Source: an uncultured Gammaproteobacteria bacterium (GTDB taxonomy: Bacteria > Pseudomonadota > Gammaproteobacteria > Pseudomonadales > Halieaceae). Taken from it: a DNA stretch of 64,000 nt. The stretch covers positions 1,398 through 65,397 of the forward strand of contig CAVQRS010000003.1 of NCBI GenBank assembly GCA_963715345.1, given 5' to 3'. This document shows positions 1 to 64,000 of this stretch, in pieces (within the stretch, counting starts at the first letter, position 1; every line of letters starts with the position of its first letter). A program made the translations under genes and the position numbers. Under the pieces are notes generated by a model. The model was not told the origin of the DNA, did no database searches, and worked only from the letters and a program-made list of their open reading frames with translations.

Positions 1-1553
1 GGTTACCGTTCACCCAGACCACGCCGCGCTCGCGATCGACGTTGAGGGCGTAGGGCACCTCGTTGATCACCGGCAGTTTGTAGCTGCTGAACTCACCGGT
101 GGCCGGGGCGTATTTCACCAGCAATGAATCCTGGAAGGCGACTATCCACAGGTTGCCGTCGGCGTCTGCCCGCAGGCGTCGGGGTCCTTCGAAGGGGAAG
201 TCGATCATGGTGATCTCGCCGCTGTCCGGGTCGATGCGCGCCAGGTCATTGGCGTACAGGCGGGCCACCCACACCATGCCGTCGGGCGTGATGTCGATCC
301 CGTAGGGCATGGGCAGGCCGGTGCCCTCCCGGTCCGGGTCCGGTTGAGGACGGTTTTCCGGGCTGATGCTGAACATGACCGGCAGGGCTTTGAGAATCAG
401 CCATTCCTTCACGCCCCGGGCGGGCAGGTCGTACACGGTGAAGCTCTTTTTGGTTCGGTCGAACATCGCCACCTGCGAAGACAGGGCCAGGGTGAACCAG
501 ACCCGGTCCTTGTCGTCGACCCGGATGGTATGGGGGTAGTAGCCCTCGGGCATGTAGTGGGTAATGAATTTCTTTGTCTTGATGTCGAATTCCAGCAGTG
601 CCTGCTGCATGGAGGGCGTGATGAAAATATTGCCGTCCTTCTTCGAATAGGCGAAGGAGTGCACCCCCATGTAGTTGTACATCTTGGGAAATACCTTGAA
701 GCGGTTGCCCATGATGCCGCCCAGTCCCATGTCCTCGTCGTGCGGTACCTTGTAGACCGTGTACTTCGCCTGTCACCGGGTCCAGCTCATAGATGCGGTC
801 GAACAGGTTATCGCCGATATAGATATAGCCGTTGGGATGCAGCAGGAAGTCGTGCATCTGGGAGAAGCCGTCGCCGATGGGCCACTCGGTGATCTCGACC
901 GCCGCCAGGTGATCTTCCCAGCGGCGCGGCGCCGGCACGGTTTCCGGGTGCTCGCGCAGGCGCCGGTATTCCTCCCGCAACAGGGTCGCCACCTTCTGGT
1001 GGTCGTCGGTGGGCAGGCGGGCGCCGTAGGTGTTCATCCGCTCGATCACGCTCAGCCACTGTTCCTCGGTGCGTTCATTGCGCATGAACGGAGAGGCCTG
1101 CTGGTGACAGAAGGCGCAGTTGAGCTGGAAGGTTTTTTTCAGGTCCTCGTCACCGCCGAAGTCCAGCTGGGACAGCCACACGTTGGAGGGATAACTGGCG
1201 ATCTCCTGTTCCGGCGTCATCCGCTGCATCACCAGCTCGCCCTCGATAGCGGGGAAGGTGGCGTCGACGTAACCCTGGGCGCGGGCGCGGTAGTTCACCG
1301 GCTCTGTCGGAGTCTCGAAGCTGACCTCGCCCGCCGCATTGGTGAAGCGGGTGACCACCTCGGCGCTGGTATTGGTTACGCCGTCCGGGGCGTAGCCGTC
1401 GTCGCTGAGGTCCGCCTCGGGCTGGGCTACCGGCGACTGGGTCACCATGACGCGGGCCAGGGGGCGGCCCTGCTCGTCTTTTACCTGCAGCGTTGCGGCG
1501 CTGCACAGGGGAGCAACAAGCAGCAGCAGGGACAGGCGAGTGATAAAGCGCAT
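1..1553 (-). pseudogene. Secreted protein with a cytochrome c (CXXCH) module and a Vgb-type beta-propeller. The frame is broken near 769-770 and the 3' end runs off the window.
   Basis: ORF 246..1553 (-) opens with a signal peptide (MRFITRLSLLLLVAPLCSA) and contains NCAFCHQQ (CXXCH). After ...YELDPVTG the listed translation becomes Arg/Gly/Pro/His-rich nonsense. The adjacent frame reads clean propeller-like sequence (AKYTVYKVPHDEDMG...YGIDITPDGMVWVARLYANDLARIDPDSGE...RGVVWVNGN) down to base 1. Removing one G from the minus-strand ACAGGCG (cc at 769-770) joins the two frames. Confidence 0.6.
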
Positions 1554-1681
1554 GCGGGGTTTCTCGACTGGAATTATTGTAGCCCCATTATGCCAGTATC
1601 CCCCGCCGCCGTCATTGGCATCGACTGGCAGTGAAGGCCATGCCCGGAAGAGTTACCTGCTCCGCCGTCGGGAGCTGGGAG

Positions 1682-3151
1682 TCACGGAACAGGTGGGCAG
1701 GCGGGGTGGTCAAAATACCGGCACAGCGCCTCTTCGCTGATCGCATCCTCGGTCAGGGTGGCTTGATACTGCTGCTTGAAGGCCTGGAAAGCCGGCTCGT
1801 TGCGCAGTAGCAGCCTGCCTGCCAGGATCAGCCGATCGACATCGATATCTTCCAACTCGAGGGTGGTGGGCAGGGCATTGAGCACCCGGTTGATCTCCGT
1901 GCTCTTGACATGATCAAAGCTGACCTGCGAAAAATACGTTTTCGTTGGAGCGCCCCCCTCCGGGCTGGCTGTCCCCAACTCGGTCATCATTTCCTTGAAT
2001 CGATCGAGTGTTTCGCGGTTATAGCTTTCGAACTGGGCGCTGGTGACCGCGTTCATGGTCACGCCAATAGAGGGTGTGCGGTAGGATTTTTCGATGAGTT
2101 TTTCGGGGCTGACCTCGGCATTCACCAGGATTACCAGGATGCTCCCGGGATGCTCATGCTTGAGTGTTTTCAGCTGCCCTTGATGGAGGTTCTCTACCTT
2201 GTCGATCATTACACGCAGGCCCAGGTTGTCTGCGACCCCACCGTCTACCAGGTGGATATACTTGCGATGTTCCGCGTCACGGTAGGACTTGATGCCATCG
2301 ACGTAGCGGGTCTGGACAGCGGTTGCAGGCGCCAGCCGCTGCAGCAGTTGCCATTCCTGGTTCTCGCCAATTTCGCACTCTGCGGCATGATTTGTCAGCA
2401 CAACCGGCGGGAAGGCGACCGGTACCGCCGATGAAGCCGTGACCGCGCGCGCTACGGGGTAACTGCCCAGGTCAGTGCAGATCAGGTCGAACATCCCCTG
2501 GGAGAAGCTGAAGCGCAGGCCGTTGCCCAGGTCGGTGGCGTTGATAACGATATAGGGCGGGCCATTTTTAGCCATATCGCTGAAGGTCGCACCATCGAAC
2601 AGGATGCGATTGTAGTAATCGATTGCCATCTCGGTGCGATTGAACCCGCGAAATCCGCTGCGGATCCAGTGCATCGGGTTGAACAACTGCTTGATCAGCG
2701 CCTGTTGCACCCCCTGGCGCAGGAAGTCATCCTCATAGTCCTCGAACAGCCTGTCGCGATACAGGCCGTAATAGGCGGCGGTAAAGCTGCCCCCGGAGAC
2801 AGCAGAGATGCTGTCGACCTCATCCAGCAGGCGGACAGTCGCGCCGTTGCTCTGGATCAGGGTATCCCGCAACTCCTGCATGACACCGTAGGACAGCGCC
2901 GCGGCCCGCGTACCTCCGCCCGAGAAAGCCAGCAAAACCAGGGCATCTCCCTGTGGCGTTTGCGCACCGCTATGGGTCGGCCGGTAGCCGCCGTTCGCGT
3001 CGATTCGGGTAATGGCTTTGTTGTCAGGAGGAAGAATGGTGGAGCAGCCCGCCAGCGTCAGCAGCAGTGCCAACGCCAGCGGGTACAGGGCAGATTGCAG
3101 GATCCAGCTGCTGCTATGAGGCGGGATTCGAAAGGCCTCCGCTGAGCACAT
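1682..3151 (-). CDS. Patatin-like phospholipase, probable lipoprotein
   Basis: Lipobox LLLTLAGCS. Oxyanion motif FSGGGTRAAALSYG, nucleophile elbow AVSGGS and catalytic Asp motif DGGVADNLG. 489-aa ORF. The exact start is uncertain. Confidence 0.85.
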   Translation of the reverse strand: MCSAEAFRIPPHSSSWILQSALYPLALALLLTLAGCSTILPPDNKAITRIDANGGYRPTHSGAQTPQGDALVLLAFSGGGTRAAALSYGVMQELRDTLIQSNGATVRLLDEVDSISAVSGGSFTAAYYGLYRDRLFEDYEDDFLRQGVQQALIKQLFNPMHWIRSGFRGFNRTEMAIDYYNRILFDGATFSDMAKNGPPYIVINATDLGNGLRFSFSQGMFDLICTDLGSYPVARAVTASSAVPVAFPPVVLTNHAAECEIGENQEWQLLQRLAPATAVQTRYVDGIKSYRDAEHRKYIHLVDGGVADNLGLRVMIDKVENLHQGQLKTLKHEHPGSILVILVNAEVSPEKLIEKSYRTPSIGVTMNAVTSAQFESYNRETLDRFKEMMTELGTASPEGGAPTKTYFSQVSFDHVKSTEINRVLNALPTTLELEDIDVDRLILAGRLLLRNEPAFQAFKQQYQATLTEDAISEEALCRYFDHPACPPVP

Positions 3152-3181
3152 GGGTCACTCGCGGTATTCGGAACCGCCTGG

Positions 3182-4421
3182 CTAGAATGTCCAGTTTACG
3201 TTGGCTGACACCGCCAGCACACTGTTGTTCTGGTATTGGCCGCCGAAGTTGCTCGCTGCAATCCTGGAATTTTCCCAGGTCCATATACGTGACGTAGCCG
3301 CCCACGCTTACTGTCTCCTTGAGGGCGTAGCGCGTGCCGAAGGAGTAGCGGATCTGGCGGTCCACCGGCAGTTGCGCGTTGCGGTCTTCCTTGTCTACCG
3401 GGTTGGTGTCGTAGGCGACGCCGCTGGTAAACGCCCAGCGCTTGTCCCACTGGTACTCCACGCCCCAGGCGTAATGGTAGGTGTCGCGCCACCGGGTGGG
3501 TATGGCGGCGTCGCGGTTACTGGTCGACAGGGGTACGGCACCCAGCTGGCTCCAGTTTTCCCAACCTATAGTGAGGTTTACGCCCCATTTCTCATCCAGG
3601 TCGTGGTGCATGGCGAACCTGGCAGCCTCGGCAAAATTGAGTTCGGATTTGACCGAAACATCACGCTCTATACCGGGGGGCACTATCTCGCCGCCGGGGA
3701 CTACTACCTTGAAATCGCCGTCATATTTTGCCTTTATCTCGCTCTGGTAAATAAGACCGAAGCGGGTGCGGTCGGTCAGCTCATACATAGTGCCGAGCTT
3801 GAAGGAGAAGCCCGTATCATCGCCGTTGACTGAGGCCCTGGCATCTTCCCTGTTCTGGTTCAGGCGCGGCACGTTCAGGTGAACGTTCAGGTTGGAGTAC
3901 CAGTACTGAACACCAACACCCACAGAGAGTTTGTCGCTTACCCGGTAGGCAAAGGTCGGCACGAGAGCCGCAAGCAGCAGGTCGACCTTGGTTGCCTGGT
4001 AGCGTCCGGCCCAGTCGTCGTCATAGTCCAGGCCTGCGCCCGCCAGCCCCAGGAAGTAGATGCCCGCGCTCCACCTGTCCGATTGAAAATCGTGGACATA
4101 GGCAGCGGAGCCGCCGGGAGCTGCCTGGCCGGCGTCGCCGCCATTACCGGTGCCCAGGCGTGGGGTGGTGTAGTCCACGTCGAACTTGTTATCGGGTAGC
4201 AGGGCACCGGCGGAAGCAAACAGCTGGTTGCCCTTGATGCGGCTGGAACTGGCCGGGTTGTGCATGATGGAAGCGGCGCCGTCCATGCCCGCCTCTGAAC
4301 CCGCGCTGGACCGCCCGCCGGAGAAATCGCCGTATTCACTAAGCCAGAGCCCGCCCGCTGAGGCTGTACCCGTAGCGAGCAGCGCGGCAGTGACAGCACA
4401 GCCCAGGATGGTTTTCTTCAT
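3182..4421 (-). pseudogene. FadL/OmpP1/TodX-family outer-membrane hydrophobic-compound channel, with the frame broken about 30 codons before the C terminus
   Basis: Start ATG at 4421 (MKKTILGCAVTAALLATGTASA) is preceded by GGGAG. The listed ORF 3114..4466 ends in non-barrel sequence (KFQDCSEQLRRPIPEQQ...). The neighbouring frame reads ENSRIAASNFGGQYQNNSVLAVSANVNWTF-stop (stop at 3182-3184), a canonical barrel terminus ending in Phe. One extra G in CTGGGAAAA (ccc at 3274-3276) accounts for the shift. Confidence 0.75.
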
Positions 4422-4494
4422 GTTTGCTCCCGAGGGTTTACCAAAGACCGCCACCGGCGGGCTCAATTTGTGCCGGTAAGTTTAAAGGAGTCAC

Positions 4495-4517
4495 GCCCTG
4501 TTTGGACAGGGCTTTTT
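4495..4517 (+). terminator. Terminator-like hairpin with its T-run on the plus strand, lying between two minus-strand genes
   Basis: GCCCTGT-TTGG-ACAGGGC (4495-4512) followed by TTTTT (4513-4517). It sits 7 nt from the P450 stop. On the minus strand the A-run precedes the hairpin, so it is not a canonical terminator for the P450 transcript. Confidence 0.3.
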
Positions 4518-4524
4518 CCGGAAC

Positions 4525-5769
4525 TTATTTGCAGTTGGTCCGCAACATCAGCTGCTTGAATACCACCGCGTTGTGGTCGCTCCCGTCCCGCTCAGGTTCC
4601 CCCGCCAGTTCAAGGTTCGGGAAGCGCTTGAACAGTTCCGATATGGTCAGGTATAGCTGGCGCTTGGCCAGGGCGGCGCCGATGCAGTAGCGCGGACCGT
4701 AGCCAAACAGCACATCTGGATTGAACTCCCGCTCCACGTCAAACACTTCCGGGTGATCGTAGTATTCCGGGTCGTGGTCCTTCAGGTGCGGCATCATCAG
4801 CACCATCTGGCCCTTGCGCACCTGGTGACCGAGGATTTCCATATCCCGCGGCGCGTAGCGGGCGAAGCCCATTTTCGACGCGGTACCCCAGCGGCTGATT
4901 TCGCTGAAGGCATTGGAGAACGCATCCGGGGTAGCCAGGGCCTTGGCAACCTGGTCCTTGTGCTTGAGCAGGCAGTAGACCGACCACTGCTGTGCCACCA
5001 GGGTGGTGTCGGCGCCGGCGCCTATCAGTGCCAGGATCAGGGTGATGATATCCCCCTCCTCGAAGCCCGGGTTCTCCTGCTCAATTTTCAACAGGGTGCT
5101 GAGGAAGTCGTCCTGCACCGGGTCCAGCCTGCGCTCGGCGATAACCAGTTTCAGGATGTCGATGGCCCGGTTGCTGTCCTGCCGCGCCTTCTCCCTGCGC
5201 TCGTCGGAAATGGTAGGATTCCAGGTCTCGGTGAAGGTCATGATGACCTGCTTGATATCCGGCCAGTACTTCTCCGGGATGCCCACCATCCTGGTAATGG
5301 AGATAAACGGAATATGGGCGGCGATCTTGTCGATGTAATCAAAGGTCTCCGGCGTGCCCAGTTCATCGAACAGCCGCTTCACATCGGGCTCGATCTTGCG
5401 CTGGATAGAGTCCACCACGTTGCGGGAAAAAGCCGGCGCCGTCACCCGCCGCACCAGGCGGTGGTGGTCGTGGTCCGCCAGCAGGCTGTGGCCGATCAGG
5501 GCCCGCTCGAAATTGCTCCACTGGTCCTCCGGCGGCCGCGGCGGGGCGAATTCCCAGTCGTAGAAGTCGGAGGACAGTGGCTCCTCCTTCCAGCAGGCCA
5601 TGATGTCCGGCATGCGGGTCATGATCCAGGCCTGCCAGGGCTCGTACCACACCAGCCGCCCCCGCTCCATCAACGCGAGGCACTGGGGAATCGGGTCCGC
5701 CATGTACGCCTCGGAGTTGGGGTCGAACAGTTGCTCTATCGGTACCAGGTTCTCTGCTGCGTCTGCCAT
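4525..5769 (-). CDS. Cytochrome P450
   Basis: Haem-binding loop FGYGPRYCIGAALA, and an I-helix-like LIGAGADTT. I chose the ATG at 5769 (MADAAENLVPIEQLF) because GAGGAAG lies 5-11 nt upstream. The listed ORF extends to 5856. Confidence 0.9.
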   Translation of the reverse strand: MADAAENLVPIEQLFDPNSEAYMADPIPQCLALMERGRLVWYEPWQAWIMTRMPDIMACWKEEPLSSDFYDWEFAPPRPPEDQWSNFERALIGHSLLADHDHHRLVRRVTAPAFSRNVVDSIQRKIEPDVKRLFDELGTPETFDYIDKIAAHIPFISITRMVGIPEKYWPDIKQVIMTFTETWNPTISDERREKARQDSNRAIDILKLVIAERRLDPVQDDFLSTLLKIEQENPGFEEGDIITLILALIGAGADTTLVAQQWSVYCLLKHKDQVAKALATPDAFSNAFSEISRWGTASKMGFARYAPRDMEILGHQVRKGQMVLMMPHLKDHDPEYYDHPEVFDVEREFNPDVLFGYGPRYCIGAALAKRQLYLTISELFKRFPNLELAGEPERDGSDHNAVVFKQLMLRTNCK

Positions 5770-5964
5770 TGAATCTTCCTCGACACGCCGGTTTGGTCTG
5801 GCCAAACGGTTGTGCCCTGTCTGGGTTGAAAACCGGTAGTCTAGCAAGTCCTTCAAAGCTGCACAAATGTATACTTTTGCTAAATCTCGGCTTTTGGGGC
5901 TCTTGTCTTAACTTTGTTGGGGTGTAGTGTCGGTGTGCAGTTGTTGTGCTGTTCCATTCGCGGC

Positions 5965-6105
5965 GGAGGACGGGGGTTGCCTCGCTCCACGGCTGCGGCC
6001 CTCCGGGCTGCCCTCAGTCGGTCGCGAGCCTTAAAGCGCTTCGCTGTCTCGCTCCACTCCTTCGGCGTGCGCCTTTTACGTTCCGCGAGGCAACCCCCGC
6101 CCTCC
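5965..6105. repeat. 141-nt structured hairpin repeat, copy 1 (core inverted relative to copy 2)
   Basis: Terminal arms GGAGGACGGGGGTTGCCTCGC (5965-5985) and GCGAGGCAACCCCCGCCCTCC (6085-6105) pair at 20 of 21 positions. The 99-nt core is the reverse complement of the copy-2 core and differs at 13 positions by my hand alignment. Confidence 0.8.
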
Positions 6106-6186
6106 ACCGCATTGAGTTCAATCAACACAGGTGTGGCGGCACCGCCATAACTTTCCCGGGTTTGTTTATACGCTCGATGTGAGGCA

Positions 6187-6327
6187 GGGGTCCGGGTGTG
6201 TCCTGGCGGAATGTAAAAGGCCAGCGCCGAGGGAGTGGAAGGAGACAGCGAAGCGCTTTAAGGCTCCTGACCGACTGAGGGCACCCCGGAGGGGCGCGGC
6301 CATGGAGCCAGGACACACCCGGACCCC
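6187..6327. repeat. 141-nt structured hairpin repeat, copy 2
   Basis: Terminal arms GGGGTCCGGGTGTGTCCTGGC (6187-6207) and GCCAGGACACACCCGGACCCC (6307-6327) pair at 21 of 21 positions. Same length and internal helices as copy 1. The spacer between copies is 81 bp and contains the palindrome TGGCGGCACCGCCA (6134-6147). Confidence 0.8.
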
Positions 6328-6386
6328 GGCCGACTTGGAACTATGACTTCTTCGCGAATTCACGGCTCGTAAAGTCTGAATCTACT

Positions 6387-7922
6387 CTAACCGGAGTGAG
6401 TGTCACTATCGGTATTGGGCGTCGAGGCGCACTCAGGCGGCTGTCGGTCGCTGGCCGCCAGCATGTCGCTGATGCGGGTCGCAAGGTCGCCGGGCACCTG
6501 GGACCAGTCGAAGCGCCAGCGCCAGTTGCCCTGCGTGGTGCCGGGGGTGTTCATGCGGTGGCTGCCGTCGAGGCCGAGGAAATCCTGCCAGGGAATGACG
6601 GCGGTGTTGGCGGGGGAGGCCATGGCCTGGTGAATCAGCATCCAGGGCATCGGCTCCGATGGATTGCCGTAATAGGCGTAGACCTTTGCCCGGGTGGCCT
6701 GGTCCAGGCTCTCGAACCAGCCCAGGGTGGTGTTGTTGTCATGGGTGCCGGTATAGACGATATCCGTGTTGGAATGCAGGTGGTTCAGGTAGGGGTTGTC
6801 GGGGTTGCCGTCGAAGGCAAACTGCAGGATCAGCATGCCAGGCAGGCCGAACTCCTTGCGCAGGTCCTCCACCTCGGCCGTGATCGAGCCCAGGTTCTCA
6901 GCCACCAGCTTGAGCTCGGGGTAGTTGGCCCGCACCGCCTGCAGCAACTCGCGCCCGGGGGCCTCCACCCAGTGTCCATCCCGGGCTGAAGTGGCGCTGG
7001 CCGGGATCTCCCAGTAGGCCTGCAGGGCGCGAAAGTGGTCAATGCGGGCGATATCGAATTGTTTTGCCGCCGAGTCGAAGCGCTGCAGCCACCATTGGAA
7101 ACCGGTATCGCGCATCAGCTGCCAGTTGTATTGCGGGTTGCCCCACAGCTGGCCCTCGGCGCTGAAGTAGTCCGGCGGCACACCGGTGACGGTGACCGGG
7201 TGGCCGACCTCGTCCAGGTCGAACTGTTGCTGGTGGGCCCACACGTCGGCGCTCTCGAGATGCACGTAGATGGGGATATCCCCGAACAGCAGCACGCCCT
7301 TGTCATTCGCGTACTCGCGCAATTCGCGCCACTGGCAGTCAAAGACGAACTGTCGAAAGCGCAGCTTGGTGATCTGGGCGTTCAGCTCTGCCGTCAGTGC
7401 ATCACACACCAGAGGGTCGCGGTCGCGGAGCCCCCTGGTCCACTCAGCCCAGGAGCGCTGCTCTTGGCTCTGGCGGAAGGCGTGAAAGCGTACATAGTCT
7501 TCCAGCCAGAAGTCGGAATTTTGCAGGAAATCCAGATAGGCACAGACCATGGGTGCCTCCGGCCTGAATTCAACCTCCTGGAAAAACGCGTCGCAGGCCA
7601 GGTTCAGGGCCTCGCGCTTGGCCCACCTGTCCACCATGCCGTGCTCGGCCTGCGCCCTGGTCAGCCAGTTGTGCCGTACCAGCCATTGCAGGTCGATCAG
7701 GTCAGGGCTGCCCGCGTGCACGGAAAAGGACTGGTAGGGGCAGCCGTCCGGGTGGGTCGGCCCCAGTGGCAGTACCTGCCAGATGCTGAGGCCCGCCGCG
7801 GCGATGAGATCGACAAAACGGCGTGCGTCGGCGCCAAAATCCCCGCAATATCCCGGCCCGGGCAGGCTCGTGGGATGGAGCAGGACGCCGCAGCGGCGCT
7901 GTGCGAGCAGTGGTGCGGTCAC
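6387..7922 (-). CDS. malQ: 4-alpha-glucanotransferase (amylomaltase, GH77)
   Basis: N terminus CGVLLHPTSLPGPGYCGDFG, with YFSAEGQLWGNPQYNW and IDHFRAL blocks typical of MalQ. GTG start at 7922 overlaps the upstream stop (GTGA). Confidence 0.92.
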   Translation of the reverse strand: MTAPLLAQRRCGVLLHPTSLPGPGYCGDFGADARRFVDLIAAAGLSIWQVLPLGPTHPDGCPYQSFSVHAGSPDLIDLQWLVRHNWLTRAQAEHGMVDRWAKREALNLACDAFFQEVEFRPEAPMVCAYLDFLQNSDFWLEDYVRFHAFRQSQEQRSWAEWTRGLRDRDPLVCDALTAELNAQITKLRFRQFVFDCQWRELREYANDKGVLLFGDIPIYVHLESADVWAHQQQFDLDEVGHPVTVTGVPPDYFSAEGQLWGNPQYNWQLMRDTGFQWWLQRFDSAAKQFDIARIDHFRALQAYWEIPASATSARDGHWVEAPGRELLQAVRANYPELKLVAENLGSITAEVEDLRKEFGLPGMLILQFAFDGNPDNPYLNHLHSNTDIVYTGTHDNNTTLGWFESLDQATRAKVYAYYGNPSEPMPWMLIHQAMASPANTAVIPWQDFLGLDGSHRMNTPGTTQGNWRWRFDWSQVPGDLATRISDMLAASDRQPPECASTPNTDSDTHSG

Positions 7923-9616
7923 GAGCCGGATTCGCTGTGCTGGCGCATGACCCCTCCGCGGCTGGGCTTGCCGCCACCGCGGGAAATAACCTCAGACAGG
8001 TAGGAGGGCGCTTCGACATTCAGCATCTGGTAGAGATTGGCCAGATGCATGCGATAAAGCTGGTCAAACTGGTTTACGGTGGCCGAGGGGTTGTAGTCGC
8101 CGAACCACCAGAACCAGTCGGAGCCCTCGCAGATGGCCAGTTGCTTCTCCGCTGCCTCGATTTCCGCCGCGGACAGTTTGCCGCTCGCGATTTGTTCGTC
8201 GAAGGTGCGCTTGGCCTCTACCAGTATCTCCCAGCCGCGGTTTTTGTCCGGGTCGCCGATCCAGGTGGAGAAGGTACCGTAAACCCAGCTTCCCGCAGTC
8301 AGGTGATCTTCATGGGCCGGCACCGGTGATTTTACCTGCAGGAACTCCTCGAAGGTGGTCATCTGCAGCAGCGGGTTCTTCCCGAGGTCGCGATAGAGCT
8401 GGTCGAGGAAGTAATAGCCGTTCTCCGGGTAGTATTCCCAGGCGTTTTCGCCATCGAGGATGATCGTGATGAGGCAGTCATCCCGGTCGGGGCAGACCCT
8501 GGCGATGTTTTCCATGTGGCCGATGAGGTTGGCTACCGCGTCGTTGGCGTGCCAGTCGGAATAGTTGAAGCCGATCAGGTCTGACAGGCCGTCATCACGG
8601 AAAAAACAGTCGACGGGAACATCGCCGAAGCGGTAGACCCGGTGACTGCAGGACTTCGAGCTGGCGTCGTGGCTGTTGTGCAGGACCGTGCCGCCGCTGG
8701 CAACCCACTTGATGCCATGTTCGGCGAACAGGGCCAGCGCCTGCTGGCTGACACCGCCTTCCGAGGGCCACAGTCCCAGCGGCTTGCGCCCGAAAATACG
8801 TTCGAAGGTTGCCACGCCTTTACTCAGGTGCCAGCGGGCCCGTTCCTCGCCGCCCGGATACTCGGTGGTCACCGGCAGGTGGACGGCGGGCATGGCCTCC
8901 CGGGCCGAGTTCATATCGAGCATCAGCGGGATGATCGGGTGGGCGTAGGGGCTCATGCTCAGCTCCACCTTGCCGGACTCCGCCAGTGCTCGGTAACGGG
9001 GCACGATGGTTTGCATCTGCTCCAGCACGATCTGCAGCAGCTCCCGGCGATCGTGCAGGCTGAAATTGTGGGCCTTCTCGCGCAGCCGGTGGATGCGCTC
9101 GTCACTGCGCTGCAATGATTCGGCCATCCAGCTCAGGTGATACCAGACCATCAGGTCGGCGATGAACTGGTTCGAGGCGTAGATCATACTGTCGGGATGG
9201 GTCTCATACCACTCCGCCATGGTGGCCAGCCGCTGGAACGGTTCGAAGCGCTCGATCATCCGCTCCCGGTTGGCGCGCAGGCAGTCCTGCATCAGCCGCA
9301 GGCGTTCCTGCGTGTTGCCCGGCAGCGCGGGTTCCGCCAGCTCTGCCAGCAGCGGGTCCTGGATTACCCCGTGGCCGTTCAGGTAGGCTTTGATCTGGGT
9401 AATATAATCCTCGAGTTGCTCCAGCAGGATGGGGGCAAAATTGACCACCGCCCGCGCCTCGGGCACCGCCTCGAGGTGGGCGGCCATGTCCACGTAGTCC
9501 TTGGTGGCGTGCAGGTAGGTCCAGGGCAGGTGCACCCTGCCGGTGCGCATATCGCGGTAATCGGGCTGGTGCATATGCCACATCAGCACCACGCTCATGG
9601 GCTGGTCAGCGGGCAT
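7919..9616 (-). CDS. Glycoside hydrolase family 57 protein
   Basis: GH57 signature blocks [22 protein letters not shown] and [10 protein letters not shown]. An alternative start at 9598 ([12 protein letters not shown]) is possible. Confidence 0.88.
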
Positions 9617-10874
9617 AGTGCAGCCGCTGGCCGAGCATTTCGGGCGTCACCAGTACCACGCCGCCCCTGGAGACGTGGAAACGGGCGGCATCCTGCTCCG
9701 GGTCGACACCGATACTGGTATCGGGTGGAATCTTGCAACCCTTGTCGATCACTGCTTTTTTGATAACGCAGCGCCTGCCGACATCGACATCCGGGAAAAT
9801 CACCGCGTCCTCGATGTGCGAGTAGGAGTGTACATGGACGTTACTGAACAGCAGGGAGCGGCGCACATAGGAGCCGGAGACAATGCAGCCGCCGGCAACC
9901 ATCGAGTCCACCGCCATGCCCCGGCGACCCTCGTCATTAAACACGAACTTGGCGGGCGGTACCTGGTCCTGGTAGGTCCAGATGGGCCACTCCCGGTCGT
10001 ACAGGTTGAGCTCCGGACTGATGCCGATCAGTTCCATATTTGCTTCCCAATAGGCGTCGATGGTGCCGACATCCCGCCAGTAGGCGTGTTCCTGGCTGCC
10101 CTGCTGGCGAAAGGGAAACGCGGTGACCCGCAGCCGGTCGATCACGTCGGGAATAATGTCACCGCCGAAGTCGTGCTTGGAACCGCTTTCATCGGCGTCG
10201 CGCAACAGTTCGTCGATCAGCACCTCGGTACGAAAAATGTAGATGCCCATGGATGCGAGCGCCACATCATCCCGCCCCGGCATGGGAGTGGGCTGGTCGG
10301 GTTTCTCGGCGAACCGGATGATGCGGTTATCCGCATCCACTTCCATGACACCGAAGGCCCGTGCCTCATTGATTGGCACCTCGATACAGCCGACCGTGAT
10401 GTCCGCCTCGGCTTCCACATGGGCAGCCAGCATGGTGCCGTAATCCATCTTGTAGATATGGTCGCCCGCCAGGATCAGTACGAACTCCGGCTTATGAGTG
10501 CGGATGATATCGATATTCTGGTAGATGGCGTCGGCGGTGCCCTCGTACCAGGAGGTCTCCAGGCGTTGCTGGGCGGGCAGCAGTTCAACGAACTCGCCCA
10601 GTTCACCGCGCATGAAGCCCCAGCCGCGCTGCACATGCTGGATCAGGCTGTGAGCCTTGTACTGGGTGAGGATGCCCACCTTGCGGATGCCGGAATTGAC
10701 GCAGTTGGACAGGGGAAAGTCGATAATCCTGAACTTGCCGCCAAAGGGCACCGCGGGCTTGGCCCGCCACAGGGTGAGCTGGCGCAGCCGGGAGCCGCGG
10801 CCGCCGGCGAGCACCAGGGCCAGGGTATCCTTCGTGAGGCGGCTGACGTATCTTGCTGAATCGGGATCGGTCAT
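9606..10874 (-). CDS. glgC: Glucose-1-phosphate adenylyltransferase
   Basis: [42 protein letters not shown]. 422 aa, the normal GlgC length. Confidence 0.95.
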
Positions 10875-10997
10875 AGTGGATTCATTGATCTGTGAACTGG
10901 TGAGCCTAAAGGTATTGCATTAACATCGGGTTACATTGTGGACAATAACCGGAAGAAAGTCCTCATTTCCCGCTTGATATAAATCATTGGATATTTG

Positions 10998-13190
10998 ATG
11001 AGAACGGTTTCGATTCAAGAGCCTGTCAGTGACGCCGTCAGACGGGTGCTGGACGGGCGACACCGCGACCCCTTCGAGGTCCTGGGTTGCCACCGCGAGG
11101 GCACCGGCTGGCAGATACGGGCCCTGTTGCCTGGTGCCGCCGAGGCCGAGTTGGTGTGGGGTGACAGCCGGCTGCCGATGCAGCGTCTGCCGGATACCGA
11201 TCTCTTTACCTGCGGCGTGACCTCGGCTGCCATGCCCGGCTACCAGTTGCGCTGGCGCACGGCCGGGGGCGACTGGCAGCAGGGGGAGGATCCCTACCGC
11301 TTTGGCCCCACTATCGGCGATCTCGACCTGCACCTGTTCGGCGAGGGCCGGCATCATCATATCTACCGGGTACTCGGCGCCCACTGCTGTGAGCACGAGG
11401 GTGTGCCTGGCGTACGCTTTGCCACCTGGGCGCCGAATGCGCGGCGGGTCAGCGTGGTGGGTGATTTCAACCAGTGGCACGGCTTGCGGCACGCCATGCG
11501 CTCCCGGGGGCAGAGCGGTGTCTGGGAGCTGTTTGTCCCGGGTCTGGCGGCGGGTGAAAAGTACAAATTCGAGATTTGCGACAGCCGGGGCAGGTTGCAG
11601 CTCAAGGCCGATCCCTACGGCAACCACTTCGAAATGCGACCGGCCACCGCGGCCATCATCTGCCCGCCCACCGACTTCACCTGGAGCGACCAGCAGTGGC
11701 TGGCGGAGCGCGCCCGCTGGGACTGGCAGCATGCGCCTATCTCGATCTACGAGTTCCACCCCAGTTCATGGCGGCGGGGGCCCGACGGCGGTTTCCTGAA
11801 TTTCCGGGATATGGCGCCAATGCTGGCAGACTATGTGGCCGGGCTGGGTTTCACGCACGTGGAGTTACTGCCAATCACCGAACACCCGCTGGATGATTCC
11901 TGGGGTTACCAGACCACGGGCTATTTCGCGCCTTCCCAGCGCTTTGGCAGTCCGGACGACTTCCGCTTCTTTGTCGATCACCTCCACAGCCGCGGCATCG
12001 GGGTCATCCTGGACTGGGTGCCAGCGCACTTCCCCAGGGATGCCCACGCCCTGGCCCGGTTCGACGGCACCGCCCTTTACGAGCACGAGGATCCGCGCCG
12101 GGGCGAGCACACCGACTGGGGCACGCTCATTTTCAATTACGGCCGCAATGAGGTCAGGAACTTCCTGCTGGCCAGCGCCAACTACTGGCTGGAGGAGTTT
12201 CACCTGGATGGACTGCGGGTGGATGCGGTGGCCTCCATGCTCTACCTCGATTACTCCCGCAAGCCAGGGGAGTGGGAGCCCAACCGCTATGGCGGGCGGG
12301 AGAACCTCGAGGCTATCGATTTCCTGCGGGAACTCAACGCACTCACCCACGGGGAGCACCCGGGAACGCTGACTATCGCCGAAGAATCCACTGCCTGGCC
12401 CCAGGTGACCCGGCCGACCTGGGTGGGCGGGCTCGGGTTTTCGATGAAGTGGAACATGGGCTGGATGCACGACACCCTCAGCTATATGTCCCACGAGCCG
12501 ATCTACCGTCAGTATCACCACGACCAGCTCACCTTCGGCCTGATGTACGCCTTTTCCGAGAACTTCCTGCTGCCCTTCTCCCACGACGAGGTCGTGCACG
12601 GCAAATATTCCTTACTGGGCAAGATGCCCGGGGACGAATGGCAGCGTTTCGCCAACCTGCGCCTGCTGTACACCTACCTGTTCACCTATCCAGGTGCCAA
12701 GCTGCTGTTCATGGGCTGTGAACTGGGGGAGCCGGGGGAGTGGCGGCACCAGGGCCAACTGTCCTGGGATTTGCTGGAACAGCCGCCGCACCGGGGCCTG
12801 CAGCAGCTGGTAGGCGATCTCAACCGGCTTTATCGCGAGGAGCCCAGCCTCCACCGCAACGGCTTCGAGGCCTCCGGTTTCGAGTGGATCGACTGCCATG
12901 ATTCGACCCAGTCAGTGCTGAGTTACCTGCGCTGGGACGGTTCCGATTTTCATGTGGTGGTGCTCAATTTCACCCCCGTCGTGCGCACCGATTACCGCAT
13001 CGGGGTGCCCCGCGAGGGCCGCTACCGCGAGGTGTTCAACTCAGATTCCCGTTTTTACGGCGGCAGCGACGTGGGCAACGGGCTCGATGTCGCCAGCCAG
13101 AGCGTATTCTGGATGGGGCGTCGCGACTCCATCAGCCTTACCCTGCCACCCCTGGGGGCATTGGTACTGAAATTGTCCGGAGCTCAGTGA
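10998..13190 (+). CDS. glgB: 1,4-alpha-glucan branching enzyme (GH13)
   Basis: [49 protein letters not shown] and [14 protein letters not shown] blocks. I preferred the ATG at 10998 to the TTG at 10995. Confidence 0.95.
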
Positions 13191-14636
13191 ATGAGGCGCC
13201 TGTTATTTGTCGCCAGCGAGGCCTATCCCCTGATCAAGACCGGCGGCCTGGCGGACGTCGCCGGCAGCCTGCCGGAGGTGTTGCGACAGCAGGGGATGGA
13301 TGTGCGCCTGCTGTTGCCAGCCTACCAGCACGTGCTGGAATCGATTGCACCGCCCGGCCATGTGGCGGATCTGGAGGTAGACGGTGCGCCCCTGCGAATC
13401 CTGGGCACCCGCCTGCCCGGCACGGAAGTGGAAACCTGGCTGCTCGAGCATCCCCTGTTTTCACAGCGTCCCGGAAATCCCTACCACGACTCCCATGGCG
13501 CACCCTGGCCCGACAACGCCGACCGCTTCATGTTGCTGTGCAGGGTCGCCACCGCCATCGCGACCGGGCAGGCGGGGCTGGACTGGCAGCCGGATGTGCT
13601 GCACTGCAACGACTGGCATACCGGCCCGGCGATCGCCCTGACCCATCTCAGTGAGCGGCGGCCACGCACAGTGTTTACCATACACAGCCTGGCTCACATG
13701 GGCCTGTTCAACCGGGCGACGTTCGAGCGCCTGCGCCTGCCGGAACACTTCTGGACCGACAGCGCGCTGGAATTCTACGGCCAGTGCAGTTTCATCAAGG
13801 GCGGACTCGTCTACGCCGATTACATCACCACGGTCAGTCCCACCTACGCCATGGAAATCTGTGAATCCCCCGGCGGGATGGGGCTGGAGGGCCTGCTGAG
13901 CCAGCGCCGGGAGCGATTGGTGGGTATTCTCAACGGGATCGACAGCCAGGTCTGGAACCCCGCCACCGACCCCTACCTCGAGCAGGCGTACAGTCCCGCA
14001 ACCCTGGCAGGCAAGGTGCGTAACAAGGCCGCACTACAGGCGCAGCTGGGCCTTGCCCCGCTCGATGACCGGCCCATGGTTGGCCTGGTGGGGCGCCTGG
14101 TGGAGCAAAAGGGGCTGGAACTGATCCTGCCGGTGCTGGCGGAAATCCTGGCCTGCCCCGCACAGCTGGTTATCCTGGGTACCGGCGAACCCCGTTACGA
14201 GCAGCAGTTGAGCGCGGCCGCCGCGGCTGATCCCGAAGCGATGGCGGTAGTGCTGGCCTACGATGAAGCCCTGGCTCACCGGGTCGAAGCCGCGGCGGAC
14301 ATATTCCTGATGCCCTCCCTGTTTGAGCCCTGCGGACTCAACCAGCTCTACAGCCTGCGCTATGGCACCCTGCCCCTGGTACGGGCGGTCGGCGGGCTGG
14401 CAGATACGGTGGTCGACAGCAACCCGCAGACCCTGGCCCAGGGCAGCGCCACGGGTTTTGTCTTCCGGCAACCGGAGCCGGCCGAATTGCTTGCTGCCAT
14501 GCGGCGCGCCTGTGAGCTATGGTATGACAGGAAAAGCTGGCGCGAGGTGCAACTCAACGCCATGAGCCAGGACTTTTCCTGGCAACAAAGTGCCAACCGT
14601 TACCTGCAGTTGTATAACACTGCCATTGAAGTCTGA
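13191..14636 (+). CDS. glgA: Glycogen synthase (ADP-glucose type)
   Basis: N-terminal LFVASEAYPLIKTGGLADVAGSLP motif. The ATG directly follows the glgB stop. Confidence 0.95.
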   Translation: MRRLLFVASEAYPLIKTGGLADVAGSLPEVLRQQGMDVRLLLPAYQHVLESIAPPGHVADLEVDGAPLRILGTRLPGTEVETWLLEHPLFSQRPGNPYHDSHGAPWPDNADRFMLLCRVATAIATGQAGLDWQPDVLHCNDWHTGPAIALTHLSERRPRTVFTIHSLAHMGLFNRATFERLRLPEHFWTDSALEFYGQCSFIKGGLVYADYITTVSPTYAMEICESPGGMGLEGLLSQRRERLVGILNGIDSQVWNPATDPYLEQAYSPATLAGKVRNKAALQAQLGLAPLDDRPMVGLVGRLVEQKGLELILPVLAEILACPAQLVILGTGEPRYEQQLSAAAAADPEAMAVVLAYDEALAHRVEAAADIFLMPSLFEPCGLNQLYSLRYGTLPLVRAVGGLADTVVDSNPQTLAQGSATGFVFRQPEPAELLAAMRRACELWYDRKSWREVQLNAMSQDFSWQQSANRYLQLYNTAIEV

Positions 14637-14649
14637 GGTTATAAAAGTC

Positions 14650-17196
14650 ATGCCTGGTTCCCAGTTTCCCCTCGAAATCCAGCCCCGTGTCCCCGCCGAG
14701 CTCTCTCGCCTGCAGGAGATGGCCAACGACCTCATGTACAGCTGGGATCGATCCATCCGCTCGCTGTTCCACCGCCTCGACCGGCGGGTCTGGGACAGCT
14801 GTGACCACAACCCGAAGGCGTTCCTGCGCCGGGTCTCCCAGCAGCGCCTCGAGGCAGCCCTGGAGGATCGCTCCTACATGGAGGACTATCGCCGGGTAGT
14901 TTCAGCCTACGATGCCTACCGCGAGCACCGCGGCCGGCCCGAATTGACCGCGCTGTTCGATCCCGACGAGGACCTGATCGCTTACTTCTGCCTTGAATTC
15001 GGCTTTCATGAAAGTTTTCCGATTTATTCCGGGGGCCTGGGGATACTCGCCGGTGATCACTGCAAGGCCGCCAGTGACGTGGGACTGCCTTTCGTCGCCA
15101 TCGGCCTGCTGTACCAGGCGGGTTATTTCACCCAGACCATCGACGGTCACGGCCACCAGCAGGTCAGTCACACCCGCTCCCAGCCCCACGATCTGCCGGT
15201 GGTGCCGACCCTGACCGAGAGCGGCCAGCACCTCACCCTGGACCTCGAGTTCCCCGGGCGTATTCTCAAGGTGCGGGTCTGGACCGCCCGCGCGGGGCAT
15301 ATCACCCTGTACCTGCTCGATACCAACCTGCCGGAGAACACGCCGCAGGACCGGATGATCACCAACCAGCTCTATGGCGGTGACCGGGAAATGCGCCTGC
15401 AGCAGGAGCTGGTGCTGGGGGTGGGCGGGGTGCGCGCCCTGCGTGCCCTGGGCCTGCGCGCGACGGTGTGGCATATCAACGAGGGCCATGCGGCCTTCCA
15501 GTTGCTGGAGCGCTGTGCCTTCCGTATGCGAGAGGGCCTGGATGTCTACAGCGCCATGGAGCTGGTGGCGGCCGGCACCGTCTTTACCACTCACACCCCG
15601 GTGCCCGCGGGGCATGATATTTTTGACCGGCACCTGATAGAAAAGTACCTTGGCCCGGCGGTCCGCGACCTGGGGCTGGAATTCGACCAGGTCTACCAGT
15701 TGGGGCTCAATTCCGGGGGCGGGTTTAACATGACCTGCCTGGCCCTGCGCTGTACCCGCTTTCACAACGGTGTCAGTCGCATCCACGGCCTGGTCGCATC
15801 GGAAATGGAAGCGGAGCTGTGGCCGCAGATCCCCTACCGGGAAAACCCCATCACTCATATCACCAACGGCGTGCACCTCCAGACTTTCCTGGCCCGGGAG
15901 TGGGTCAGCCTGTTCGATCTGCGCTTCGATGACTGGCGCAATGAACTGTTGAACGAGGAGTACTGGGAGCGGCTGGAGGAGATCCCTGATTTCCATTACT
16001 GGAGCGTCCACAAGTCACTCAAGCAGCAGTTGCTCGAGACAGTGCACGAAGGTGTGCTGGTACAGCAGCGTCGCAACGGCACCAGCGATGCCGTCATTCA
16101 CCGCATGGTGCGCCATGTGGACGGTTCCCGCGACGACGTTCTGGTGATGGGTTTTGCCCGCCGCTTTGCGACCTACAAGCGCGCCGCGATGCTCTTTGCC
16201 GATCCGGCCCGCCTGGCGCGTCTGCTGGGTGATCCTGACCGCCCGGTGGTCATAATCTTCGCCGGCAAGGCGCATCCCCACGACGAGCCCGGCCAGCAGC
16301 TGATCAAGCTGATTCACGATTTTTCGGTGCACCCGGATTTCATCGGCAAGGTCCTGCTGCTGGAGGGGTATGACATGGCCCTGGCGCGGCAGATGGTTTC
16401 CGGTGTCGATGTCTGGCTGAATACGCCCGAATACCCGCTCGAAGCCAGCGGTACCTCGGGGCAGAAAGCGGGCCTTAACGGCGCGGTCAATCTCAGTGTG
16501 CTGGACGGTTGGTGGGGCGAGGGCTATAACGGCCACAACGGCTGGGGTATCACCCCCAGGGACTCGCGCTTCGATCACGACCAGCGCAACCTCGAGGAGG
16601 CCAATGACCTGCTCGATATCATCGAGCACGAGGTGTTACCGACCTACTTCAGGCGCAATGGCGGCGGCTATTCCGAGGATTGGGTGAGCCTGTCCAAGGC
16701 CTCGATGAAGTCCATCATCCCCCGCTTCAATTCCCAGCGAATGCTGCGGGATTACGTCACCAAGCTGTACTGGCCCGCGCGCCAGCAGCGCCGCAAGATG
16801 GAGGCCAATGGCGCCGAGGTCGCCCGCAGCCTGTCGGACTGGAAACACCGGGTGCGATCGGCCTGGCCCGGCGTGAGCATGGAGCTGATGTTTCAGCCCC
16901 CCGCCCACCTGTTCCACGACGACAAGATCAGCCTGCGGGTGCGAGCCGCGTTGAACGGTTTGCAGGCCGGGGATGTCAGGCTGGAATGCCTGCTGGGTAC
17001 GAACGGCGCTGACGGTGAGTTCGTGGTAGCCCAGAAAGTGGAGCTGGAGGCCACCGGCGCAGACGAGCACTATACGAACTTCACGATCGACATGATCCCC
17101 GCTATCGCGGGCATGCAGTATTACAAGCTTCGTATGTATCCCTACAATGAAGCCCTCAGTCACCCCTTTGAAATGGGCTTTATGATCTGGATCTGA
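14650..17196 (+). CDS. glgP: Alpha-glucan phosphorylase (GT35, GlgP family)
   Basis: IAYFCLEFGFHESFPIYSGGLGILAGDHCKAASD and EASGTSGQKAGLNGAVNLSVLDGWW (pyridoxal-phosphate Lys region). I chose the ATG at 14650 (MPGSQFPLE). The listed ORF starts at 14590, inside glgA. Confidence 0.9.
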   Translation: MPGSQFPLEIQPRVPAELSRLQEMANDLMYSWDRSIRSLFHRLDRRVWDSCDHNPKAFLRRVSQQRLEAALEDRSYMEDYRRVVSAYDAYREHRGRPELTALFDPDEDLIAYFCLEFGFHESFPIYSGGLGILAGDHCKAASDVGLPFVAIGLLYQAGYFTQTIDGHGHQQVSHTRSQPHDLPVVPTLTESGQHLTLDLEFPGRILKVRVWTARAGHITLYLLDTNLPENTPQDRMITNQLYGGDREMRLQQELVLGVGGVRALRALGLRATVWHINEGHAAFQLLERCAFRMREGLDVYSAMELVAAGTVFTTHTPVPAGHDIFDRHLIEKYLGPAVRDLGLEFDQVYQLGLNSGGGFNMTCLALRCTRFHNGVSRIHGLVASEMEAELWPQIPYRENPITHITNGVHLQTFLAREWVSLFDLRFDDWRNELLNEEYWERLEEIPDFHYWSVHKSLKQQLLETVHEGVLVQQRRNGTSDAVIHRMVRHVDGSRDDVLVMGFARRFATYKRAAMLFADPARLARLLGDPDRPVVIIFAGKAHPHDEPGQQLIKLIHDFSVHPDFIGKVLLLEGYDMALARQMVSGVDVWLNTPEYPLEASGTSGQKAGLNGAVNLSVLDGWWGEGYNGHNGWGITPRDSRFDHDQRNLEEANDLLDIIEHEVLPTYFRRNGGGYSEDWVSLSKASMKSIIPRFNSQRMLRDYVTKLYWPARQQRRKMEANGAEVARSLSDWKHRVRSAWPGVSMELMFQPPAHLFHDDKISLRVRAALNGLQAGDVRLECLLGTNGADGEFVVAQKVELEATGADEHYTNFTIDMIPAIAGMQYYKLRMYPYNEALSHPFEMGFMIWI

Positions 17197-17303
17197 TTGT
17201 TCTGGATCAATAGCGGCTGGCGCCGGTCAGGTTAGGCTGTTGCGCATTCACGTAGTGCAGGGCGCGGGCACGGCTGTGCCGCGGAACGTTCGCGTTCGAC
17301 CGG

Positions 17304-18602
17304 GTGAATAGAATAACAGGACTGGGTTTGGTGAGCAGGCCGAAACGAATCGTGTGGCTTCTTCTGGCTGCGGCGCTGGTGCCGGGGGTGGCCATGGCCA
17401 GCGGTGTGAGCGAGACCTTCACTCAAACCAGCCTGCTGTTGATCCTGATGATCACCCTCGCGGATATCTGCGGCTTCCTGTTCGAGCGCCTTGGCATGGC
17501 CGAAATACTCGGCGAGATCTACGCGGGGATCATGCTGGGCAACCTCGCCCTGGTGGGCATCGATTTCGACCTGAGTGACTTGCTGCGCAACAGCGAGTTC
17601 ATGGTCTATTCCTCCGAGCTCGCCCTGGTGCTGCTGCTTTTTATCGTCGGTCTGGAGTCGAATATACGCGACCTGCTCAGGGTGGGCCGCAATGCCCTGG
17701 CAGTGGCGCTCAGTGGTGTGATCCTGCCGGTGCTTTTTGGGCTGGGTGCCGGTGTGGTGCTGGGCTACGGTATGGGCCTGCAGGGCTGGTTTGTCGGGGC
17801 CATGCTGGCGGCCACCTCGGTGGGTATAACCGCCAAGCTGCTGGGTGACAACGGCCTGGTCAACACCCGCTCGGCCCGGGTCATTCTCGCCGCGGCGGTG
17901 ATAGACGATGTCCTGGGTATTCTGCTGCTGGCAGTACTGGCCAGTGTGGTGGTCACTGGCCAGGTATCGACGCCGGAACTGGTATGGATTGTGGCCAAGG
18001 CACTGCTGTTTTTCATCGGTGCACTGCTGGTGGGGCAGCGGCTGATGCCCGGCGTGGTTCGTATTATTTCGCTGAACGAACATTCCAGTGTGTGGACGGG
18101 CTTTGCGCTCTGTCTGGCGCTGGGCTTTGCCCAACTGGCGCATTTTGCCGGACTGGCGCCGCTGATTGGCGCCTTTATTGCCGGGCTGTTGCTGGATGAC
18201 GTGGACTTCCAGGTCGGCCATGCCCTGCAAAAACATCGGCTGGAGGAACTGGTAAAGCCTATCAGTGACATCATGCTCACTATTTTCTTTGTCAGTATTG
18301 GCGCGCAGGTACAACTGCAGTCCCTGGCGGACCCGAAAATACTGCTGATCATTGGCAGTCTCACCGTGATAGCGATAGCGTCCAAGGGGCTCGCCGGTTA
18401 CGCGGTCCAGGGTCGCGGCTTTGATCGCCGGGGTATAGGCTACGGCATGATCCCGCGAGGGGAGGTCGGGCTGGTCTTCGCCGCTTTTGCTTTCAGCCAC
18501 CACGTATTCAGCGCCGATATGTATTCGGCCCTGGTGGTGGTGGTGCTGCTGACCACCCTGGTGGGTCCGATACTGCTCAAGCCGCGGTTGGCACATTTCT
18601 AG
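17304..18602 (+). CDS. Cation:proton antiporter (CPA1/CPA2 Na+/H+-exchanger fold)
   Basis: Polytopic membrane protein of 432 aa with MAEILGEIYAGIMLGN and IPRGEVGLVFA blocks typical of Kef/Nha-type exchangers. GTG start. Confidence 0.8.
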   Translation: MNRITGLGLVSRPKRIVWLLLAAALVPGVAMASGVSETFTQTSLLLILMITLADICGFLFERLGMAEILGEIYAGIMLGNLALVGIDFDLSDLLRNSEFMVYSSELALVLLLFIVGLESNIRDLLRVGRNALAVALSGVILPVLFGLGAGVVLGYGMGLQGWFVGAMLAATSVGITAKLLGDNGLVNTRSARVILAAAVIDDVLGILLLAVLASVVVTGQVSTPELVWIVAKALLFFIGALLVGQRLMPGVVRIISLNEHSSVWTGFALCLALGFAQLAHFAGLAPLIGAFIAGLLLDDVDFQVGHALQKHRLEELVKPISDIMLTIFFVSIGAQVQLQSLADPKILLIIGSLTVIAIASKGLAGYAVQGRGFDRRGIGYGMIPRGEVGLVFAAFAFSHHVFSADMYSALVVVVLLTTLVGPILLKPRLAHF

Positions 18603-18698
18603 AGCCGCCAAATTGCCGGGGATCAGGCCGCATCCGACATCCCGGTGATTGCGGGTCTGCCCCCACGAGCGGGCGCCGGGGGGCACAGCTTCCGGATC

Positions 18699-20039
18699 TC
18701 AGGCGAAATGTCGCAGGTATAAATAGACGCTGGAGATTACCGTGGAAATCAACAACACGGGAATGCCCAGCAGCATGAAGCGGGTAAAGCTGATCGCATT
18801 GCCTGACCTCTCGGCAAAACCGGCCACGATAATATTGGCGGTAGCGCCCACCAGTGTGCCATTACCCCCCAGACAGGCCCCCAGTGACAGCGCCCACCAG
18901 ACCGGGGTCATTTCCTGTGCCCCGCCCAGTTGGTCGGCGGTACTTTGCAGTACAGGGATCATGGTTGCCACGAAAGGAACATTGTCGACGAACGCCGAGG
19001 CAATCGCCGCCAGCCATAGCGTGGCAAAAGTAGTCACCTGTAAATCCCCGCCGGTAAGCTCGATCAGTTCCCGCCCTATCAGCGTGAGCACGCCGGTGGC
19101 CCTCAGGCCGTGCACCATCATGAACAGGCACATGAAGAAAATGATCGTTCCCCACTCCAGTTCCGACAGGATTTCCTGCACCCTGGCGGACTGCTCCTTG
19201 CCGGATCGGCCAATGGTGAAAATAAGCATCAGCAAACCAGCGCCAGCAAGGGCGACGCTGCCGGACTGCAGGCCGATATGCTCACCCAGGATGAATCCGG
19301 TAATGACCAGGGCCATCACCACCATGCACTGGCGCAGTAAACGGCGGTCCGTAATAGTGTCTTTTTCGTGGAACTCCATGACCCGGGCGCGCGCTTCGGG
19401 AGTGCTTTCGAGCTTGCGTGCCCAGAGCAGGTAAAGCAGCAGCAGCACGGCCAAGTGGATAACGATGACCACCGGTCCCAGTGCGATGATAAAGTCGGCA
19501 AAGCTCAATCCCACCGCGGAGCCGATCATGATATTTGGCGGGTCTCCTATCAGGGTTGCCGTGCCCCCGATATTCGAGGCGAAAATCTCCGCGAACAGGA
19601 ACGGGTAAGCGCTCAGTTCGAGTTTCTCGACGATAAGCAGCGTGACCGGTACGATCAACAGCACGGTGGTGACGTTATCGAAAAATGCGGAAAATACCGC
19701 AGTCACCGTTGCCAGCGTGATCAAAATACCCCTTGGGTCGGCCTTCGCCTTTTTTACCACCCACACCGCGACGAACTGAAAAATACCTGTGCGCTGCGTG
19801 ATCCCCACCAGGATCATCATGCCGGTAAGCAGGGATATGGTATTGAAGTCCACGCCATCGAAAGCGTCGTCCTGGGTGATGATGCCGCTCAGGATCATCA
19901 ACCCCGCGCCGAACATGACCGCCACAGTCCGATGGACGCGTTCGCTGATCAACAGCGCATAGGTGAGGAGAAAAATACCGGTGGCGAGCCACCTGGGATC
20001 GAGGCCCAGCAGCAATGCGGGAGGGACGTCTTCCATCAT
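18699..20039 (-). CDS. ArsB/NhaD-superfamily (SLC13-like) ion permease
   Basis: 446-aa polytopic protein. FFDNVTTVLLIVPV and AFVDNVPFVATMIPV repeats are typical of the ArsB/NhaD permease fold. Confidence 0.8.
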   Translation of the reverse strand: MMEDVPPALLLGLDPRWLATGIFLLTYALLISERVHRTVAVMFGAGLMILSGIITQDDAFDGVDFNTISLLTGMMILVGITQRTGIFQFVAVWVVKKAKADPRGILITLATVTAVFSAFFDNVTTVLLIVPVTLLIVEKLELSAYPFLFAEIFASNIGGTATLIGDPPNIMIGSAVGLSFADFIIALGPVVIVIHLAVLLLLYLLWARKLESTPEARARVMEFHEKDTITDRRLLRQCMVVMALVITGFILGEHIGLQSGSVALAGAGLLMLIFTIGRSGKEQSARVQEILSELEWGTIIFFMCLFMMVHGLRATGVLTLIGRELIELTGGDLQVTTFATLWLAAIASAFVDNVPFVATMIPVLQSTADQLGGAQEMTPVWWALSLGACLGGNGTLVGATANIIVAGFAERSGNAISFTRFMLLGIPVLLISTVISSVYLYLRHFA

Positions 20040-20509
20040 TCGAGTTTTTCTACGGCGCGCAGCACGGTAATCAGCGATATTCCGCCTACCAGCCGGCGGT
20101 CGTCGCGATTGACTACCGGTATGCGGATGTATTTGTGAAAGAGCAGGGTCAGAGCATCGATCAGGGGCGAGTCCGGGTACACCACGGTAATATCAGTCGC
20201 GATATAGGGCGCGATGGGCTTGCTCTTCACTGCATCCAGCCGCTGTTTGATGTCCCCCAGGTTTTCGCGCATGAAACTGGTGTATTTCAGGCCCTGCTCC
20301 ATGCTCAGGCTGACCGGCAGTAGCAGACCCGTCAGGCGCTTGGCACTGATCTCACCGACGAATACCTCATCCCTGTCGACCACCGGCACGTTGTACATGT
20401 GGTGGTCGATCAGCAATTCGATCGCTTCATGCACGGTATTGTCCAGGTAGAGGTGGGTTGGCGGGCTATGCATGATGGCGCTGCATTGCACGTGGTCGAT
20501 AACTGCCAT
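20036..20509 (-). CDS. CBS-domain pair protein, translationally coupled to the permease
   Basis: HEAIELLIDHHMYNVPVVDRDEVFVGEIS and DALTLLFHKYIRIPVVNRDDRRLVGGISL are two CBS repeats. I chose the start at 20509 (MAVIDHV). The stop overlaps the permease start (ATGA). Confidence 0.7.
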   Translation of the reverse strand: MAVIDHVQCSAIMHSPPTHLYLDNTVHEAIELLIDHHMYNVPVVDRDEVFVGEISAKRLTGLLLPVSLSMEQGLKYTSFMRENLGDIKQRLDAVKSKPIAPYIATDITVVYPDSPLIDALTLLFHKYIRIPVVNRDDRRLVGGISLITVLRAVEKLE

Positions 20510-20706
20510 GGCCGCTACTCCCCGAAGATCCAGAGAGCGGCAGGTTAGTCCTTCCCGGGCCCGCGGACAATGGGAAAACCCGCGGAAGCCCGGCGTGACG
20601 ACCCGAATCTGGCGTTTTATTGATCCACGCCGGGTTTCGAGGCGGTTTAACTGCTGCACCGCCTGTGGCTTAAATTTGCGCATCAACTGGCCTATACTGC
20701 GTCGGT

Positions 20707-21078
20707 ATGAAACGAATCCATATTGTTTTGCTGCTGCTCCTGGCCTTTACCAGCCAGGCTGTGACTGTCAGTGCGCTGCCCTGCCAGATGATGGCACCCG
20801 TCGGCGATGCCGTGCGCAGCGACGCCCTCGACGGTGGGGATATGGCCGCAACGGGACATGCTGGACACCACATGTCCGCGGATTCCGGTGCGGAACCTGC
20901 CGGCGGCTGTTGTGACGGTGGCCTTTGCTCCATGAGTCACTGCCAGTCAGCCCCGGGCCTGCCCCTCGATCACTCGGGCAACAGGCTGCCTGTATTTTCT
21001 TTCCACAGTGTTGCCTTCAACTCAGGTGCGCCACTGCACCCCGTCGACTCGCTCTACCGACCACCCATTTCCCGCTAG
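20707..21078 (+). CDS. Small secreted Cys/His/Met-rich protein (CzcI-like) preceding cusCBA
   Basis: Signal peptide MKRIHIVLLLLLAFTSQA, then LPCQMM, HAGHHMS and GGCCDGGLCSMSHCQS. Position and composition resemble CzcI-type proteins, recalled from memory and not verified. No Shine-Dalgarno sequence. TATACT (20693-20698) lies 8 nt before the ATG. Confidence 0.5.
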   Translation: MKRIHIVLLLLLAFTSQAVTVSALPCQMMAPVGDAVRSDALDGGDMAATGHAGHHMSADSGAEPAGGCCDGGLCSMSHCQSAPGLPLDHSGNRLPVFSFHSVAFNSGAPLHPVDSLYRPPISR

Positions 21079-21204
21079 CACAGGACAGGTGCGCCCGGAA
21101 CTTTTGTAGTTCCGGTCAGAAAGCGGGAGGTTAGCCAAAAAACCTCTCCCGACACGCGGCGATTTTCCCGCGTCGATATTCCCTGCTAGAGAGGACTGTT
21201 TGCC

Positions 21205-22557
21205 ATGAACCGATTCCCCACCCTGCTGCTGGTGCTATGCCTTTTGCGCAGCGCTTCCGCCGACGCTGCCATTACCCTGGCCGAGGCGATTGCGACAGCG
21301 CAGCGCAACGACCCGTGGATGCTGGGCAGTGAATACCGCCAGCAGTCCATGGAGGCCCAGGCGGTTGCTGCCGGCACCCTGCCAGACCCCATGCTGGATC
21401 TGGGCTTTGCCAACCTGCCCACCGACACCTTCGATTTCGACCAGGAGGCAATGACCCAGTTCAAGGTGGGAATTGTGCAGACCTTCCCCCGGGGTGACAG
21501 CAGGGCCCTGGACGAGCAACGCCTGAACCTGCTGGGTGAGCAGTTTCCCTTCCAGCGCGATGATCGCCAGGCCCGGCTAGGCGTGGAGGTTGCGAGTGTC
21601 TGGCTGGATGCCTGGCGCGCCCGGGAAAGCATTCGGCTGATCGAGGGGGATCGGGAGCTGTTCGAACAGCTGGTGGATGTGGCCGAGTCCAGCTATGCCA
21701 GCGCCGTCGGCCGCACCCGCCAGCAGGACCTGGTGCGAGCCCAGCTGGAGCTCACCCGCCTGGAGGACCGCCTCGCGGTACTGCATGAGCAGTTGGAAAC
21801 CTCCAGGGCAAAACTCGGCCAGTGGCTGCGCCCGGGGCCCGATGGGTCGCCGGCCGGGCCGGATGAATGGCTACCGGGCACCTACGTCGCACCGACACTT
21901 GCCGAGCAGTTGCCGGATATCCCCCTGCGGCATGCGCAGCAGTTGCAGGCCGGGACCGCCGGCGAGCCCGCCGGGATCGCCGCCTTGATTGGCGGACACC
22001 CGGCCCTGCGGAGTCTCGAGCGCCGGATAGACGCAAGCAGGGTCGATATCGAACTGGCGCGCCAGAAGTACTGGCCGGAGTGGAAGGTCGCCGCCAGCTA
22101 CGGCTACCGCGAGGATGGCCCCATGGGCCAGGAGCGGCCGGACTTTTTCTCCGTCGGGCTGGCGGTGGACCTGCCCCTGTTTACCTCCCGCCGGCAGGAC
22201 CGGCAGCTGCAGTCGGCTATCGCCGACACCGAGGCCATGCGGACCGAGAAGATGCTCGCGCTGCGCAAAATGGTTGCGAACTTTGAAACCCTCTACGCCC
22301 GCCTGCAGCGACTCGAGCAGCGTCGTGAGCTTTACCGGGAGCGCCTGCTGCCCGAAATACACGAACAGGCCGAGGCGTCCCTCTCCGCTTACACCCGTGA
22401 CGACGGCGATTTCGCCGAGGTGGTGCGGGCACGGATCGCCGAACTCAATGCCCGGATCGACGCGCTGGATATCGATATCGCGCGATTGCAGACCATTACC
22501 CAGCTGAACTACTTTTTTGCCGCCAGCTCCACCGCAGCGTCCGGAGAACCGTCATGA
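21205..22557 (+). CDS. cusC: TolC-family outer-membrane efflux protein (CusC-like)
   Basis: Signal peptide. Two OEP-type repeats with coiled-coil-rich sequence. The stop overlaps the cusB start. Confidence 0.85.
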   Translation: MNRFPTLLLVLCLLRSASADAAITLAEAIATAQRNDPWMLGSEYRQQSMEAQAVAAGTLPDPMLDLGFANLPTDTFDFDQEAMTQFKVGIVQTFPRGDSRALDEQRLNLLGEQFPFQRDDRQARLGVEVASVWLDAWRARESIRLIEGDRELFEQLVDVAESSYASAVGRTRQQDLVRAQLELTRLEDRLAVLHEQLETSRAKLGQWLRPGPDGSPAGPDEWLPGTYVAPTLAEQLPDIPLRHAQQLQAGTAGEPAGIAALIGGHPALRSLERRIDASRVDIELARQKYWPEWKVAASYGYREDGPMGQERPDFFSVGLAVDLPLFTSRRQDRQLQSAIADTEAMRTEKMLALRKMVANFETLYARLQRLEQRRELYRERLLPEIHEQAEASLSAYTRDDGDFAEVVRARIAELNARIDALDIDIARLQTITQLNYFFAASSTAASGEPS

Positions 22558-23885
22558 CAACAGTGAGTAGAACCGTACTTATCGCCCTGCTGGCCGCCGC
22601 CGCGGGTGCGGGAGGCAGTTACCTGCTGCTGGGCCCCGCAGAACAGGGCCCGGCTGAGTCGGCAACCGCAGGCAGCGACGCTCGGGACCCTGAACCGCTG
22701 TACTGGGTCGCGCCGATGGATCCCTCCTACCGGCGCGATGGGCCTGGCAAGTCACCCATGGGCATGGACCTTGTCCCGGTCTACGAAGACGCGGCTACTG
22801 CAGGTGACACCTCGGTGATTCGGATAGCGCCGGAGGTGGTGAACAACCTGGGAGTGCGCACGGCGCCGGTGGCCTATGCCGCGCTGCCCACCCGCATACG
22901 CACCGTGGGGTATGTGCAGTACGACGAGGACCGGCTGATCCATATTCACCCGCGGGTGGAAGGCTGGATAGAAAAGCTTCACGTGAAGGCCTCCGGCGAT
23001 CCGGTGGAGGCCGGGCAGCCCCTGTACGAGCTCTACTCGCCCCAGCTGGTCAATGCCCAGGAGGAGTACCTGCTGGCGCTCAAGCGCGATAACCCGCGCC
23101 TGGTGGAAGCTGCCCGTGACAGGTTGCTGGCCCTGCAACTGGCGCCGGATATTGTCGCCCGGCTGGGCCGCGACAGGACGGTGCAGCAGACGGTGACGTT
23201 TTTCGCGCCCCAGGGCGGGGTGGTGGACAACCTGAACATCCGCGAGGGTTTTTTTGTCATGCCCGGCACCACGCTGATGTCGATCGGCGTGCTGGAGGAT
23301 GTCTGGGTGGAGGCAGAGGTGTTTGAGCGACAGGCACCGCTGGTTACCGTTGGCCTGCCGGTCACCGTTTCCCTGGATTACCTGCCCGGCAGGCAGTGGC
23401 GGGGGCAGGTGGATTACGTCTACCCATCTTTGGACGAGAAAAACCGCACCTTGCGTGTACGCCTGCGCTTCGCCAATGAAGACAGAACCCTCAAACCCAA
23501 TATGTTCGCCCAGGTTGAGATCGAGGCCGACCCGGTGGAAGACGCCCTGGTGGTACCTCGCGAGGCGGTGATACGCACTGGCGGGGAGGACCGGGTAGTG
23601 CTCGCCCTGGGTCAGGGCCGCTTCCGTTCCACGGCGGTGAAGCTGGGCCGGGTAGGTGAGCGCGATGCCGAGATCCTCGAGGGACTGGTGGCGGGTGACA
23701 CGGTGGTGGTGTCGGCCCAGTTCCTGCTGGACTCCGAGTCCAGCAAGCGCGCGGACCTGATGCGCATGGACGAGGTCGGCAAGGCCGCAGCTGACACCGG
23801 GTCGCCGGTTCCGGGCGGGCCCGGGGCCGAGCAACAGGAGGAGCATTCCATGCCCGGGCATTCCATGGAGCACGATCATGATTGA
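22554..23885 (+). CDS. cusB: Efflux RND periplasmic adaptor (CusB-like)
   Basis: N-terminal Met-rich site PLYWVAPMDPSYRRDGPGKSPMGMDLVPV, an HlyD-type core, and a His/Met tail HSMPGHSMEHDHD. Confidence 0.88.
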   Translation: MTTVSRTVLIALLAAAAGAGGSYLLLGPAEQGPAESATAGSDARDPEPLYWVAPMDPSYRRDGPGKSPMGMDLVPVYEDAATAGDTSVIRIAPEVVNNLGVRTAPVAYAALPTRIRTVGYVQYDEDRLIHIHPRVEGWIEKLHVKASGDPVEAGQPLYELYSPQLVNAQEEYLLALKRDNPRLVEAARDRLLALQLAPDIVARLGRDRTVQQTVTFFAPQGGVVDNLNIREGFFVMPGTTLMSIGVLEDVWVEAEVFERQAPLVTVGLPVTVSLDYLPGRQWRGQVDYVYPSLDEKNRTLRVRLRFANEDRTLKPNMFAQVEIEADPVEDALVVPREAVIRTGGEDRVVLALGQGRFRSTAVKLGRVGERDAEILEGLVAGDTVVVSAQFLLDSESSKRADLMRMDEVGKAAADTGSPVPGGPGAEQQEEHSMPGHSMEHDHD

Positions 23886-26800
23886 AGCCATTATCCGCTG
23901 GTCCGTGGGCAACCGCTTCTTTGTCCTGCTGGCGACTGCCATCCTGGTCGGGGTGGGTGTATTCGCAGTGCGAAACACCCCGGTGGACGCCATTCCCGAC
24001 CTTTCGGACGTACAGGTCATCATCAAGACCCGCTTCCCGGGGCAGGCGCCCCAGGTGGTAGAGGACCAGGTCACCTACCCCCTCACCACCGCCATGTTAT
24101 CGGTGCCCGGAGCGGCCACCGTGCGCGGCTTTTCCTTCTTCGGGGACTCCTATGTTTACGTGATCTTTGACGAGGGTACCGACCTGTACTGGGCGCGCAG
24201 CCGGGTGCTGGAGTACCTGAGCCAGGTGGCCCCGTCACTGCCGGAGGCCGCCCGGCCGCAACTGGGCCCGGATGCCACCGGGGTGGGCTGGGTGTACATC
24301 TACGCCCTGCAGGATCGCTCGGGCCGGCACGATATCAGCCAGTTGCGCAGCCTGCAGGACTGGTTCCTGAAATATGAACTGCAAAGTGTGCCCGGAGTCT
24401 CGGAAGTGGCGACGGTGGGCGGGATGGTCAGGCAATACCAGGTGACCGTGAACCCTGACAAGTTGCGGGCCTTCGACATCCCGCTGAGCCACATCCAGAA
24501 TGCCATCACCCGGGGCAACCAGGAAATTGGCGCCTCCGTGGTGGAGATGGCCGAAGCGGAATACATGGTGCGAGTCACTGGCTACCTGCAGAGCGTGGCA
24601 GACCTCGAGGCCATTCCCCTCGGTGTCAATCGCAGCGGCACGCCGCTGCTGCTCAAGGACGTTGCCGAGATTGTACTTGGGCCGCAGATGCGTCGAGGCA
24701 TTGCCGAGCTTAACGGGGAGGGCGAGACGGTGGGCGGCATCGTGGTTATGCGCTTCGGCGAGAACGCCCAGCACACCATCGACCTGGTCAAGGCCAGGCT
24801 CGACGAGCTGCGCCCGGGACTGCCTGAGGGAGTGGAGATCGTCACCGTGTACGACCGCTCCAGTCTCATCGAGAGCGCGGTCAACAACCTGTGGCAGAAG
24901 CTGGGTGAGGAACTGGTGCTGGTGGCGCTGGTGTGTGTGGCCTTCCTGTTTCATGTGCGCTCCTCCCTGGTGGCGGTGATCAGCCTGCCGGTGGGCATCC
25001 TCGCGGCATTCACCGTGATGTACCTCCAGGGGCTCAACGCCAATATCATGTCGCTGGGCGGAATTGCGATTGCCATCGGTACCATGATCGATGGCGCCAT
25101 CGTGCTGATCGAGAACATGCACAAACACATGGAGCGCACCCCGGTCACCGGCGCCAATCGCTGGCAGGTGGTGGCAGCCTCGGCGGCGGAGGTGGGCCCG
25201 GCCCTGTTTTTCAGCCTACTGATCATCACCGCGAGCTTTATTCCGGTGTTTACCCTGGAGGCCCAGGAGGGCCGCATGTTCTCGCCGCTGGCCTATACCA
25301 AGACCTATGCAATGGCCGCGGCGGCGGTGCTTTCCATCACCCTCGTGCCGGTATTGATGGGGTATTTCATTCGCGGCAAGGTGCTGCCCGAACAGCGCAA
25401 CCCCCTCAACCGGCTCCTGGTTGGCGCCTATATGCCCCTGCTGCAGAAAGTGCTGGGCTACCCCAAAACCACCCTGCTGGTGGCGGTGTTGCTGCTGCTG
25501 AGCGCACTCTGGCCGCTGCAGCGCATCGGCAGCGAGTTCATCCCCCCGCTGGACGAGGGCGACCTGATGTATATGCCCACCACCTATCCCGGCATCTCGA
25601 TCGGCAAGGCCAGGGAATTGCTGCAACAGACGGACAAGCTGATCCGCACCGTGCCCGAGGTGGAGTCGGTGTTCGGCAAGATAGGCCGTGCGGATACCGC
25701 GACCGACCCGGCGCCGCTCACCATGATAGAGACCTTTATCCAGCTTAAGCCCCGCTCCGAGTGGCGGGAGGGTGTCACCACCGCCAGCCTGACCCATGAG
25801 CTGGACGCGCTGGTCAAGTTGCCCGGCGTGACCAACGCCTGGGTGATGCCGATCAAGACCCGTATCGATATGCTGGCCACCGGGATCAAGACGCCGGTAG
25901 GGATCAAGGTGGCGGGGCCTTCGCTGGAGACCATTCAGCATATTGGCCAGCAACTGGAAACTATCCTGGCGGACGTGCCTGGAACCGCATCGGTTTACTC
26001 CGAGCGGGTGGCGGGCGGGCGCTATATCAAGGTGGATATCGACCGGGAGCGGGCGGCGCGTTTCGGCCTCAACATCGCCGACGTTCAACAGGTGGTGGCC
26101 ACTGCGATTGGGGGTATGGTCATCACCCAGACCGTGGAGGGGAGGGAGCGCTACCCGGTCAATATCCGTTACCCCCAGTCCTTCCGCAATTCGCCGGAAC
26201 AACTGGCGCTGTTGCCGGTGGTCACGCCGGGGGGCGCTCGCATCGCCCTGGGGGACGTGGCATCCATTTACCTGGAGGACGGCCCTCCAGGCATCAAGAG
26301 CGAAAACGCCCGCCTCAACGGCTGGACCTACGTGGACATCGAGGGTGTGGATGTCGGCAGTTATGTGGACCAGGCGCGTGTCGTGGTGCAGCGGGAACTG
26401 GAACTGCCCCCCGGTTACTCGCTGGTGTGGTCCGGGCAGTACGAATACATGGAGCGGGCCAAAGCGCGCCTGGGCTATGTTGTGCCGCTCACCCTGGCCA
26501 TCATCGTCGTACTGCTTTACCTGAACTTCCGCAATTTCTCCCAGGTGCTGATCCTGATGGGAGCCTTGCCCCTGGCGCTGGTGGGCAGCGTCTGGCTGAT
26601 GTATCTGCTGGATTACAGTTTTTCCATCGCCGTGGGGGTGGGCATGATCGCCCTGGCAGGGGTCGCGGTGGAAACCGGCGTGATAATGCTGGTCTACCTG
26701 GACCAGGGCTGGCAGCGCCTGCTGCAGGACGGCGGAGAACTGAGCGATGAGAAACTCGAGCAGGCGGTGTGGCAGGGGGCGGGCCTGCGGGTGCGCCCGG

Positions 26801-27009
26801 TACTGATGACGGCGACGGCCACCATCGTCGGTCTGCTGCCGATTCTCTGGGGCAGTGGCACCGGGTCGGAAGTGATGAGCCGGCTGGCGGCTCCCATGGT
26901 GGGGGGAATGCTCAGTGCGGTGCTGTTGACCCTGCTGGTGCTGCCAGTCATTTACCTGTTGTGGCGCCGGCGGCAGCTGCGCGTATCGGCTCGGGAAACA
27001 CTGTCATGA
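23878..27009 (+). CDS. cusA: Cu(I)/Ag(I) heavy-metal efflux RND pump
   Basis: 1043 aa. Long blocks match E. coli CusA as I recall it (PPLDEGDLMYMPTTYPGIS, GSEVMSRLAAPMVGGM). Confidence 0.95.
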   Translation: MIEAIIRWSVGNRFFVLLATAILVGVGVFAVRNTPVDAIPDLSDVQVIIKTRFPGQAPQVVEDQVTYPLTTAMLSVPGAATVRGFSFFGDSYVYVIFDEGTDLYWARSRVLEYLSQVAPSLPEAARPQLGPDATGVGWVYIYALQDRSGRHDISQLRSLQDWFLKYELQSVPGVSEVATVGGMVRQYQVTVNPDKLRAFDIPLSHIQNAITRGNQEIGASVVEMAEAEYMVRVTGYLQSVADLEAIPLGVNRSGTPLLLKDVAEIVLGPQMRRGIAELNGEGETVGGIVVMRFGENAQHTIDLVKARLDELRPGLPEGVEIVTVYDRSSLIESAVNNLWQKLGEELVLVALVCVAFLFHVRSSLVAVISLPVGILAAFTVMYLQGLNANIMSLGGIAIAIGTMIDGAIVLIENMHKHMERTPVTGANRWQVVAASAAEVGPALFFSLLIITASFIPVFTLEAQEGRMFSPLAYTKTYAMAAAAVLSITLVPVLMGYFIRGKVLPEQRNPLNRLLVGAYMPLLQKVLGYPKTTLLVAVLLLLSALWPLQRIGSEFIPPLDEGDLMYMPTTYPGISIGKARELLQQTDKLIRTVPEVESVFGKIGRADTATDPAPLTMIETFIQLKPRSEWREGVTTASLTHELDALVKLPGVTNAWVMPIKTRIDMLATGIKTPVGIKVAGPSLETIQHIGQQLETILADVPGTASVYSERVAGGRYIKVDIDRERAARFGLNIADVQQVVATAIGGMVITQTVEGRERYPVNIRYPQSFRNSPEQLALLPVVTPGGARIALGDVASIYLEDGPPGIKSENARLNGWTYVDIEGVDVGSYVDQARVVVQRELELPPGYSLVWSGQYEYMERAKARLGYVVPLTLAIIVVLLYLNFRNFSQVLILMGALPLALVGSVWLMYLLDYSFSIAVGVGMIALAGVAVETGVIMLVYLDQGWQRLLQDGGELSDEKLEQAVWQGAGLRVRPVLMTATATIVGLLPILWGSGTGSEVMSRLAAPMVGGMLSAVLLTLLVLPVIYLLWRRRQLRVSARETLS

Positions 27010-27132
27010 TGACAGTGGCACTTGCAGGCACTATCTCGCGGTGTATTTCGTTATCGTGGGAATCTCCCTGGTTATCGATTTTTCCGGCGTTATTCGCTAC
27101 CTGCTGGGGCAAGCCCCCTAGCGTCGATCCCA

Positions 27133-27187
27133 GGTCAAAAAGGGTCAAAAAGGGATCTGACCCTATAATGTAATAGGGATCTGGCCC
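27133..27187. repeat. Short composite repeat built on GGGTCA/TGACCC
   Basis: GGTCAAAAAGG occurs twice in tandem (27133-27154). AGGGATCTGACCC (27151-27163) and AGGGATCTGGCCC (27175-27187) flank TATAATGTAAT. GGGTCA (27142-27147) can pair with TGACCC (27158-27163). Confidence 0.4.
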
Positions 27188-27342
27188 CTTTAGGTCGGTT
27201 GCCTATAGTTGCGATGCGCTGGGGGCCTGGCGGCCGATTTGGGAATATGTCGCCTCGACATAGCGGCGCGAATTCCCTAGAATGCGCCGCCTCTTTGCGC
27301 GTCCTGTACCGGGACCTCGCAGTCAACCGCCAGGAATACCCC

Positions 27343-28953
27343 GTGATCTCTACCGCCAATATCACCATGCAGTTTGGTGCCAAACCGCTTTTTGAAAACA
27401 TCTCGGTCAAGTTCGGCGACGGCAATCGCTACGGCCTGATCGGCGCCAACGGCTGTGGCAAGTCGACCTTTATGAAAATCCTTGACGGCAGCCTGGCGCC
27501 CAGCTCCGGCAATGTCTCGATCACGCCGAACGAGCGGGTCGGCCGCCTGCACCAGGACCAGTTCGCTTTCGAGCGCTTTTCGGTGGTGGACACCGTCATC
27601 ATGGGCCACCGGGAACTGTGGGAGGTCAAGCAGGAGCGGGACCGTATTTATGCCCTGCCGGAAATGTCGGAAGACGACGGCATGAAAGTGGCCGAACTGG
27701 AGACCCTGTTCGCCGAGATGGACGGCTATACCGCGGAGAGCCGCGCCGGGGAGATCCTGCTGGGCGCAGGCATAGACCAGGAGTTGCACTACGGCCCCAT
27801 GAGCGAGGTGGCGCCGGGCTGGAAGCTGCGCGTGCTGCTGGCCCAGGCGCTGTTCTCCGATCCCGACATACTGCTGCTGGACGAACCCACCAACAACCTC
27901 GATATCGACACCATCCGCTGGCTTGAGACTGTGCTGAACGGGCGCAAGTCCACCATGATCATCATCTCTCACGACCGTCATTTCCTGAACGCGGTGTGCA
28001 CCCACATGGCGGATATCGATTACGGCGAGCTGCGAGTCTACCCGGGCAACTACGACGATTTCATGACCGCCTCCACCCAGGCCAGGGAGCGGCAGCAATC
28101 CGAAAACGCCAAGAAAAGTGCCCAGATTGCCGAACTGCAGCAGTTTGTCAGCCGCTTTTCCGCCAATGCCTCCAAGGCAAAGCAGGCGACCTCCCGCGCC
28201 AAGCAGATCACCAAGATCAAGCTGGAAGACATCAAGCCTTCCAGCCGGGTCAGCCCCTATATCCGCTTCAAGCAGGAGAAGAAACTGCACCGCCAGGCCC
28301 TGACCCTGGAGAAGCTGGGCCGCGGCTTTGACGGCGAGCCCCTGTTCGAAAAGGCCAGTATCATGCTGGAGGCGGGCACCCGCCTGGCGATCATCGGTGA
28401 GAACGGGGTGGGCAAGACCACCCTGTTGCGCTGCCTGATGGGTGAGCTTGCCGCCGATGAGGGCAAGGTCAAGTGGGCGGAAAACGCCACCCTGGGTTAC
28501 TGCCCCCAGGACAGCACCGCCGACTTCGACTGCGACCTCAATTTGTTCGACTGGATGAGCCAGTGGCGCCGGGCCAGCCACGACGACCAGATCGTGCGGG
28601 CCACCCTCGGGCGCCTGCTGTTTTCCTCCGACGACTTCAAGAAGCAGGCCAGGGTCTGTTCCGGCGGCGAGAAGAACCGCCTGCTGTTCGGCAAGCTCAT
28701 GATGACCGACGCCAATGTGCTGTTGCTGGACGAGCCCACCAACCACCTGGACATGGAAGCGATCGAGGCACTCAACCTGGCGCTGGAGCATTACGAGGGC
28801 ACCCTGATCTTTGTCAGCCATGACCGTGAGTTTGTGTCGTCCCTGGCCACCCGGGTGATCGAGATCAAGGACAAGCGGCTGGTGGACTTCCAGGGCACCT
28901 ACGAGGAATACCTCGCCGGCCAGCTGGCTGCCGACAAGGTGGCCAACGCCTGA
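27343..28953 (+). CDS. ybiT: ABC-F family ATPase YbiT
   Basis: Collinear with E. coli YbiT as I recall it ([67 protein letters not shown], two ABC cassettes). GTG start at 27343 with AGGAA upstream. The listed ORF begins at 27199. Confidence 0.92.
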
Positions 28954-28991
28954 TAGACTCCCTTTCCAGCGATCTGAGCTTGGAGACTGTT

Positions 28992-30509
28992 ATGACGGAT
29001 TGGGACAAGCTGTCGGACACCACCCCGATACTGGTCGGGGCCGGCCAGGTGGTGCAGCGTGAATCCACCAACGATTCCCCCATGGCGCTGGCTGCCGAGG
29101 CCGCGCGACGTGCCCTGGAGCATGCCGGCGGCAGCGGTCTTGTCGAGGCAATCGACACCATTTCGGTGACCCGGCTGTTCGCCGATTCCATGGGCATGAA
29201 GCCCTGTCCTTTCGGGCGCAGCGACAACCCTCCTGCATCCGTTGCGCGCGCTATCGGCGCCACGCCCGCCCACTTCATCTACGGCCAGGTGGGTGGCAAC
29301 GAACCCCAGGCCCGCCTGATTGAATTTGCCCGGGATATCGCCCGGGGGGAGCGCTCGGTGGTGCTGCTGGCCGGGGCCGAGGCCATACGCAACCAGCGCG
29401 ATGCCGAGCGCGCAGGCCGGGCGCTGGACTGGAACGAGACTTTTGACCCAGAGATGTTTCCGCTGGAGGATCGCGGCTGGGGCGACATGTTTGTCACCAT
29501 GCAGGAGGTCAGCAACGGCCTCCTGGCGCCCATGGCCTACTATGCGCTGATAGAGCAGGCGCGGGCCTTTGCCGGCCGTCGCTCGCCTGCGGAGCATCGG
29601 TTGGTCATGGCCGGACTGTTGGCTTCCCTGAGCGCCGTGGCGGCCGCAAATCCCTATGCCCAGTTTCCGCTGGCGCTGACCGCCGATGAGATTCTGGCCG
29701 CAACGCCGCTCAACCACCTCTACAGCAAGCGCATGGTCGCCCAGGATGGGGTCAACCAGGGGGCGGCATTGTTGTTATGCAGTGTCGGCGCCGCCCGACG
29801 GCTGGGTATCCCCCGGGAGCACTGGGTGTTCCCGCAGGGTATGGCCGAGGGCGCCGACTACAACCTCAGCGAACGGGATGACCCGGCCTGTTCATTGATG
29901 GGCCAGGCTGTGCTGGATCGCGCCTTCTCGATGTCCGGCAAGCGGGTGGAGGATGTCGACCTGGTCGATATCTACAGCTGTTTCGCCTGCGCGGTCGCTT
30001 CTATGGCGGAGTACCTGGACCTGCCGGTCGACGGCTCCCGGGCGCTGACCTTGACCGGTGGACTGCCTTACTTTGGCGGTGCGGGTAACAACTACAGTAT
30101 GCATTCGCTGGCGGAGGCCGTGTCTCAGCTGCGCGATTCCGCAGGCGCCTGTGCGCTGGTGACCAGTGTGGGTGGCATTCTTTCGAAGCACGCGGCGGGA
30201 ATTTATGCGCGCGAACCTGCCGCGGTGGACTGGGCCGCGGCCGATACCTCCCTGTCCAGGGATTCAATGCCTTCCAGGCCCATTATCGAGAACCCTGCGG
30301 CCGGCAGTATCGTCAGTTACGTGGTGAACTACCGCGGGGGCGAGCCGGCGCAGGTGGTAGTGCTTGCCGAGACCGGGGATGGGGCACGATTTGTCGCTAA
30401 CTCGAGCGACCCTGTGACTGTCGACGCAATGGTGGGCGCGGTACCTGCAGGTCAGGCAATCCTTGTCACACCCGGGGAAAACGGGGCCCTGAATTTCAGC
30501 GTTGCGTAG
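28992..30509 (+). CDS. Thiolase-like (acetyl-CoA acetyltransferase family) protein with a C-terminal extension of about 110 aa
   Basis: Thiolase-fold blocks (ILVGAGQV, IYSCFACAV, GGLPYFGGAGNNYSMH). ATG at 28992 is preceded by GGAG. The listed ORF starts at a TTG at 28980. Confidence 0.75.
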   Translation: MTDWDKLSDTTPILVGAGQVVQRESTNDSPMALAAEAARRALEHAGGSGLVEAIDTISVTRLFADSMGMKPCPFGRSDNPPASVARAIGATPAHFIYGQVGGNEPQARLIEFARDIARGERSVVLLAGAEAIRNQRDAERAGRALDWNETFDPEMFPLEDRGWGDMFVTMQEVSNGLLAPMAYYALIEQARAFAGRRSPAEHRLVMAGLLASLSAVAAANPYAQFPLALTADEILAATPLNHLYSKRMVAQDGVNQGAALLLCSVGAARRLGIPREHWVFPQGMAEGADYNLSERDDPACSLMGQAVLDRAFSMSGKRVEDVDLVDIYSCFACAVASMAEYLDLPVDGSRALTLTGGLPYFGGAGNNYSMHSLAEAVSQLRDSAGACALVTSVGGILSKHAAGIYAREPAAVDWAAADTSLSRDSMPSRPIIENPAAGSIVSYVVNYRGGEPAQVVVLAETGDGARFVANSSDPVTVDAMVGAVPAGQAILVTPGENGALNFSVA

Positions 30510-30843
30510 GGTGCAGCAATTCAATTCCGAACCAACCCGGGACAAGGTGGCTTTTCCCTCGGATATCAGTTTCAACACTATATGCTGTAATCGCTGCAGC
30601 AACGGGTCCTGAATTTTGATGACACTTGAACCGGCTTCGCACTGTTACCTGCGCATCGAATGAAAATCACCCCCAAGTATGCCCTGAATGACCCCCGGGT
30701 TTGCTAAATCTCCCGGCGGTGCTACTTTTACAGACGCGGACGCCCGTTCATCAGTTAACGGTGCATGGCGCTTTGTTTGCTGTAACACGGAGCAACAAAG
30801 CCGCGGGCTAGTCCACCATTCAAAACTCTAAAGGATCAATCTC

Positions 30844-31416
30844 ATGCAAAGAATTATTGGCGTTAGCTTGCTGGTTTTGTTCACATTTCTGTCAACGCAA
30901 TTGGCCCGGGCGGACGACTACAGCGATACCATCAAGGTGTTCAGGGATGCCGGTGAAAGCGGTGCGTTTTTCGACAGCGCCTACGGCTACGCGGTCTTTC
31001 CCACTATCGGCAAGGGCGGTATCGGCATTGGCGGTGCGCACGGCAGCGGCCAGGTCTATAAGCAGGGCAAGTTGATCGGTGAAGCGAAAATGAACCAGTT
31101 GACCATCGGCTTCCAGCTGGGTGGGCAGGTGTACAGCCAGATTATCTTCTTCGAAGACGAGAGCGCCCTCAACGATTTTACCTCCGGCAACTTCGAGTTC
31201 AGCGCCCAGGCGACGGCAGTGGCTATCACGGCAGGTGTTTCCGCCGAGGCGAATACCGGTGGTGGCATTGCGGCTGGCGCCAGTGGCGGCCAGAACGACG
31301 CCTCCACAGCGTCTCGCGGCTATCGCAAGGGCATGGCCATCTTCACCGTGGCCAAGGGTGGCCTGATGTACGAGGCAACCCTGGGCGGTCAGAAATACTC
31401 TTACGAGCCGCTGTAA
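30844..31416 (+). CDS. SYLF (Ysc84/DUF500) lipid-binding domain protein, secreted
   Basis: Signal peptide. YAVFPTIGKGGIGIGGAHGSGQVY and GFQLGGQ blocks are typical of SYLF domains. Confidence 0.75.
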   Translation: MQRIIGVSLLVLFTFLSTQLARADDYSDTIKVFRDAGESGAFFDSAYGYAVFPTIGKGGIGIGGAHGSGQVYKQGKLIGEAKMNQLTIGFQLGGQVYSQIIFFEDESALNDFTSGNFEFSAQATAVAITAGVSAEANTGGGIAAGASGGQNDASTASRGYRKGMAIFTVAKGGLMYEATLGGQKYSYEPL

Positions 31417-31427
31417 CCGGAACAGCT

Positions 31428-31475
31428 CCGGTCAACACACATGGCGGTAACGTGCCGGTGTTGACCGGGTTTTTT
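31428..31475 (+). terminator. Rho-independent terminator after the SYLF gene
   Basis: CCGGTCAACAC (31428-31438) pairs with GTGTTGACCGG (31458-31468), followed by G and TTTTTT (31470-31475). Confidence 0.7.
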
Positions 31476-31507
31476 GTCCGGCCCGGATATTACGGGACCC
31501 TCTTCAT

Positions 31508-33250
31508 ATGGCTCGCCTGATACTTGCTGTACTGCTGCTGGCGGTGGCAGTCGTGGTACTGGTGCTGGGCTATCTCCAATTTGCCGACCTCAATAAATAT
31601 AAGGCCCTGCTCGAGGCAGAGGTGGCCGAGGCTACCGGACGGGAATTTACTCTCGAGGAAATGGATCTGGAGCTCTTGCCCGCGTTGCGATTTGTCGCAC
31701 ACGGTGTAAGCCTGGCCAGCCCTGACTGGGCTAGCGAACCGCAGATGCTGCAACTGGGCACGCTGGTAGCCGTTGTAAAGCCCGCTTCGCTGCTCTTTGG
31801 TCCGCCTCAAATCGAGAGCATTACCCTCGAGGATGTTGTGCTCCTGCTGGAAACCGACCCCGGCGGCGACCTCAACTGGAGTCTGGACCAGGGTGTTGCG
31901 GGGGCGGGCAAGGGGTCGGGTGAGCGGCCGGATGAGTCCGGCTTATCGCGCCCGATGCCGGTAAAGCTGGGTAAGGTCACTGTCAGCCACCTGCTGGTCA
32001 AACGACGCCAGCCCGGCAGGGCCGAGCAGCGGCTTGCACTGGATGAGCTGGTGATCAAACCCGAAGCCGCCGGCGTCATGGAGCTGGCGGGATCCGGCAA
32101 GGTTGGCTCGCTGGCCTTCGACGTCGCGGCCGGGTTGGCAATGTCCCGGGAGGAAGTCGCCATAAACCCACTGCAGTTGCGAATTGGCTCAAGCGACATG
32201 GGCGGCAGTATCAGGCTTGATTCCGATGGCTTCCGGTTGACCCAGGTCGACCTGACATCAAAGAAACTGGACCTTACTGAACTGCTGGGCGAGGAGGGGG
32301 CGGGAGCCACTTCCAGTGCGGGTACCCGGACCTCGCACCCTGCATCGGCTGAGGGAAAGGGCGGGTACATATTTGTCGACGATCCGCTGCCACTGGAACA
32401 GCTGCGGCATTACGCGATGGAGTTCAGGCTGTCGGTAGAGGAGCTGGTCGGTAGCACCGTCACCCTGGAGAACCTGAACGCGGCCGGCAGCCTGCGGGAA
32501 GGGGAATTGAATGCCGATGTTGAATTCGCGACGCCAGTCGGGGCGCGCAGCGCATCCCGCATCAGGCTGAAGGCCCTCGGTGACGACGCGCAATTGCAGG
32601 CGTCAGTAACTGCGCGGGACCTGCGGCTGAATATCGCCTCGGGAAAAGGCGCGCAGCCCGGGCAGATTCCACCGATCAGCCTCTCCCTGAACGCAACCTC
32701 CTCAGGCGGATCGCCCCGGGCACTGGCCGCCGGCAGCAATGGCGACCTGCTTATCACCATTGGCCAGGGCCGAATCGATAACAAGCTCGTGGGGCGGGTG
32801 TCAGGCGATATCCTGGCGGAATTGTCCGCGGCACTTAACCCTTTTTCGAAGAAGGACTCCTACACCACCTTCGAATGCGGCGTCATGAAATTTCTGGTCG
32901 AGGACGGCATGGCCACCCTGGACCCCATGGTGCTGCAGGGAGAAAAGGTGACGATACTGGCCGATGGAACAGTCGACCTGAATACCGAGAAACTTGATAT
33001 CAAGTTCAATACCCAGCCGCGCGAGGGAATTGGCGTGAGTGCGGACATGTTCGTGACGCCTTTCGTCGCCCTGCGGGGCACGCTGGCAAACCCCACCGTC
33101 GGGGCCAACAAGACCGGGGCGCTGGTTGCGGCGGGCACCGGGGGGCTGTCCCTTTTCCTGCGGGGAGCCTGGGACCGTCTGGGCGGTAGCCGCAACCACT
33201 GCAAGGAGACCCTGCCTTCATTCACCCACCCGCCGTTGGCAGGTGAGTGA
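31508..33250 (+). CDS. AsmA-family protein
   Basis: N-terminal anchor MARLILAVLLLAVAVVVLVLGYL followed by DLNKYKALLEAEVAEATGREFTLEE. Repetitive beta-rich body. The C-terminal region is conserved in AsmA-like proteins. Confidence 0.75.
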   Translation: MARLILAVLLLAVAVVVLVLGYLQFADLNKYKALLEAEVAEATGREFTLEEMDLELLPALRFVAHGVSLASPDWASEPQMLQLGTLVAVVKPASLLFGPPQIESITLEDVVLLLETDPGGDLNWSLDQGVAGAGKGSGERPDESGLSRPMPVKLGKVTVSHLLVKRRQPGRAEQRLALDELVIKPEAAGVMELAGSGKVGSLAFDVAAGLAMSREEVAINPLQLRIGSSDMGGSIRLDSDGFRLTQVDLTSKKLDLTELLGEEGAGATSSAGTRTSHPASAEGKGGYIFVDDPLPLEQLRHYAMEFRLSVEELVGSTVTLENLNAAGSLREGELNADVEFATPVGARSASRIRLKALGDDAQLQASVTARDLRLNIASGKGAQPGQIPPISLSLNATSSGGSPRALAAGSNGDLLITIGQGRIDNKLVGRVSGDILAELSAALNPFSKKDSYTTFECGVMKFLVEDGMATLDPMVLQGEKVTILADGTVDLNTEKLDIKFNTQPREGIGVSADMFVTPFVALRGTLANPTVGANKTGALVAAGTGGLSLFLRGAWDRLGGSRNHCKETLPSFTHPPLAGE

Positions 33251-33459
33251 TCCGATTTGATCGGCTTTGCGTCGTGCTTTTCGGCAGGTGTCCACAGGGG
33301 TTACCTGCCGATTGTGCGGTAATTTACCAATTTCTTTTGTTGTTAATGTGAATTAAGCTTGCGACAGTCGAAAGTAGGGCCGGCGCAGCCTCCAGGGGTC
33401 GAATGGTTGCCGCGGCCTCTGGTTCGGTGAATGTGCATTTATAAACATGGAGAGAAACA

Positions 33460-34563
33460 ATGAATATCAGCAAAAAACTGGCGCTCGTCGCCTTGCTGGT
33501 CCCGATGCTGGCGGCTGGTGTCGCTTACGCTGCGGAACCGGGCTTCTACCTGGGCGCCGGTGCCGGCCAGTCCACATTGAAGACGGACTTGAACAACGGG
33601 ATAGAGATCGACGACGACGATACCGGATACAAGGCTTTCCTCGGTTACCAGTTCGTGCCGTGGCTCGGCCTGGAAGCCGGCTATGTGGAACTGGGCAGCG
33701 GGGACAATGATCGCACCTTGCCCAACGGCAACAGGATCGACGGGAGACTGGACGTTGGTGGCTGGGAAGGATACCTGGTCCCGAGCTTGCCTCTCGGTGA
33801 GCATTTCGAGATTTTCGGCAAGATAGGCGGGTTCAACGGCGATATAACAGCGGACGGCAAAATCAAGGACCCCAGTGGGTCGAGGATCTCGAAATTTGAC
33901 GAGAGCAGCGACAACGAAAGCATGTGGGCCTATGGTGGTGGCGTCGCGTGGAACTTTGGCAAAGGTCACTGGAGCCTCCGCGCAGAGTACATCAACTATG
34001 ACGCCGACGATGTAGACGACCTGTACATGGTTTCGGGGAGCCTCGTGTACCGATTCTTCAGCCCCAAGCCCGCAGTTGTCGCGGCAGCACCGGTAGTGGC
34101 TGCGGCGGAGTGCCTGGACGGGGACGGCGATGGTGTTTGCGACCCTGTGGACCAGTGTCCGACCACTCCGTCAGGCGCCAAGGTGGATTCCATGGGATGT
34201 ACCTGTCACTACAGCATGAACCTGGAGTTTGGGTTTGACTCTGCCGAGTTGAGCATCAACGACATGGTCCAGCTCGACGGACTCATTCCTGTTCTGACCA
34301 ACCCCAAGGTGAGCTTCATTGGCGGCAAGATCGATGGTTACACCGACAGTATCGGTAGTGAAGCCTACAACATGGGCCTGTCCCAGCGTCGGGCCGATGC
34401 GGTGATGGAGTACCTTGAGTCCAAGGGTGCCAGCCTGACCGGTCGTTTCACCGCCACCGGTTACGGCGAAGCCGATCCGGTTGCCAGCAACGACACCGAG
34501 GAAGGCCGCGCCCAGAACCGTCGCGTGGTACTGCACCGGACCGACTGCGACCACTCGAAGTAA
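33460..34563 (+). CDS. OmpA-family outer-membrane protein (barrel + TSP3-like Ca-binding repeat + OmpA_C)
   Basis: Signal peptide and an N-terminal barrel. DGDGDGVCDPVDQCP. OmpA_C motif GYTDSIGSEAYNMGLSQRRADAV...NRRVVL. Confidence 0.88.
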   Translation: MNISKKLALVALLVPMLAAGVAYAAEPGFYLGAGAGQSTLKTDLNNGIEIDDDDTGYKAFLGYQFVPWLGLEAGYVELGSGDNDRTLPNGNRIDGRLDVGGWEGYLVPSLPLGEHFEIFGKIGGFNGDITADGKIKDPSGSRISKFDESSDNESMWAYGGGVAWNFGKGHWSLRAEYINYDADDVDDLYMVSGSLVYRFFSPKPAVVAAAPVVAAAECLDGDGDGVCDPVDQCPTTPSGAKVDSMGCTCHYSMNLEFGFDSAELSINDMVQLDGLIPVLTNPKVSFIGGKIDGYTDSIGSEAYNMGLSQRRADAVMEYLESKGASLTGRFTATGYGEADPVASNDTEEGRAQNRRVVLHRTDCDHSK

Positions 34564-34587
34564 CGCAGAACGTCTGAGGTAAACCGG

Positions 34588-34618
34588 GCCCGCTGGAGCA
34601 ATCCAGCGGGCTTTTTTT
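34588..34618 (+). terminator. Rho-independent terminator after ompA-family gene
   Basis: GCCCGCTGGA-GCAA-TCCAGCGGGC (10-bp stem, GNRA loop) followed by TTTTTTT (34612-34618). Confidence 0.8.
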
Positions 34619-34636
34619 GTCTGGTCGAATGAGCAG

Positions 34637-35722
34637 TCAGGGGTTGGCCCTGAGGTCCTCTTCCACGTAGCGCAGCAGCGCTTCGAGGAAAGCTTCCCGC
34701 GGGTAATCATTGTGATTGACCACTGTGCTGCCGATGAGTGAGTGACTCCTGGCAATCGGAACGGCCATGGCCCAGTGATCCGCGTTGACAAATGCGGTTA
34801 GTGTGGAGCCGGGAATGATCTGGTCGAAAATAATTAACTGGGTGTCGTTGCGGGCGTCTCTCTCGCCCAGCAGGAGATAGGAGCTTTCAAGCATCCAGGA
34901 CACCCTGTCAGGTTCGGGAAAAGTAACCACTGAAAAATAGCGCACGGTGGCAGGAAGCGGGTGCTCTGCCAGCCACTGCGTGCGCACCTCGGGTCGCAGG
35001 CTGGCCACCCCGTCGTTGTCGCCGTCCTCCTTCTCGCAGCTGGAGCCTGGCACCATGGTAAGCATATTAGCCATGGCCTGGCTGGCATCCACCGCCAGCG
35101 GCGAACCTTTGATAGCTCCGGACAGACTGATTACTGCTGATACCCGTGCTGTCAATTGCGGGTAGCTGGTAATCGCCTCCAGGATGTCGGGGGTTCCCTT
35201 GGAATAGCCAATCAGGATCAGGGGACGCCCGGCATCTTCTTCCGGCAGTGCCGCCACGTAGTCCATTATGATCTTTGCATTGCTGGCGGTGCTCGACAGG
35301 CCGTCAATCGGGACAGTGCGCAACTCATAACCGAAACGCGCCACGTGCGCAGGTGCGCTGCCGCTGAGGTCGAGCCAATTCTCAAAGCAATTCCAGCCAA
35401 GGCCCGGCACCAGCAGCACCAGGTAATTGGCGGTACTCGGAGCGAGATCCACGGGCTGGCCGTCAGCGCCGTTCTCTGGCCCCACATACCTCAGAGCCTC
35501 GGTGCAGGGCCGGTAATCAGGCAGGTCGTGTCCGTGCTGCTCCAGTACCTCACAATAGATCTCCCGGAAGCGACCGCGGCCGTCCGTGAGGTTCTCGGAA
35601 TCCGCGAGTAGTTGCAGGTCATGGGCGGTATCCGCTGGTTCCTGCGGCGGCAGACTTGCACAGGCCGTTAACAGCAGGGTGGCCAGTAGCGGCAGGGCTC
35701 CAGCAGGTCGATACAGTTTCAT
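34637..35722 (-). CDS. Alpha/beta-hydrolase lipoprotein (lipase/esterase-like)
   Basis: I chose the start at 35722 (MKLYRPAGALPLLATLLLTACAS, a lipobox). Nucleophile elbow LIGYSKGTPD. The listed ORF extends to 35878. Confidence 0.65.
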   Translation of the reverse strand: MKLYRPAGALPLLATLLLTACASLPPQEPADTAHDLQLLADSENLTDGRGRFREIYCEVLEQHGHDLPDYRPCTEALRYVGPENGADGQPVDLAPSTANYLVLLVPGLGWNCFENWLDLSGSAPAHVARFGYELRTVPIDGLSSTASNAKIIMDYVAALPEEDAGRPLILIGYSKGTPDILEAITSYPQLTARVSAVISLSGAIKGSPLAVDASQAMANMLTMVPGSSCEKEDGDNDGVASLRPEVRTQWLAEHPLPATVRYFSVVTFPEPDRVSWMLESSYLLLGERDARNDTQLIIFDQIIPGSTLTAFVNADHWAMAVPIARSHSLIGSTVVNHNDYPREAFLEALLRYVEEDLRANP

Positions 35723-35898
35723 GCGTGGCGTAGCCCCTGGCTTCAAGTCCGACAATGTATGATGCGATACCCCGGACTGGTTTTCTATGACATCTTTTAG
35801 CCGGTAGATATATCGGTAAAATAGACAGCTGGTTTGTGGATGTGCTATAGACACTACGCACCTTCGATAATTACACAATTAATAGAGAGCTTCTGTTT

Positions 35899-37479
35899 TT
35901 GGCTTATTCCCCCTTTTTGATTCGCCCTGTTCGCGCATATTTTACTGTAGCCAAAGCTTTGCTGTTGATAGCTTTTGCGGCTTTGGCCCTGCTTGCCGGC
36001 TGCTCTTCCGGCGGCATGAAGAAAGATATCGTCAAGCTGCCGCCGAGCTATGCGATGCCCCCCGCCACCACCGGTTTGCTGGCAGATGTCGCCGCAGAGA
36101 TAATGGCGGAGCACGGTGAGGAATTTTCGGGATTCCGGGTGCTCGACACTAGCCATGGCGGCCTGTACTGGCGCCTGGCGCTCATCGATTCCGCAGTGTC
36201 TTCACTGGATATTCAAACCTATCTTTGGTACCCCGATGTCAGTGGCAAGCTGATACTGGAGCGCGCGGTACTGGCGGCCGAGCGGGGAGTGAAAGTACGG
36301 CTCATTGTAGACGACCTGCTGCTGCAGGGTCACGACCAGCTTATCGCCAATCTGGAAGCCCAGCCCAATATCGAGTTTCGTATCTTCAACCCCTGGACCG
36401 AGCGCGGGAACATCCTGCAGCGGGCCGGGCAGATGCTTGCGGAAATGGAGAGGCTCAATTCGCGCATGCATGACAAGTTGCTGATTGCCGACGGCAGGGC
36501 CGCGGTCATTGGCGGTCGGAATATCGGCGATCACTATTTTGGCCTGAACGAGGTTTATAATTTTCACGATACCGACCTGCTGGGTATCGGGGAAATTGCC
36601 AGCCAGGCCAATGGCATGTTCGATGCTTTCTGGAACAGTAACTGGGTGGTCTCTGCGCAGAACCTGACCGCGGTGGCTGATAAGGAGGTCGCGCAACAGC
36701 AATGGCAGGTTCTGCTGGATAGTGTAGCTAACGCCCCACAGTTGGAACAGTTTCCACGCGAGCCCAAAGACTGGACATCCGAGATACGGGCCTACGTCCC
36801 TGAACTGCGTATGGGTCGCAGCAAAATGGTTTATGACGAGGCTGCCGCCAACCAGATTCACCAGAAAGTCATTGCCAGCATGTTCAACTTCTTTGGCATG
36901 GCGCAGAAGGAACTGTTGATCATGAATGCCTATATCATTCCCGGACAGAGGGCGATCGATACTATGCAGGCGCTTGGCGATAAGGGGGTGGATGTGCGCA
37001 TTCTCACCAATTCACTGGCCACCCATGACGTGCCGGCGGTGAACAGCCACTACGAGCCCTGGCGTGACGACCTGATCAAGGCCGGCGTCGAGCTTTTCGA
37101 ACTCAGGCCCGATGCCGCGATCAAGCCCGCCATCGTCGATGTTGCGCCGGTCGTTTCGGAATTTATCGGCCTGCACAGCAAAACTGCAGTGATCGACGGG
37201 CGCTATGTGTTTGTCGGCTCGATGAACCTCGATCCGCGATCCGCCGAGATAAATACGGAAATGGGTGTATTCGTCGACTCTCCTGAGCTTGCCAGGGAGG
37301 TGGGGGATATGATCAGGCGCGACATGTCCCCGGAGAACGCCTGGCATGTGCAATTGAACGATGATGGTGAGGTTTACTGGGAAGACAGCAACGGTATCCT
37401 GACGGACCAGCCAGCCCGCAGTGGCATGCAACGGGTCATGAACCAGCTGATGAAGCTGGGACCCGTGGATCAATACTGA
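35899..37479 (+). CDS. Phospholipase D-family protein (two HKD motifs), lipoprotein
   Basis: Lipobox LLAGCSS. HKD-1 is MHDKLLIADGRAAVIGGRNIGDHY and HKD-2 is LHSKTAVIDGRYVFVGSMNLDPRS. The TTG start is uncertain. Confidence 0.85.
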   Translation: MAYSPFLIRPVRAYFTVAKALLLIAFAALALLAGCSSGGMKKDIVKLPPSYAMPPATTGLLADVAAEIMAEHGEEFSGFRVLDTSHGGLYWRLALIDSAVSSLDIQTYLWYPDVSGKLILERAVLAAERGVKVRLIVDDLLLQGHDQLIANLEAQPNIEFRIFNPWTERGNILQRAGQMLAEMERLNSRMHDKLLIADGRAAVIGGRNIGDHYFGLNEVYNFHDTDLLGIGEIASQANGMFDAFWNSNWVVSAQNLTAVADKEVAQQQWQVLLDSVANAPQLEQFPREPKDWTSEIRAYVPELRMGRSKMVYDEAAANQIHQKVIASMFNFFGMAQKELLIMNAYIIPGQRAIDTMQALGDKGVDVRILTNSLATHDVPAVNSHYEPWRDDLIKAGVELFELRPDAAIKPAIVDVAPVVSEFIGLHSKTAVIDGRYVFVGSMNLDPRSAEINTEMGVFVDSPELAREVGDMIRRDMSPENAWHVQLNDDGEVYWEDSNGILTDQPARSGMQRVMNQLMKLGPVDQY

Positions 37480-37513
37480 TTCTCGTGCAGCTGCCCCCGA
37501 GTCCCCTGCCAAT

Positions 37514-38842
37514 ATGAGCCGGTTTTTCCAGGCCGCCAGCCACCGGGTGATTCACTTGCCTGGCGGCAAGCATAGCCTTTATCGCCAGGCGACACTGCTG
37601 GGTTTAACCCTCGGCATTCTGCTGATAGCAGGCTGCGGCATGCAGCCCTATCGTGGCGCCAGTGTGGAGGCAGCGCCGTTTCTGGCGCGCTCCATTGTGC
37701 AGGAGGATGGCCCCCTGCGGGTCACGGCAGCCGTGCCGGATGCCGGGGAAACCCTGGCGTTGACCGGCCTGGACCTTTACTCGCAGGGCATACAGCCGGT
37801 CTGGCTGAAGGTGGAAAATACGGGTGACGCGCCGGCGCGTATTACCTTGTGGAGCATTGACCGGAATTACTTCTCCCCGATCGAAGTCGCCTACATGAAT
37901 CGCAAGCGGTTCAGCTCCGGTGGCTACGAAGCAATGCAGCGCTGGTTTTACGATAACGCGCTGCCGCGGGTAGTGCCGGCTGGGGAAGCTCGCTCGGGGC
38001 TGGTGTTCACGTACCTCACACCCGGTACCAAGGGTTTCAACCTGGACGTTTTCAGCAGCCGCGTCAGCCATAACTTCACGTTTTTCGTACCCATGCCGGG
38101 GTTTACGCCTGACTACATGCGAGTAGACTTCGCTGCCCTTTACCGTGCCGATGAAATCCGCCAACTCGATATCGCGAGCCTCAAGCCCTTACTCGAGGAG
38201 GAGCTTCCCTGCTGCGCCGGAGGTCCCGAGGAGGGCGATGTAGGTGGCCCACTGAATGTCGTATTTGTGGCGACCCCGCTGGCGTTGCGCCGGTCGCTGC
38301 TGCGCGCTGGCTGGCAGGAAACGGAAGCAGAGTCCGAGGATAGCGCGCGAGCAAGGCAGCGGCGTTTTGACGGGCGTGCCCCCGACGCCATTTTCCATTT
38401 GGAGCGCAAGGATGGCGACGAGCGCCTTGGCCTGCTGTTGTGGCGGGCACCCTGGGACGTCGATGGTGAGCCCGGCTGGGTGGGGGTGGTTTATTATACG
38501 GTGCTTGAAAAGGCGTTCCTGGCCCGCCTGGAAAGTGGCTCGACCGTGCGGGACTCGGCGTTTCTTTCCCGCTTTGCCAATGAAAGCGTTTCCGCCGACA
38601 TCGACAGTGCCAGCCGTCTTATGGTGCAACGATTCTGGTACAGCCAGTCCCTGGCGAAACTAGGCCTCGTGAGGGGTGTCGGTGAGGCCACCGTTGATAA
38701 CCCGCATGTGACTTTTGATGGGACCTCGTACTTGACCGACGGCCTCCGTCAGGTGCTTTTTCTCTCGGAAACACCCGTCGCACTGGACGATGCTGAAGAA
38801 ATCTTTGGAAGGGATTATCTCCAGACCGGGGCGATACCATGA
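37514..38842 (+). CDS. LssY_C-like lipoprotein, divergent paralogue 1
   Basis: Lipobox LLIAGCG. Collinear with the next gene (QPVWLKVENTGD vs QPVWVQVENRSD; GPLNVVFVATPLALRRSLLRAGWQETE vs DPLNLVFIGETLDLYYAFLRAGWDETE). It lacks the THKIDPDVD block of paralogue 2. Confidence 0.55.
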   Translation: MSRFFQAASHRVIHLPGGKHSLYRQATLLGLTLGILLIAGCGMQPYRGASVEAAPFLARSIVQEDGPLRVTAAVPDAGETLALTGLDLYSQGIQPVWLKVENTGDAPARITLWSIDRNYFSPIEVAYMNRKRFSSGGYEAMQRWFYDNALPRVVPAGEARSGLVFTYLTPGTKGFNLDVFSSRVSHNFTFFVPMPGFTPDYMRVDFAALYRADEIRQLDIASLKPLLEEELPCCAGGPEEGDVGGPLNVVFVATPLALRRSLLRAGWQETEAESEDSARARQRRFDGRAPDAIFHLERKDGDERLGLLLWRAPWDVDGEPGWVGVVYYTVLEKAFLARLESGSTVRDSAFLSRFANESVSADIDSASRLMVQRFWYSQSLAKLGLVRGVGEATVDNPHVTFDGTSYLTDGLRQVLFLSETPVALDDAEEIFGRDYLQTGAIP

Positions 38843-40113
38843 TGAAGCGGGCACTGCACGGGGCTTGTGCGCAGCTGCTTTGCCTGCTCCTGCTTGGGGT
38901 GCCGGCAGCCCTTGCTCAGCAGGGCAGACCGCTGTTCCAGGGTGAGCAGACTCCGCCCCCCAATGATCGCCTGTACACCAGTACCGAGCGCGACCTGTCT
39001 GTCACCACTGCGGTGCCCAGTGCCGAGGAGACCAAAAGCATTTTCGGTGCGGACCTGTACCGTAAAAATATCCAGCCGGTCTGGGTCCAGGTGGAAAATC
39101 GGAGTGACGAAACCCTTTTCCTCACCCCGGTAAGCCTGGATCCGGCCTACTACAGCGCACGGGAATCCGCCAGCCGGATCCGCGCCGACACCGATGCGCA
39201 GCGCAGCGCGGAGCTTGAGCGCAGTGGGATAAAACGCTTGCTGGTCGAGCCCAGGAGCATCCAGTCGGGTTACATTTTCACCTCGGTAGACGAGGGCACC
39301 AAGTCCTTCAACGTCGATGTGATCGGCGGGGGTGAACCCTACCTGATGTCGTTTTTTGTTCCCGTGCCCGGCCTCAAACTGGACCACTACGAGGTGGACA
39401 TCCAGGGCATGTATTCCGAGCAGGAAATAGTCAACGTGGACCTGCCGCAACTCGTGGCGCAGCTGGAGACAATGCCCTGCTGTGTGCGCGACGCCGCGGG
39501 GAAGGATCGGGGTGATCCCCTCAACCTGGTGTTTATCGGTGAAACGCTGGACCTGTACTATGCGTTTTTGCGCGCAGGCTGGGATGAAACCGAAACCATC
39601 TACAGCAGCTCACTGCTCAAGACCGCCGCCTCGGCTCTCACGGGAGGTCGTTATCGTTACTCCCCGGTAAGTGCCCTGTACGTCTTCGGTCGCTCCCAGG
39701 ATGTGGCGATGCAGCGGGCGCGCAGCAGCATCCATGAGCGCAATCACCTGCGTCTGTGGCTGACACCGCTGCGACTGGAGGGGAAGCCGGTGTGGATAGG
39801 CCAGATCAGCCGCGACATCGGCGTTCATTTTACCTGGCGCACCATCACCACCCACAAGATCGACCCTGATGTGGATGAGACCCGGGAATTTCTGCTGGAA
39901 GACATGGCCTATTCCCAGTCCCTGGAGAAGTTCGGCTATGTCGGTGGGGTCGGTCCTGCGCCCTATGACCGCCCGCGCGGAAACCTGACCGGGGATCCCT
40001 ATTTTACCGACGGCCAGCGCCTGGTGATGTGGGTCGCCGAAGAGCAGCGTTCCATCAGCGACATCGAGGTGATGGATCTCTCTCCCTGGTATACCGGTAA
40101 TACAGGGGACTGA
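38839..40113 (+). CDS. LssY C-terminal-domain protein, paralogue 2 (secreted)
   Basis: Signal peptide. NLVFIG, ERNHLRLW, KPVWIGQISRDIG and THKIDPDVDETREF blocks match my recollection of the Pfam LssY_C family. The start overlaps the upstream stop (ATGA). Confidence 0.65.
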   Translation: MMKRALHGACAQLLCLLLLGVPAALAQQGRPLFQGEQTPPPNDRLYTSTERDLSVTTAVPSAEETKSIFGADLYRKNIQPVWVQVENRSDETLFLTPVSLDPAYYSARESASRIRADTDAQRSAELERSGIKRLLVEPRSIQSGYIFTSVDEGTKSFNVDVIGGGEPYLMSFFVPVPGLKLDHYEVDIQGMYSEQEIVNVDLPQLVAQLETMPCCVRDAAGKDRGDPLNLVFIGETLDLYYAFLRAGWDETETIYSSSLLKTAASALTGGRYRYSPVSALYVFGRSQDVAMQRARSSIHERNHLRLWLTPLRLEGKPVWIGQISRDIGVHFTWRTITTHKIDPDVDETREFLLEDMAYSQSLEKFGYVGGVGPAPYDRPRGNLTGDPYFTDGQRLVMWVAEEQRSISDIEVMDLSPWYTGNTGD

Positions 40114-40215
40114 AGCCGGTAGCCACTCGCCCCAGGCGACACTGTCGGGCCTGCAGCTGATTCAAATCAAGGTGGCGCTGCCCAGGTCGGCTGATAATGG
40201 CGGCTGGAGGCTGCC

Positions 40216-41001
40216 ATGAGTGCCACTCACATTTACCTGTCATTGATACCCCAGGCCCTGATCGCCTCCATGCTGGAGCCGGCGGATTTCGGGCGCTACT
40301 ACGCGGTGGGCACCAAAGTGCATGCCCGGGGCGAGGCGATTTTCTTTGAGGTTGACCCAGCCGGTTTGCCAGAGGGTGAGTTTCCTCTCGAGCTGGCGGC
40401 CGAACGCTGCGTGGCCAAGCCCGATGGCAGCCCCAAAAAATCGGTCTACCTGGCGATCTACCGGGTGCTGTCGAGAATACCGGTGGCTGCCCTTGGCAGG
40501 CTCTACCTGGTAACCCGAAACGGCCGCACCCTGGCCCTGGATCGCGCTGACTATGCCGGCGAGCAGGGTCGTCGCGCCCATCTCTACCAGGAGTTCTGCC
40601 CGATCGATCCGATGGTCGCGAGCCTGCTGGAGCCGCTGGAATTCTGCCGGGCTATTACCGACCCGCAGCGGCCGGTCCACGTGCCGCGCATCGTATTTTC
40701 CCAGCTGTCCCTGCGGGGACTTGCCACCGACCCGGTAAACGGCCTGGCAAACGATCTGCCCTATCCGAATCTCGACCACCTGCGGGATGTGGTGGCTGAC
40801 CTGCTGGCGGGCGACGGCAAAAACAGCAAGCTGGTCCTGAAGCAGGTCAACGACGGCGTTTTCTATCGGACTGTCCGGGGCGGCTTCTACGTGGGTGACC
40901 AGGAGGATTTCGCGTTCTACCGCTTTCCCTCGGTGGCGGAGCTCGAGACCCATCACTTCAGCTGGTGGCGTTCGGCCCAGACGCCGAATATGGAAGTCTA
41001 G
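40216..41001 (+). CDS. Hypothetical cytoplasmic protein (no family recognised)
   Basis: 261-aa ORF with GGAGG 6 nt upstream of the ATG. No signal peptide or transmembrane segment. Coding-like composition. It ends 39 nt before hppA. Confidence 0.5.
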   Translation: MSATHIYLSLIPQALIASMLEPADFGRYYAVGTKVHARGEAIFFEVDPAGLPEGEFPLELAAERCVAKPDGSPKKSVYLAIYRVLSRIPVAALGRLYLVTRNGRTLALDRADYAGEQGRRAHLYQEFCPIDPMVASLLEPLEFCRAITDPQRPVHVPRIVFSQLSLRGLATDPVNGLANDLPYPNLDHLRDVVADLLAGDGKNSKLVLKQVNDGVFYRTVRGGFYVGDQEDFAFYRFPSVAELETHHFSWWRSAQTPNMEV

Positions 41002-41040
41002 GTAGACCTATGTCCGTTGCCGGCACAAGGCCATTGCACA

Positions 41041-43233
41041 ATGACTGAACCCCTGTTCTGGCTGGCGCCTGTTGCCGCTGTGGTCGCACTGCTGTTTGCC
41101 ACCCTGTTTTTTCGTTGGATGCGGCGCCAGGACGAGGGTACGCCGCTGATGCGCAGGATCGGCGGGCACGTACGCGATGGTGCGATGGCATACCTGCGCC
41201 AGCAGTACCGGGTTATGGCCTTGGTTTTCGTCGTCCTGGCAGCCCTGTTCGCGGTGCTCGCCTATGGCTTTGGGGTGCAGAACCCCTGGCTGCCCTTCAC
41301 CTTCCTGTGCGGCGGTTTTTTTTCCGCACTGGCCGGATTCATCGGAATGCAGACCGCTACCCTGGCCTCCACCCGCACGGCGGCAGCGGCCCGCACCTCC
41401 CTCGGACAGAGCCTGCGGGTGGCATTTCGCAGCGGTGCCGTCATCGGGCTGGCGGTGGTCGGCCTGGGGCTGGCCAACTGCGCCGGCTGGTTCCTGCTGG
41501 TGAACTGGCTGACGCCGGCGTCAGCTGACAGTTACCGCCTGGTACTGGTGACCACCACGGTGCTGACGTTCAGCATGGGCGCATCACTGCAGGCTCTTTT
41601 CGCCCGGGTTGGCGGCGGTATCTATACCAAGGCGGCGGATGTGGGTGCCGACCTGGTGGGTAAGGTGGAGGCGGGCATTCCCGAGGATGACCCGCGCAAC
41701 CCCGCTGTTATCGCCGACAATGTCGGGGACAATGTGGGGGACGTGGCCGGTATGGGGGCAGACCTGTTCGAGTCCTACTGTGGCTCCCTGCTCGCCGCCT
41801 GCGCCCTGGGCGCCGCGGCTTACGTTGGCGACGATGTATTGCAGGCGAGGGCGATCACCGCGCCATTTATGATTGCCGGGCTCGGGATACTGGTCTCCAT
41901 TGTCGGTGTGTTCCTGGTCCGGACCGGGGAGGAGGCGGACCAGGGTGCATTGCTGGCCGCCTTGTCCCGTGGGATCAACACCAGCGCCGCGCTGGTGGCG
42001 CTGTTATCCCTGCCGGCGCTTTACTGGCTGCAGATGCCCAACCTTTGGGGCAGCTGGGGCGCGGTGGTGATTGGTCTGCTGACCGGCATTGTCATCGGGC
42101 GCGCCACGGAATACGCGACGTCTTCCTCGTATCCCTCAACGCGGGCCATCGCGGAGGCGGCCGAGAGCGGCCCTGCGACCACCCTGATCGCCGGTATCGG
42201 CTCCGGTATGCTCTCCACCGTGGTGCCGGTGATGGCGGTAGCCGCCGGCACCCTCTTCGCCTTTCTCTGTAGCGCGGCATTTGATCCCGCCCAGGTGATC
42301 CAGGGACTGTATGGCGTGGCCATCGCGGCGGTGGGCATGCTGTCCACTTTAGGTATTACCCTGGCCAGCGATGCCTACGGGCCGATTGCCGATAACGCCG
42401 GTGGCAATGCCGAAATGAGCGGGCTGGGTCCGGAAGTACGTGCCCGCACCGACGCGCTGGACTCGCTGGGCAATACCACTGCCGCCACCGGCAAGGGTTT
42501 TGCCATCGGCTCCGCGGCGCTTACCGCGCTGGCATTGATTGCTTCCTACCTGGAGGTGGTCCGGGTCACGCTGCTGCAATCCGGCCACGCCATGCTGAGC
42601 CTGCCCAACGAGGTCCAGGTGGCTACACGGGATGCCACCCTGGTGGATTTCATGGTGTATTTCAATGTCACCCTGTTGAACCCGGTGGTGCTGGTGGCGC
42701 TGTTCATTGGCTCCATGTCGGCCTTTGTTTTCAGTGGCCTGACCATGCAGGCAGTGGGGAGGGCCGCCGCGGCGATGGTCACCGAGGTGCGGCGCCAGTT
42801 CCGCGAAACGCCGGGCATTCTCGAGGGCACCGCCGAGCCGGACTACGCCCGTTGTATCGCAATATCCACCCTGGGCGCCCAGCGTGAGATGATCTGGCCC
42901 TCGGTTATCGCGGTGGCCACACCGGTGGCGGTAAGCCTGTTGCTTGGCGTGGCGGGGGTGATCGGCCTGCTGGTGGGAGGGCTGTGCACCGGTTTCGTGA
43001 TGGCGGTGTTCCTGTCAAATACCGGGGGCGCCTGGGATAACGCCAAGAAGTATATCGAGGCTGGGCAGCACGGTGGCAAGGGCTCACCGGCGCACCGCGC
43101 GGCGGTAATTGGCGATACGGTTGGCGACCCCTTTAAGGATACCTCCGGCCCCAGCCTGAATATCCTGATCAAGCTGATGAGTATTATCGCCATCTCCGTG
43201 GTTACCCTGGCCGTGTCCTACAGCCTGATATAG
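41041..43233 (+). CDS. hppA: Membrane-integral (V-type) ion-translocating pyrophosphatase
   Basis: [56 protein letters not shown] and [19 protein letters not shown] chose the start at 41041 ([10 protein letters not shown]). Confidence 0.93.
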
Positions 43234-43248
43234 AGGCCCGGCGGGTTT

Positions 43249-44244
43249 TCAGAACGGGTCGCTCAGGCTGACACCGATGCCGATGCGGTTGGTGCTCTCG
43301 TTGTAATCGATCAGGCTCTCGCCGTAGCCGTTGAAATACTGGACGTAGCCGCTGAAGCGCTGGCTGATCGGGAAGGTCCAGTCCAGTTGGATGGCGCCCT
43401 TGTTGTCACTGCTGAGGTTGTTGCGCAGGGTAAAGCCGAGGGTGTAGTCCGGCCATCTCCAGACCCCCTCCAACTGGCCATTGCCCATATAGTCATCGAT
43501 ATCGGAGTTGTCGTCGTCCTTGTTACTTTCCGGAATCCGGTACCAGGCGCTGGTCACCAGGGAAAAATTCCTGTGTTCGAACAGGGCGGAGGCGATCACC
43601 CGGTTCCAGCTTCTGGACTGTGGCTCGGAGCTGCCGTTGGACTGGTGGGTCAAGCTGAGATCCAGGCGCGTGTTGTGTACTCCCATGAAATGCCAGTTGT
43701 TGGCCACGCTGAGGATCAGTTCCGGCTGGTAATCGGTTTCCCGAAAGGGTGACGAGACGTCGGTGTTGTAGACCTGCCACCAGTTTTCCTGGGTGTAGGC
43801 TCCCCACAGGTCCATATCCTTGCCGAACATATCCTGCCAGATGATGGCCTTGAAGCTGATCTGGAACTTCGCTTCCGCCTGGTCCATGCCGTCTCCCGGA
43901 TGCTGCTCTTTCCAGGCCTCCTCGTTGATATTGCTGTTAAAAGTCAGCGGCAGCAGGTAGTTGCGCTTGTGGGGGATGATGACAAAGCGGTTGTTGGCGT
44001 TGGCTTCCTCCTCCTCCAGGCGCTGGGAGATAAATTCCGCTTCTTCATTCCCGGCCTCGGCCGCCGCCACCGCGGGGGTAGCGCTGTCCGCGGAGTCAGC
44101 GCTGCGTCCGGAGAGGGCGTCGTAGCAGGCCAGCCGTTGGCTGTCGTCCGCCAGCGCGGCGCAGTCGGCCAGGGAACCGGCCTGTGCCGTACCCGCGCCA
44201 CCCGCAATGAGCAGCCCGGTGAGTGCAACCGGGTATTTCATCAT
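43249..44244 (-). CDS. pldA: Outer-membrane phospholipase A (OMPLA)
   Basis: Active-site block LSLTHQSNG, with HKRNYLLPLTFN and FRETDYQPEL blocks. Start at 44244 (MMKYPVALTGLL) is preceded by GAGGAGGAGG. The listed ORF extends to 44388. Confidence 0.88.
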   Translation of the reverse strand: MMKYPVALTGLLIAGGAGTAQAGSLADCAALADDSQRLACYDALSGRSADSADSATPAVAAAEAGNEEAEFISQRLEEEEANANNRFVIIPHKRNYLLPLTFNSNINEEAWKEQHPGDGMDQAEAKFQISFKAIIWQDMFGKDMDLWGAYTQENWWQVYNTDVSSPFRETDYQPELILSVANNWHFMGVHNTRLDLSLTHQSNGSSEPQSRSWNRVIASALFEHRNFSLVTSAWYRIPESNKDDDNSDIDDYMGNGQLEGVWRWPDYTLGFTLRNNLSSDNKGAIQLDWTFPISQRFSGYVQYFNGYGESLIDYNESTNRIGIGVSLSDPF

Positions 44245-44405
44245 TTTTGCCTCCTCCTCAAACCGCCCTAGGGGCCTGCCCCGCTCAATCGGATATTCAC
44301 TCGACCACATCCCAGCATAGCCGTAATCTACCCGCCAACGCCCCGGGAATCCCCTCTTTTCCCGGCAATCCACAAAAAACCACGGCATCTTGCTAGAATC
44401 GTCGC

Positions 44406-45083
44406 ATGCGATACCTCCTATGTCTTCTACCCGCTCTGCTCAGCCTGTTGCTCGGCGCCTGCGGCAGTTACGAAATGAAGAACCTCGCGAAGACGGACAT
44501 CGACCTGGTGGCGGACGAGTTTATCGAGGAGAGTCGCAATGAGGTGCGTGAACTGCTGGTGAAGCTGTACAAGCGCAATCCCGACCAGCTGGCGGTCAAT
44601 CCCGGCATGACGGTGGAGGGCCGGTTGGCCCAGTTCAGGGTGGCCCGGGGGCAGCTGGATTTTCCGGAACTCGACGGCCTGCAGGGCATCGATGCAATGA
44701 ACCTGACCTTCGACCCTGAATTTCGCGGCGACCGGGTCTTCGCGCTGGTGGTCGGCCTGGGGAGCATGCTGCGCCAGGCCTACGGATTCAAGCCGGAAAT
44801 GTTTATCCACGACCGCCTCAATGGTGCTGCCCTGCTTACCAGCGCGCGCAACGTGGAAATACTGCTGTGGAAACTCAAACATACCCGCAAGCCGAACGGG
44901 GAGCCATACCTGGTGACCTACGAGTACAGGGGCGTTATAGACAACCTCAGTTTCGAGCGTCTGTTCGGCAAGCTCATCGTCCTGCAGGAAATGATGGCGC
45001 GGATTGCCGGCGACCGGAGTGACCGGGCGGTTACCCGGTCGGTGCACGCGGTCTCTTCGGTCTTTCTGCCGATGCCGATATGA
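44406..45083 (+). CDS. Hypothetical lipoprotein
   Basis: Lipobox LLLGACGS. 225 aa. No family recognised. Confidence 0.55.
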   Translation: MRYLLCLLPALLSLLLGACGSYEMKNLAKTDIDLVADEFIEESRNEVRELLVKLYKRNPDQLAVNPGMTVEGRLAQFRVARGQLDFPELDGLQGIDAMNLTFDPEFRGDRVFALVVGLGSMLRQAYGFKPEMFIHDRLNGAALLTSARNVEILLWKLKHTRKPNGEPYLVTYEYRGVIDNLSFERLFGKLIVLQEMMARIAGDRSDRAVTRSVHAVSSVFLPMPI

Positions 45084-45204
45084 GCTTGGCCAACAATCTG
45101 TCCCGTCCGAATACCGTTACCGGCAGCGACGGCCGTACCCGCGCCGGCTTGCGTGGACCCGGGTTGCAATAAAACGGGTGATTTGGCCAAAATTTCGTGC
45201 CAGA

Positions 45205-46536
45205 ATGCCCCTTCGCTTTGGGGACACTTCTGGACTTCATGTGACTATCACAAACTTATCGCAACGTCTTTTGGCGGGGCTCTGCCTGTTTTTACTTGCT
45301 TCTCTCGCCTCTGCCACGGCAACAGTGGAGGATTACGGGTACCCGATTACCGACCGCTTTGTTGCAACGATCCTGGGTACGCCGGAGGGCTACGAGGCGG
45401 ACCTGCCAAAGGATATTCCATTCAAGAAGCGCTGGATCAATATATTTCCCGAGCGACACCTGCCCGACCTGATCTGGTACGGCCAGGAGATGATTTACGC
45501 TGAAGTACTGCAGGATCGTCCGGCGCCGCTCATTTTCCTGATCGCCGGCACCGGGGCAGCCTCTAATGGTGCCAAGAACTACAACATGGCCAGGGCTTTT
45601 TACAAGGCCGGCTTTCACGTCATCTCGATTGCCTCCCCCACCTTTCCAAATTTCGTCTCCGCGGCCTCCAGGACCGGGGTCGTTGGCCACGCCGAGAGAG
45701 ACGCTGAAGATATCTACCGGGTAATGGAGATGATCTGGAAGAAACTGGACGGTGAGATCGAGGCAACCTCCTTCAACCTGACCGGCTACAGTCTCGGCGG
45801 CTTCAACTCCGCTTATGTCGCCAAGCTGGATGAGGAACGCAAGTCATTCAATTTCCGCCGGGTGCTGTTGATCAATCCACCGGTATCGCTTTACAACTCC
45901 ATCTCCCTGCTGGACCGGATGGTGGAGAACATCCCGGGCGGGGAAGACAATTTCGACCAGTTTTTTAACCGGCTGGTCGAGGGTTTCAGCAAGGTATACA
46001 AGGATCAGGACGATATAGGAGGCGATTTCCTCTACCAGGCCTACAAGGCGATGGATCTGAAGGATGAGGAACTGGCCGCCCTGATAGGAGTCTCTTTCCG
46101 ACTGTCATCCGCCTCCATGGTGTTTACCTCGGATGTCATGACCGATTTCGGTTATGTCAAACCCAAGGGGCTGGTACTGGACCGCTATGCGGACCTCACC
46201 AGGTACAACCAGGTCACCAATCGCCTGGGTTTCACCGATTACTACCACGATTTTTTCTATCCCTATTACAAGGCTGATTACCCCGACATGACCCGGGACG
46301 AATTTATCAGCGCCATCAGCCTGAGAGGGATTGCGGACTACCTGCGCAATTCACCGAAGATTACCGTGATGCACAACGAGAACGATATCATTCTCGAGCC
46401 CGGCGAGATCGAGTTTTTCAATGAGGTATTCGGCGAGCGGGCGACCATTTATCCCTTCGGTGGCCACTGCGGCAATATCAATTACCGCGACAACGTGGCG
46501 CATATGGTGGCGACATTTACCGAGGGGGCTAACTGA
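45205..46536 (+). CDS. Secreted alpha/beta-hydrolase-like serine esterase (uncharacterised family)
   Basis: I chose the start at 45205 (MPLRFG...LCLFLLASLASA, signal-like). Nucleophile elbow LTGYSLGGFNS. A late HNENDII and GGHCGN fit Asp/His positions. The stop overlaps the mlaA start (TGATG). Confidence 0.6.
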   Translation: MPLRFGDTSGLHVTITNLSQRLLAGLCLFLLASLASATATVEDYGYPITDRFVATILGTPEGYEADLPKDIPFKKRWINIFPERHLPDLIWYGQEMIYAEVLQDRPAPLIFLIAGTGAASNGAKNYNMARAFYKAGFHVISIASPTFPNFVSAASRTGVVGHAERDAEDIYRVMEMIWKKLDGEIEATSFNLTGYSLGGFNSAYVAKLDEERKSFNFRRVLLINPPVSLYNSISLLDRMVENIPGGEDNFDQFFNRLVEGFSKVYKDQDDIGGDFLYQAYKAMDLKDEELAALIGVSFRLSSASMVFTSDVMTDFGYVKPKGLVLDRYADLTRYNQVTNRLGFTDYYHDFFYPYYKADYPDMTRDEFISAISLRGIADYLRNSPKITVMHNENDIILEPGEIEFFNEVFGERATIYPFGGHCGNINYRDNVAHMVATFTEGAN

Positions 46537-47288
46537 TGAAATCTCTCACCCTTCGCACCTGCGCCCTGCTGGCGCTCCTGTCTCTGGGGGCATGCAGCAC
46601 GACGCCGCCGGCCGAGCCCCAGGCGTCATACCCGGAACCGGTCTTTGCCATCGATCGTATTGTGCCGGCGGATGCGGTAGATATTACCTCCGTGTACGAC
46701 CCCTGGGAGGGTATGAACAAGCGTATCTACAACTTCAACTACCATTTCGACCAGTGGGTGTTCCTGCCCGTGGTTCGCGGCTGGCAGGCTGTGGTGCCAA
46801 GGCCCGCCCGCAGGGGTGTGCATAACTTCTTTGAGAACTTCAGGGACGTGCGCACCATGGCCAACTCCATTTTGCAGGCCAGCCCCAGGAAGTTTTTCCA
46901 GAGCACGGGCCGGGTGCTGGTCAACAGCACGATCGGGTTGTTCGGGGTGATCGATGTCGCCACCAGCATGGGCATGCCGAAGCCGGATGAAGATTTCGGG
47001 CAGACGCTGGGGCACTGGGGAGTCGGTACCGGGCCTTACCTGGTGCTGCCACTGCTCGGCCCGTCCAACGTCCGCGATGGTGTCGGCCTTTACCCGGACT
47101 TAGTCTTGCAGAATTATATCCAGGACGATTTGCTCGCCCAGCCGGTGCGGGCTACCACATTCCTGTTTGACAGTATCGATACCCGGGAGAACACCTCCTT
47201 CCGGTACTATGAAACCGGGTCGGCTTTCGAATACCAGACGGTGCGTTGGCTGTACTCCACCAAGCGCGAACTTGACGTAGAAAAGTAA
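46536..47288 (+). CDS. mlaA: MlaA/VacJ outer-membrane lipoprotein
   Basis: Lipobox LLSLGACS. DPWEGMNKRIYNFNYHFDQWVFLPVVRGWQAVVPRPARRGVHNFFENF matches the MlaA signature region. Confidence 0.88.
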   Translation: MKSLTLRTCALLALLSLGACSTTPPAEPQASYPEPVFAIDRIVPADAVDITSVYDPWEGMNKRIYNFNYHFDQWVFLPVVRGWQAVVPRPARRGVHNFFENFRDVRTMANSILQASPRKFFQSTGRVLVNSTIGLFGVIDVATSMGMPKPDEDFGQTLGHWGVGTGPYLVLPLLGPSNVRDGVGLYPDLVLQNYIQDDLLAQPVRATTFLFDSIDTRENTSFRYYETGSAFEYQTVRWLYSTKRELDVEK

Positions 47289-47300
47289 TCGGGGACCACT

Positions 47301-48452
47301 GTGATCCGTAACCTGCTCCTATCTTTATGTACCCTGGCCCTCACCTTTGCGGTCGGTGCCCATGCAGTCGAACCCATCAGGATCGGCACCACCCAGTCCC
47401 TTAGCGGACCCCTTGAGGAGTTCGGCACCAACCAGTTGCGTGGCCTGCAGATGTGGGTGGGCGATGTGAATGCCCGCGGCGAGCTGCTGGGTCGTCCGGT
47501 GGAACTCGTTCATTACGACGACGGTTCCGACCCCGCGCGCAGTGCCCAGCTCTACAAGAAGTTGATTCAGGAAGATAAGGTGGAACTGCTGGTCGGTCCC
47601 TACTCCTCGAAGATCACCCTGGCTGCGAGCCAGGTGGCGGAACAGTTCGACATGCCCATGCTGACCCTCGGCGCCTCGGCCGACGCGATCTGGTCCAGGG
47701 GTTACGAGAACATCGTGGGGCTCGATACGCCTTCCGCGCGCTATATGGACATCGCACTGGAGACGGCGGCCGACAAGGGCGCGAAAACCCTTGCGCTGGT
47801 CTACGGCGATACCGACTTTACCCGCGACGTGGTTCCGGGTGTGCGCAGCAAGGCGCAGGAGCTGGGTATCCAGCTGGTGCTGGACGAGTCAGCCGCCAGC
47901 ATCGGCGATATTGCCGCCATGGTTAGCCGCCTGCGCTCAGTCAATGCCGATGTGATAATGGCCATAGCCTACCTCGAGGGAGGGGTCGACCTGGTGCGAG
48001 AGCTGCGGCGGGCACAGGTCAAACCCCGGATGCTGGTGTTCGGCGTGGCGGCTTCTCTCGCTGAATTCGGTCAGGAGCTGCAGGACGAGGCCGAGGGCGT
48101 GACAGGTGTCACCCAGTGGCTGCGCGGCATTCGCCTGCCGGGCGCCCAGGACTTCGCCTACCGCTACCGCAAACTCTACGGCTACAACCCCGGGGCTTAT
48201 GCCGCCCTGGGTTACAGCGGCGGGCAGGTGATGGAGGCGGCGGTCCGCCTGGCCGGCAGCACCGACCACGCGGCGGTACGCGACCAGTTGCACACCATGG
48301 TATTCAACTCCCTGCTGGGGATCTACAAGGTGGACGCCGACGGGCGCCAGGTGGGTAAGAGCAATTACCTGTTCCAGTGGCAGGGCAAGGACCGGCGCCT
48401 GGTTGAGCCTGGCATCGTTGCCGAGCGCAAGCTGATATATCCGATGCCGTAA
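47301..48452 (+). CDS. Periplasmic substrate-binding protein (LivK/Peripla_BP_6-like), orphan
   Basis: Signal peptide. IRIGTTQSLSGPLEEFG and LVGPYSS blocks. No permease or ATPase genes are adjacent. GTG start. Confidence 0.75.
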   Translation: MIRNLLLSLCTLALTFAVGAHAVEPIRIGTTQSLSGPLEEFGTNQLRGLQMWVGDVNARGELLGRPVELVHYDDGSDPARSAQLYKKLIQEDKVELLVGPYSSKITLAASQVAEQFDMPMLTLGASADAIWSRGYENIVGLDTPSARYMDIALETAADKGAKTLALVYGDTDFTRDVVPGVRSKAQELGIQLVLDESAASIGDIAAMVSRLRSVNADVIMAIAYLEGGVDLVRELRRAQVKPRMLVFGVAASLAEFGQELQDEAEGVTGVTQWLRGIRLPGAQDFAYRYRKLYGYNPGAYAALGYSGGQVMEAAVRLAGSTDHAAVRDQLHTMVFNSLLGIYKVDADGRQVGKSNYLFQWQGKDRRLVEPGIVAERKLIYPMP

Positions 48453-48493
48453 GGCCGGCTTCGGCCCTGCGGGGCTTGCTCTTCTGCGGGGGG

Positions 48494-51217
48494 CTAGAAA
48501 TTGTAGCCAAGGGTCATGCCGTACAGGCGCGGCTCGATCGGGAACACGTTGGTGAACAGCCCCGAAGACGGATCTGTGACGTACATTCCCGCCAGGGCAT
48601 CGCTGTCGGTGATATTTTTGATATAAGCCCTGAGGTACCAGCTGTTATCGCTTGTGGCGATGGTGGCCTGGGCGTTCCAGACATCAAATGAATCTATCTT
48701 GTCGATGGGGTCGCGATTGAACTCCCGGCCCCACATCGCATCCTGCCAGTAGTAGTCCAGTCGCAGTGATACGTCGACCCGGTCCAGGCTCCAGTTGTAC
48801 TGGGCGCCGAGGCTGACAGTGGTCGACGGGGAGTTTTTCAGCTCGTTGCCGTCCAGGTCCACCTCCACGCCGGAGCCCACATTGTAAGGCGCGGGCAGTG
48901 GACTGCCGTTGCTCAGGCTCGGGTTGGAGCAGTCGTTGAGCTGGGGCATATCCGGGGCCGGCGCGCCGTTGTGAAAGACCACGCAATTGGAGGCATTGGT
49001 GTTGTCCTTGATCAGCGTCGCCTCGCTGCTGCCCTGGGTGGGATCCCGCGTGTCCACGGCCTCAAAATTGCGGATGGCGGTCTGCAGCAGGGCCACATTG
49101 GCGTTCAACAGCCAGTTGCTGTCTGGCGCGAACAGAAACTCCGACTCCAGGCCGTAAATCTCGGCATCGGTATTTTCGTTGAAGGAGGTGCGATTGATCA
49201 CGCGGGAGATCTGCAAATCGCTGTAATCGTAGTAAAAAGCCGTCAGGTTGGCTTGCAGGCGGTTGCCGAATAACTGGTTCTTGCTGCCGATCTCAAACGC
49301 GTTCACGAACTCGGGCTCGAAGGTCAGTGCCGTGTCGGGAAACTCCCTGGGGTCGAAAGCGGGGTTAAAGCCCCCTCCCTTGTAGCCGCGGGAATAGGAG
49401 CCGTAAAACAGGGTTTCGTCGCTCCAGCTCACGTCCGGCGCCCAGTCCAGCACCAGCCGCCCGGTCCACTCCTCCCACTCCTTGTCGTCCTTGCGCTCCG
49501 GCACGACCAGCGCCAGGTCTTCATCCGCCCCGAAGGCCTGCAGGATGGGCAGGCCGTCCGCGCCGAAGTCCAGCAGGTAGGCGGCGTCATGCACGGTTTT
49601 CTTGTCGCGGGTATAGCGCGCGCCCAGGGTGAGCTTGAGCTGTTCGTTCAGTGAGTAGTACAACTCGCCGAAGGCCGCCGTGGATTCCAGTTCATACTTC
49701 TTGGTGGTGTTGTGGAAGCTTGGGCTGACCCAGCCCAGGCCGTCGATGCCGATGAGCCCGCCCACTGACAGCGGCACTGCAGGCAGCACTACGGAAAAGT
49801 AATCGAGCCCATTGGCGATCACCCAGTAGTCATTATCGATTTCAGCATCCAGTGCAAACACGCCACCGATAAAGTTGAAGGCTCCCTCATAGTTCGAAGC
49901 GAAGTTTGCCTCGAAGGTGTACTGCTCGGTGTTCGCCGAGGAGATGTCATAGCCGTCCAGTGAGTTGCTTCTGCCGGCGATATTACCCCCGACGATGCCG
50001 GTGTTGGTCTTCGATTGACTGGAGATCGGCAGCTTGTTATCGGCGAAATAGGTGGCGTAGGTAATCGGGGCCAGTACCTCCAGCAGCGGGGAGGGGAAGA
50101 ACTCCACCGGGCTGGAGTTCATGGTGTAATCCTGCTGGGAGCGCAGGGAGGTATCGTGGTAGCTGGTGATAACAGACAGTTCGTGGCTCTGGAATTGGTG
50201 ATCCAGGCGCAGAATCATCAGGGTTTCGTCACTCTGGTATTCGGGGTCCGAGTCCGCCGCCACCTTGCGCATTGAGCGGGGTACCCCACCGGTGTCATTG
50301 GTCAGGCCGGGCTGGGGCCCGAGGGGGCCGAGGCGGCTGGGGATGATGCCGGTCAACTGGGCCAGGGGGTTGACCGCGTCCCAGGTCAGCTTGTCGGGCA
50401 GGCAACCCAGCAGGCCGGATGGGTCGTTGTGGCACAACTGTTTCTGGCTGCGGGTGCGGCTGCTGTTCTCGTCCATATACGAAGCCATGAAGTTGACCGC
50501 GGTGTTTTCGCCCGGCAACCATTGCAGTGACCCACGCAGGGACCACTGGTCCCGGTCGTCGATGTCGTTGTCGGTGACCAGGTTTTTGGTGTAGCCGTCG
50601 CGCTGCAGGCTGATGCCGGCCAGGCGTACCGCCAGGGTGTCCCCCAGCGGGATGTTTACCATGCCTTTGACCCGCATGGTGTCGTGGTTGCCGTACTGGC
50701 CCTCGATATTACCCTCGAGCGCTTCCACACTGGCGCGATTGGTAATCATGTTGACCGCGCCGCCGGTGGAATTGCGGCCATACAGTGTCCCCTGGGGGCC
50801 GCGCAGTACCACCAGTTGCTCTATGTCGTAGTATTCCGTTTCGTACAGCCGGGGGTCCTGTAATGGCACGTCATTGATGTGGATGCCCACCCCGGCGTCA
50901 GAGGTGGCGGCCACCAGATCCTGGCCAATGCCACGTATCTTGAAATTGCTGCCGGTGAAATTCCCCTTGCTGTAACTGACATTGGGCGCCGTGAAGCGAA
51001 GGTCCTGTACGGTCGTTATCTGTTTTGCGTCCATTGCAGCAGCATCGAAGGCGGTGATGGCAATGGGGACATTCTGCATATCCTCGGTGCGCTTCTGGGC
51101 GGTGACAATGATTTCCTCCAGTTGGGCCCAGGCGTGATTTGCGCCGGCAAGTCCGCATGTGCTGAGGATAGCGATCGCCAGCCGGGTTTTTGCGTGTTGC
51201 TGCACATGATCTGTCAT
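48494..51217 (-). CDS. TonB-dependent receptor
   Basis: Signal peptide. Plug region EEIIVTAQKRTEDMQNVPIAITAF and VVLRGPQGTLYGRNSTGGAVN. C-terminal LYGMTLGYNF. Confidence 0.9.
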   Translation of the reverse strand: MTDHVQQHAKTRLAIAILSTCGLAGANHAWAQLEEIIVTAQKRTEDMQNVPIAITAFDAAAMDAKQITTVQDLRFTAPNVSYSKGNFTGSNFKIRGIGQDLVAATSDAGVGIHINDVPLQDPRLYETEYYDIEQLVVLRGPQGTLYGRNSTGGAVNMITNRASVEALEGNIEGQYGNHDTMRVKGMVNIPLGDTLAVRLAGISLQRDGYTKNLVTDNDIDDRDQWSLRGSLQWLPGENTAVNFMASYMDENSSRTRSQKQLCHNDPSGLLGCLPDKLTWDAVNPLAQLTGIIPSRLGPLGPQPGLTNDTGGVPRSMRKVAADSDPEYQSDETLMILRLDHQFQSHELSVITSYHDTSLRSQQDYTMNSSPVEFFPSPLLEVLAPITYATYFADNKLPISSQSKTNTGIVGGNIAGRSNSLDGYDISSANTEQYTFEANFASNYEGAFNFIGGVFALDAEIDNDYWVIANGLDYFSVVLPAVPLSVGGLIGIDGLGWVSPSFHNTTKKYELESTAAFGELYYSLNEQLKLTLGARYTRDKKTVHDAAYLLDFGADGLPILQAFGADEDLALVVPERKDDKEWEEWTGRLVLDWAPDVSWSDETLFYGSYSRGYKGGGFNPAFDPREFPDTALTFEPEFVNAFEIGSKNQLFGNRLQANLTAFYYDYSDLQISRVINRTSFNENTDAEIYGLESEFLFAPDSNWLLNANVALLQTAIRNFEAVDTRDPTQGSSEATLIKDNTNASNCVVFHNGAPAPDMPQLNDCSNPSLSNGSPLPAPYNVGSGVEVDLDGNELKNSPSTTVSLGAQYNWSLDRVDVSLRLDYYWQDAMWGREFNRDPIDKIDSFDVWNAQATIATSDNSWYLRAYIKNITDSDALAGMYVTDPSSGLFTNVFPIEPRLYGMTLGYNF

Positions 51218-51436
51218 CGAAATCGTCTCTTATTAGTTATTGTTATCTCCCTTCACCCGTCCTGCCTGATGCTCTAGCGGCGGTGGAGTCGGTTGAGCAT
51301 CTCAAACATATTTGCCCGGATCAAATGGTACCTGGGCGCAATTTCGCGCCGCTACAAATAACAGGACTTATTGCCGGACCGGGATTTTCATCCCGGGACT
51401 CTGTGTTAGGCTGGTTTGACAGGGGAGGGCATCTCT

Positions 51437-52657
51437 ATGAATCATCAACCAGCGGCAGACCGTACCGCCCTGGTACTTACCGGGGGTGGTGCGCGGGCGG
51501 CTTATCAGGTCGGTGTGCTCAAGGCGGCCGCGGAATTGTTGCCCAAGCGTTCCCACAACCCCTTTTCCATCATTACAGGTACCTCCGCCGGGGCGGTCAA
51601 CGCGGTTGCCCTGGGGGCTTCGGCGAACAATTTCCGCCTGGCGGTCAAGAAGGTGGAGCGCATCTGGAGCAATCTGCATGTAGACCAGGTCTATAAGGCG
51701 GGCTATCGCGATTTGTTTGGCGCCGTGCTGCGGCTGATCGCCTCCCTGTTCCACCAGGGTATCGGCGTGAACAAACCGCTTGCGCTGCTCAATAACGAAC
51801 CGCTGGTCGAGCTGTTGTCGAAGGTGATCGATTTCGGCGACCTTGAGCGCCGCCTGCGGGGCGGTTTACTCGACGCCATCGGTGTCACAGCCTCCAGTTA
51901 CGACAGCGGCGAGTCGGTGACCTTCTACCAGAGTGACCTGGAAGGCGGTGTGTTGCCCGAGTGGCGCCAATCCCGGCGTCGCGGGGTCGCGACCCGGCTC
52001 GATATCAGGCATTTGCTCGCATCATCGGCGATTCCTACCCTGTTGCCGGCCACAAAAATAGGCAATAGTTACTACGGTGACGGCGCCCTGCGCCAGGTCG
52101 CGCCCATCAGCTCGGCTATACACCTGGGGGCGGAGCGTATTTTGGTGGTGGGTGTCAGCGGCAACCCCAACCGGCCGCCGACCGAGTCCCATGAAAGTCA
52201 TTCGCCTTCCCTTGCGAAAATGGTCGGCCATGTATTCAACAGCGCCTTTATCGATGCCCTGGAAAATGATGTCGAACATGTGTCCCGGATCAATGAACTG
52301 GTCGGCATGGTAATCAACGATAACCCGTACGCATCTACCGGCGCCCTGCGGCTCGTGGATTTTCTGTGTATCAATCCCAGTATCGAGATCAGCGACCTGG
52401 TATCGCGGCACATAGACAGTCTGCCCCGCTCGATGCGCACTATCCTGAGGATGACCGGGGCGACACCCGCCGGCGGGGGTACCAGCATGGCCAGCTACCT
52501 GTTATTTGAAGGGGCTTTCTGTCGCGAACTGATCGACTGCGGCTACCGCGACGCCATGGCGCAGGAAGATGCCCTGGTAGATTTCTTTTACCCACAGCGT
52601 GAGGTGCGTATGAACGGCGAGACGCGGTATGCTTCCGAAAGCGCAACAGGTGGGTGA
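51437..52657 (+). CDS. Patatin-like phospholipase (RssA-like)
   Basis: LVLTGGGARAAYQVGVL, GTSAGAVNA and YGDGALRQ. I chose the ATG at 51437, with GGAGGG 8 nt upstream. Confidence 0.85.
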   Translation: MNHQPAADRTALVLTGGGARAAYQVGVLKAAAELLPKRSHNPFSIITGTSAGAVNAVALGASANNFRLAVKKVERIWSNLHVDQVYKAGYRDLFGAVLRLIASLFHQGIGVNKPLALLNNEPLVELLSKVIDFGDLERRLRGGLLDAIGVTASSYDSGESVTFYQSDLEGGVLPEWRQSRRRGVATRLDIRHLLASSAIPTLLPATKIGNSYYGDGALRQVAPISSAIHLGAERILVVGVSGNPNRPPTESHESHSPSLAKMVGHVFNSAFIDALENDVEHVSRINELVGMVINDNPYASTGALRLVDFLCINPSIEISDLVSRHIDSLPRSMRTILRMTGATPAGGGTSMASYLLFEGAFCRELIDCGYRDAMAQEDALVDFFYPQREVRMNGETRYASESATGG

Positions 52658-52784
52658 GGCTGGATCCGTGTCCGCGCGGCCCTGGTTGCCGCTGTTGCGT
52701 GGTTCCGGGGCGAGAGAGGGTGCGCTCGACCGCGCATGGGCGGGCATTCCCGGGAACAATCGAATTGCTTGAGGCGGAGGGATA

Positions 52785-53474
52785 ATGGTTTTCAAGCCAA
52801 GCAGCAAGGATAATTTCATCTGGCTGTTGACAGCCCTGGTGGCGCTTCAGTTTTTCAATTCGCTGTTCTCCCAGTTGGGGCTTCGCGGCGCCAATATACT
52901 GGTCAATATCAGCATGACAGTTATGGTGCTCATGTCCGTCTGGTCCCTGCAGGAAGTTCGCACCCGATGGTTCGGTCTCAAGTTTGTCGTCGCCCTGCTT
53001 GTCGTCATCCTGATGGTTGTCGACAGTTCCATCAAGAGCAACTGGCTGGCCCCGTTTCAGTTGATTACGATGTTCGCTTTCGTCAGCATTACCATCTACC
53101 TGGCATGGCAGCAGGTCATGTTTACTGGTGAGATTACCCGCAATACCATTTTTGGCTCCATCTGTATCTACATACTCATCGGTCTGCTGTTCGGCTTTGC
53201 CTACCTGATGGTGGAAAGTATCTTCCCCGGTTCCCTGGTCGGGCTCGACGGCGAAAACTGGCAGGAAAACCTGCAGGTCACTATCTACTATTCCATGGTG
53301 ACGCTGACCACGCTCGGCTATGGCGATATTACTCCGGCAGGCCAGGTCACCCGCTTTCTGGCCTATACGGAAGCCATGGTCGGTGTTTTCTACACTACCA
53401 TTCTGGTGGCCAGCCTGATCGGCCTGCGGCTGTCGGGATACCGGCCGAGTGATCCCGAAAAGCCGGAGCTGTAG
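52785..53474 (+). CDS. Potassium channel (2TM pore domain with extra N-terminal helices)
   Basis: Selectivity filter TLTTLGYGDITP. GGAGGG precedes the ATG. Confidence 0.85.
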   Translation: MVFKPSSKDNFIWLLTALVALQFFNSLFSQLGLRGANILVNISMTVMVLMSVWSLQEVRTRWFGLKFVVALLVVILMVVDSSIKSNWLAPFQLITMFAFVSITIYLAWQQVMFTGEITRNTIFGSICIYILIGLLFGFAYLMVESIFPGSLVGLDGENWQENLQVTIYYSMVTLTTLGYGDITPAGQVTRFLAYTEAMVGVFYTTILVASLIGLRLSGYRPSDPEKPEL

Positions 53475-53552
53475 AGGCCAGCCCGGCGGTCCCGCTCGCA
53501 CCGGGCACTCCGGCCACCGGCTTCGATCGACACCGGGTTTCCCCGCCTAAAA

Positions 53553-53566
53553 TTGAGCTTGATCAA
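53553..53566 (+). promoter_or_regulatory. Candidate FNR/Anr-type box upstream of rnfB
   Basis: TTGAG-CTTG-ATCAA matches TTGAT-N4-ATCAA at 9 of 10 positions. Its centre lies about 132 nt upstream of the rnfB ATG. No convincing -10 element was located. Confidence 0.3.
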
Positions 53567-53691
53567 GTGAAAGCCCCGTAGCGCTCGCCTGGGGCGCTTG
53601 TGGTTTGACTCTCTCCCGGCGAGCGCCTAAATTTTCCCGATAGGGTTTTAACCCGGCTTCCGGAAAAAGCAATTGCTGGATTGTTTCTGAC

Positions 53692-54557
53692 ATGGTGGTG
53701 CTCACCGCAGTGTTGGCTCTTGGCGGGCTGACGTTTCTGCTGGCCACCGCCTTGATCCTGGCCAATCGCAAACTCCATGTCGATGAAGACCAGCGGATCG
53801 ATGTCGTGGAGGAAATGCTGCCCCACGCCAATTGCGGCGCCTGTGGTTACCCGGGCTGCCGGCCATTCGCCGAAGCCCTGGTGGGCGGCGAAGTGGCGCC
53901 GGGCAAATGTTCGGTCAGTAGCCCCGCAGAGCGTGAGGCCATTGCCGATTACCTCGGTATAGCGGTAGGCGAACAGACCAGGATCGTGGCGCGGCTCGCC
54001 TGTGCGGGCGGCAGCAATGTCGCCCGCAAGCGGGCCCATTACAGCGGCGAGCCATCCTGTCTCGCCGCCGCCCAGGTGGCCGGCGGTGGCAAGGATTGCT
54101 TCTGGGGATGCCTTGGCTACGGGGACTGCGAGCGGGTCTGTGATTTCGACGCGATCAGGATGAACAACCACGATCTGCCGGTGGTCGACAGCGCCCTGTG
54201 TACCGGCTGCGGCGACTGCGTCGACATCTGTCCCAAGGACCTGTTTTCGCTGCACCCTGAGGATCACCGCCTCTGGGTGGCCTGCAAAAACCTGGAGCGG
54301 GGCGATGCGGTGCTGGCGGCCTGTGAAGTTGCCTGTACCGCCTGCGAGCGCTGCGCCGTCGATGCGCCCCGGCGCTGATCACCATGCGGGATAACCTGCC
54401 GGTGATCGATTACCGCCGGCCTCACGCCACCCGGGTGCCGATCGAGCGCTGCCCCACCGGCGCTATCGTCTGGATCGACGAGAAGGGCGGCGTGGTAAAG
54501 GGCGCAGCCAGCCGCAAAGTCCTGCGCCACGATGCCCTGCCGGAAGCGCCCAGCTGA
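53692..54557 (+). pseudogene. rnfB: Rnf complex subunit B (polyferredoxin type), with the frame broken near 54361-54375
   Basis: N-terminal anchor plus NCGACGYPGCRPFAEAL. CTGCGDCVDICPKD. The listed ORF stops at 54378 (…CERCAVDAPRR), but the -1 frame continues as (C)APALITMRDNLPVIDYRRPHATRVPIERCPTGAIVWIDEKGG to a stop at 54555-54557. That adds a conserved CPTGAI cluster ligand. Confidence 0.8.
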
Positions 54558-54609
54558 GGTTCCTGAGATTGGTCCATCAGCGCACTACGAGACAACGAGG
54601 AAACACAGC

Positions 54610-57600
54610 ATGAGCAAGCCAGACACCGCATACAAGTACCCCGGCCAGCGCGCCGCGATGGACGGCAATACCGCGGTCATTATGTGCGAGCGGGAGTCCA
54701 GCGACGCGGCGGGAGCCTACCCCATCACGCCCTCTACCCAGATGGGCGAGTACTGGGCGGAAGCCGCCGCCCAGGGACATATCAACGTGTCGGGGCGGCC
54801 GCTGATCTTCATCGAGCCCGAGGGCGAGCATGCGGCTGCCGCCGTGACCGCCGGGCTGGCCATGACCGGATTGCGCGCGGCCAATTTTTCCTCCGGCCAG
54901 GGCATCGCCTATATGCACGAGTCGCTCTACGCGGCAGTGGGCAAGCGCCTGACCTACGTACTCAATATCGGTGCCCGGGCCATGACCAAGGCGACCCTGA
55001 ACGTGCACGCCGGGCACGACGACTACCACTGCGTGGATGACACCGGTTTCTTCCAGCTGTTTGCCGCCAACGCCCAGCAGGCGGCGGACCTGAATATTAT
55101 CGCCCACCGTATCGCCGAGCTGGCGCTGACCCCGGGTATCGTCGCCCAGGACGGCTTCCTCACCACCCACCTGATCGAGTCCCTGCTGGTGCCGGAGCGG
55201 GAGTTGATCGCCGAGTACCTGGGGCGACCCGATGACATCATCGCCACGCCCACTCCCGCCCAGCGGATGATTTTCGGTGATATGCGCCGGCGCATACCCG
55301 AGCTGTGGGACGTGGACAACCCGATGATGTCAGGGCTGGTACAGAACCAGGATTCCTACATGCAGAGCGTTGCGGCCCAGCGGCCCTTCTTCTTCGACCA
55401 TATCGACGAGCTGGCGGAACAGGCCTTTTACGAATTCCACGAGTTGACGGGCCGCCAGTACGGCCCGGTGGCCACCTACCTGGCGGATGATGCGGATTAC
55501 CTTATCGTCGGCCAGGGCAGTGTGATTCCCAGCGCCGAGGTGGTGGCCGATTACCTGCGCGAGACCCGCCGCATCAAGGTGGGGGTGGTGAACCTGACCA
55601 TGTTCCGCCCTTTCCCCGGCGCGCAGCTCAGCGAGGTGCTCAAGGGCAGAAAGGGCGTGGTGGTGCTGGAGCGCCTCGACCAGCCGCTGGCAGCGGACCT
55701 GCCGCTGATGCGCGAAATCCGCGCCACCCTGGGCAAGGCCATGGAGAACGGCCGCGACAAACACGAGACGCCTTACCCGCAGCTGGCCACCTACAGCAGC
55801 CTGACCGATGCCCCGTCGCTGTACTCCGGCTCCTTTGGCCTGGGCAGTCGCGACCTGCAGCCCGAGGGCCTGATCGGCGCCATCGAGAACATGCTGCCGG
55901 ACGGGGCGCGCAAGAAACAGTTTTACCTGTCCATCGATTTCCTGCGGGACGAAGCCATGACCCCCAAGCAGGAGATCCACCAGGACAACATCGAGAGCAG
56001 CTATCCCGGGGTGCGGGCGCTGGCGATACGCGGCAGCGAAAACCCCAACCTGATGCCCGCCGGCAGTATTACCGTGCGCTTCCACTCCGTCGGCGGCTGG
56101 GGCGCGATCACCACCGGCAAGAACCTGGCGATGACCCTGTTCGACCTGCTGGGTTACCACATCAAGGCCAACCCCAAGTACGGTTCCGAGAAGAAGGGCC
56201 AGCCCACCACCTACTATCTGTCCGCTGCCCCCGAACCGATCCGTATCAACTGCGAATACTTTTACGTCGACGTGGTGCTGTCACCCGACCCCAATGTGTT
56301 CCACCACACCAACGCGCTGGCCGGGCTGAAAGAGGGCGGTGTGTTCGTCATCCAGAGCGACCGCGGCTCGGCGGAGCAGGTGTGGGCCGACATTCCCGAA
56401 CACTACCAGCAGATCATCGTCGACAAGCAGATTCGCCTGTTTTACCTGGACGCTTTCAATATCGCCCGGGAAGAGGCCACTGATTCGGAACTGCAGCTGC
56501 GGATGCAGGGCATCGCCTTCCAGGGCGCCTTCTTCGCCGCCTCGCCGCTGGCCGAACAGACCGGCCTGGGCGAGGAGAAACTGCTGCAGGCGATTCGCAG
56601 CCAGCTGGAGCACAAGTTTGGCACCAAGGGCGCCAGGGTGGTGGAGGACAATGTCCGGGTGGTCAAGCGCGGCTTCGACGAGGTGCGGGAAATCACCGAC
56701 AAGGAAGTGGGGATACAGACGGCCCGGCTGATCGATGCGCGCGCCGAGCCCAAGCTGCCGGTGATGGTGAAGCGCCTGCCACAGAGCGGGGCGCCCAGCG
56801 CGGATATCCACCGCTTCTGGGAGCAGACGGGCAATTTCTACGCTCGCGGCATGGGCAACGACAATCTCACCGATCCCTTCATCGGCCTGGGCGTCATGCC
56901 CGCGTCGTCGGCGCTGTTTCGCGATATGACCGGCATTCGCTTCGAGCATCCCCAGTGGATAGCGGAGAACTGCACTGCCTGCGGCAATTGCTACACCGTC
57001 TGTCCGGATACGGCCATCCCGGGCCTGGTCAACGAGGTGGGCCAGGTGCTGGACACCGTGGTCGGCCGGGTCAGGAAGAAAGGCTACAGCCGTGCAGCAC
57101 CTGCCGCGCGCCGTGCGCAAGCTGGAGCGGAGCCTGCGGGGCCTGCTCGGCGAGGCGCCGGAGACCGACCCGGTGGGCGCGCTGCTGCAGGAGGCGATCA
57201 CCGCCACGGTCAACAACCCCGAGCTGGCGGAAGCCGAGCGCGCTGAACTCAAGCGGGAATTCGAGTGGTTCAACGAGGAACTGGATGGTTTCCAGTTCGC
57301 CCTCAGCCGGCCCTATTACACCCTGCCGGAGAAGAAGGCGGCGGGCAGTGGCGGCCTGCTCAGCATTACGGTCAACCCCTACACCTGCAAGGGCTGCATG
57401 GAGTGCGTGGCGGTGTGTGACGACGCGGCGCTCGATCCCGGTGCGCCAGACCGGGGATTCCGTGCAGCAGCTGCGCGACCAGTGGAATTTCTGGCTGGAC
57501 CTGCCCACCACGCCGCAGAAATACATCCGGGTGGACGACCTCGAGCAGGGCATCGGCGCGCTGGAGACCATCCTGCTGGACAAGGAGACCTACTCCGGCC

Positions 57601-59543
57601 TCACCAGCGGCGACGGCGCCTGCCTGGGCTGTTCGGAAAAGACCGTGATGCACCTGTTCGTCGCCACCGTCGAGGCGCTGATGCAGCCGCGGGTGAAGGC
57701 GCAGGTCGCCAAACTGGAAGACCTTATCAGTCGCCTGGCGCAGCATATCCAGCTGCAGCTGGTGCAGGAGGTCAACGTCGGCGACACCGAGGCGCTGGCG
57801 GATATTCTCAGCCGCAATGCCGACCACGACCTGACCCTGTCGGATATCGCCCGGCAGATGGAGGACATGAAAGGCAGCCAGCCCATCGATCCGGCCTGGC
57901 TGAAACGGGTGTCCGGTCTGCTGGGCCAGCTGAAGGAACTGAAGTGGCGTTACACCGAGGGCACCAGCGGCCGCGGCCGGTCCACCATGGGTATGCTCAA
58001 CGCCACCGGCTGTACCTCGGTGTGGGGCAGTACCTACCCCTTCAACCCCTATCCGTTTCCCTGGTCCAACCACCTGTTCCAGGACAGTGCCTCGCTGGCG
58101 ATGGGTGTCTTCGAAGGGCATATGGCGAAAATGGCGGAGGGCTTCAAGGCCATCCGCGCGGCGGAGCTGGAATTGTCAGGCCAGTACCGGGAGGCAGAGC
58201 ACGAGGAGTTCTTCACCTATTTCACCTGGGAACAGTTTACCGACCAGGAATTCCTGCTGTGCCCGCCGGTGGTCGCGGTGGGTGGCGACGGTGCCATGTA
58301 CGACATCGGTTTCCAGAACCTGTCCCGGGCGATGATGTCGGGCAAGCCGATCAAGATCCTGGTGGTGGATACCCAGGTCTACTCGAACACCGGCGGCCAG
58401 GCCTGCACCTCCGGGTTTATCGGCCAGATATCGGACATGGCCCAGTTCGGCAAGGTCAACAAGGGCAAGCACGAAGTGCGCAAGGAGATCGGCCTGATCG
58501 CCATGGCCCATCGCACCACCTATGTGCTGCAGAGCGGCATCGCCCACGCCAATCACATGATAGAGGGCTTCATCCAGGGACTGATGGCCCAGCGACCGGC
58601 GCTGTTCAACCTGTATACCTCCTGCCAGCCCGAGCACGGTATCGGCGACGACATGGGGCACCACCAGGCCAAGCTGGCGGTGGAGTCCCGGGCCTACCCG
58701 CTGTTTCGCTACAACCCGGACCTGGGCAAAACGCCCCAGGAGTGCTTTGACCTGGACGGTAACCCCGCCATGTTTGAGGACTGGCCCAGCTACAGTCTGA
58801 CCTACCTCGAGGGCAGTCGCGAAAAGACCATGGAGTTGCCGCTGACCTTTGCCGACTTCGCCATGACCGAGGCGCGCTTTCGCAAGCATTTCCGCATGGC
58901 GCCGCCGGATACCTGGCACGACGACATGGTGCCCCTGGTGGACTTCATGCAGCTGGGGGTGGATGAGCGCGAGGGCAAGTTCCCGTTTATCTGGACCCTG
59001 GACAAGCGCCAGCACCTGAGCCGCCTGCTGGTGGATGAGACCATGGTCCTGTCCTGCGAGGAGCGCAGGGATTTCTGGGTGATGCTCAAGGCCATTGCCG
59101 GGGTCAAGCCGAAGGCTCCCGACACGGCCGGGGAGATCGAGGAAAAAACCCGTCGGGACGTGGTGCGCAGGATTGCCAGCGGCCTCATGCGTATGGCCGA
59201 GGGTGATGAGGCGCTGCCCGCCGACCCGCTGGAGCCCGCCGGAGACAAGGTGATTGCCAGCTCCGGGACCGCTGCGCCGGCGGCGGGGTCCGACTACATG
59301 GCGCCCTGGCTGGATACCGAGGAATGTACGGCCTGTGATGAATGCACCAATCTCAATCCGGCCATGTTCGCCTATAACGAGTCGAAGAAAGCGTATATCA
59401 AGGATCCGCTGGCCGGGCCGTACAGGGACCTGGTGAAAGCGGCGGAAAAGTGTACCGCCCAGGTCATTCACCCGGGTTTGCCGGCGGATCGCAGTGAGGC
59501 GGATATCGACAAGTGGATAGCGCGGGGTGCCAAGTACAACTGA
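54610..59543 (+). pseudogene. Pyruvate/2-oxoacid:ferredoxin oxidoreductase (NifJ/YdbK-like, about 1640 aa) with a C-terminal ferredoxin-like domain. Two +1 frame breaks.
   Basis: The gene is read across three listed ORFs:
- 54532..57246 covers domains I-IV (AYPITPSTQMGEYW, QDGFLTTH) and the first cluster CTACGNCYTVCPDTAIPG.
- 57092..58750 is sensible only for VQHLPRAVRKLE...NPYTCKGCMECVAVCDDAALD.
- 56955..59543 is sensible from PVRQTGDSVQQLRDQWNFW onward, including GDGACLGCSEKT and GGDGAMYDIGFQNLSRAMMSGKPIKILVVDTQVYSNTGGQACTSG, and ends with CTACDECTNLNP...EKCTAQVIHPG.
The breaks fit an extra A in AAA (57079-57081) and an extra C in CCC (57437-57439). Start ATG at 54610 follows GAGGAA. Confidence 0.85.
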
Positions 59544-60880
59544 TGTTCAGCGCGCTACGCCAGCATCGCAGTTTCGCCCACGGCATTCACCCGCCGGAGG
59601 CCAAGGACGACACCCGGGACCTGCCGATAAAGCAGTTCCCCTTTGCCCCGGTGATGATCGTCCCGCTGTCGCAGCACATCGGCAAGCCGGCCCTGCCCGT
59701 GGTGCGGGAGGGCCAGGAGGTGGAGCGGGGCCAGCTGATCGCGGAACCGGATGGCTTCGTGTCGGTGGCGATGCACGCGCCGGCCTCGGGGGTCATCCAG
59801 CGCATCGCCCTGGCACCGGGAATCAACGGCAGGATGTCGCCGGCGATTTTTCTCAAGCCGTTCCCGGGCTCCAGCCAGCAGGTCAGCGAGGGTGAGCCCT
59901 GTGACCTCGCCACCGCCTCGCCGGAGGATATCCTGCTGGCTATCCAGCGGGCGGGCATCGTCGGCCTCGGCGGCGCAGCCTTTCCGACCCATGTGAAACT
60001 GAAAGTCCCCGACGATAAACACATCGACACGCTGATCATCAACGGAGTGGAGTGCGAGCCCTACCTGACCACGGACCACCGGGTGATGCTGGAGCAGCAG
60101 GCGGATATTTTCACCGGCGTGCGCTACCTGTTGAAGGTGACTGGCGCGGAGTGCGCGATCATCGGGGTGGAGGCCAACAAGCTCGACGTGGCGCAGTCGC
60201 TGCGCGCGGCACTGCCCACGGATATTCCCGTGACGGTGGAGGTGGTGGCGGTGAAGTATCCCCAGGGCGCGGAAAAAATGCTGATCAGCGCCCTGCTTGA
60301 CCGCGAGGTACCCTCCGGTGGCCTGCCCTCGGACATCGGCGTGGTCAGCGTGAATGTGGCCACCACCGCGGAGATCGGTCGCCTGCTGCCCCACGGTCGC
60401 GGTATCCAGGAGCGCGTCATTACCATCGGTGGGCCCGCCATCGCCAGGAAAGGCAACTACCGCATCCCCATCGGCACGCCCCTGCGCTTCGCCCTGGACT
60501 ACGCCGGTATGGCGCAGAATGTCAGCCGGGTGTTCCTGGGGGGGCCGATGATGGGCCAGTCCCTGCCCAGCCTGGATATTCCGATTACCAAGGGCACTTC
60601 CGGTTTCATCGCTTTCAGCGATGCCCAGACGGCGGCGCCCGTCGAGTACCCCTGTATCCACTGCGCCTATTGCGTGGACGCCTGTCCCCTGTTCCTCAAC
60701 CCCTCCCAGCTGGGCCTGCTGGCCCGGGCGGGCCAGGTCGAGCGCATGGCCGATGAATTCAACCTGCTGGACTGCTTTGAGTGCGGCTCCTGCTCCTACG
60801 TCTGCCCGGCGCATATACCGCTGGTGCAGCGCTTTCGCGCGGCCAAGGGCGTGCTCAGGAAGCGGCGGGCCGCCTCGTGA
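59543..60880 (+). CDS. rnfC: Rnf complex subunit C
   Basis: GIHPPE...PLSQHIGKPA, GLGGAAFPTHVKL, CIHCAYCVDACP and CFECGSCSYVCPAHIPL. The ATG overlaps the PFOR stop (TGATG). Confidence 0.9.
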   Translation: MFSALRQHRSFAHGIHPPEAKDDTRDLPIKQFPFAPVMIVPLSQHIGKPALPVVREGQEVERGQLIAEPDGFVSVAMHAPASGVIQRIALAPGINGRMSPAIFLKPFPGSSQQVSEGEPCDLATASPEDILLAIQRAGIVGLGGAAFPTHVKLKVPDDKHIDTLIINGVECEPYLTTDHRVMLEQQADIFTGVRYLLKVTGAECAIIGVEANKLDVAQSLRAALPTDIPVTVEVVAVKYPQGAEKMLISALLDREVPSGGLPSDIGVVSVNVATTAEIGRLLPHGRGIQERVITIGGPAIARKGNYRIPIGTPLRFALDYAGMAQNVSRVFLGGPMMGQSLPSLDIPITKGTSGFIAFSDAQTAAPVEYPCIHCAYCVDACPLFLNPSQLGLLARAGQVERMADEFNLLDCFECGSCSYVCPAHIPLVQRFRAAKGVLRKRRAAS

Positions 60881-61890
60881 GTGCGCGCGGACACACCCTG
60901 CAGATCCACAGCTCGCCGCATATCGCCAGCGGCGCCAGTGTCGATGTGATCATGCGCAACGTGGTGCTGGCGCTGTTGCCGGTGGTGGCATTCGCGGTAT
61001 ACAGCTTCGGGCTGGCGGCGGCCCTGACGCTGCTGGTGGCGGTGTTTTCCTGCGTTGCCACCGAGCACCTGCTGTGCCGGCTGGCCGCCACCCCGACCAC
61101 GGTGCGGGACTGGTCTGTCACCATTACCGGCCTGCTCTACGGCCTTACCCTGCCGCCGGCGCTGCCCCTGTGGATGGTGGCCTGCGGCGGGGTGATCGGT
61201 GTGGCCATGGCCAAGTTCCTGTTCGGCGGTCTCGGCTACAACGCCTTCAACCCGGCCCTGGTCGGCCGCGCCTTCCTGCAGGCGGCCTTTCCCGTGGCGA
61301 TGACCAGCTGGACGCCGGCCTTTGCCGCCGATCGTTTCAGCCAGCTGCCCGCCAGTACCTTTACCATGCCCTTCGCAGCCCCGGTATATGACGGCGTCAG
61401 CGGTGCGACACCCCTGTCCCTGTTCAAGTTCGATGGCCAGCTCACCGCCACCGGCGACCTGCTGCTGGGCCTCACCAATGGCTCCGCCGGTGAGACCTGT
61501 GCCGTGTTGATCCTCGCCGGTGGCCTCTACCTCGCCGCCAGGAAGATGCTGAACTGGCGGATCCCGGCGGCGATACTGGCAACCGTCGCCGGCCTGGGCT
61601 GGGGCTTTCACCTGCTGTCTCCCGCGGACTACCCGCCGGCGGGCTTCATGTTGTTCTCCGGTGGCCTGATGCTGGGAGCCGTGTTCATGGCCACGGATAT
61701 GGTGGCCTCGCCGATTACCAACGCCGGTTGCGTGCTCTACGGTGTACTGATCGGTGTGCTGATCACCGTGATCCGCCTCTGGGGCGGCATGCCCGAGGGG
61801 GTGATGTACGCGATCCTGCTGGCCAATGCCGCCTCGCCGCATATCGACGGGCTGATCCAGCCCCGCGTCTTCGGCACGGGCAGGGGCTGA
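60877..61890 (+). CDS. rnfD: Rnf complex subunit D
   Basis: SSPHIASGASVDVIMRNVVLALLP N terminus and FMN-attachment block VSGATPL. The GTG start overlaps the rnfC stop (GTGA). The listed ORF starts at 60781. Confidence 0.9.
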   Translation: MSARGHTLQIHSSPHIASGASVDVIMRNVVLALLPVVAFAVYSFGLAAALTLLVAVFSCVATEHLLCRLAATPTTVRDWSVTITGLLYGLTLPPALPLWMVACGGVIGVAMAKFLFGGLGYNAFNPALVGRAFLQAAFPVAMTSWTPAFAADRFSQLPASTFTMPFAAPVYDGVSGATPLSLFKFDGQLTATGDLLLGLTNGSAGETCAVLILAGGLYLAARKMLNWRIPAAILATVAGLGWGFHLLSPADYPPAGFMLFSGGLMLGAVFMATDMVASPITNAGCVLYGVLIGVLITVIRLWGGMPEGVMYAILLANAASPHIDGLIQPRVFGTGRG

Positions 61891-61893
61891 GCC

Positions 61894-62610
61894 ATGCACA
61901 GCGCTTCCGGCCAACACAATGCTGCCCACCCTCCCATCTGGCCCCTGTACCGGGCGCTGGTGGGCGTGGGACTGGTCTGTGGTTTGCTGATTGTGTCGGT
62001 GTTCGTGCTGACCGGCCCCGTGATCGCGCGCAACGAGGCTGCGGCCCTGCAGCGGGCGGTGTTCCAGGTCTTGCCCGGCGCGGTGGCCAAGGCCTCCTTT
62101 GAACTGGGGCCCGATGGCAACTTCCATCCGGCGGGCCAGGGCAGCGCTCCGCAGCAGACAGTGCATGCGGGCTACGACGCCGAGGGCCACCTCGTCGGCG
62201 TCGCCATCGAGGCCCAGGGCATGGGCTACCAGGACACCATCCGCCTGCTCTACGGTTACGCGCCGCAAAGCCAGACTGTTGTTGGTATGGAGGTGCTCTC
62301 GAGCAAGGAAACCCCTGGCCTGGGCGACAAGATCGAAAAGGATCCGGCCTTTCGCGCCAATTTTCGCGCCCTGGATGTCGGCATTGCAGCGGACGGCCAG
62401 TCCCTGCAGCGGCCGGTCGAGGCGGTGAAGAGCGGTAGCAAGACCCTGCCGTCCCAGATCGATGGCATCACCGGTGCGACCATTTCATCCAAGGCCATCG
62501 CGGCTATTTTGCGCCAGAGCAGTGCCCAGTGGGTGCCCCTGGTGTATCGCCTGCAGAGTGAGCTGGAAGGCGAACCAGAAGGGGAGGGGCAGACCGATGG
62601 CGGGAGCTGA
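61894..62610 (+). CDS. rnfG: Rnf complex subunit G
   Basis: SKETPGLGDKI and the FMN-binding DGITGATISS. Confidence 0.88.
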   Translation: MHSASGQHNAAHPPIWPLYRALVGVGLVCGLLIVSVFVLTGPVIARNEAAALQRAVFQVLPGAVAKASFELGPDGNFHPAGQGSAPQQTVHAGYDAEGHLVGVAIEAQGMGYQDTIRLLYGYAPQSQTVVGMEVLSSKETPGLGDKIEKDPAFRANFRALDVGIAADGQSLQRPVEAVKSGSKTLPSQIDGITGATISSKAIAAILRQSSAQWVPLVYRLQSELEGEPEGEGQTDGGS

Positions 62611-63253
62611 CAGGAACGCCGCCAGTGCGATGTCCACTGACGACTTTATCAAGGGCCTGTGGCGGGAAAACCCCGTGTTCGTGCAGGTACTGGGCATGTG
62701 CCCGGTGCTTGCGGTGACCAACTCGGCCATCAATGCGCTGGCAATGGGGCTGGCCACCACCTTCGTGCTGGTGCTGTCGAACACCCTGGTGGCGACGCTG
62801 CGCCACTTCATCCCCAGGCAGGTGCGCATCGCGACATTTATCCTGATCATCGCCACCTTCGTCACGGTGGTGGACTACCTGATCCAGGCCATCAGCCTGG
62901 ATCTGCACCGGGCCCTGGGCGCCTTCATTTCCCTTATCGTGGTGAACTGCCTGATCCTGGGCAGGGCGGAGGCCTTTGCCTCGAAGAACACGGTCACCCG
63001 CTCGGTGCTGGACGGGCTGGGCATGGGCGTGGGCTTTACCTTCGCCCTGTTGTGCCTCGGCGGCGCCCGGGAGATTTTCGGCAGCGGCTCGCTGTTTGGT
63101 GTGGCGCTGTTTCCCGCCGCCTACCAGCCGTGGATTGTGATGATTTTACCCAGTGGGGGCTTCTTCACCCTCGCCCTGTGGCTGTTGCTGTTCAACCATC
63201 TCAAGCTGCGCAGGCAGGCGCGTGACGATCTGGCACAGGAGGTGACGCAGTGA
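62597..63253 (+). CDS. rnfE: Rnf complex subunit E
   Basis: LWRENPVFVQVLGMCPVLAVTNSAINALAMG. ATG at 62597 follows GGAGGGG. The listed ORF starts at 62462, inside rnfG. Confidence 0.9.
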   Translation: MAGADRNAASAMSTDDFIKGLWRENPVFVQVLGMCPVLAVTNSAINALAMGLATTFVLVLSNTLVATLRHFIPRQVRIATFILIIATFVTVVDYLIQAISLDLHRALGAFISLIVVNCLILGRAEAFASKNTVTRSVLDGLGMGVGFTFALLCLGGAREIFGSGSLFGVALFPAAYQPWIVMILPSGGFFTLALWLLLFNHLKLRRQARDDLAQEVTQ

Positions 63254-63831
63254 ACAACGATTCCCTCTGGACCATCTTCCTCAATGCCAGCCTGGTGAAC
63301 AATTTTGTGCTGGCCTACTTCCTGGGGATATGCCCGTTCCTGGGTGTGTCGGGCAAGCTCGGCACCGCGACCCGGATGGGCGGCGCGGTCTGTTTCGTGA
63401 TGCTGGTCAGCTCGGTCTGCGCCTATGGCATTCACCGGCTGCTGGTCGCCATCGATGCACCCTACCTGCAACTGATTTCCTATATCGTGGTGATCGCCTC
63501 CACCGTGCAGCTGGTGGAGATGTTTATCAAGAAAATGAGCCCGGCCCTGTTCCGGGCGCTGGGTATTTTCCTGCCGCTCATTACCACCAACTGCGCGATC
63601 CTGGGCCTGGCCCTGTTCCAGACCAACAAGGGTTACGACCTGTTGCAGTCGATCGTCTATGCGCTGGGTGCCGGCAGCGGCTTTACCCTGGCGCTGGTGC
63701 TGATGGCCGGGATCCGCGAAAAACTCGAACTCGCCTCGGTGCCGGACATGGTGCAGGGGACGGCCCTCACCCTGATGATCGCCGGCATCCTGTCACTGGC
63801 ATTCATGGGCTTTGCGGGGGTGGGGGCGTGA
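63250..63831 (+). CDS. rnfA: Rnf complex subunit A
   Basis: LVNNFVLAYFLGICPFLGVS and FLPLITTNCAILG. The GTG start overlaps the rnfE stop (GTGA). Confidence 0.93.
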   Translation: MNNDSLWTIFLNASLVNNFVLAYFLGICPFLGVSGKLGTATRMGGAVCFVMLVSSVCAYGIHRLLVAIDAPYLQLISYIVVIASTVQLVEMFIKKMSPALFRALGIFLPLITTNCAILGLALFQTNKGYDLLQSIVYALGAGSGFTLALVLMAGIREKLELASVPDMVQGTALTLMIAGILSLAFMGFAGVGA

Positions 63832-63835
63832 CGTC

Positions 63836-64000
63836 ATGCTGAACACCTTCCTCACCGCTGCGGCGGGCATGATTTTTATCAGCTGCGGCTGGCTTGCAGT
63901 GCAGCGCCTTTGGCTGCGTCACTTTCCCGATCGGGGTGGCGCCAACGACGATGCGCTGGCCGGACACGGCGGCTGCCAGGGCTGTAATTGCGGGCCGGCG
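63836..64000 (+). CDS. Partial ORF: small single-transmembrane Cys-rich protein downstream of rnfA (runs off the window)
   Basis: ATG lies 5 nt after the rnfA stop. The translation is MLNTFLTAAAGMIFISCGWLAVQRLWLRHFPDRGGANDDALAGHGGCQGCNCGPA. The frame is open to base 64000. It is absent from the supplied track because it is truncated. Confidence 0.3.
   Translation, partial: MLNTFLTAAAGMIFISCGWLAVQRLWLRHFPDRGGANDDALAGHGGCQGCNCGPA

Follow-up and report, generated by a model that had tools for sequence, protein, structure and literature searches.

A nested-palindrome intergenic repeat family with covarying hairpin modules in Halieaceae genomes

The window, i.e. the whole 64,000-nt stretch of DNA that was analysed, carries between malQ and a cytochrome P450 gene a 391-bp composite element that holds no gene of its own. 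The composite consists of two units, A and B, separated by a spacer, and unit B reads 5'->3' on the minus strand. The features are, by position:

4525-5769, minus strand: cytochrome P450 gene (PF00067), its start 181 nt from the element
5951-6341: whole composite, 391 bp (unit A, spacer, inverted unit B), with the ends GTTCCATTC... and ...GACTTGGAAC
5951-5959, plus strand: unpaired conserved 5' tail of unit A (GTTCCATTC), the composite's outer terminus
5960-5985, plus strand: 5' arm of clamp stem P1 of unit A, 26 nt, 92% complementary to 6085-6110
5986-6084, plus strand: conserved core of unit A, placed by column-to-coordinate mapping, RNAalifold (P2, P3) and per-pair counts
5989-5991/6079-6081, plus strand: helix P1b of unit A
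5995-6001/6005-6011, plus strand: helix P2 of unit A, loop TCC
6012-6023, plus strand: conserved junction of unit A, CCTCAGTCGGTC
6016-6021/6054-6058, plus strand: extension of helix P3 of unit A
6024-6028/6048-6052, plus strand: helix P3 of unit A, apical hairpin at 6035-6045
6064-6073, plus strand: helix P4 of unit A
6085-6110, plus strand: 3' arm of clamp stem P1 of unit A, inverted repeat with 5960-5985
6111-6182: spacer between units A and B, 72 nt, its length kept and its sequence not
6183-6207, minus strand: 3' arm of clamp stem P1 of unit B, 25 nt, 96% complementary to 6307-6331
6208-6306, minus strand: conserved core of unit B, placed by unit alignment and column-to-coordinate mapping
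6219-6228, minus strand: helix P4 of unit B
6264-6268/6240-6244, minus strand: helix P3 of unit B, apical hairpin at 6247-6257
6269-6280, minus strand: junction of unit B
6291-6297/6281-6287, minus strand: helix P2 of unit B
6301-6303/6211-6213, minus strand: helix P1b of unit B
6307-6331, minus strand: 5' arm of clamp stem P1 of unit B, inverted repeat with 6183-6207
6332-6341, minus strand: 5' tail of unit B (reverse complement GTTCCAAGTC), the composite's other terminus
6387-7922, minus strand: malQ (GH77 4-alpha-glucanotransferase; PF02446, E = 8e-150), its stop codon 46 nt from the element

The earlier note on this DNA had described two inverted hairpin elements of exactly 141 nt. These are the two halves of one 391-bp tail-to-tail composite, not separate elements. 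The unit length held in part: the core alignment of the two 141-nt units (5965-6105 on the plus strand, 6187-6327 on the minus strand) is free of gaps, but the unit itself is longer, with its 5' tail (GTTCCATTC) and a stem of 25-26 bp. An independent repeat search returned a 149-nt inverted repeat (5951-6099/6193-6341, 80% complementary, 93 nt between the arms), as well as the terminal stems 5960-5985/6085-6110 (26 nt, 92%) and 6183-6207/6307-6331 (25 nt, 96%). In the 64-kb window the core pattern was matched at two places, whereas zero matches are expected by chance. The inverted termini of the composite read GTTCCATT...AATGGAAC, and the 5' tail is conserved in most A- and B-type copies, with unrelated sequence farther out.

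Rechecked on the sequence, the paired differences between the two copies proved to be as first described. The 21-nt terminal stems differ at 7 of 21 positions, with an A.C opposition in copy A; ACG/CGT (5989-5991 with 6079-6081) becomes ATG/CAT (6211-6213 with 6301-6303), and GCGAG/CTCGC (6024-6028 with 6048-6052) becomes AGGAG/CTCCT. In the P2 hairpin (5995-6011) a G-C pair is flipped to C-G and a G.T wobble is retained. The GGC-N4-GCC hairpin is present in both copies (6064-6073 in copy A, 6219-6228 in copy B) but is not universal in the family, as the same bases form an extension of the basal helix instead in other subfamilies. RNAalifold recovered the core helices P2 and P3. The resulting module design is that of a 25-35 bp clamp stem closing an asymmetric conserved core of ~100 nt, in which a 7-bp hairpin whose G.T is invariant, a second hairpin that varies in length and a short third helix are found together with two nearly invariant unpaired stretches, namely CCCTCAGTCGGTC and TCCACTCCCTCGGCG.

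The window element is one copy of an old, Halieaceae-restricted (Cellvibrionales) family of non-coding intergenic repeats. Searches of Halieaceae genomes and marine metagenomes yielded 123 related units at 85 loci. Sixteen of these loci, several per genome, belong to Mangrovimicrobium, Haliea, Halioglobus and other Halieaceae MAGs, while the remaining 69 are metagenomic; the element is shown to be dispersed and multi-copy. Units measure 141-190 nt across the family, and two modules of about 160-190 nt make up each nested palindrome of ~390 bp; all 37 adjacent unit pairs are arranged tail-to-tail ('+ then -'), and 13 of the 18 unique composites are 390-395 bp long. The same composite occurs in unrelated flanks at the loci L006 and L009, and truncated, nested or chimeric copies were found at L002, L020, L027, L039, L050 and L056. 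Other hairpin modules co-occur with the family, giving a mosaic. At least three further hairpin modules of these genomes, unrelated to this one, are built in the same way, with a free clamp enclosing a core that is conserved and asymmetric. No copy was found in the viral contigs, phage records and plasmid records searched. Many family matches are situated at contig ends, and long false open reading frames read through the repeat.

Both units of the window are predicted to fold very stably, at -77 to -84 kcal/mol on either strand (z-scores -5.4 to -8.3), and none of 200 shuffles was as stable. Pairing was analyzed over 83 distinct family units, with partners slid by 1-3 columns as the control; as the alignment collection was seeded with core patterns, and intact cores are therefore over-represented, the 89.4% of cells found paired, against 40-48% in the slid controls, is to be read for such a sample. 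In this set, 25 of 43 pairs had changes on both sides, both-side-changed cells numbered 340 against 43-70 in the slid controls, and the pairing values were matched by none of 500 shuffles. The P2 G.T pair was invariant in 82 of the 83 units. Clamp arms fall into at least nine classes that are less than 60% identical, each of them self-complementary, around a conserved core; duplexes form at -48 kcal/mol between a unit's own arms vs -20 to -26 kcal/mol between non-self arms. Compensated changes are also present inside the A and B subfamilies, and the apical hairpin has been swapped for different sequences with its pairing retained. The hairpin observation thus holds on the larger sample of covarying units, and selection on secondary structure, as first proposed from two copies, is borne out by the pairing excess, the self-specific arms and the within-subfamily compensation. 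The whole composite can alternatively fold as a single hairpin of ~170 bp (-275 kcal/mol).

Which strand folds was approached through its wobble pairs. The core helices favor G.T on the sense strand (25 v 1 in the P3 extension, 36 v 9 in P1b) and the clamp has A.C as frequently as G.T (23 v 22 unique contexts). A strand assignment by such counts was dropped, since core and clamp give conflicting results and the pairs counted do not represent independent events. In the alignment, the two apical triloops have the antisense reading C-GNA-G, which is a very stable DNA mini-hairpin motif. Both candidates of the earlier note for the folding strand, i.e. RNA and single-stranded DNA, remain live options.

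Conservation differs sharply between the parts of the element. Units are 86-89% identical, while the spacers of non-orthologous copies are 54% identical, vs 47% for unrelated flanks, and the length of the spacer is nearly constant among non-orthologous copies. Copies inside one MAG are 82-86% identical, which is no higher than between genomes. The copies are old, and each resident one has kept its fold while its neutral parts decayed. Purifying selection acts on the old copies, and because these keep the fold while the spacers are randomised, the family offers unusually clean evidence for selection on each resident copy.

A functionless fold would leave the copies as inert relics, in which a change in one arm is passed to the other when replication switches template within the molecule (quasipalindrome 'correction'). 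Mutation by this route is documented in E. coli for imperfect inverted repeats, and the clamp, with its lack of a strand-specific wobble bias, looks as a strand-symmetric process at the DNA level predicts. Such a process does not, however, account for a non-palindromic core and unpaired stretches that are conserved while the spacer decays to 54%, or for a P2 G.T mismatch left uncorrected in 82/83 units. It also leaves unexplained the constant spacer length and the covariation of 5-bp helices around a structured loop of 19 nt, and it would be expected to be inefficient across a 99-nt core. We therefore regard it as highly improbable.

The sites themselves have been gained, lost or inverted. At the orthologous rplS-xerD site (the xerD beside L009 being the chromosomal gene), the element is missing from L094 and present in one orientation in L009 and in the other in L091/L093, with a different module occupying L092. 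A target-site duplication was not detected: comparison of the ends of the 18 unique composites at all offsets up to 8 nt gave no shared k-mer (k = 2-9). A base-precise empty site was not obtained at the loci compared, so insertion boundaries are approximate. At the locus in Haliea that is orthologous to that of the window (L088), the P450 gene is kept and an ion-channel gene lies in the place of the element, which leaves the window's own locus without a clean boundary. Upstream of the gene, synteny is absent at the P0025 and P0075 loci.

The statement of the earlier note that the element does not look like a simple decaying MITE is supported by these data, as the spacers are near-random, the units are conserved and a target-site duplication is lacking. 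A classical MITE would derive from an insertion sequence by deletion and be mobilised by a DDE transposase that binds to its terminal inverted repeats. The inverted termini, the constant length and the intergenic, non-coding location would suit such an element. On the other hand, a target-site duplication is missing at every offset and length, the termini are short and fuzzy with the interior being the best conserved part, near-identical copies within a genome were not seen, no locus contained a transposase gene, and the family is absent from plasmids, phages and viral contigs. Of all origins weighed, this one is scarcely credible.

More attention is due to selfish, non-autonomous mobile DNA of the REPIN type, for which the fold would be needed solely as a single-stranded DNA substrate for a HUH/Y1 enzyme acting in trans (RAYT-like or IS200/IS605-like) or another structure-specific recombinase. 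Compensation would then arise since non-folding copies cannot be copied, and the host would gain nothing. Consistent with this are the occupation of unrelated intergenic sites within one genome, the single site that is empty, filled in either orientation or filled with another module, the truncated, nested and chimeric copies, and the lack of target-site duplication, as with HUH elements. The unpaired conserved 5' tail adjoins the hairpin as GTAG adjoins a REP, the clamp is without an RNA-type excess of G.U, the antisense C-GNA-G triloops recall a stable DNA mini-hairpin, and REPINs provide a precedent (PMC3116915). Yet the old copies are each intact (spacer saturated at 54%, units at 86-89%) where mostly decayed copies would be expected, there is no within-genome burst, and the invariant G.T represents an uncorrected mismatch on both DNA strands. 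A three-helix core of ~100 nt with long invariant unpaired stretches is also too large, and we know of no HUH recognition hairpin that approaches this size. A RAYT gene typically has its own REPs on either side, but no RAYT, Y1 or recurrent gene was found beside ~100 element loci. Weighing both sides, we find a purely selfish origin rather unlikely.

The latter result comes from a tblastn search with E. coli RayT over 606 kb around the ~100 element loci, in which the best E-value was 0.66, and from the clustering of 400 ORFs near elements, which gave only orthologous sets and no recurrent neighbor family. The single large ORF cluster was an artefact, consisting of ORFs that read through the repeat itself. 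Together with the window genes, these searches uphold the earlier remark that neither transposase, reverse transcriptase nor integrase is nearby. An identity with retron msr/msd was rejected, no reverse transcriptase being present, as was an integron attC site, since the units are inverted pairs between housekeeping genes and the window copy has no integrase beside it. A coding function was likewise discarded: although open frames run through the element on either strand, its substitutions follow base pairs and not codons.

Comparison with known RNA families gave little. Rfam 15 had no match in the whole window at gathering thresholds; at a permissive cut-off (E < 10) the sole match was a plant miRNA model scoring 17 bits vs a threshold of 137. 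ARAGORN found no tRNA or tmRNA. A tRNA-like reading, in which CUCAGUCGGU resembles a D-arm, was abandoned, since its GNNGAG covaries with a downstream CUCNNC and ARAGORN was negative, and so was that of a Csr/Rsm-type sponge, for which several antisense GGA motifs are found but no promoter, terminator or Rfam match. No paper on Halieaceae repeats was found, and a full-text search for the core sequence gave no relevant match.

As to the transcription context, the malQ stop codon is situated 46 nt from the element, which places unit B in sense orientation downstream of malQ. No terminator-like site was identified in 5700-6500, the clamp stems being followed by ACCGCATTGAG or CTGCCTCACAT. By crude gene calls, the intergenic regions that family members occupy are convergent in 23 cases, tandem in 15 and divergent in 3; the element is found mostly at gene 3' ends, a location that the earlier note had suggested for checking. 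At several loci the copy follows the rho-independent terminator of the gene itself at a distance of 25-50 nt, and such modules would be transcribed by read-through alone. The element is no single-locus RNA gene: its flanks and spacer are unconserved, and so it has no promoter of its own.

Each unit could still be an independent structured-RNA gene of ~140-190 nt, the family then being one of trans-acting sRNAs or RNPs. The RNA would possibly be freed from the clamp by RNase III, and its conserved CU-rich single strands (CCUCC, CUCCC) would either base-pair with ribosome-binding sites or be bound by a protein. In favor of this are an RNA-like architecture of conserved junctions, helices that covary and a peripheral hairpin that differs in length, the preference of the core helices for G.U on one strand, the invariant G.U of P2, and units that are 86-89% conserved across genera. 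However, conservation stops at the unit, with unrelated 5' flanks and an almost random spacer, which leaves no shared promoter in either direction. Neither a terminator nor an Rfam match was found, and many dispersed, inverted copies, several of them behind terminators, suit a repeat better than a gene family. An sRNA family is accordingly very unlikely in our estimate.

What fits these observations best is a structured, dispersed repeat family of the REP/BIME/REPIN kind under selection to fold, to which we assign a probability of roughly 70%. The resemblance to REPs and REPINs follows from the fold being kept by matching mutations. The element would act as a folded single strand in the manner of REPs, BIMEs and REPINs. 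Transcripts entering from either neighboring gene would meet a sense-oriented module first, and the very stable clamp, together with the core, may form an RNA end-structure or a protein-binding platform, with 3'-end protection or read-through control as the outcome. This mechanism in cis is the version of the repeat reading that we prefer, although tentatively and at somewhat less than even odds. Spread to new sites would have been rare, probably through a single-stranded DNA hairpin intermediate processed by an enzyme whose gene lies elsewhere in the genome.

A bolder proposal is that each unit represents a new class of functional structured nucleic acid with a specific tertiary fold. The nearly invariant unpaired stretches, the invariant G.U and the three covarying helices would then build a fold that binds a dedicated protein or catalyses self-cleavage or processing, and the nested palindrome would deliver one sense copy to transcripts or single-stranded DNA from either side. 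We consider this distinctly unlikely. The module design shared with other hairpins hints at a general, undescribed system of such modules in Halieaceae.

REP, BIME and REPIN repeats are abundant and still poorly understood, and the present family lends itself well to studying what role such repeats play, whether for the cell or for their own sake. It also adds a candidate structured-RNA or single-stranded DNA motif, for which Rfam has no model, to the ecologically important marine clade OM60/NOR5. On the practical side, the repeat causes assembly breaks and spurious ORFs in Halieaceae MAGs.

Several known repeat systems share parts of this design. Integron attC sites likewise conserve structure over sequence, have conserved mismatches and unpaired bases and reach lengths of up to about 140 nt, but they form direct-orientation cassette arrays beside intI with R and L boxes (R''/L''-L'/R'), none of which is seen in the Halieaceae repeat. 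ERIC/IRU elements of enterobacteria and Correia/CREE elements of Neisseria are imperfect palindromes as well, with lengths of 100-160 bp and a location in transcribed intergenic regions, and fold into long RNA hairpins that RNases process. Neither has sequence similarity to the Halieaceae repeat or a variable clamp around a conserved multi-helix core, and the conserved 26-bp terminal repeats of Correia elements come with a TA duplication, a duplication that the Halieaceae repeat lacks.

Closer in architecture are the BIMEs of E. coli, in which REPs of types Y and Z alternate with fixed linkers, just as the A and B types of Halieaceae alternate around a linker of constant length. Both are found at gene 3' ends and in mosaics with other hairpin modules. 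E. coli BIMEs bind IHF, gyrase or Pol I, and affect mRNA stability or attenuation. The likeness is one of architecture, as the Halieaceae units are much larger and have no sequence relation to E. coli REPs. A REP unit is a short (about 20-40 nt) imperfect palindrome with conserved arms and a GTAG-like 5' tetranucleotide. The pattern is reversed in comparison with REPs and REPINs, the interior of the Halieaceae unit being conserved and its arms free, and its tail is GTTCCATT and not GTAG.

REPINs, e.g. those of Pseudomonas fluorescens SBW25, are inverted doublets that form hairpins and in which compensatory changes are common (PMC3116915). The Halieaceae repeat departs from them in its unit size of 141-190 nt vs about 25 nt, i.e. 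5-7 times larger, in its conserved asymmetric three-helix core, in a copy number that is apparently in the tens and not in the hundreds, and in that no RAYT was found beside any copy examined. What the two have in common is a pair of inverted palindromic units separated by a spacer that counts more by its length than by its sequence, a doublet that can form either a single long hairpin or several local ones (a 'clover'), and a dispersed extragenic distribution without target-site duplication, with long persistence and with singlets left as remnants.

The two inverted 141-nt hairpins that the earlier note had read from the sequence alone, at 5965-6105 (+) and 6187-6327 (-), are the two halves of a single element, a member of an old and structured family of intergenic repeats in Halieaceae that had not been described before. 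The parts of this element are as follows.

5951-6341: the composite, 391 bp, consisting of unit A (+), a spacer at 6111-6182 and the inverted unit B (-)
5951-6099 and 6193-6341: arms of a 149-nt inverted repeat (repeat search), 80% complementary, with 93 nt between them
5960-5985 with 6085-6110: terminal stem of the first arm, 26 nt, 92% complementary
6183-6207 with 6307-6331: terminal stem of the second arm, 25 nt, 96% complementary

The cores of the two units align without gaps, and the individual helices described in the earlier note were all correct. Each 141-nt unit folds with -77 to -84 kcal/mol on both strands (z-scores -5.4 to -8.3), and none of the shuffles folded as well. The core pattern occurs at only these two sites in the 64-kb window, across which no further long local inverted repeats were found.

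Sixteen loci of Halieaceae genomes matched the 40-nt core exactly (Mangrovimicrobium sediminis, and Haliea, Halioglobus and other MAGs), and one and the same genome contributed several of them. A degenerate core pattern added 69 loci from marine and estuarine metagenomes and had no match in viral contigs, while blastn found no copies in plasmids or phages. The nhmmer count proposed in the earlier note, using a profile of the core, gave 123 units across genome and metagenome sources. Neighboring units are always arranged plus then minus, i.e. tail to tail (37 pairs, against 0 in the opposite arrangement), and seemingly single units are mostly paired after all, with a partner core that deviates from the search pattern. 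The composites of the window and of loci L006 and L009 can be aligned from GTTCCATTC to GGAAC, outside of which the sequences are unrelated, and the terminus-to-terminus distance is 390-395 bp in 13 of 18 unique composites. Because the loci were gathered with core patterns, the sample under-represents copies that have decayed completely; it is less biased for the partner units, never used as bait, which are mostly intact, with deletion derivatives present in L027, L039 and L050. In these three, short direct repeats (e.g. CTCCAC) bound deletions of the core or the partner and the outer GAATGGAAC end is kept, and in L020, L053 and L056 5'-truncated units abut full units. Spurious long ORFs run through the repeat (L006:2322-3254 and 44 similar ones in 42 loci) and cluster like a protein family, and many metagenome matches lie at contig ends; in Halieaceae MAGs the repeat is a probable cause of assembly breaks and of false gene calls.

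Each unit consists of a clamp stem, P1, around a conserved core with helices P1b, P2, P3 and P4. Covariation was analyzed in a plain MAFFT alignment of 83 distinct units (A4), from which RNAalifold recovered P2 and P3. Under a hand-written structure of 43 pairs, comprising the inner 14 pairs of P1, P1b, P2, P3 with its extension and apical hairpin, and P4, 89.4% of the cells were paired, as compared to 40-48% when the structure was slid by 1-3 columns. Changes on both sides were seen in 25 of the 43 pairs (12-18 when slid) and in 340 cells (43-70 when slid), and 0 of 500 shuffles matched the observed values on any of these three measures. The selection on secondary structure suggested in the earlier note is supported, its observation being real and statistically solid. 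Pair 70-80 of P2, for example, is found as C-G (45), G-C (33) and A-U (3), and pair 54-162 of P1 as G-C (35), C-G (20) and U-A (16), while pairs 96-125 and 97-124 of P3 occur as G-C, A-U, U-A and C-G. In some lineages the apical hairpin of P3 is swapped for other self-pairing sequences, AGCG-CTT-CGCT being replaced by CCGC-AA-GCGG, CAGG-ATAAACC-CCTG or GCCC-AAA-GGGC. The unpaired core stretches CCCTCAGTCGGTC and TCCACTCCCTCGGCG are near-invariant, and pair 69-81 of P2 is G.T in 82 of the 83 units.

The clamp is free in sequence, with at least nine arm classes of <60% identity over 20 nt. Mean duplex energy is -48 kcal/mol for a unit's own arms and -20 to -26 kcal/mol for arms of different units (<80% identical), and in the metagenomic organism Ga0126341 each copy carries a matched arm pair of its own. 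Within the A and B subfamilies, 5-6 compensated states were found per region versus 15-17 one-sided states. Compensation is not universal: L002:33-233 is a chimera of a B-type 5' arm and an A-type 3' arm that has lost the stem, as recombination between inverted cores would produce.

Among non-orthologous composites, mean pairwise identity is 86.4% for unit A and 89.3% for unit B, as against 53.6% for the spacer, whose length is near-constant, and a baseline of 47-48% for unrelated flanks. Within one MAG, copies share 82-86% identity, not above copies of different genomes, and there has thus been no recent burst; orthologous copies between rplS and xerD are 78% identical. Judged by these identities, the copies are old, with their neutral parts randomized and with core sequence and pairing kept in each copy. 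Nothing speaks more strongly for the fold being important in every resident copy, and the decayed spacers beside kept units also argue against matched arm changes that only reflect a few master copies. An origin of these changes as a mutational by-product is less likely. The earlier note's view that this is no simple decaying MITE holds: near-identical copies are lacking and no target-site duplication was detectable in 18 composites, so that a classical MITE, which fails on both duplication and copy similarity, is likewise less likely.

The rplS-xerD site, whose flanks are too diverged for junctions to be placed at base level, is empty in L094 (105 nt, containing the terminator of rplS and the promoter region of xerD), holds the composite as A-> <-B in L009 and in the opposite orientation in L091 and L093, and carries a different long-stem hairpin module in L092. 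This last (H4; L092:1290-1420, also downstream of the unit in L049) has CTGCAGCCATGGATGGCTGCAG enclosed by a long variable stem and folds with -108 kcal/mol; for hairpin modules, this intergenic site is apparently a hotspot. Two more modules occur near units. H2, with a long stem differing per copy and a conserved apex CCAGGGTGAGTATCTTGGCAGTCCGAACCCTGG, is likewise designed with a free clamp enclosing a conserved core, and often adjoins units in either orientation (downstream in L018, L029, L043, L046, L051 and L001, upstream in L007 and L012); it is absent from the window. The very long H3 (~190 nt, interior conserved) begins with GGGCGCGGCTGGGG and lies ~60-250 nt downstream of the unit in L022, L025, L032 and L076.

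In the window, the element lies between the malQ stop (6387) and the P450 start (5769), both genes being on the minus strand, so that unit B follows malQ in sense orientation. The Haliea orthologue L088 (GH57, malQ, an ion channel gene, P450, FadL) has the channel gene (Ion_trans_2, 221 aa) in the element's place, a gene that the window genome lacks (5770-6386 versus L088:2193-3000). Only the P450 operator region is common to both intergenic sequences, and there is no clean empty site. A near-palindrome upstream of the P450 gene, CAAATGTATACTTTTG at 5858-5882, is the sole intergenic part conserved in L088 (there GGTATACATTTGT), and probably serves the P450-fadL genes as operator and promoter. 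By rough gene calling, 23 of 41 elements fall between convergent, 15 between tandem and 3 between divergent genes, i.e. with the preference for gene 3' ends that the earlier note had proposed to check. Several copies directly follow a gene's own rho-independent terminator. Apart from orthologous neighbors, no gene family recurs beside the elements, and an E. coli RayT query had no match in 606 kb around them.

A trans-acting sRNA family, which the covarying helices might also suggest, is less likely: the element has no terminator tail, and the only promoter-like site is located in the flank. This sigma-70-like GTGACA-16-TAGATT (6379-6406, minus strand; chance expectation 0.1 in the region) overlies the malQ end ~35 nt upstream of unit B, into which it points in sense, and is outside the repeat family. 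One-sided core changes mostly give G.T on the strand called sense (P3 extension 25 v 1, P1b 36 v 9, P4 14 v 4), where the invariant G.T of P2 also lies, but this does not hold for the apical hairpin (2 v 17) or for the clamp (14 v 50 by cells, 22 v 23 by unique contexts); many of these cells are inherited and not independent events. The most stable fold of a full-length transcript or single strand would be one ~170-bp hairpin in which A pairs with B (-275 kcal/mol as RNA, -158 as DNA), whereas local folding gives two "clover" modules, and the long hairpin loses stability, compared with the local stems, through the differences between A and B arms.

Read on the antisense strand, the two apical triloops (window 6002-6004 and 6039-6041, with their counterparts in unit B; A4 columns 74-76 and 111-113) are both C-GNA-G, with GGA in P2, GCGAAGC in P3 and a variable middle N; the P2 loop varies as TCC, TGC or TTC and the P3 loop as CTT, CTG, CTA or CTC. 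As a DNA mini-hairpin, d(GCGNAGC) is exceptionally stable, and the triloops may hint at DNA folding on this strand. A purely selfish element serving as a single-stranded DNA substrate is a candidate explanation, somewhat less probable than the preferred one. We tentatively prefer, at a probability of roughly 40%, a cis-acting RNA end-structure or protein platform, in which the folded element would serve transcripts arriving from either side and would on rare occasions have spread to new sites through a single-stranded DNA intermediate.

Nothing in Rfam matched, and in a full-text search no published paper contained the core sequence. An intrinsic terminator was ruled out by the missing U-tract and attC by the arrangement. 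Among known elements the REP/BIME/REPIN group comes closest, in which REPINs are inverted doublets with a spacer that matters by its length more than by its sequence. The Halieaceae element differs in unit size, in its asymmetric conserved three-helix core, in arms that are free in sequence and in being without a flanking RAYT. The family is of this kind, as a new variant, and neither a unique RNA gene nor a young MITE.

What the first reader, a model, noticed from the sequence alone, without database searches (positions are those of the whole stretch)
53692..63831. Rnf operon in the B-C-D-G-E-A order with a giant PFOR-like gene inserted between rnfB and rnfC
Gammaproteobacterial rnf/rsx operons are normally rnfABCDGE. 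This one runs rnfB, a PFOR-like gene, then rnfC, D, G, E and A. That is the BCDGEA arrangement reported for Bacteroidetes/Chlorobi-type clusters, with an extra gene embedded.

The embedding is tight. The PFOR stop overlaps the rnfC start (TGATG), rnfC/rnfD and rnfE/rnfA overlap by GTGA, and rnfG/rnfE overlap by 14 nt. The frame-corrected RnfB is long (about 288 aa) and has additional ferredoxin-type clusters.

Together the genes would form a self-contained route from a 2-oxoacid to the membrane: PFOR reduces ferredoxin-type clusters, and Rnf passes the electrons to NAD+ while pumping Na+/H+. Run in reverse, the ion gradient would drive 2-oxoacid synthesis. I am not aware of a described operon with this organisation.
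Basis: partly seen in the sequence, partly recalled or inferred. Interest (0 to 1): 0.7.

Follow-up and report, generated by a model that had tools for sequence, protein, structure and literature searches.

The report
Giant PFOR embedded in Rnf operon
This is a real gene cluster, shared by hundreds of bacterial species, that places a giant pyruvate-type oxidoreductase with its own ferredoxin tail inside the genes for the Rnf membrane ion pump; I found no study of it, and the three frame breaks in this copy look like sequencing errors.

Summary
On the + strand lie rnfB, a 1,644-codon PFOR-like gene, then rnfC, D, G, E and A, with the stated start/stop overlaps and three frame breaks.

It is not a one-off. 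In 69 of 69 related loci with enough sequence, the giant PFOR sits directly upstream of rnfCDGEA. These loci come from Gammaproteobacteria, Bacteroidota, Myxococcota, Acidobacteriota and other phyla. rnfB lies either in front of the PFOR gene, as here, or at the far end.

- The cluster continues past rnfA with a small Cys-rich membrane protein, whose start is at the window edge. In relatives a plant-type ferredoxin-NADP+ reductase follows.
- The PFOR ends in a tethered single-cluster ferredoxin domain.
- This RnfB clade has lost all four ligands of one [4Fe-4S] cluster, probably the ferredoxin-entry cluster.
- A conserved FNR/Anr-like box and promoter precede rnfB.

Best reading: a dedicated 2-oxoacid:NAD(P)+ redox module coupled to ion translocation, probably induced at low oxygen. 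The direction of electron flow is unproven.

The frame breaks are probably sequence errors. Relatives are intact, selection is not relaxed, and a fourth break lies in an unrelated conserved gene.

I found no published description.

The parts
53553..53566 (+). FNR/Anr-type box TTGAGCTTGATCAA (9 of 10 matches to TTGAT-N4-ATCAA), 139 nt upstream of the rnfB start
   Evidence: The box sits at the same offset (-132 to -144) in the window and in L002-L006, although the surrounding DNA has diverged. Sites scoring 9/10 or better occur in 6 of 72 upstream regions; random 300-nt segments give a mean of 1.5.
53605..53633 (+). Sigma-70-like promoter: TTGACT, 17-nt spacer, TAAATT
   Evidence: It is the only promoter-like site in 53300-64000. 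Both hexamers are invariant or nearly so across six diverged upstream regions.
53692..54557 (+). rnfB, long clostridial type, 287 aa after correction; one base missing near 54369
   Evidence: Pfam finds the FeS domain plus Fer4 domains, and NCBIfam finds rnfB models. It aligns over its full length with C. tetanomorphum RnfB 7ZC6_B at 3e-53. The frame break is seen against L002-L004. Across 63 PFOR-linked RnfB sequences 20 Cys are invariant, and the four ligands of one FdIII cluster are absent in all 63.
54610..59543 (+). Giant PFOR-like 2-oxoacid:ferredoxin oxidoreductase (about 1,643 aa after correction); extra G at 57089 and extra C at 57433
   Evidence: Pfam finds POR_N, PFOR_II, POR, Fer4 and TPP_enzyme_C. 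TIGR02176 scores 420 bits against a cutoff of 911. The 120 best homologues are 1,448-1,673 aa long (all but one fragment at least 1,624 aa) and 72-98% identical. Their alignment to the window passes through three frames. The closest solved structures are the PFORs 6CIN and 1B0P.
59289..59540 (+). C-terminal single-[4Fe-4S] ferredoxin domain of the PFOR, joined by a low-complexity linker
   Evidence: Pfam Fer4_13 matches residues 1569-1621. The four Cys are invariant in alignment A1. The best PDB match is Desulfovibrio africanus ferredoxin I (1DAX/1FXR) at 1.7e-7, covering the whole ferredoxin. In the AF2 model the linker has pLDDT below 50 and the terminal domain 64-82.
59543..60880 (+). rnfC; its start overlaps the PFOR stop (TGATG)
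   Evidence: TIGR01945 scores 483 bits; Pfam finds RnfC_N, Complex1_51K and Fer4. PDB 7ZC6_C matches at 1.7e-110. Junction shown.
60877..61890 (+). rnfD (GTG start inside GTGA)
   Evidence: PF03116 at 5e-104 and TIGR01946. The SGAT flavinylation-type motif is visible in the translation.
61894..62610 (+). rnfG
   Evidence: Pfam FMN_bind. TIGR01947 rnfG scores 92 bits, below its cutoff of 102. The motif DGITGAT is visible in the translation.
62597..63253 (+). rnfE (14-nt overlap with rnfG)
   Evidence: PF02508, TIGR01948 and the RsxE subfamily model all score above their cutoffs.
63250..63831 (+). rnfA (GTGA overlap with rnfE)
   Evidence: TIGR01943 scores 244.7 bits against a cutoff of 229.
63836..64000 (+). 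Start of a small membrane protein: one TM helix and a Cys-rich motif (GCQGCNCG...). It is cut by the window end.
   Evidence: Translation. The homologous 62-78 aa gene follows rnfA in relatives and is itself followed by a plant-type FNR gene in 57 of 62 loci. It matches no Pfam or NCBIfam family.

Best explanation
The region is one operon, and part of a mobile module that is conserved across phyla. The full module is rnfB, a PFOR-ferredoxin fusion, rnfCDGEA, a small Cys-rich membrane protein and a plant-type FNR. I read it as a dedicated 2-oxoacid (most likely pyruvate):NAD(P)+ oxidoreductase system coupled to ion translocation.

Proposed electron path:
1. The PFOR oxidises the 2-oxoacid with CoA at its TPP site.
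2. Electrons pass along its three [4Fe-4S] clusters to the ferredoxin domain tethered to its own C-terminus.
3. That domain docks on RnfB. In this clade RnfB has lost what is probably its outermost ferredoxin-accepting cluster.
4. Electrons run through Rnf to NAD+ while Na+ or H+ is exported.
5. The FNR draws on the same ferredoxin to make NADPH.

In the Halieaceae-like clade, to which this window belongs, a conserved FNR/Anr-type box suggests induction at low oxygen. The module would then replace pyruvate dehydrogenase and conserve extra energy.

Shown here: gene content, synteny, domain make-up, Cys patterns and the promoter footprint. Inferred: docking, substrate, direction of flow and ion coupling.

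The three frame breaks are most likely sequence errors, so the operon is probably intact in the organism.
For: Synteny and spread:
- rnfC follows the PFOR gene in 69 of 69 loci. All six rnf genes plus the PFOR gene are present in 61 loci. There are two layouts, found in 44 and 23 loci.
- The PFOR stop and rnfC start overlap here and in L001 and L002.
- PFOR and RnfA identity to the window does not follow taxonomy. Myxococcota and Bacteroidota score 68-75% for PFOR and about 80% for RnfA, whereas the gammaproteobacterium Ectothiorhodospira scores 61% and 68%. The unit therefore moves as a whole.

Fused ferredoxin:
- Pfam Fer4_13 matches; the four Cys are invariant; the best PDB hit is D. africanus ferredoxin I; the linker is predicted to be disordered.

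RnfB:
- It is the long clostridial type.
- All four ligands of one FdIII cluster are replaced in 63 of 63 PFOR-linked RnfB sequences.
- Among 50%-identity representatives, 4 of 4 that are at least 45% identical to the window lack these ligands, while 85 of 113 more distant ones keep them.
- Vitt et al. 2022 (PMC9588780) place ferredoxin entry at the outermost FdIII cluster. [quoted passage not shown]

FNR:
- It is present in 57 of 62 loci, is of the plastid type, and ends in a terminal Tyr.

Promoter:
- The footprint includes an FNR/Anr-like box.

Frame breaks:
- Homologues are intact.
- pN/pS is 0.07.
- The window branch has 18 synonymous and 6 nonsynonymous changes, against 55 and 16 on the sister branch.
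- A fourth one-base insertion lies in an unrelated gene that is intact in 120 relatives.
Against: - There is no biochemical or expression evidence of any kind.
- Assigning the lost RnfB cluster to the entry cluster (RnfB-6) rests on ferredoxin-fold ligand rules and sequence order, not on coordinates.
- Twenty more distant RnfB representatives also lack that cluster, and their gene context is unknown.
- The FNR/Anr-like box was found only in the six closest gammaproteobacterial loci. It lies about 80 nt upstream of the inferred transcription start, which is not the classic -41.5 position.
- Many carriers are aerobes, in which Rnf usually runs in reverse.
- The PFOR scores below the curated cutoff for the pyruvate enzyme, so the substrate is uncertain.
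- Three of the four frame breaks fall within 3.1 kb. This is mildly non-random; my rough estimate is p about 0.03.
Confidence: 0.55

Rival explanations
1. Same module, opposite direction. Respiratory or light-driven ion-motive force drives Rnf backwards (NADH to ferredoxin), and the PFOR works as a pyruvate synthase (acetyl-CoA + CO2 to pyruvate). This would give aerobic or photoheterotrophic carriers a route for C2 assimilation or CO2 fixation. The FNR would add NADPH-derived electrons.
For: - Most carriers are aerobes or facultative aerobes: Halieaceae, Flavobacteriaceae, Saprospiraceae, Methylotuvimicrobium.
- In aerobes such as Azotobacter, Rnf is taken to run in reverse (review PMC12174285).
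- The Ignavibacterium album genome paper proposes exactly this Rnf-to-PFOR logic for acetate assimilation (PMC3362086).
- The architecture is reversible in principle.
Against: - RnfB, C and D resemble the ferredoxin-oxidising clostridial complexes more than Azotobacter Rnf1.
- An FNR/Anr-type box suggests expression at low oxygen, when ion-motive force is scarce and NADH is plentiful.
- Neither point is decisive.
Confidence: 0.25
2. Co-regulation without physical wiring. The PFOR (with its fused ferredoxin), Rnf and the FNR share an operon only because they balance one ferredoxin pool. There is no docking of the tethered domain on RnfB and no supercomplex.
For: - Functionally linked enzymes are often co-transcribed without binding each other.
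- Some RnfB lineages of unknown context also lack the cluster.
- Four loci lack the FNR, so the module tolerates changes in composition.
Against: - The PFOR gene is next to rnfC in 69 of 69 loci across phyla.
- The stop and start codons overlap.
- A ferredoxin gain on the PFOR and a cluster loss on RnfB occur together in the same clade.
Confidence: 0.15
3. The frame breaks are real. In this strain rnfB and the PFOR gene are recently inactivated pseudogenes, and the operon is dead or decaying.
For: - Three indels lie within 3.1 kb, in two adjacent genes.
- None is in a long homopolymer.
- Genes from 46.5 to 53.5 kb and rnfC through rnfA are intact.
Against: - There are no in-frame stops or excess amino-acid changes. 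The nonsynonymous-to-synonymous ratio on the window branch (6:18) equals that on the sister branch (16:55), and pN/pS is 0.07.
- An equivalent one-base insertion breaks an unrelated, highly conserved lyase gene at about 765-769. This points to a background of assembly errors.
Confidence: 0.12
4. The giant enzyme acts on a 2-oxoacid other than pyruvate, such as 2-oxoglutarate, 2-oxobutyrate or a branched-chain or aromatic oxoacid. The module would then serve a different pathway.
For: - TIGR02176 scores 420 bits against a cutoff of 911.
- There are roughly 470 extra residues relative to solved PFORs.
- NCBI names the family only '2-oxoacid:acceptor oxidoreductase family protein'.
Against: - The best-scoring models and structures are all pyruvate enzymes.
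- The YPITPS and ARA motifs, which as I recall carry the pyruvate-binding Thr and Arg of D. africanus PFOR, are conserved.
Confidence: 0.2

Closest known systems
Clostridial/acetogen-type Rnf complex (C. tetanomorphum 7ZC6, A. woodii 9ERI)
   Same: All six subunits are present. RnfB has a long multi-cluster form that aligns end to end at 3e-53. RnfC matches at 1.7e-110 and RnfD at 8.5e-62.
   Different: The gene order differs (the clostridial order rnfCDGEAB is from my memory). RnfB lacks one complete [4Fe-4S] site. A PFOR gene, a small Cys-rich gene and an FNR gene lie inside the operon. The hosts are mostly aerobes or facultative aerobes.
Homodimeric PFOR (Moorella thermoacetica 6CIN, Desulfovibrio africanus 1B0P) with free ferredoxin I (1FXR)
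   Same: The domain order is the same (POR_N, PFOR_II, POR, 2x[4Fe-4S], TPP-binding), and the TPP and cluster motifs are conserved. The C-terminal domain resembles D. africanus ferredoxin I. From memory, that ferredoxin is a physiological partner of D. africanus PFOR.
   Different: The protein has 1,644 aa rather than about 1,170-1,230. There are about 195 extra residues between the first ferredoxin motif and the TPP domain, and about 210 extra at the C-terminus. The ferredoxin is fused rather than free. The protein scores below the TIGR02176 cutoff.
Ignavibacterium album eight-gene cluster IALB_0246-0253 (rnfCDGEAB plus two genes of unclear function)
   Same: The description fits layout 2 of this module (rnfCDGEA, two extra genes, rnfB), and the authors link Rnf functionally to PFOR (PMC3362086).
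   Different: The I. album PFOR (IALB_2949) is encoded elsewhere. I could not fetch the sequences, so whether the two extra genes match the small Cys-rich and FNR genes is a guess.
Gammaproteobacterial rnfABCDGE/rsx and Azotobacter vinelandii Rnf1 (8AHX)
   Same: The core subunits are homologous, and the host is a gammaproteobacterium.
   Different: The gene order differs. Azotobacter RnfB is short (174 aa) and matches only the N-terminal part at 5e-15. RnfC and RnfD also score lower. No oxidoreductase is embedded in those operons.
Pyruvate:NADP+ oxidoreductase (PNO) of Euglena and Cryptosporidium (from memory)
   Same: A PFOR is hard-wired to a flavoprotein that reduces NADP+, so no soluble ferredoxin is needed.
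   Different: In PNO a CPR-like reductase is fused to the PFOR. Here the reductase is a separate plant-type FNR, and the main outlet is a membrane ion pump.
Na+-NQR (nqrABCDEF plus nqrM)
   Same: rnfCDGEA, then a small TM Cys-rich protein, then an FNR-family protein, is collinear with nqrABCDE-F. NqrM is likewise a small Cys-rich membrane protein.
   Different: The FNR here is of the plastid/cyanobacterial type (1SM4 at 5.6e-37), and matches the nqrF model only at about 1e-12. The small protein matches no family. rnfB is retained.

Membership tests
Rnf complex (RnfABCDGE-type ferredoxin:NAD+ oxidoreductase) | Genes for all six subunits A, B, C, D, E and G in one cluster | tested here: met
   Pfam and NCBIfam hits for each gene. 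The subfamily models for rnfA, C, D and E score above their cutoffs; rnfB passes TIGR01944.
Rnf complex (RnfABCDGE-type ferredoxin:NAD+ oxidoreductase) | RnfC with an NADH/FMN-binding domain and a 2x[4Fe-4S] domain; RnfD and RnfG with S/T-G-A-T flavinylation motifs | tested here: met
   RnfC has Complex1_51K and Fer4 domains. 'VSGATP' in RnfD and 'DGITGAT' in RnfG are visible in the translations.
Rnf complex (RnfABCDGE-type ferredoxin:NAD+ oxidoreductase) | Ferredoxin:NAD+ oxidoreductase activity coupled to Na+/H+ translocation | not testable with these tools
   Requires membrane biochemistry.
Long (clostridial-type) RnfB with six [4Fe-4S] sites | Complete Cys ligand sets for FdI, FdII (two clusters), the bridging cluster and FdIII (two clusters) | tested here: not met
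   Twenty Cys are invariant, which is enough for five sites. The four ligands of one FdIII cluster are A, P, T and P in the window, and are absent in 63 of 63 family members.
Gamma-type rsx/rnfABCDGE operon | Gene order A-B-C-D-G-E and a short (about 190 aa) RnfB | tested here: not met
   The order here is B-PFOR-C-D-G-E-A and RnfB is 287 aa. The RsxB model scores 79 bits against a cutoff of 203.
Bacteroidetes/Chlorobi-type rnfBCDGEA operon (order as recalled from Biegel et al. 2011; that paper was not readable here) | A contiguous B-C-D-G-E-A order | tested here: not met
   The order is interrupted by a 4.9-kb PFOR gene. Bacteroidota that carry this module have rnfB last, after the FNR gene.
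Pyruvate:ferredoxin oxidoreductase, single-polypeptide NifJ/PFOR type (TIGR02176) | Domains I, II, III, V (2x[4Fe-4S]) and VI (TPP) in one chain | tested here: met
   Pfam finds POR_N, PFOR_II, POR, Fer4 and TPP_enzyme_C. The Cys motifs and the GDG...SNTGG motif are invariant.
Pyruvate:ferredoxin oxidoreductase, single-polypeptide NifJ/PFOR type (TIGR02176) | Score at or above the curated equivalog cutoff, and a typical length of about 1,170-1,230 aa | tested here: not met
   The score is 420 bits against a cutoff of 911. The length is 1,644 aa, and homologues are at least 1,624 aa except for one 1,448-aa fragment.
Pyruvate:ferredoxin oxidoreductase, single-polypeptide NifJ/PFOR type (TIGR02176) | Pyruvate- and CoA-dependent ferredoxin reduction | not testable with these tools
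   Requires an enzyme assay.
Plant-type ferredoxin-NADP+ reductase (the gene downstream of the window, in relatives) | Full-length similarity to plastid/cyanobacterial FNR, RLYS(V/I)A and GTGIAPF motifs, and a C-terminal Tyr | tested here: met
   PDB 1SM4 matches at 5.6e-37 over residues 11-285. The motifs and the ...VELVY end are visible in L002, L070 and L032. The gene itself lies beyond the window end.

The most novel reading that the evidence does not exclude
The module builds a membrane-bound PFOR-Rnf supercomplex. The ferredoxin domain tethered to the PFOR takes the place of the missing outermost RnfB cluster. Pyruvate oxidation, or pyruvate synthesis in reverse, would then be coupled directly to ion translocation with no soluble ferredoxin. 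A plant-type FNR, possibly held at the membrane by the small Cys-rich protein, would act as a second nicotinamide port. This would be a previously unrecognised class of energy-converting 2-oxoacid:NAD(P)+ oxidoreductase, spread by horizontal transfer through aerobic and facultative bacteria of many phyla.
Probability: 0.35. Interest if true: 0.8.

Novelty: new variant of a known kind. Interest (0 to 1): 0.6.

Why it matters
PFOR, ferredoxin and Rnf are textbook partners in strict anaerobes, where they meet through a soluble ferredoxin pool. Here they are fused genetically, and they occur in hundreds of mostly aerobic or facultative species: marine Halieaceae and Woeseiaceae, Flavobacteriia, Saprospiraceae, Acidobacteriota, Myxococcota and a methanotroph.

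If the wiring is physical, it would matter in three ways.
- It gives a natural, tethered model for how ferredoxin docks on RnfB, which the 4.27 Å C. tetanomorphum map (PMC9588780) did not show directly: ferredoxin was only modelled at RnfB.
- It suggests how such bacteria gain energy from pyruvate when oxygen runs out, or fix CO2 into pyruvate using ion-motive force.
- It would change how 'PFOR' and 'Rnf' hits are read in metagenomes from oxic habitats.

Several cultured carriers make the idea directly testable: Methylotuvimicrobium buryatense 5G, Cecembia rubra, Algoriphagus kandeliae, Phaeodactylibacter xiamenensis and Ectothiorhodospira magna.

Tried and rejected
- Literature. Ten full-text searches and readings of two Rnf/Nqr evolution and review papers found no description of a PFOR gene inside an rnf operon. 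Subscription journals are not covered, and the Biegel 2011 review was not held.
- Methylotuvimicrobium expression data. One RNA-seq paper reports 'por' up-regulated together with nif and rnf genes. It does not say which por gene, so I did not use it.
- Small Cys-rich protein. It matches no Pfam or NCBIfam family even at E = 10. The resemblance to NqrM or FeoB-associated proteins is architectural only.
- NqrF-like origin of the FNR. Rejected as close homology: the FNR is of the plastid type.
- AF2 model of the C-terminal 702 aa. Mean pLDDT was only 61. I used it only for the contrast between linker and folded domain and ran no fold search on it.
- FNR/Anr box outside the closest gamma clade. 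Not found at 9/10 matches or better.
- Flanking genes. They are not conserved between L002 and L083, so they give no pathway hint.
- The look-up of P0041 (Exilibacterium) found no record.
- An apparent phase change at 31.45-31.87 kb is noise, not a frameshift.
- The window holds no second rnf or nqr cluster.

Full report
**What is in the sequence.** ORF listing and translation, followed by Pfam and NCBIfam scans, confirm the layout on the + strand:
- rnfB 53692-54557
- a PFOR-like gene 54610-59543
- rnfC 59543-60880
- rnfD 60877-61890
- rnfG 61894-62610
- rnfE 62597-63253
- rnfA 63250-63831

A tblastn search of the window finds no second rnf or nqr cluster.

The nearest relatives are labelled Halioglobus sp., Haliea sp. 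or Pseudomonadales. The window therefore comes from a Halieaceae-like gammaproteobacterium.

**The frame breaks.** The 120 best homologues of the PFOR are 72-98% identical to it. All but one 1,448-aa fragment are uninterrupted proteins of 1,624-1,673 aa. Their alignment to the window passes through three reading frames. Comparison with a 96%-identical metagenome contig (L001) shows that the window has one extra G at 57089 and one extra C at 57433. In rnfB the window is one base short near 54369, compared with three relatives that read D-A-P-x-G-L there.

Three results argue against real gene decay.
- pN/pS between the window and L001 is 0.07, and it stays low downstream of the breaks.
- When changes are polarised with two outgroups, the window branch carries 18 synonymous and 6 nonsynonymous changes, and the sister branch 55 and 16. 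Constraint is therefore not relaxed.
- A codon-phase scan of the whole window found a fourth break in an unrelated minus-strand 'lyase' gene. That gene is a single protein of about 583 aa in 120 relatives, and the window has an extra base at about 765-769.

Four single-base indels in strongly constrained genes within 64 kb look like assembly errors. That three of them fall within 3.1 kb is mildly odd, so I keep about 12% for genuine recent inactivation.

**The arrangement is widespread.** Two patterns were used per gene, so some loci may be counted twice; the safe statement is 'hundreds of species'.

I examined the 80 best loci plus three loci obtained by protein look-up. Every one of the 69 loci with more than 1.5 kb downstream of the PFOR gene has rnfC next to it. 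Sixty-one loci carry the PFOR gene and all six rnf genes.

Two layouts occur.
- rnfB-PFOR-rnfCDGEA, in 44 loci: Halieaceae, Woeseiaceae, Chromatiaceae, Ectothiorhodospira, Myxococcota, Acidobacteriota, Calditrichota, Planctomycetota and Hydrogenedentota.
- PFOR-rnfCDGEA-...-rnfB, in 23 loci: Bacteroidota and Methylotuvimicrobium.

Identity to the window does not follow taxonomy. Myxococcota and Bacteroidota score 68-75% for the PFOR, while the gammaproteobacterium Ectothiorhodospira scores 61%. The unit has evidently moved horizontally as a whole. Flanking genes differ between loci.

**The module is larger than the finding.** After rnfA the window holds the start of a small protein with one transmembrane helix and a Cys-rich motif. 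It runs off the window edge at 63836-64000. In relatives this 62-78 aa gene is followed by a 285-aa gene in 57 of 62 loci.

The 285-aa protein is a plant-type ferredoxin-NADP+ reductase. Its best family models are PetH and BoxA. It aligns over its full length with chloroplast FNR (1SM4, 5.6e-37). It carries the RLYSVA and GTGIAPF motifs and the terminal Tyr. The small protein matches no family. In the Bacteroidota layout, rnfB follows the FNR gene.

[quoted passage not shown] This is probably the same core without an adjacent PFOR gene.

**The PFOR.** It has the full single-chain PFOR domain set, but it scores 420 bits against the TIGR02176 cutoff of 911. The closest solved structures are the Moorella and D. 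africanus PFORs (2e-86 and 9e-74). Relative to those it has about 195 extra residues between the first ferredoxin motif and the TPP domain, and about 210 extra at the C-terminus.

The last 84 residues or so are a single-cluster ferredoxin. Pfam Fer4_13 matches, the four Cys are invariant in the family, and the best PDB match is D. africanus ferredoxin I over its whole length (1.7e-7). A low-complexity stretch precedes this domain. AF2 predicts that stretch to be disordered (pLDDT below 50) and the terminal domain to be folded (64-82), although the model as a whole is poor (mean 61). The enzyme therefore carries its own electron acceptor on a tether.

**RnfB.** The corrected protein aligns end to end with C. 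tetanomorphum RnfB (3e-53) and A. woodii RnfB (1.5e-50). Only its N-terminal part aligns with the short Azotobacter RnfB. RnfC and RnfD show the same preference.

Across 63 PFOR-linked RnfB sequences 20 Cys are invariant, which is enough for five [4Fe-4S] sites. The four Cys that would bind the second cluster of the last ferredoxin fold are replaced in all 63. These are the fourth Cys of the first motif and the first three Cys of the second motif.

I then looked at 50%-identity representatives of the wider RnfB family, keeping only those with the neighbouring cluster's ligands intact. All 4 that are at least 45% identical to the window lack these four Cys. Of 113 more distant ones, 85 keep all four.

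Vitt et al. describe six clusters in C. tetanomorphum RnfB. [quoted passage not shown] The retained FdIII cluster shares a sequence segment with the bridging cluster, so the lost one is most likely RnfB-6. This last step is inference from ligand order, not from coordinates.

**Regulation.** The only sigma-70-like site in the region is TTGACT-17-TAAATT at 53605-53633. The upstream regions of the window and five relatives are otherwise diverged, but they share four conserved blocks:
- both promoter hexamers;
- a TTGAG-N4-ATCAA palindrome at 53553-53566, which matches the FNR/Anr consensus at 9 of 10 positions;
- a 5'-UTR block containing GCAATTGC.

This footprint supports a single promoter in front of rnfB and oxygen-responsive control in this clade. 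No strong terminator lies inside the cluster.

**Mechanism and rivals.** The best-supported reading is a dedicated 2-oxoacid (probably pyruvate):NAD(P)+ system. Electrons would run from TPP through the three PFOR clusters to the tethered ferredoxin, then to RnfB, through the membrane part of Rnf (RnfA/E, RnfG, RnfD) to RnfC and on to NAD+, with ion export. The FNR would act as an NADPH branch. I favour the oxidative, low-oxygen direction (about 0.55) because of the FNR/Anr-like box and the clostridial affinity of the Rnf subunits.

The reverse direction is a serious rival (0.25), because most carriers are aerobes. In that case ion-motive force would drive pyruvate synthesis. Co-regulation without docking (0.15), a non-pyruvate substrate (0.2, an independent question) and a dead operon (0.12) remain open.

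**Novelty.** All the parts belong to known families. The following features are new as far as I could establish: the embedded giant PFOR-ferredoxin fusion, the matching RnfB cluster loss, the operonic plant-type FNR and the small Cys-rich protein. Ten searches of open-access literature found no description of them. I rate this a new variant of a known kind, of solid interest to bioenergetics, and testable in cultured carriers.

Noticed in passing
window 2-1553 (- strand), break at about 765-769: A Vgb/streptogramin-lyase-like gene is split by a one-base insertion. It is a single protein of about 583 aa in 120 relatives. This is a fourth frameshift in the window, outside the finding.
   Followed up: yes
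window 53669-53676 and the surrounding 5'-UTR block (about 53655-53691): The leader sequence in front of rnfB is strongly conserved in the window and L002-L005 and contains the palindrome GCAATTGC. No regulator or RNA element has been assigned to it.
   Followed up: partly
window 63836-64000, and L002 19228-20308: rnfCDGEA, then a small TM Cys-rich protein, then an FNR-family protein, is collinear with nqrABCDE-F. However, the FNR is of the plastid type and the small protein has no family, so this may be convergence rather than an Rnf-to-Nqr intermediate.
   Followed up: partly
window 41017-43233 (+): A membrane H+-translocating pyrophosphatase (Pfam H_PPase, 5e-256) lies 10 kb upstream. It is another ion-motive device in the neighbourhood.
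   Followed up: no
window 10995-17196 (+): A glycogen-type cluster: GlgB branching enzyme (10995-13190), an unscanned ORF (13191-14636), and a DUF3417/glucan phosphorylase (14590-17196).
   Followed up: no
L002 7643-8881, compared with window 53475-53691: A close relative carries a Na+/H+ exchanger gene between the ion-channel gene and rnfB. The window has only a 217-nt intergenic region there.
   Followed up: no
L063, L073, L076, L080: Four PFOR-Rnf loci (Hydrogenedentota, two Gammaproteobacteria MAGs, Ectothiorhodospira magna) lack the FNR gene after rnfA. In E. magna an unrelated ORF follows the small Cys-rich gene.
   Followed up: partly
window 31455-31942: A codon-phase anomaly lies at the 5' end of a 580-aa ORF (31508-33250) that looks AsmA-like by eye; I ran no domain scan. 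A 151-aa antisense ORF with high GC3 overlaps it. I judged this to be noise, not a frameshift.
   Followed up: partly
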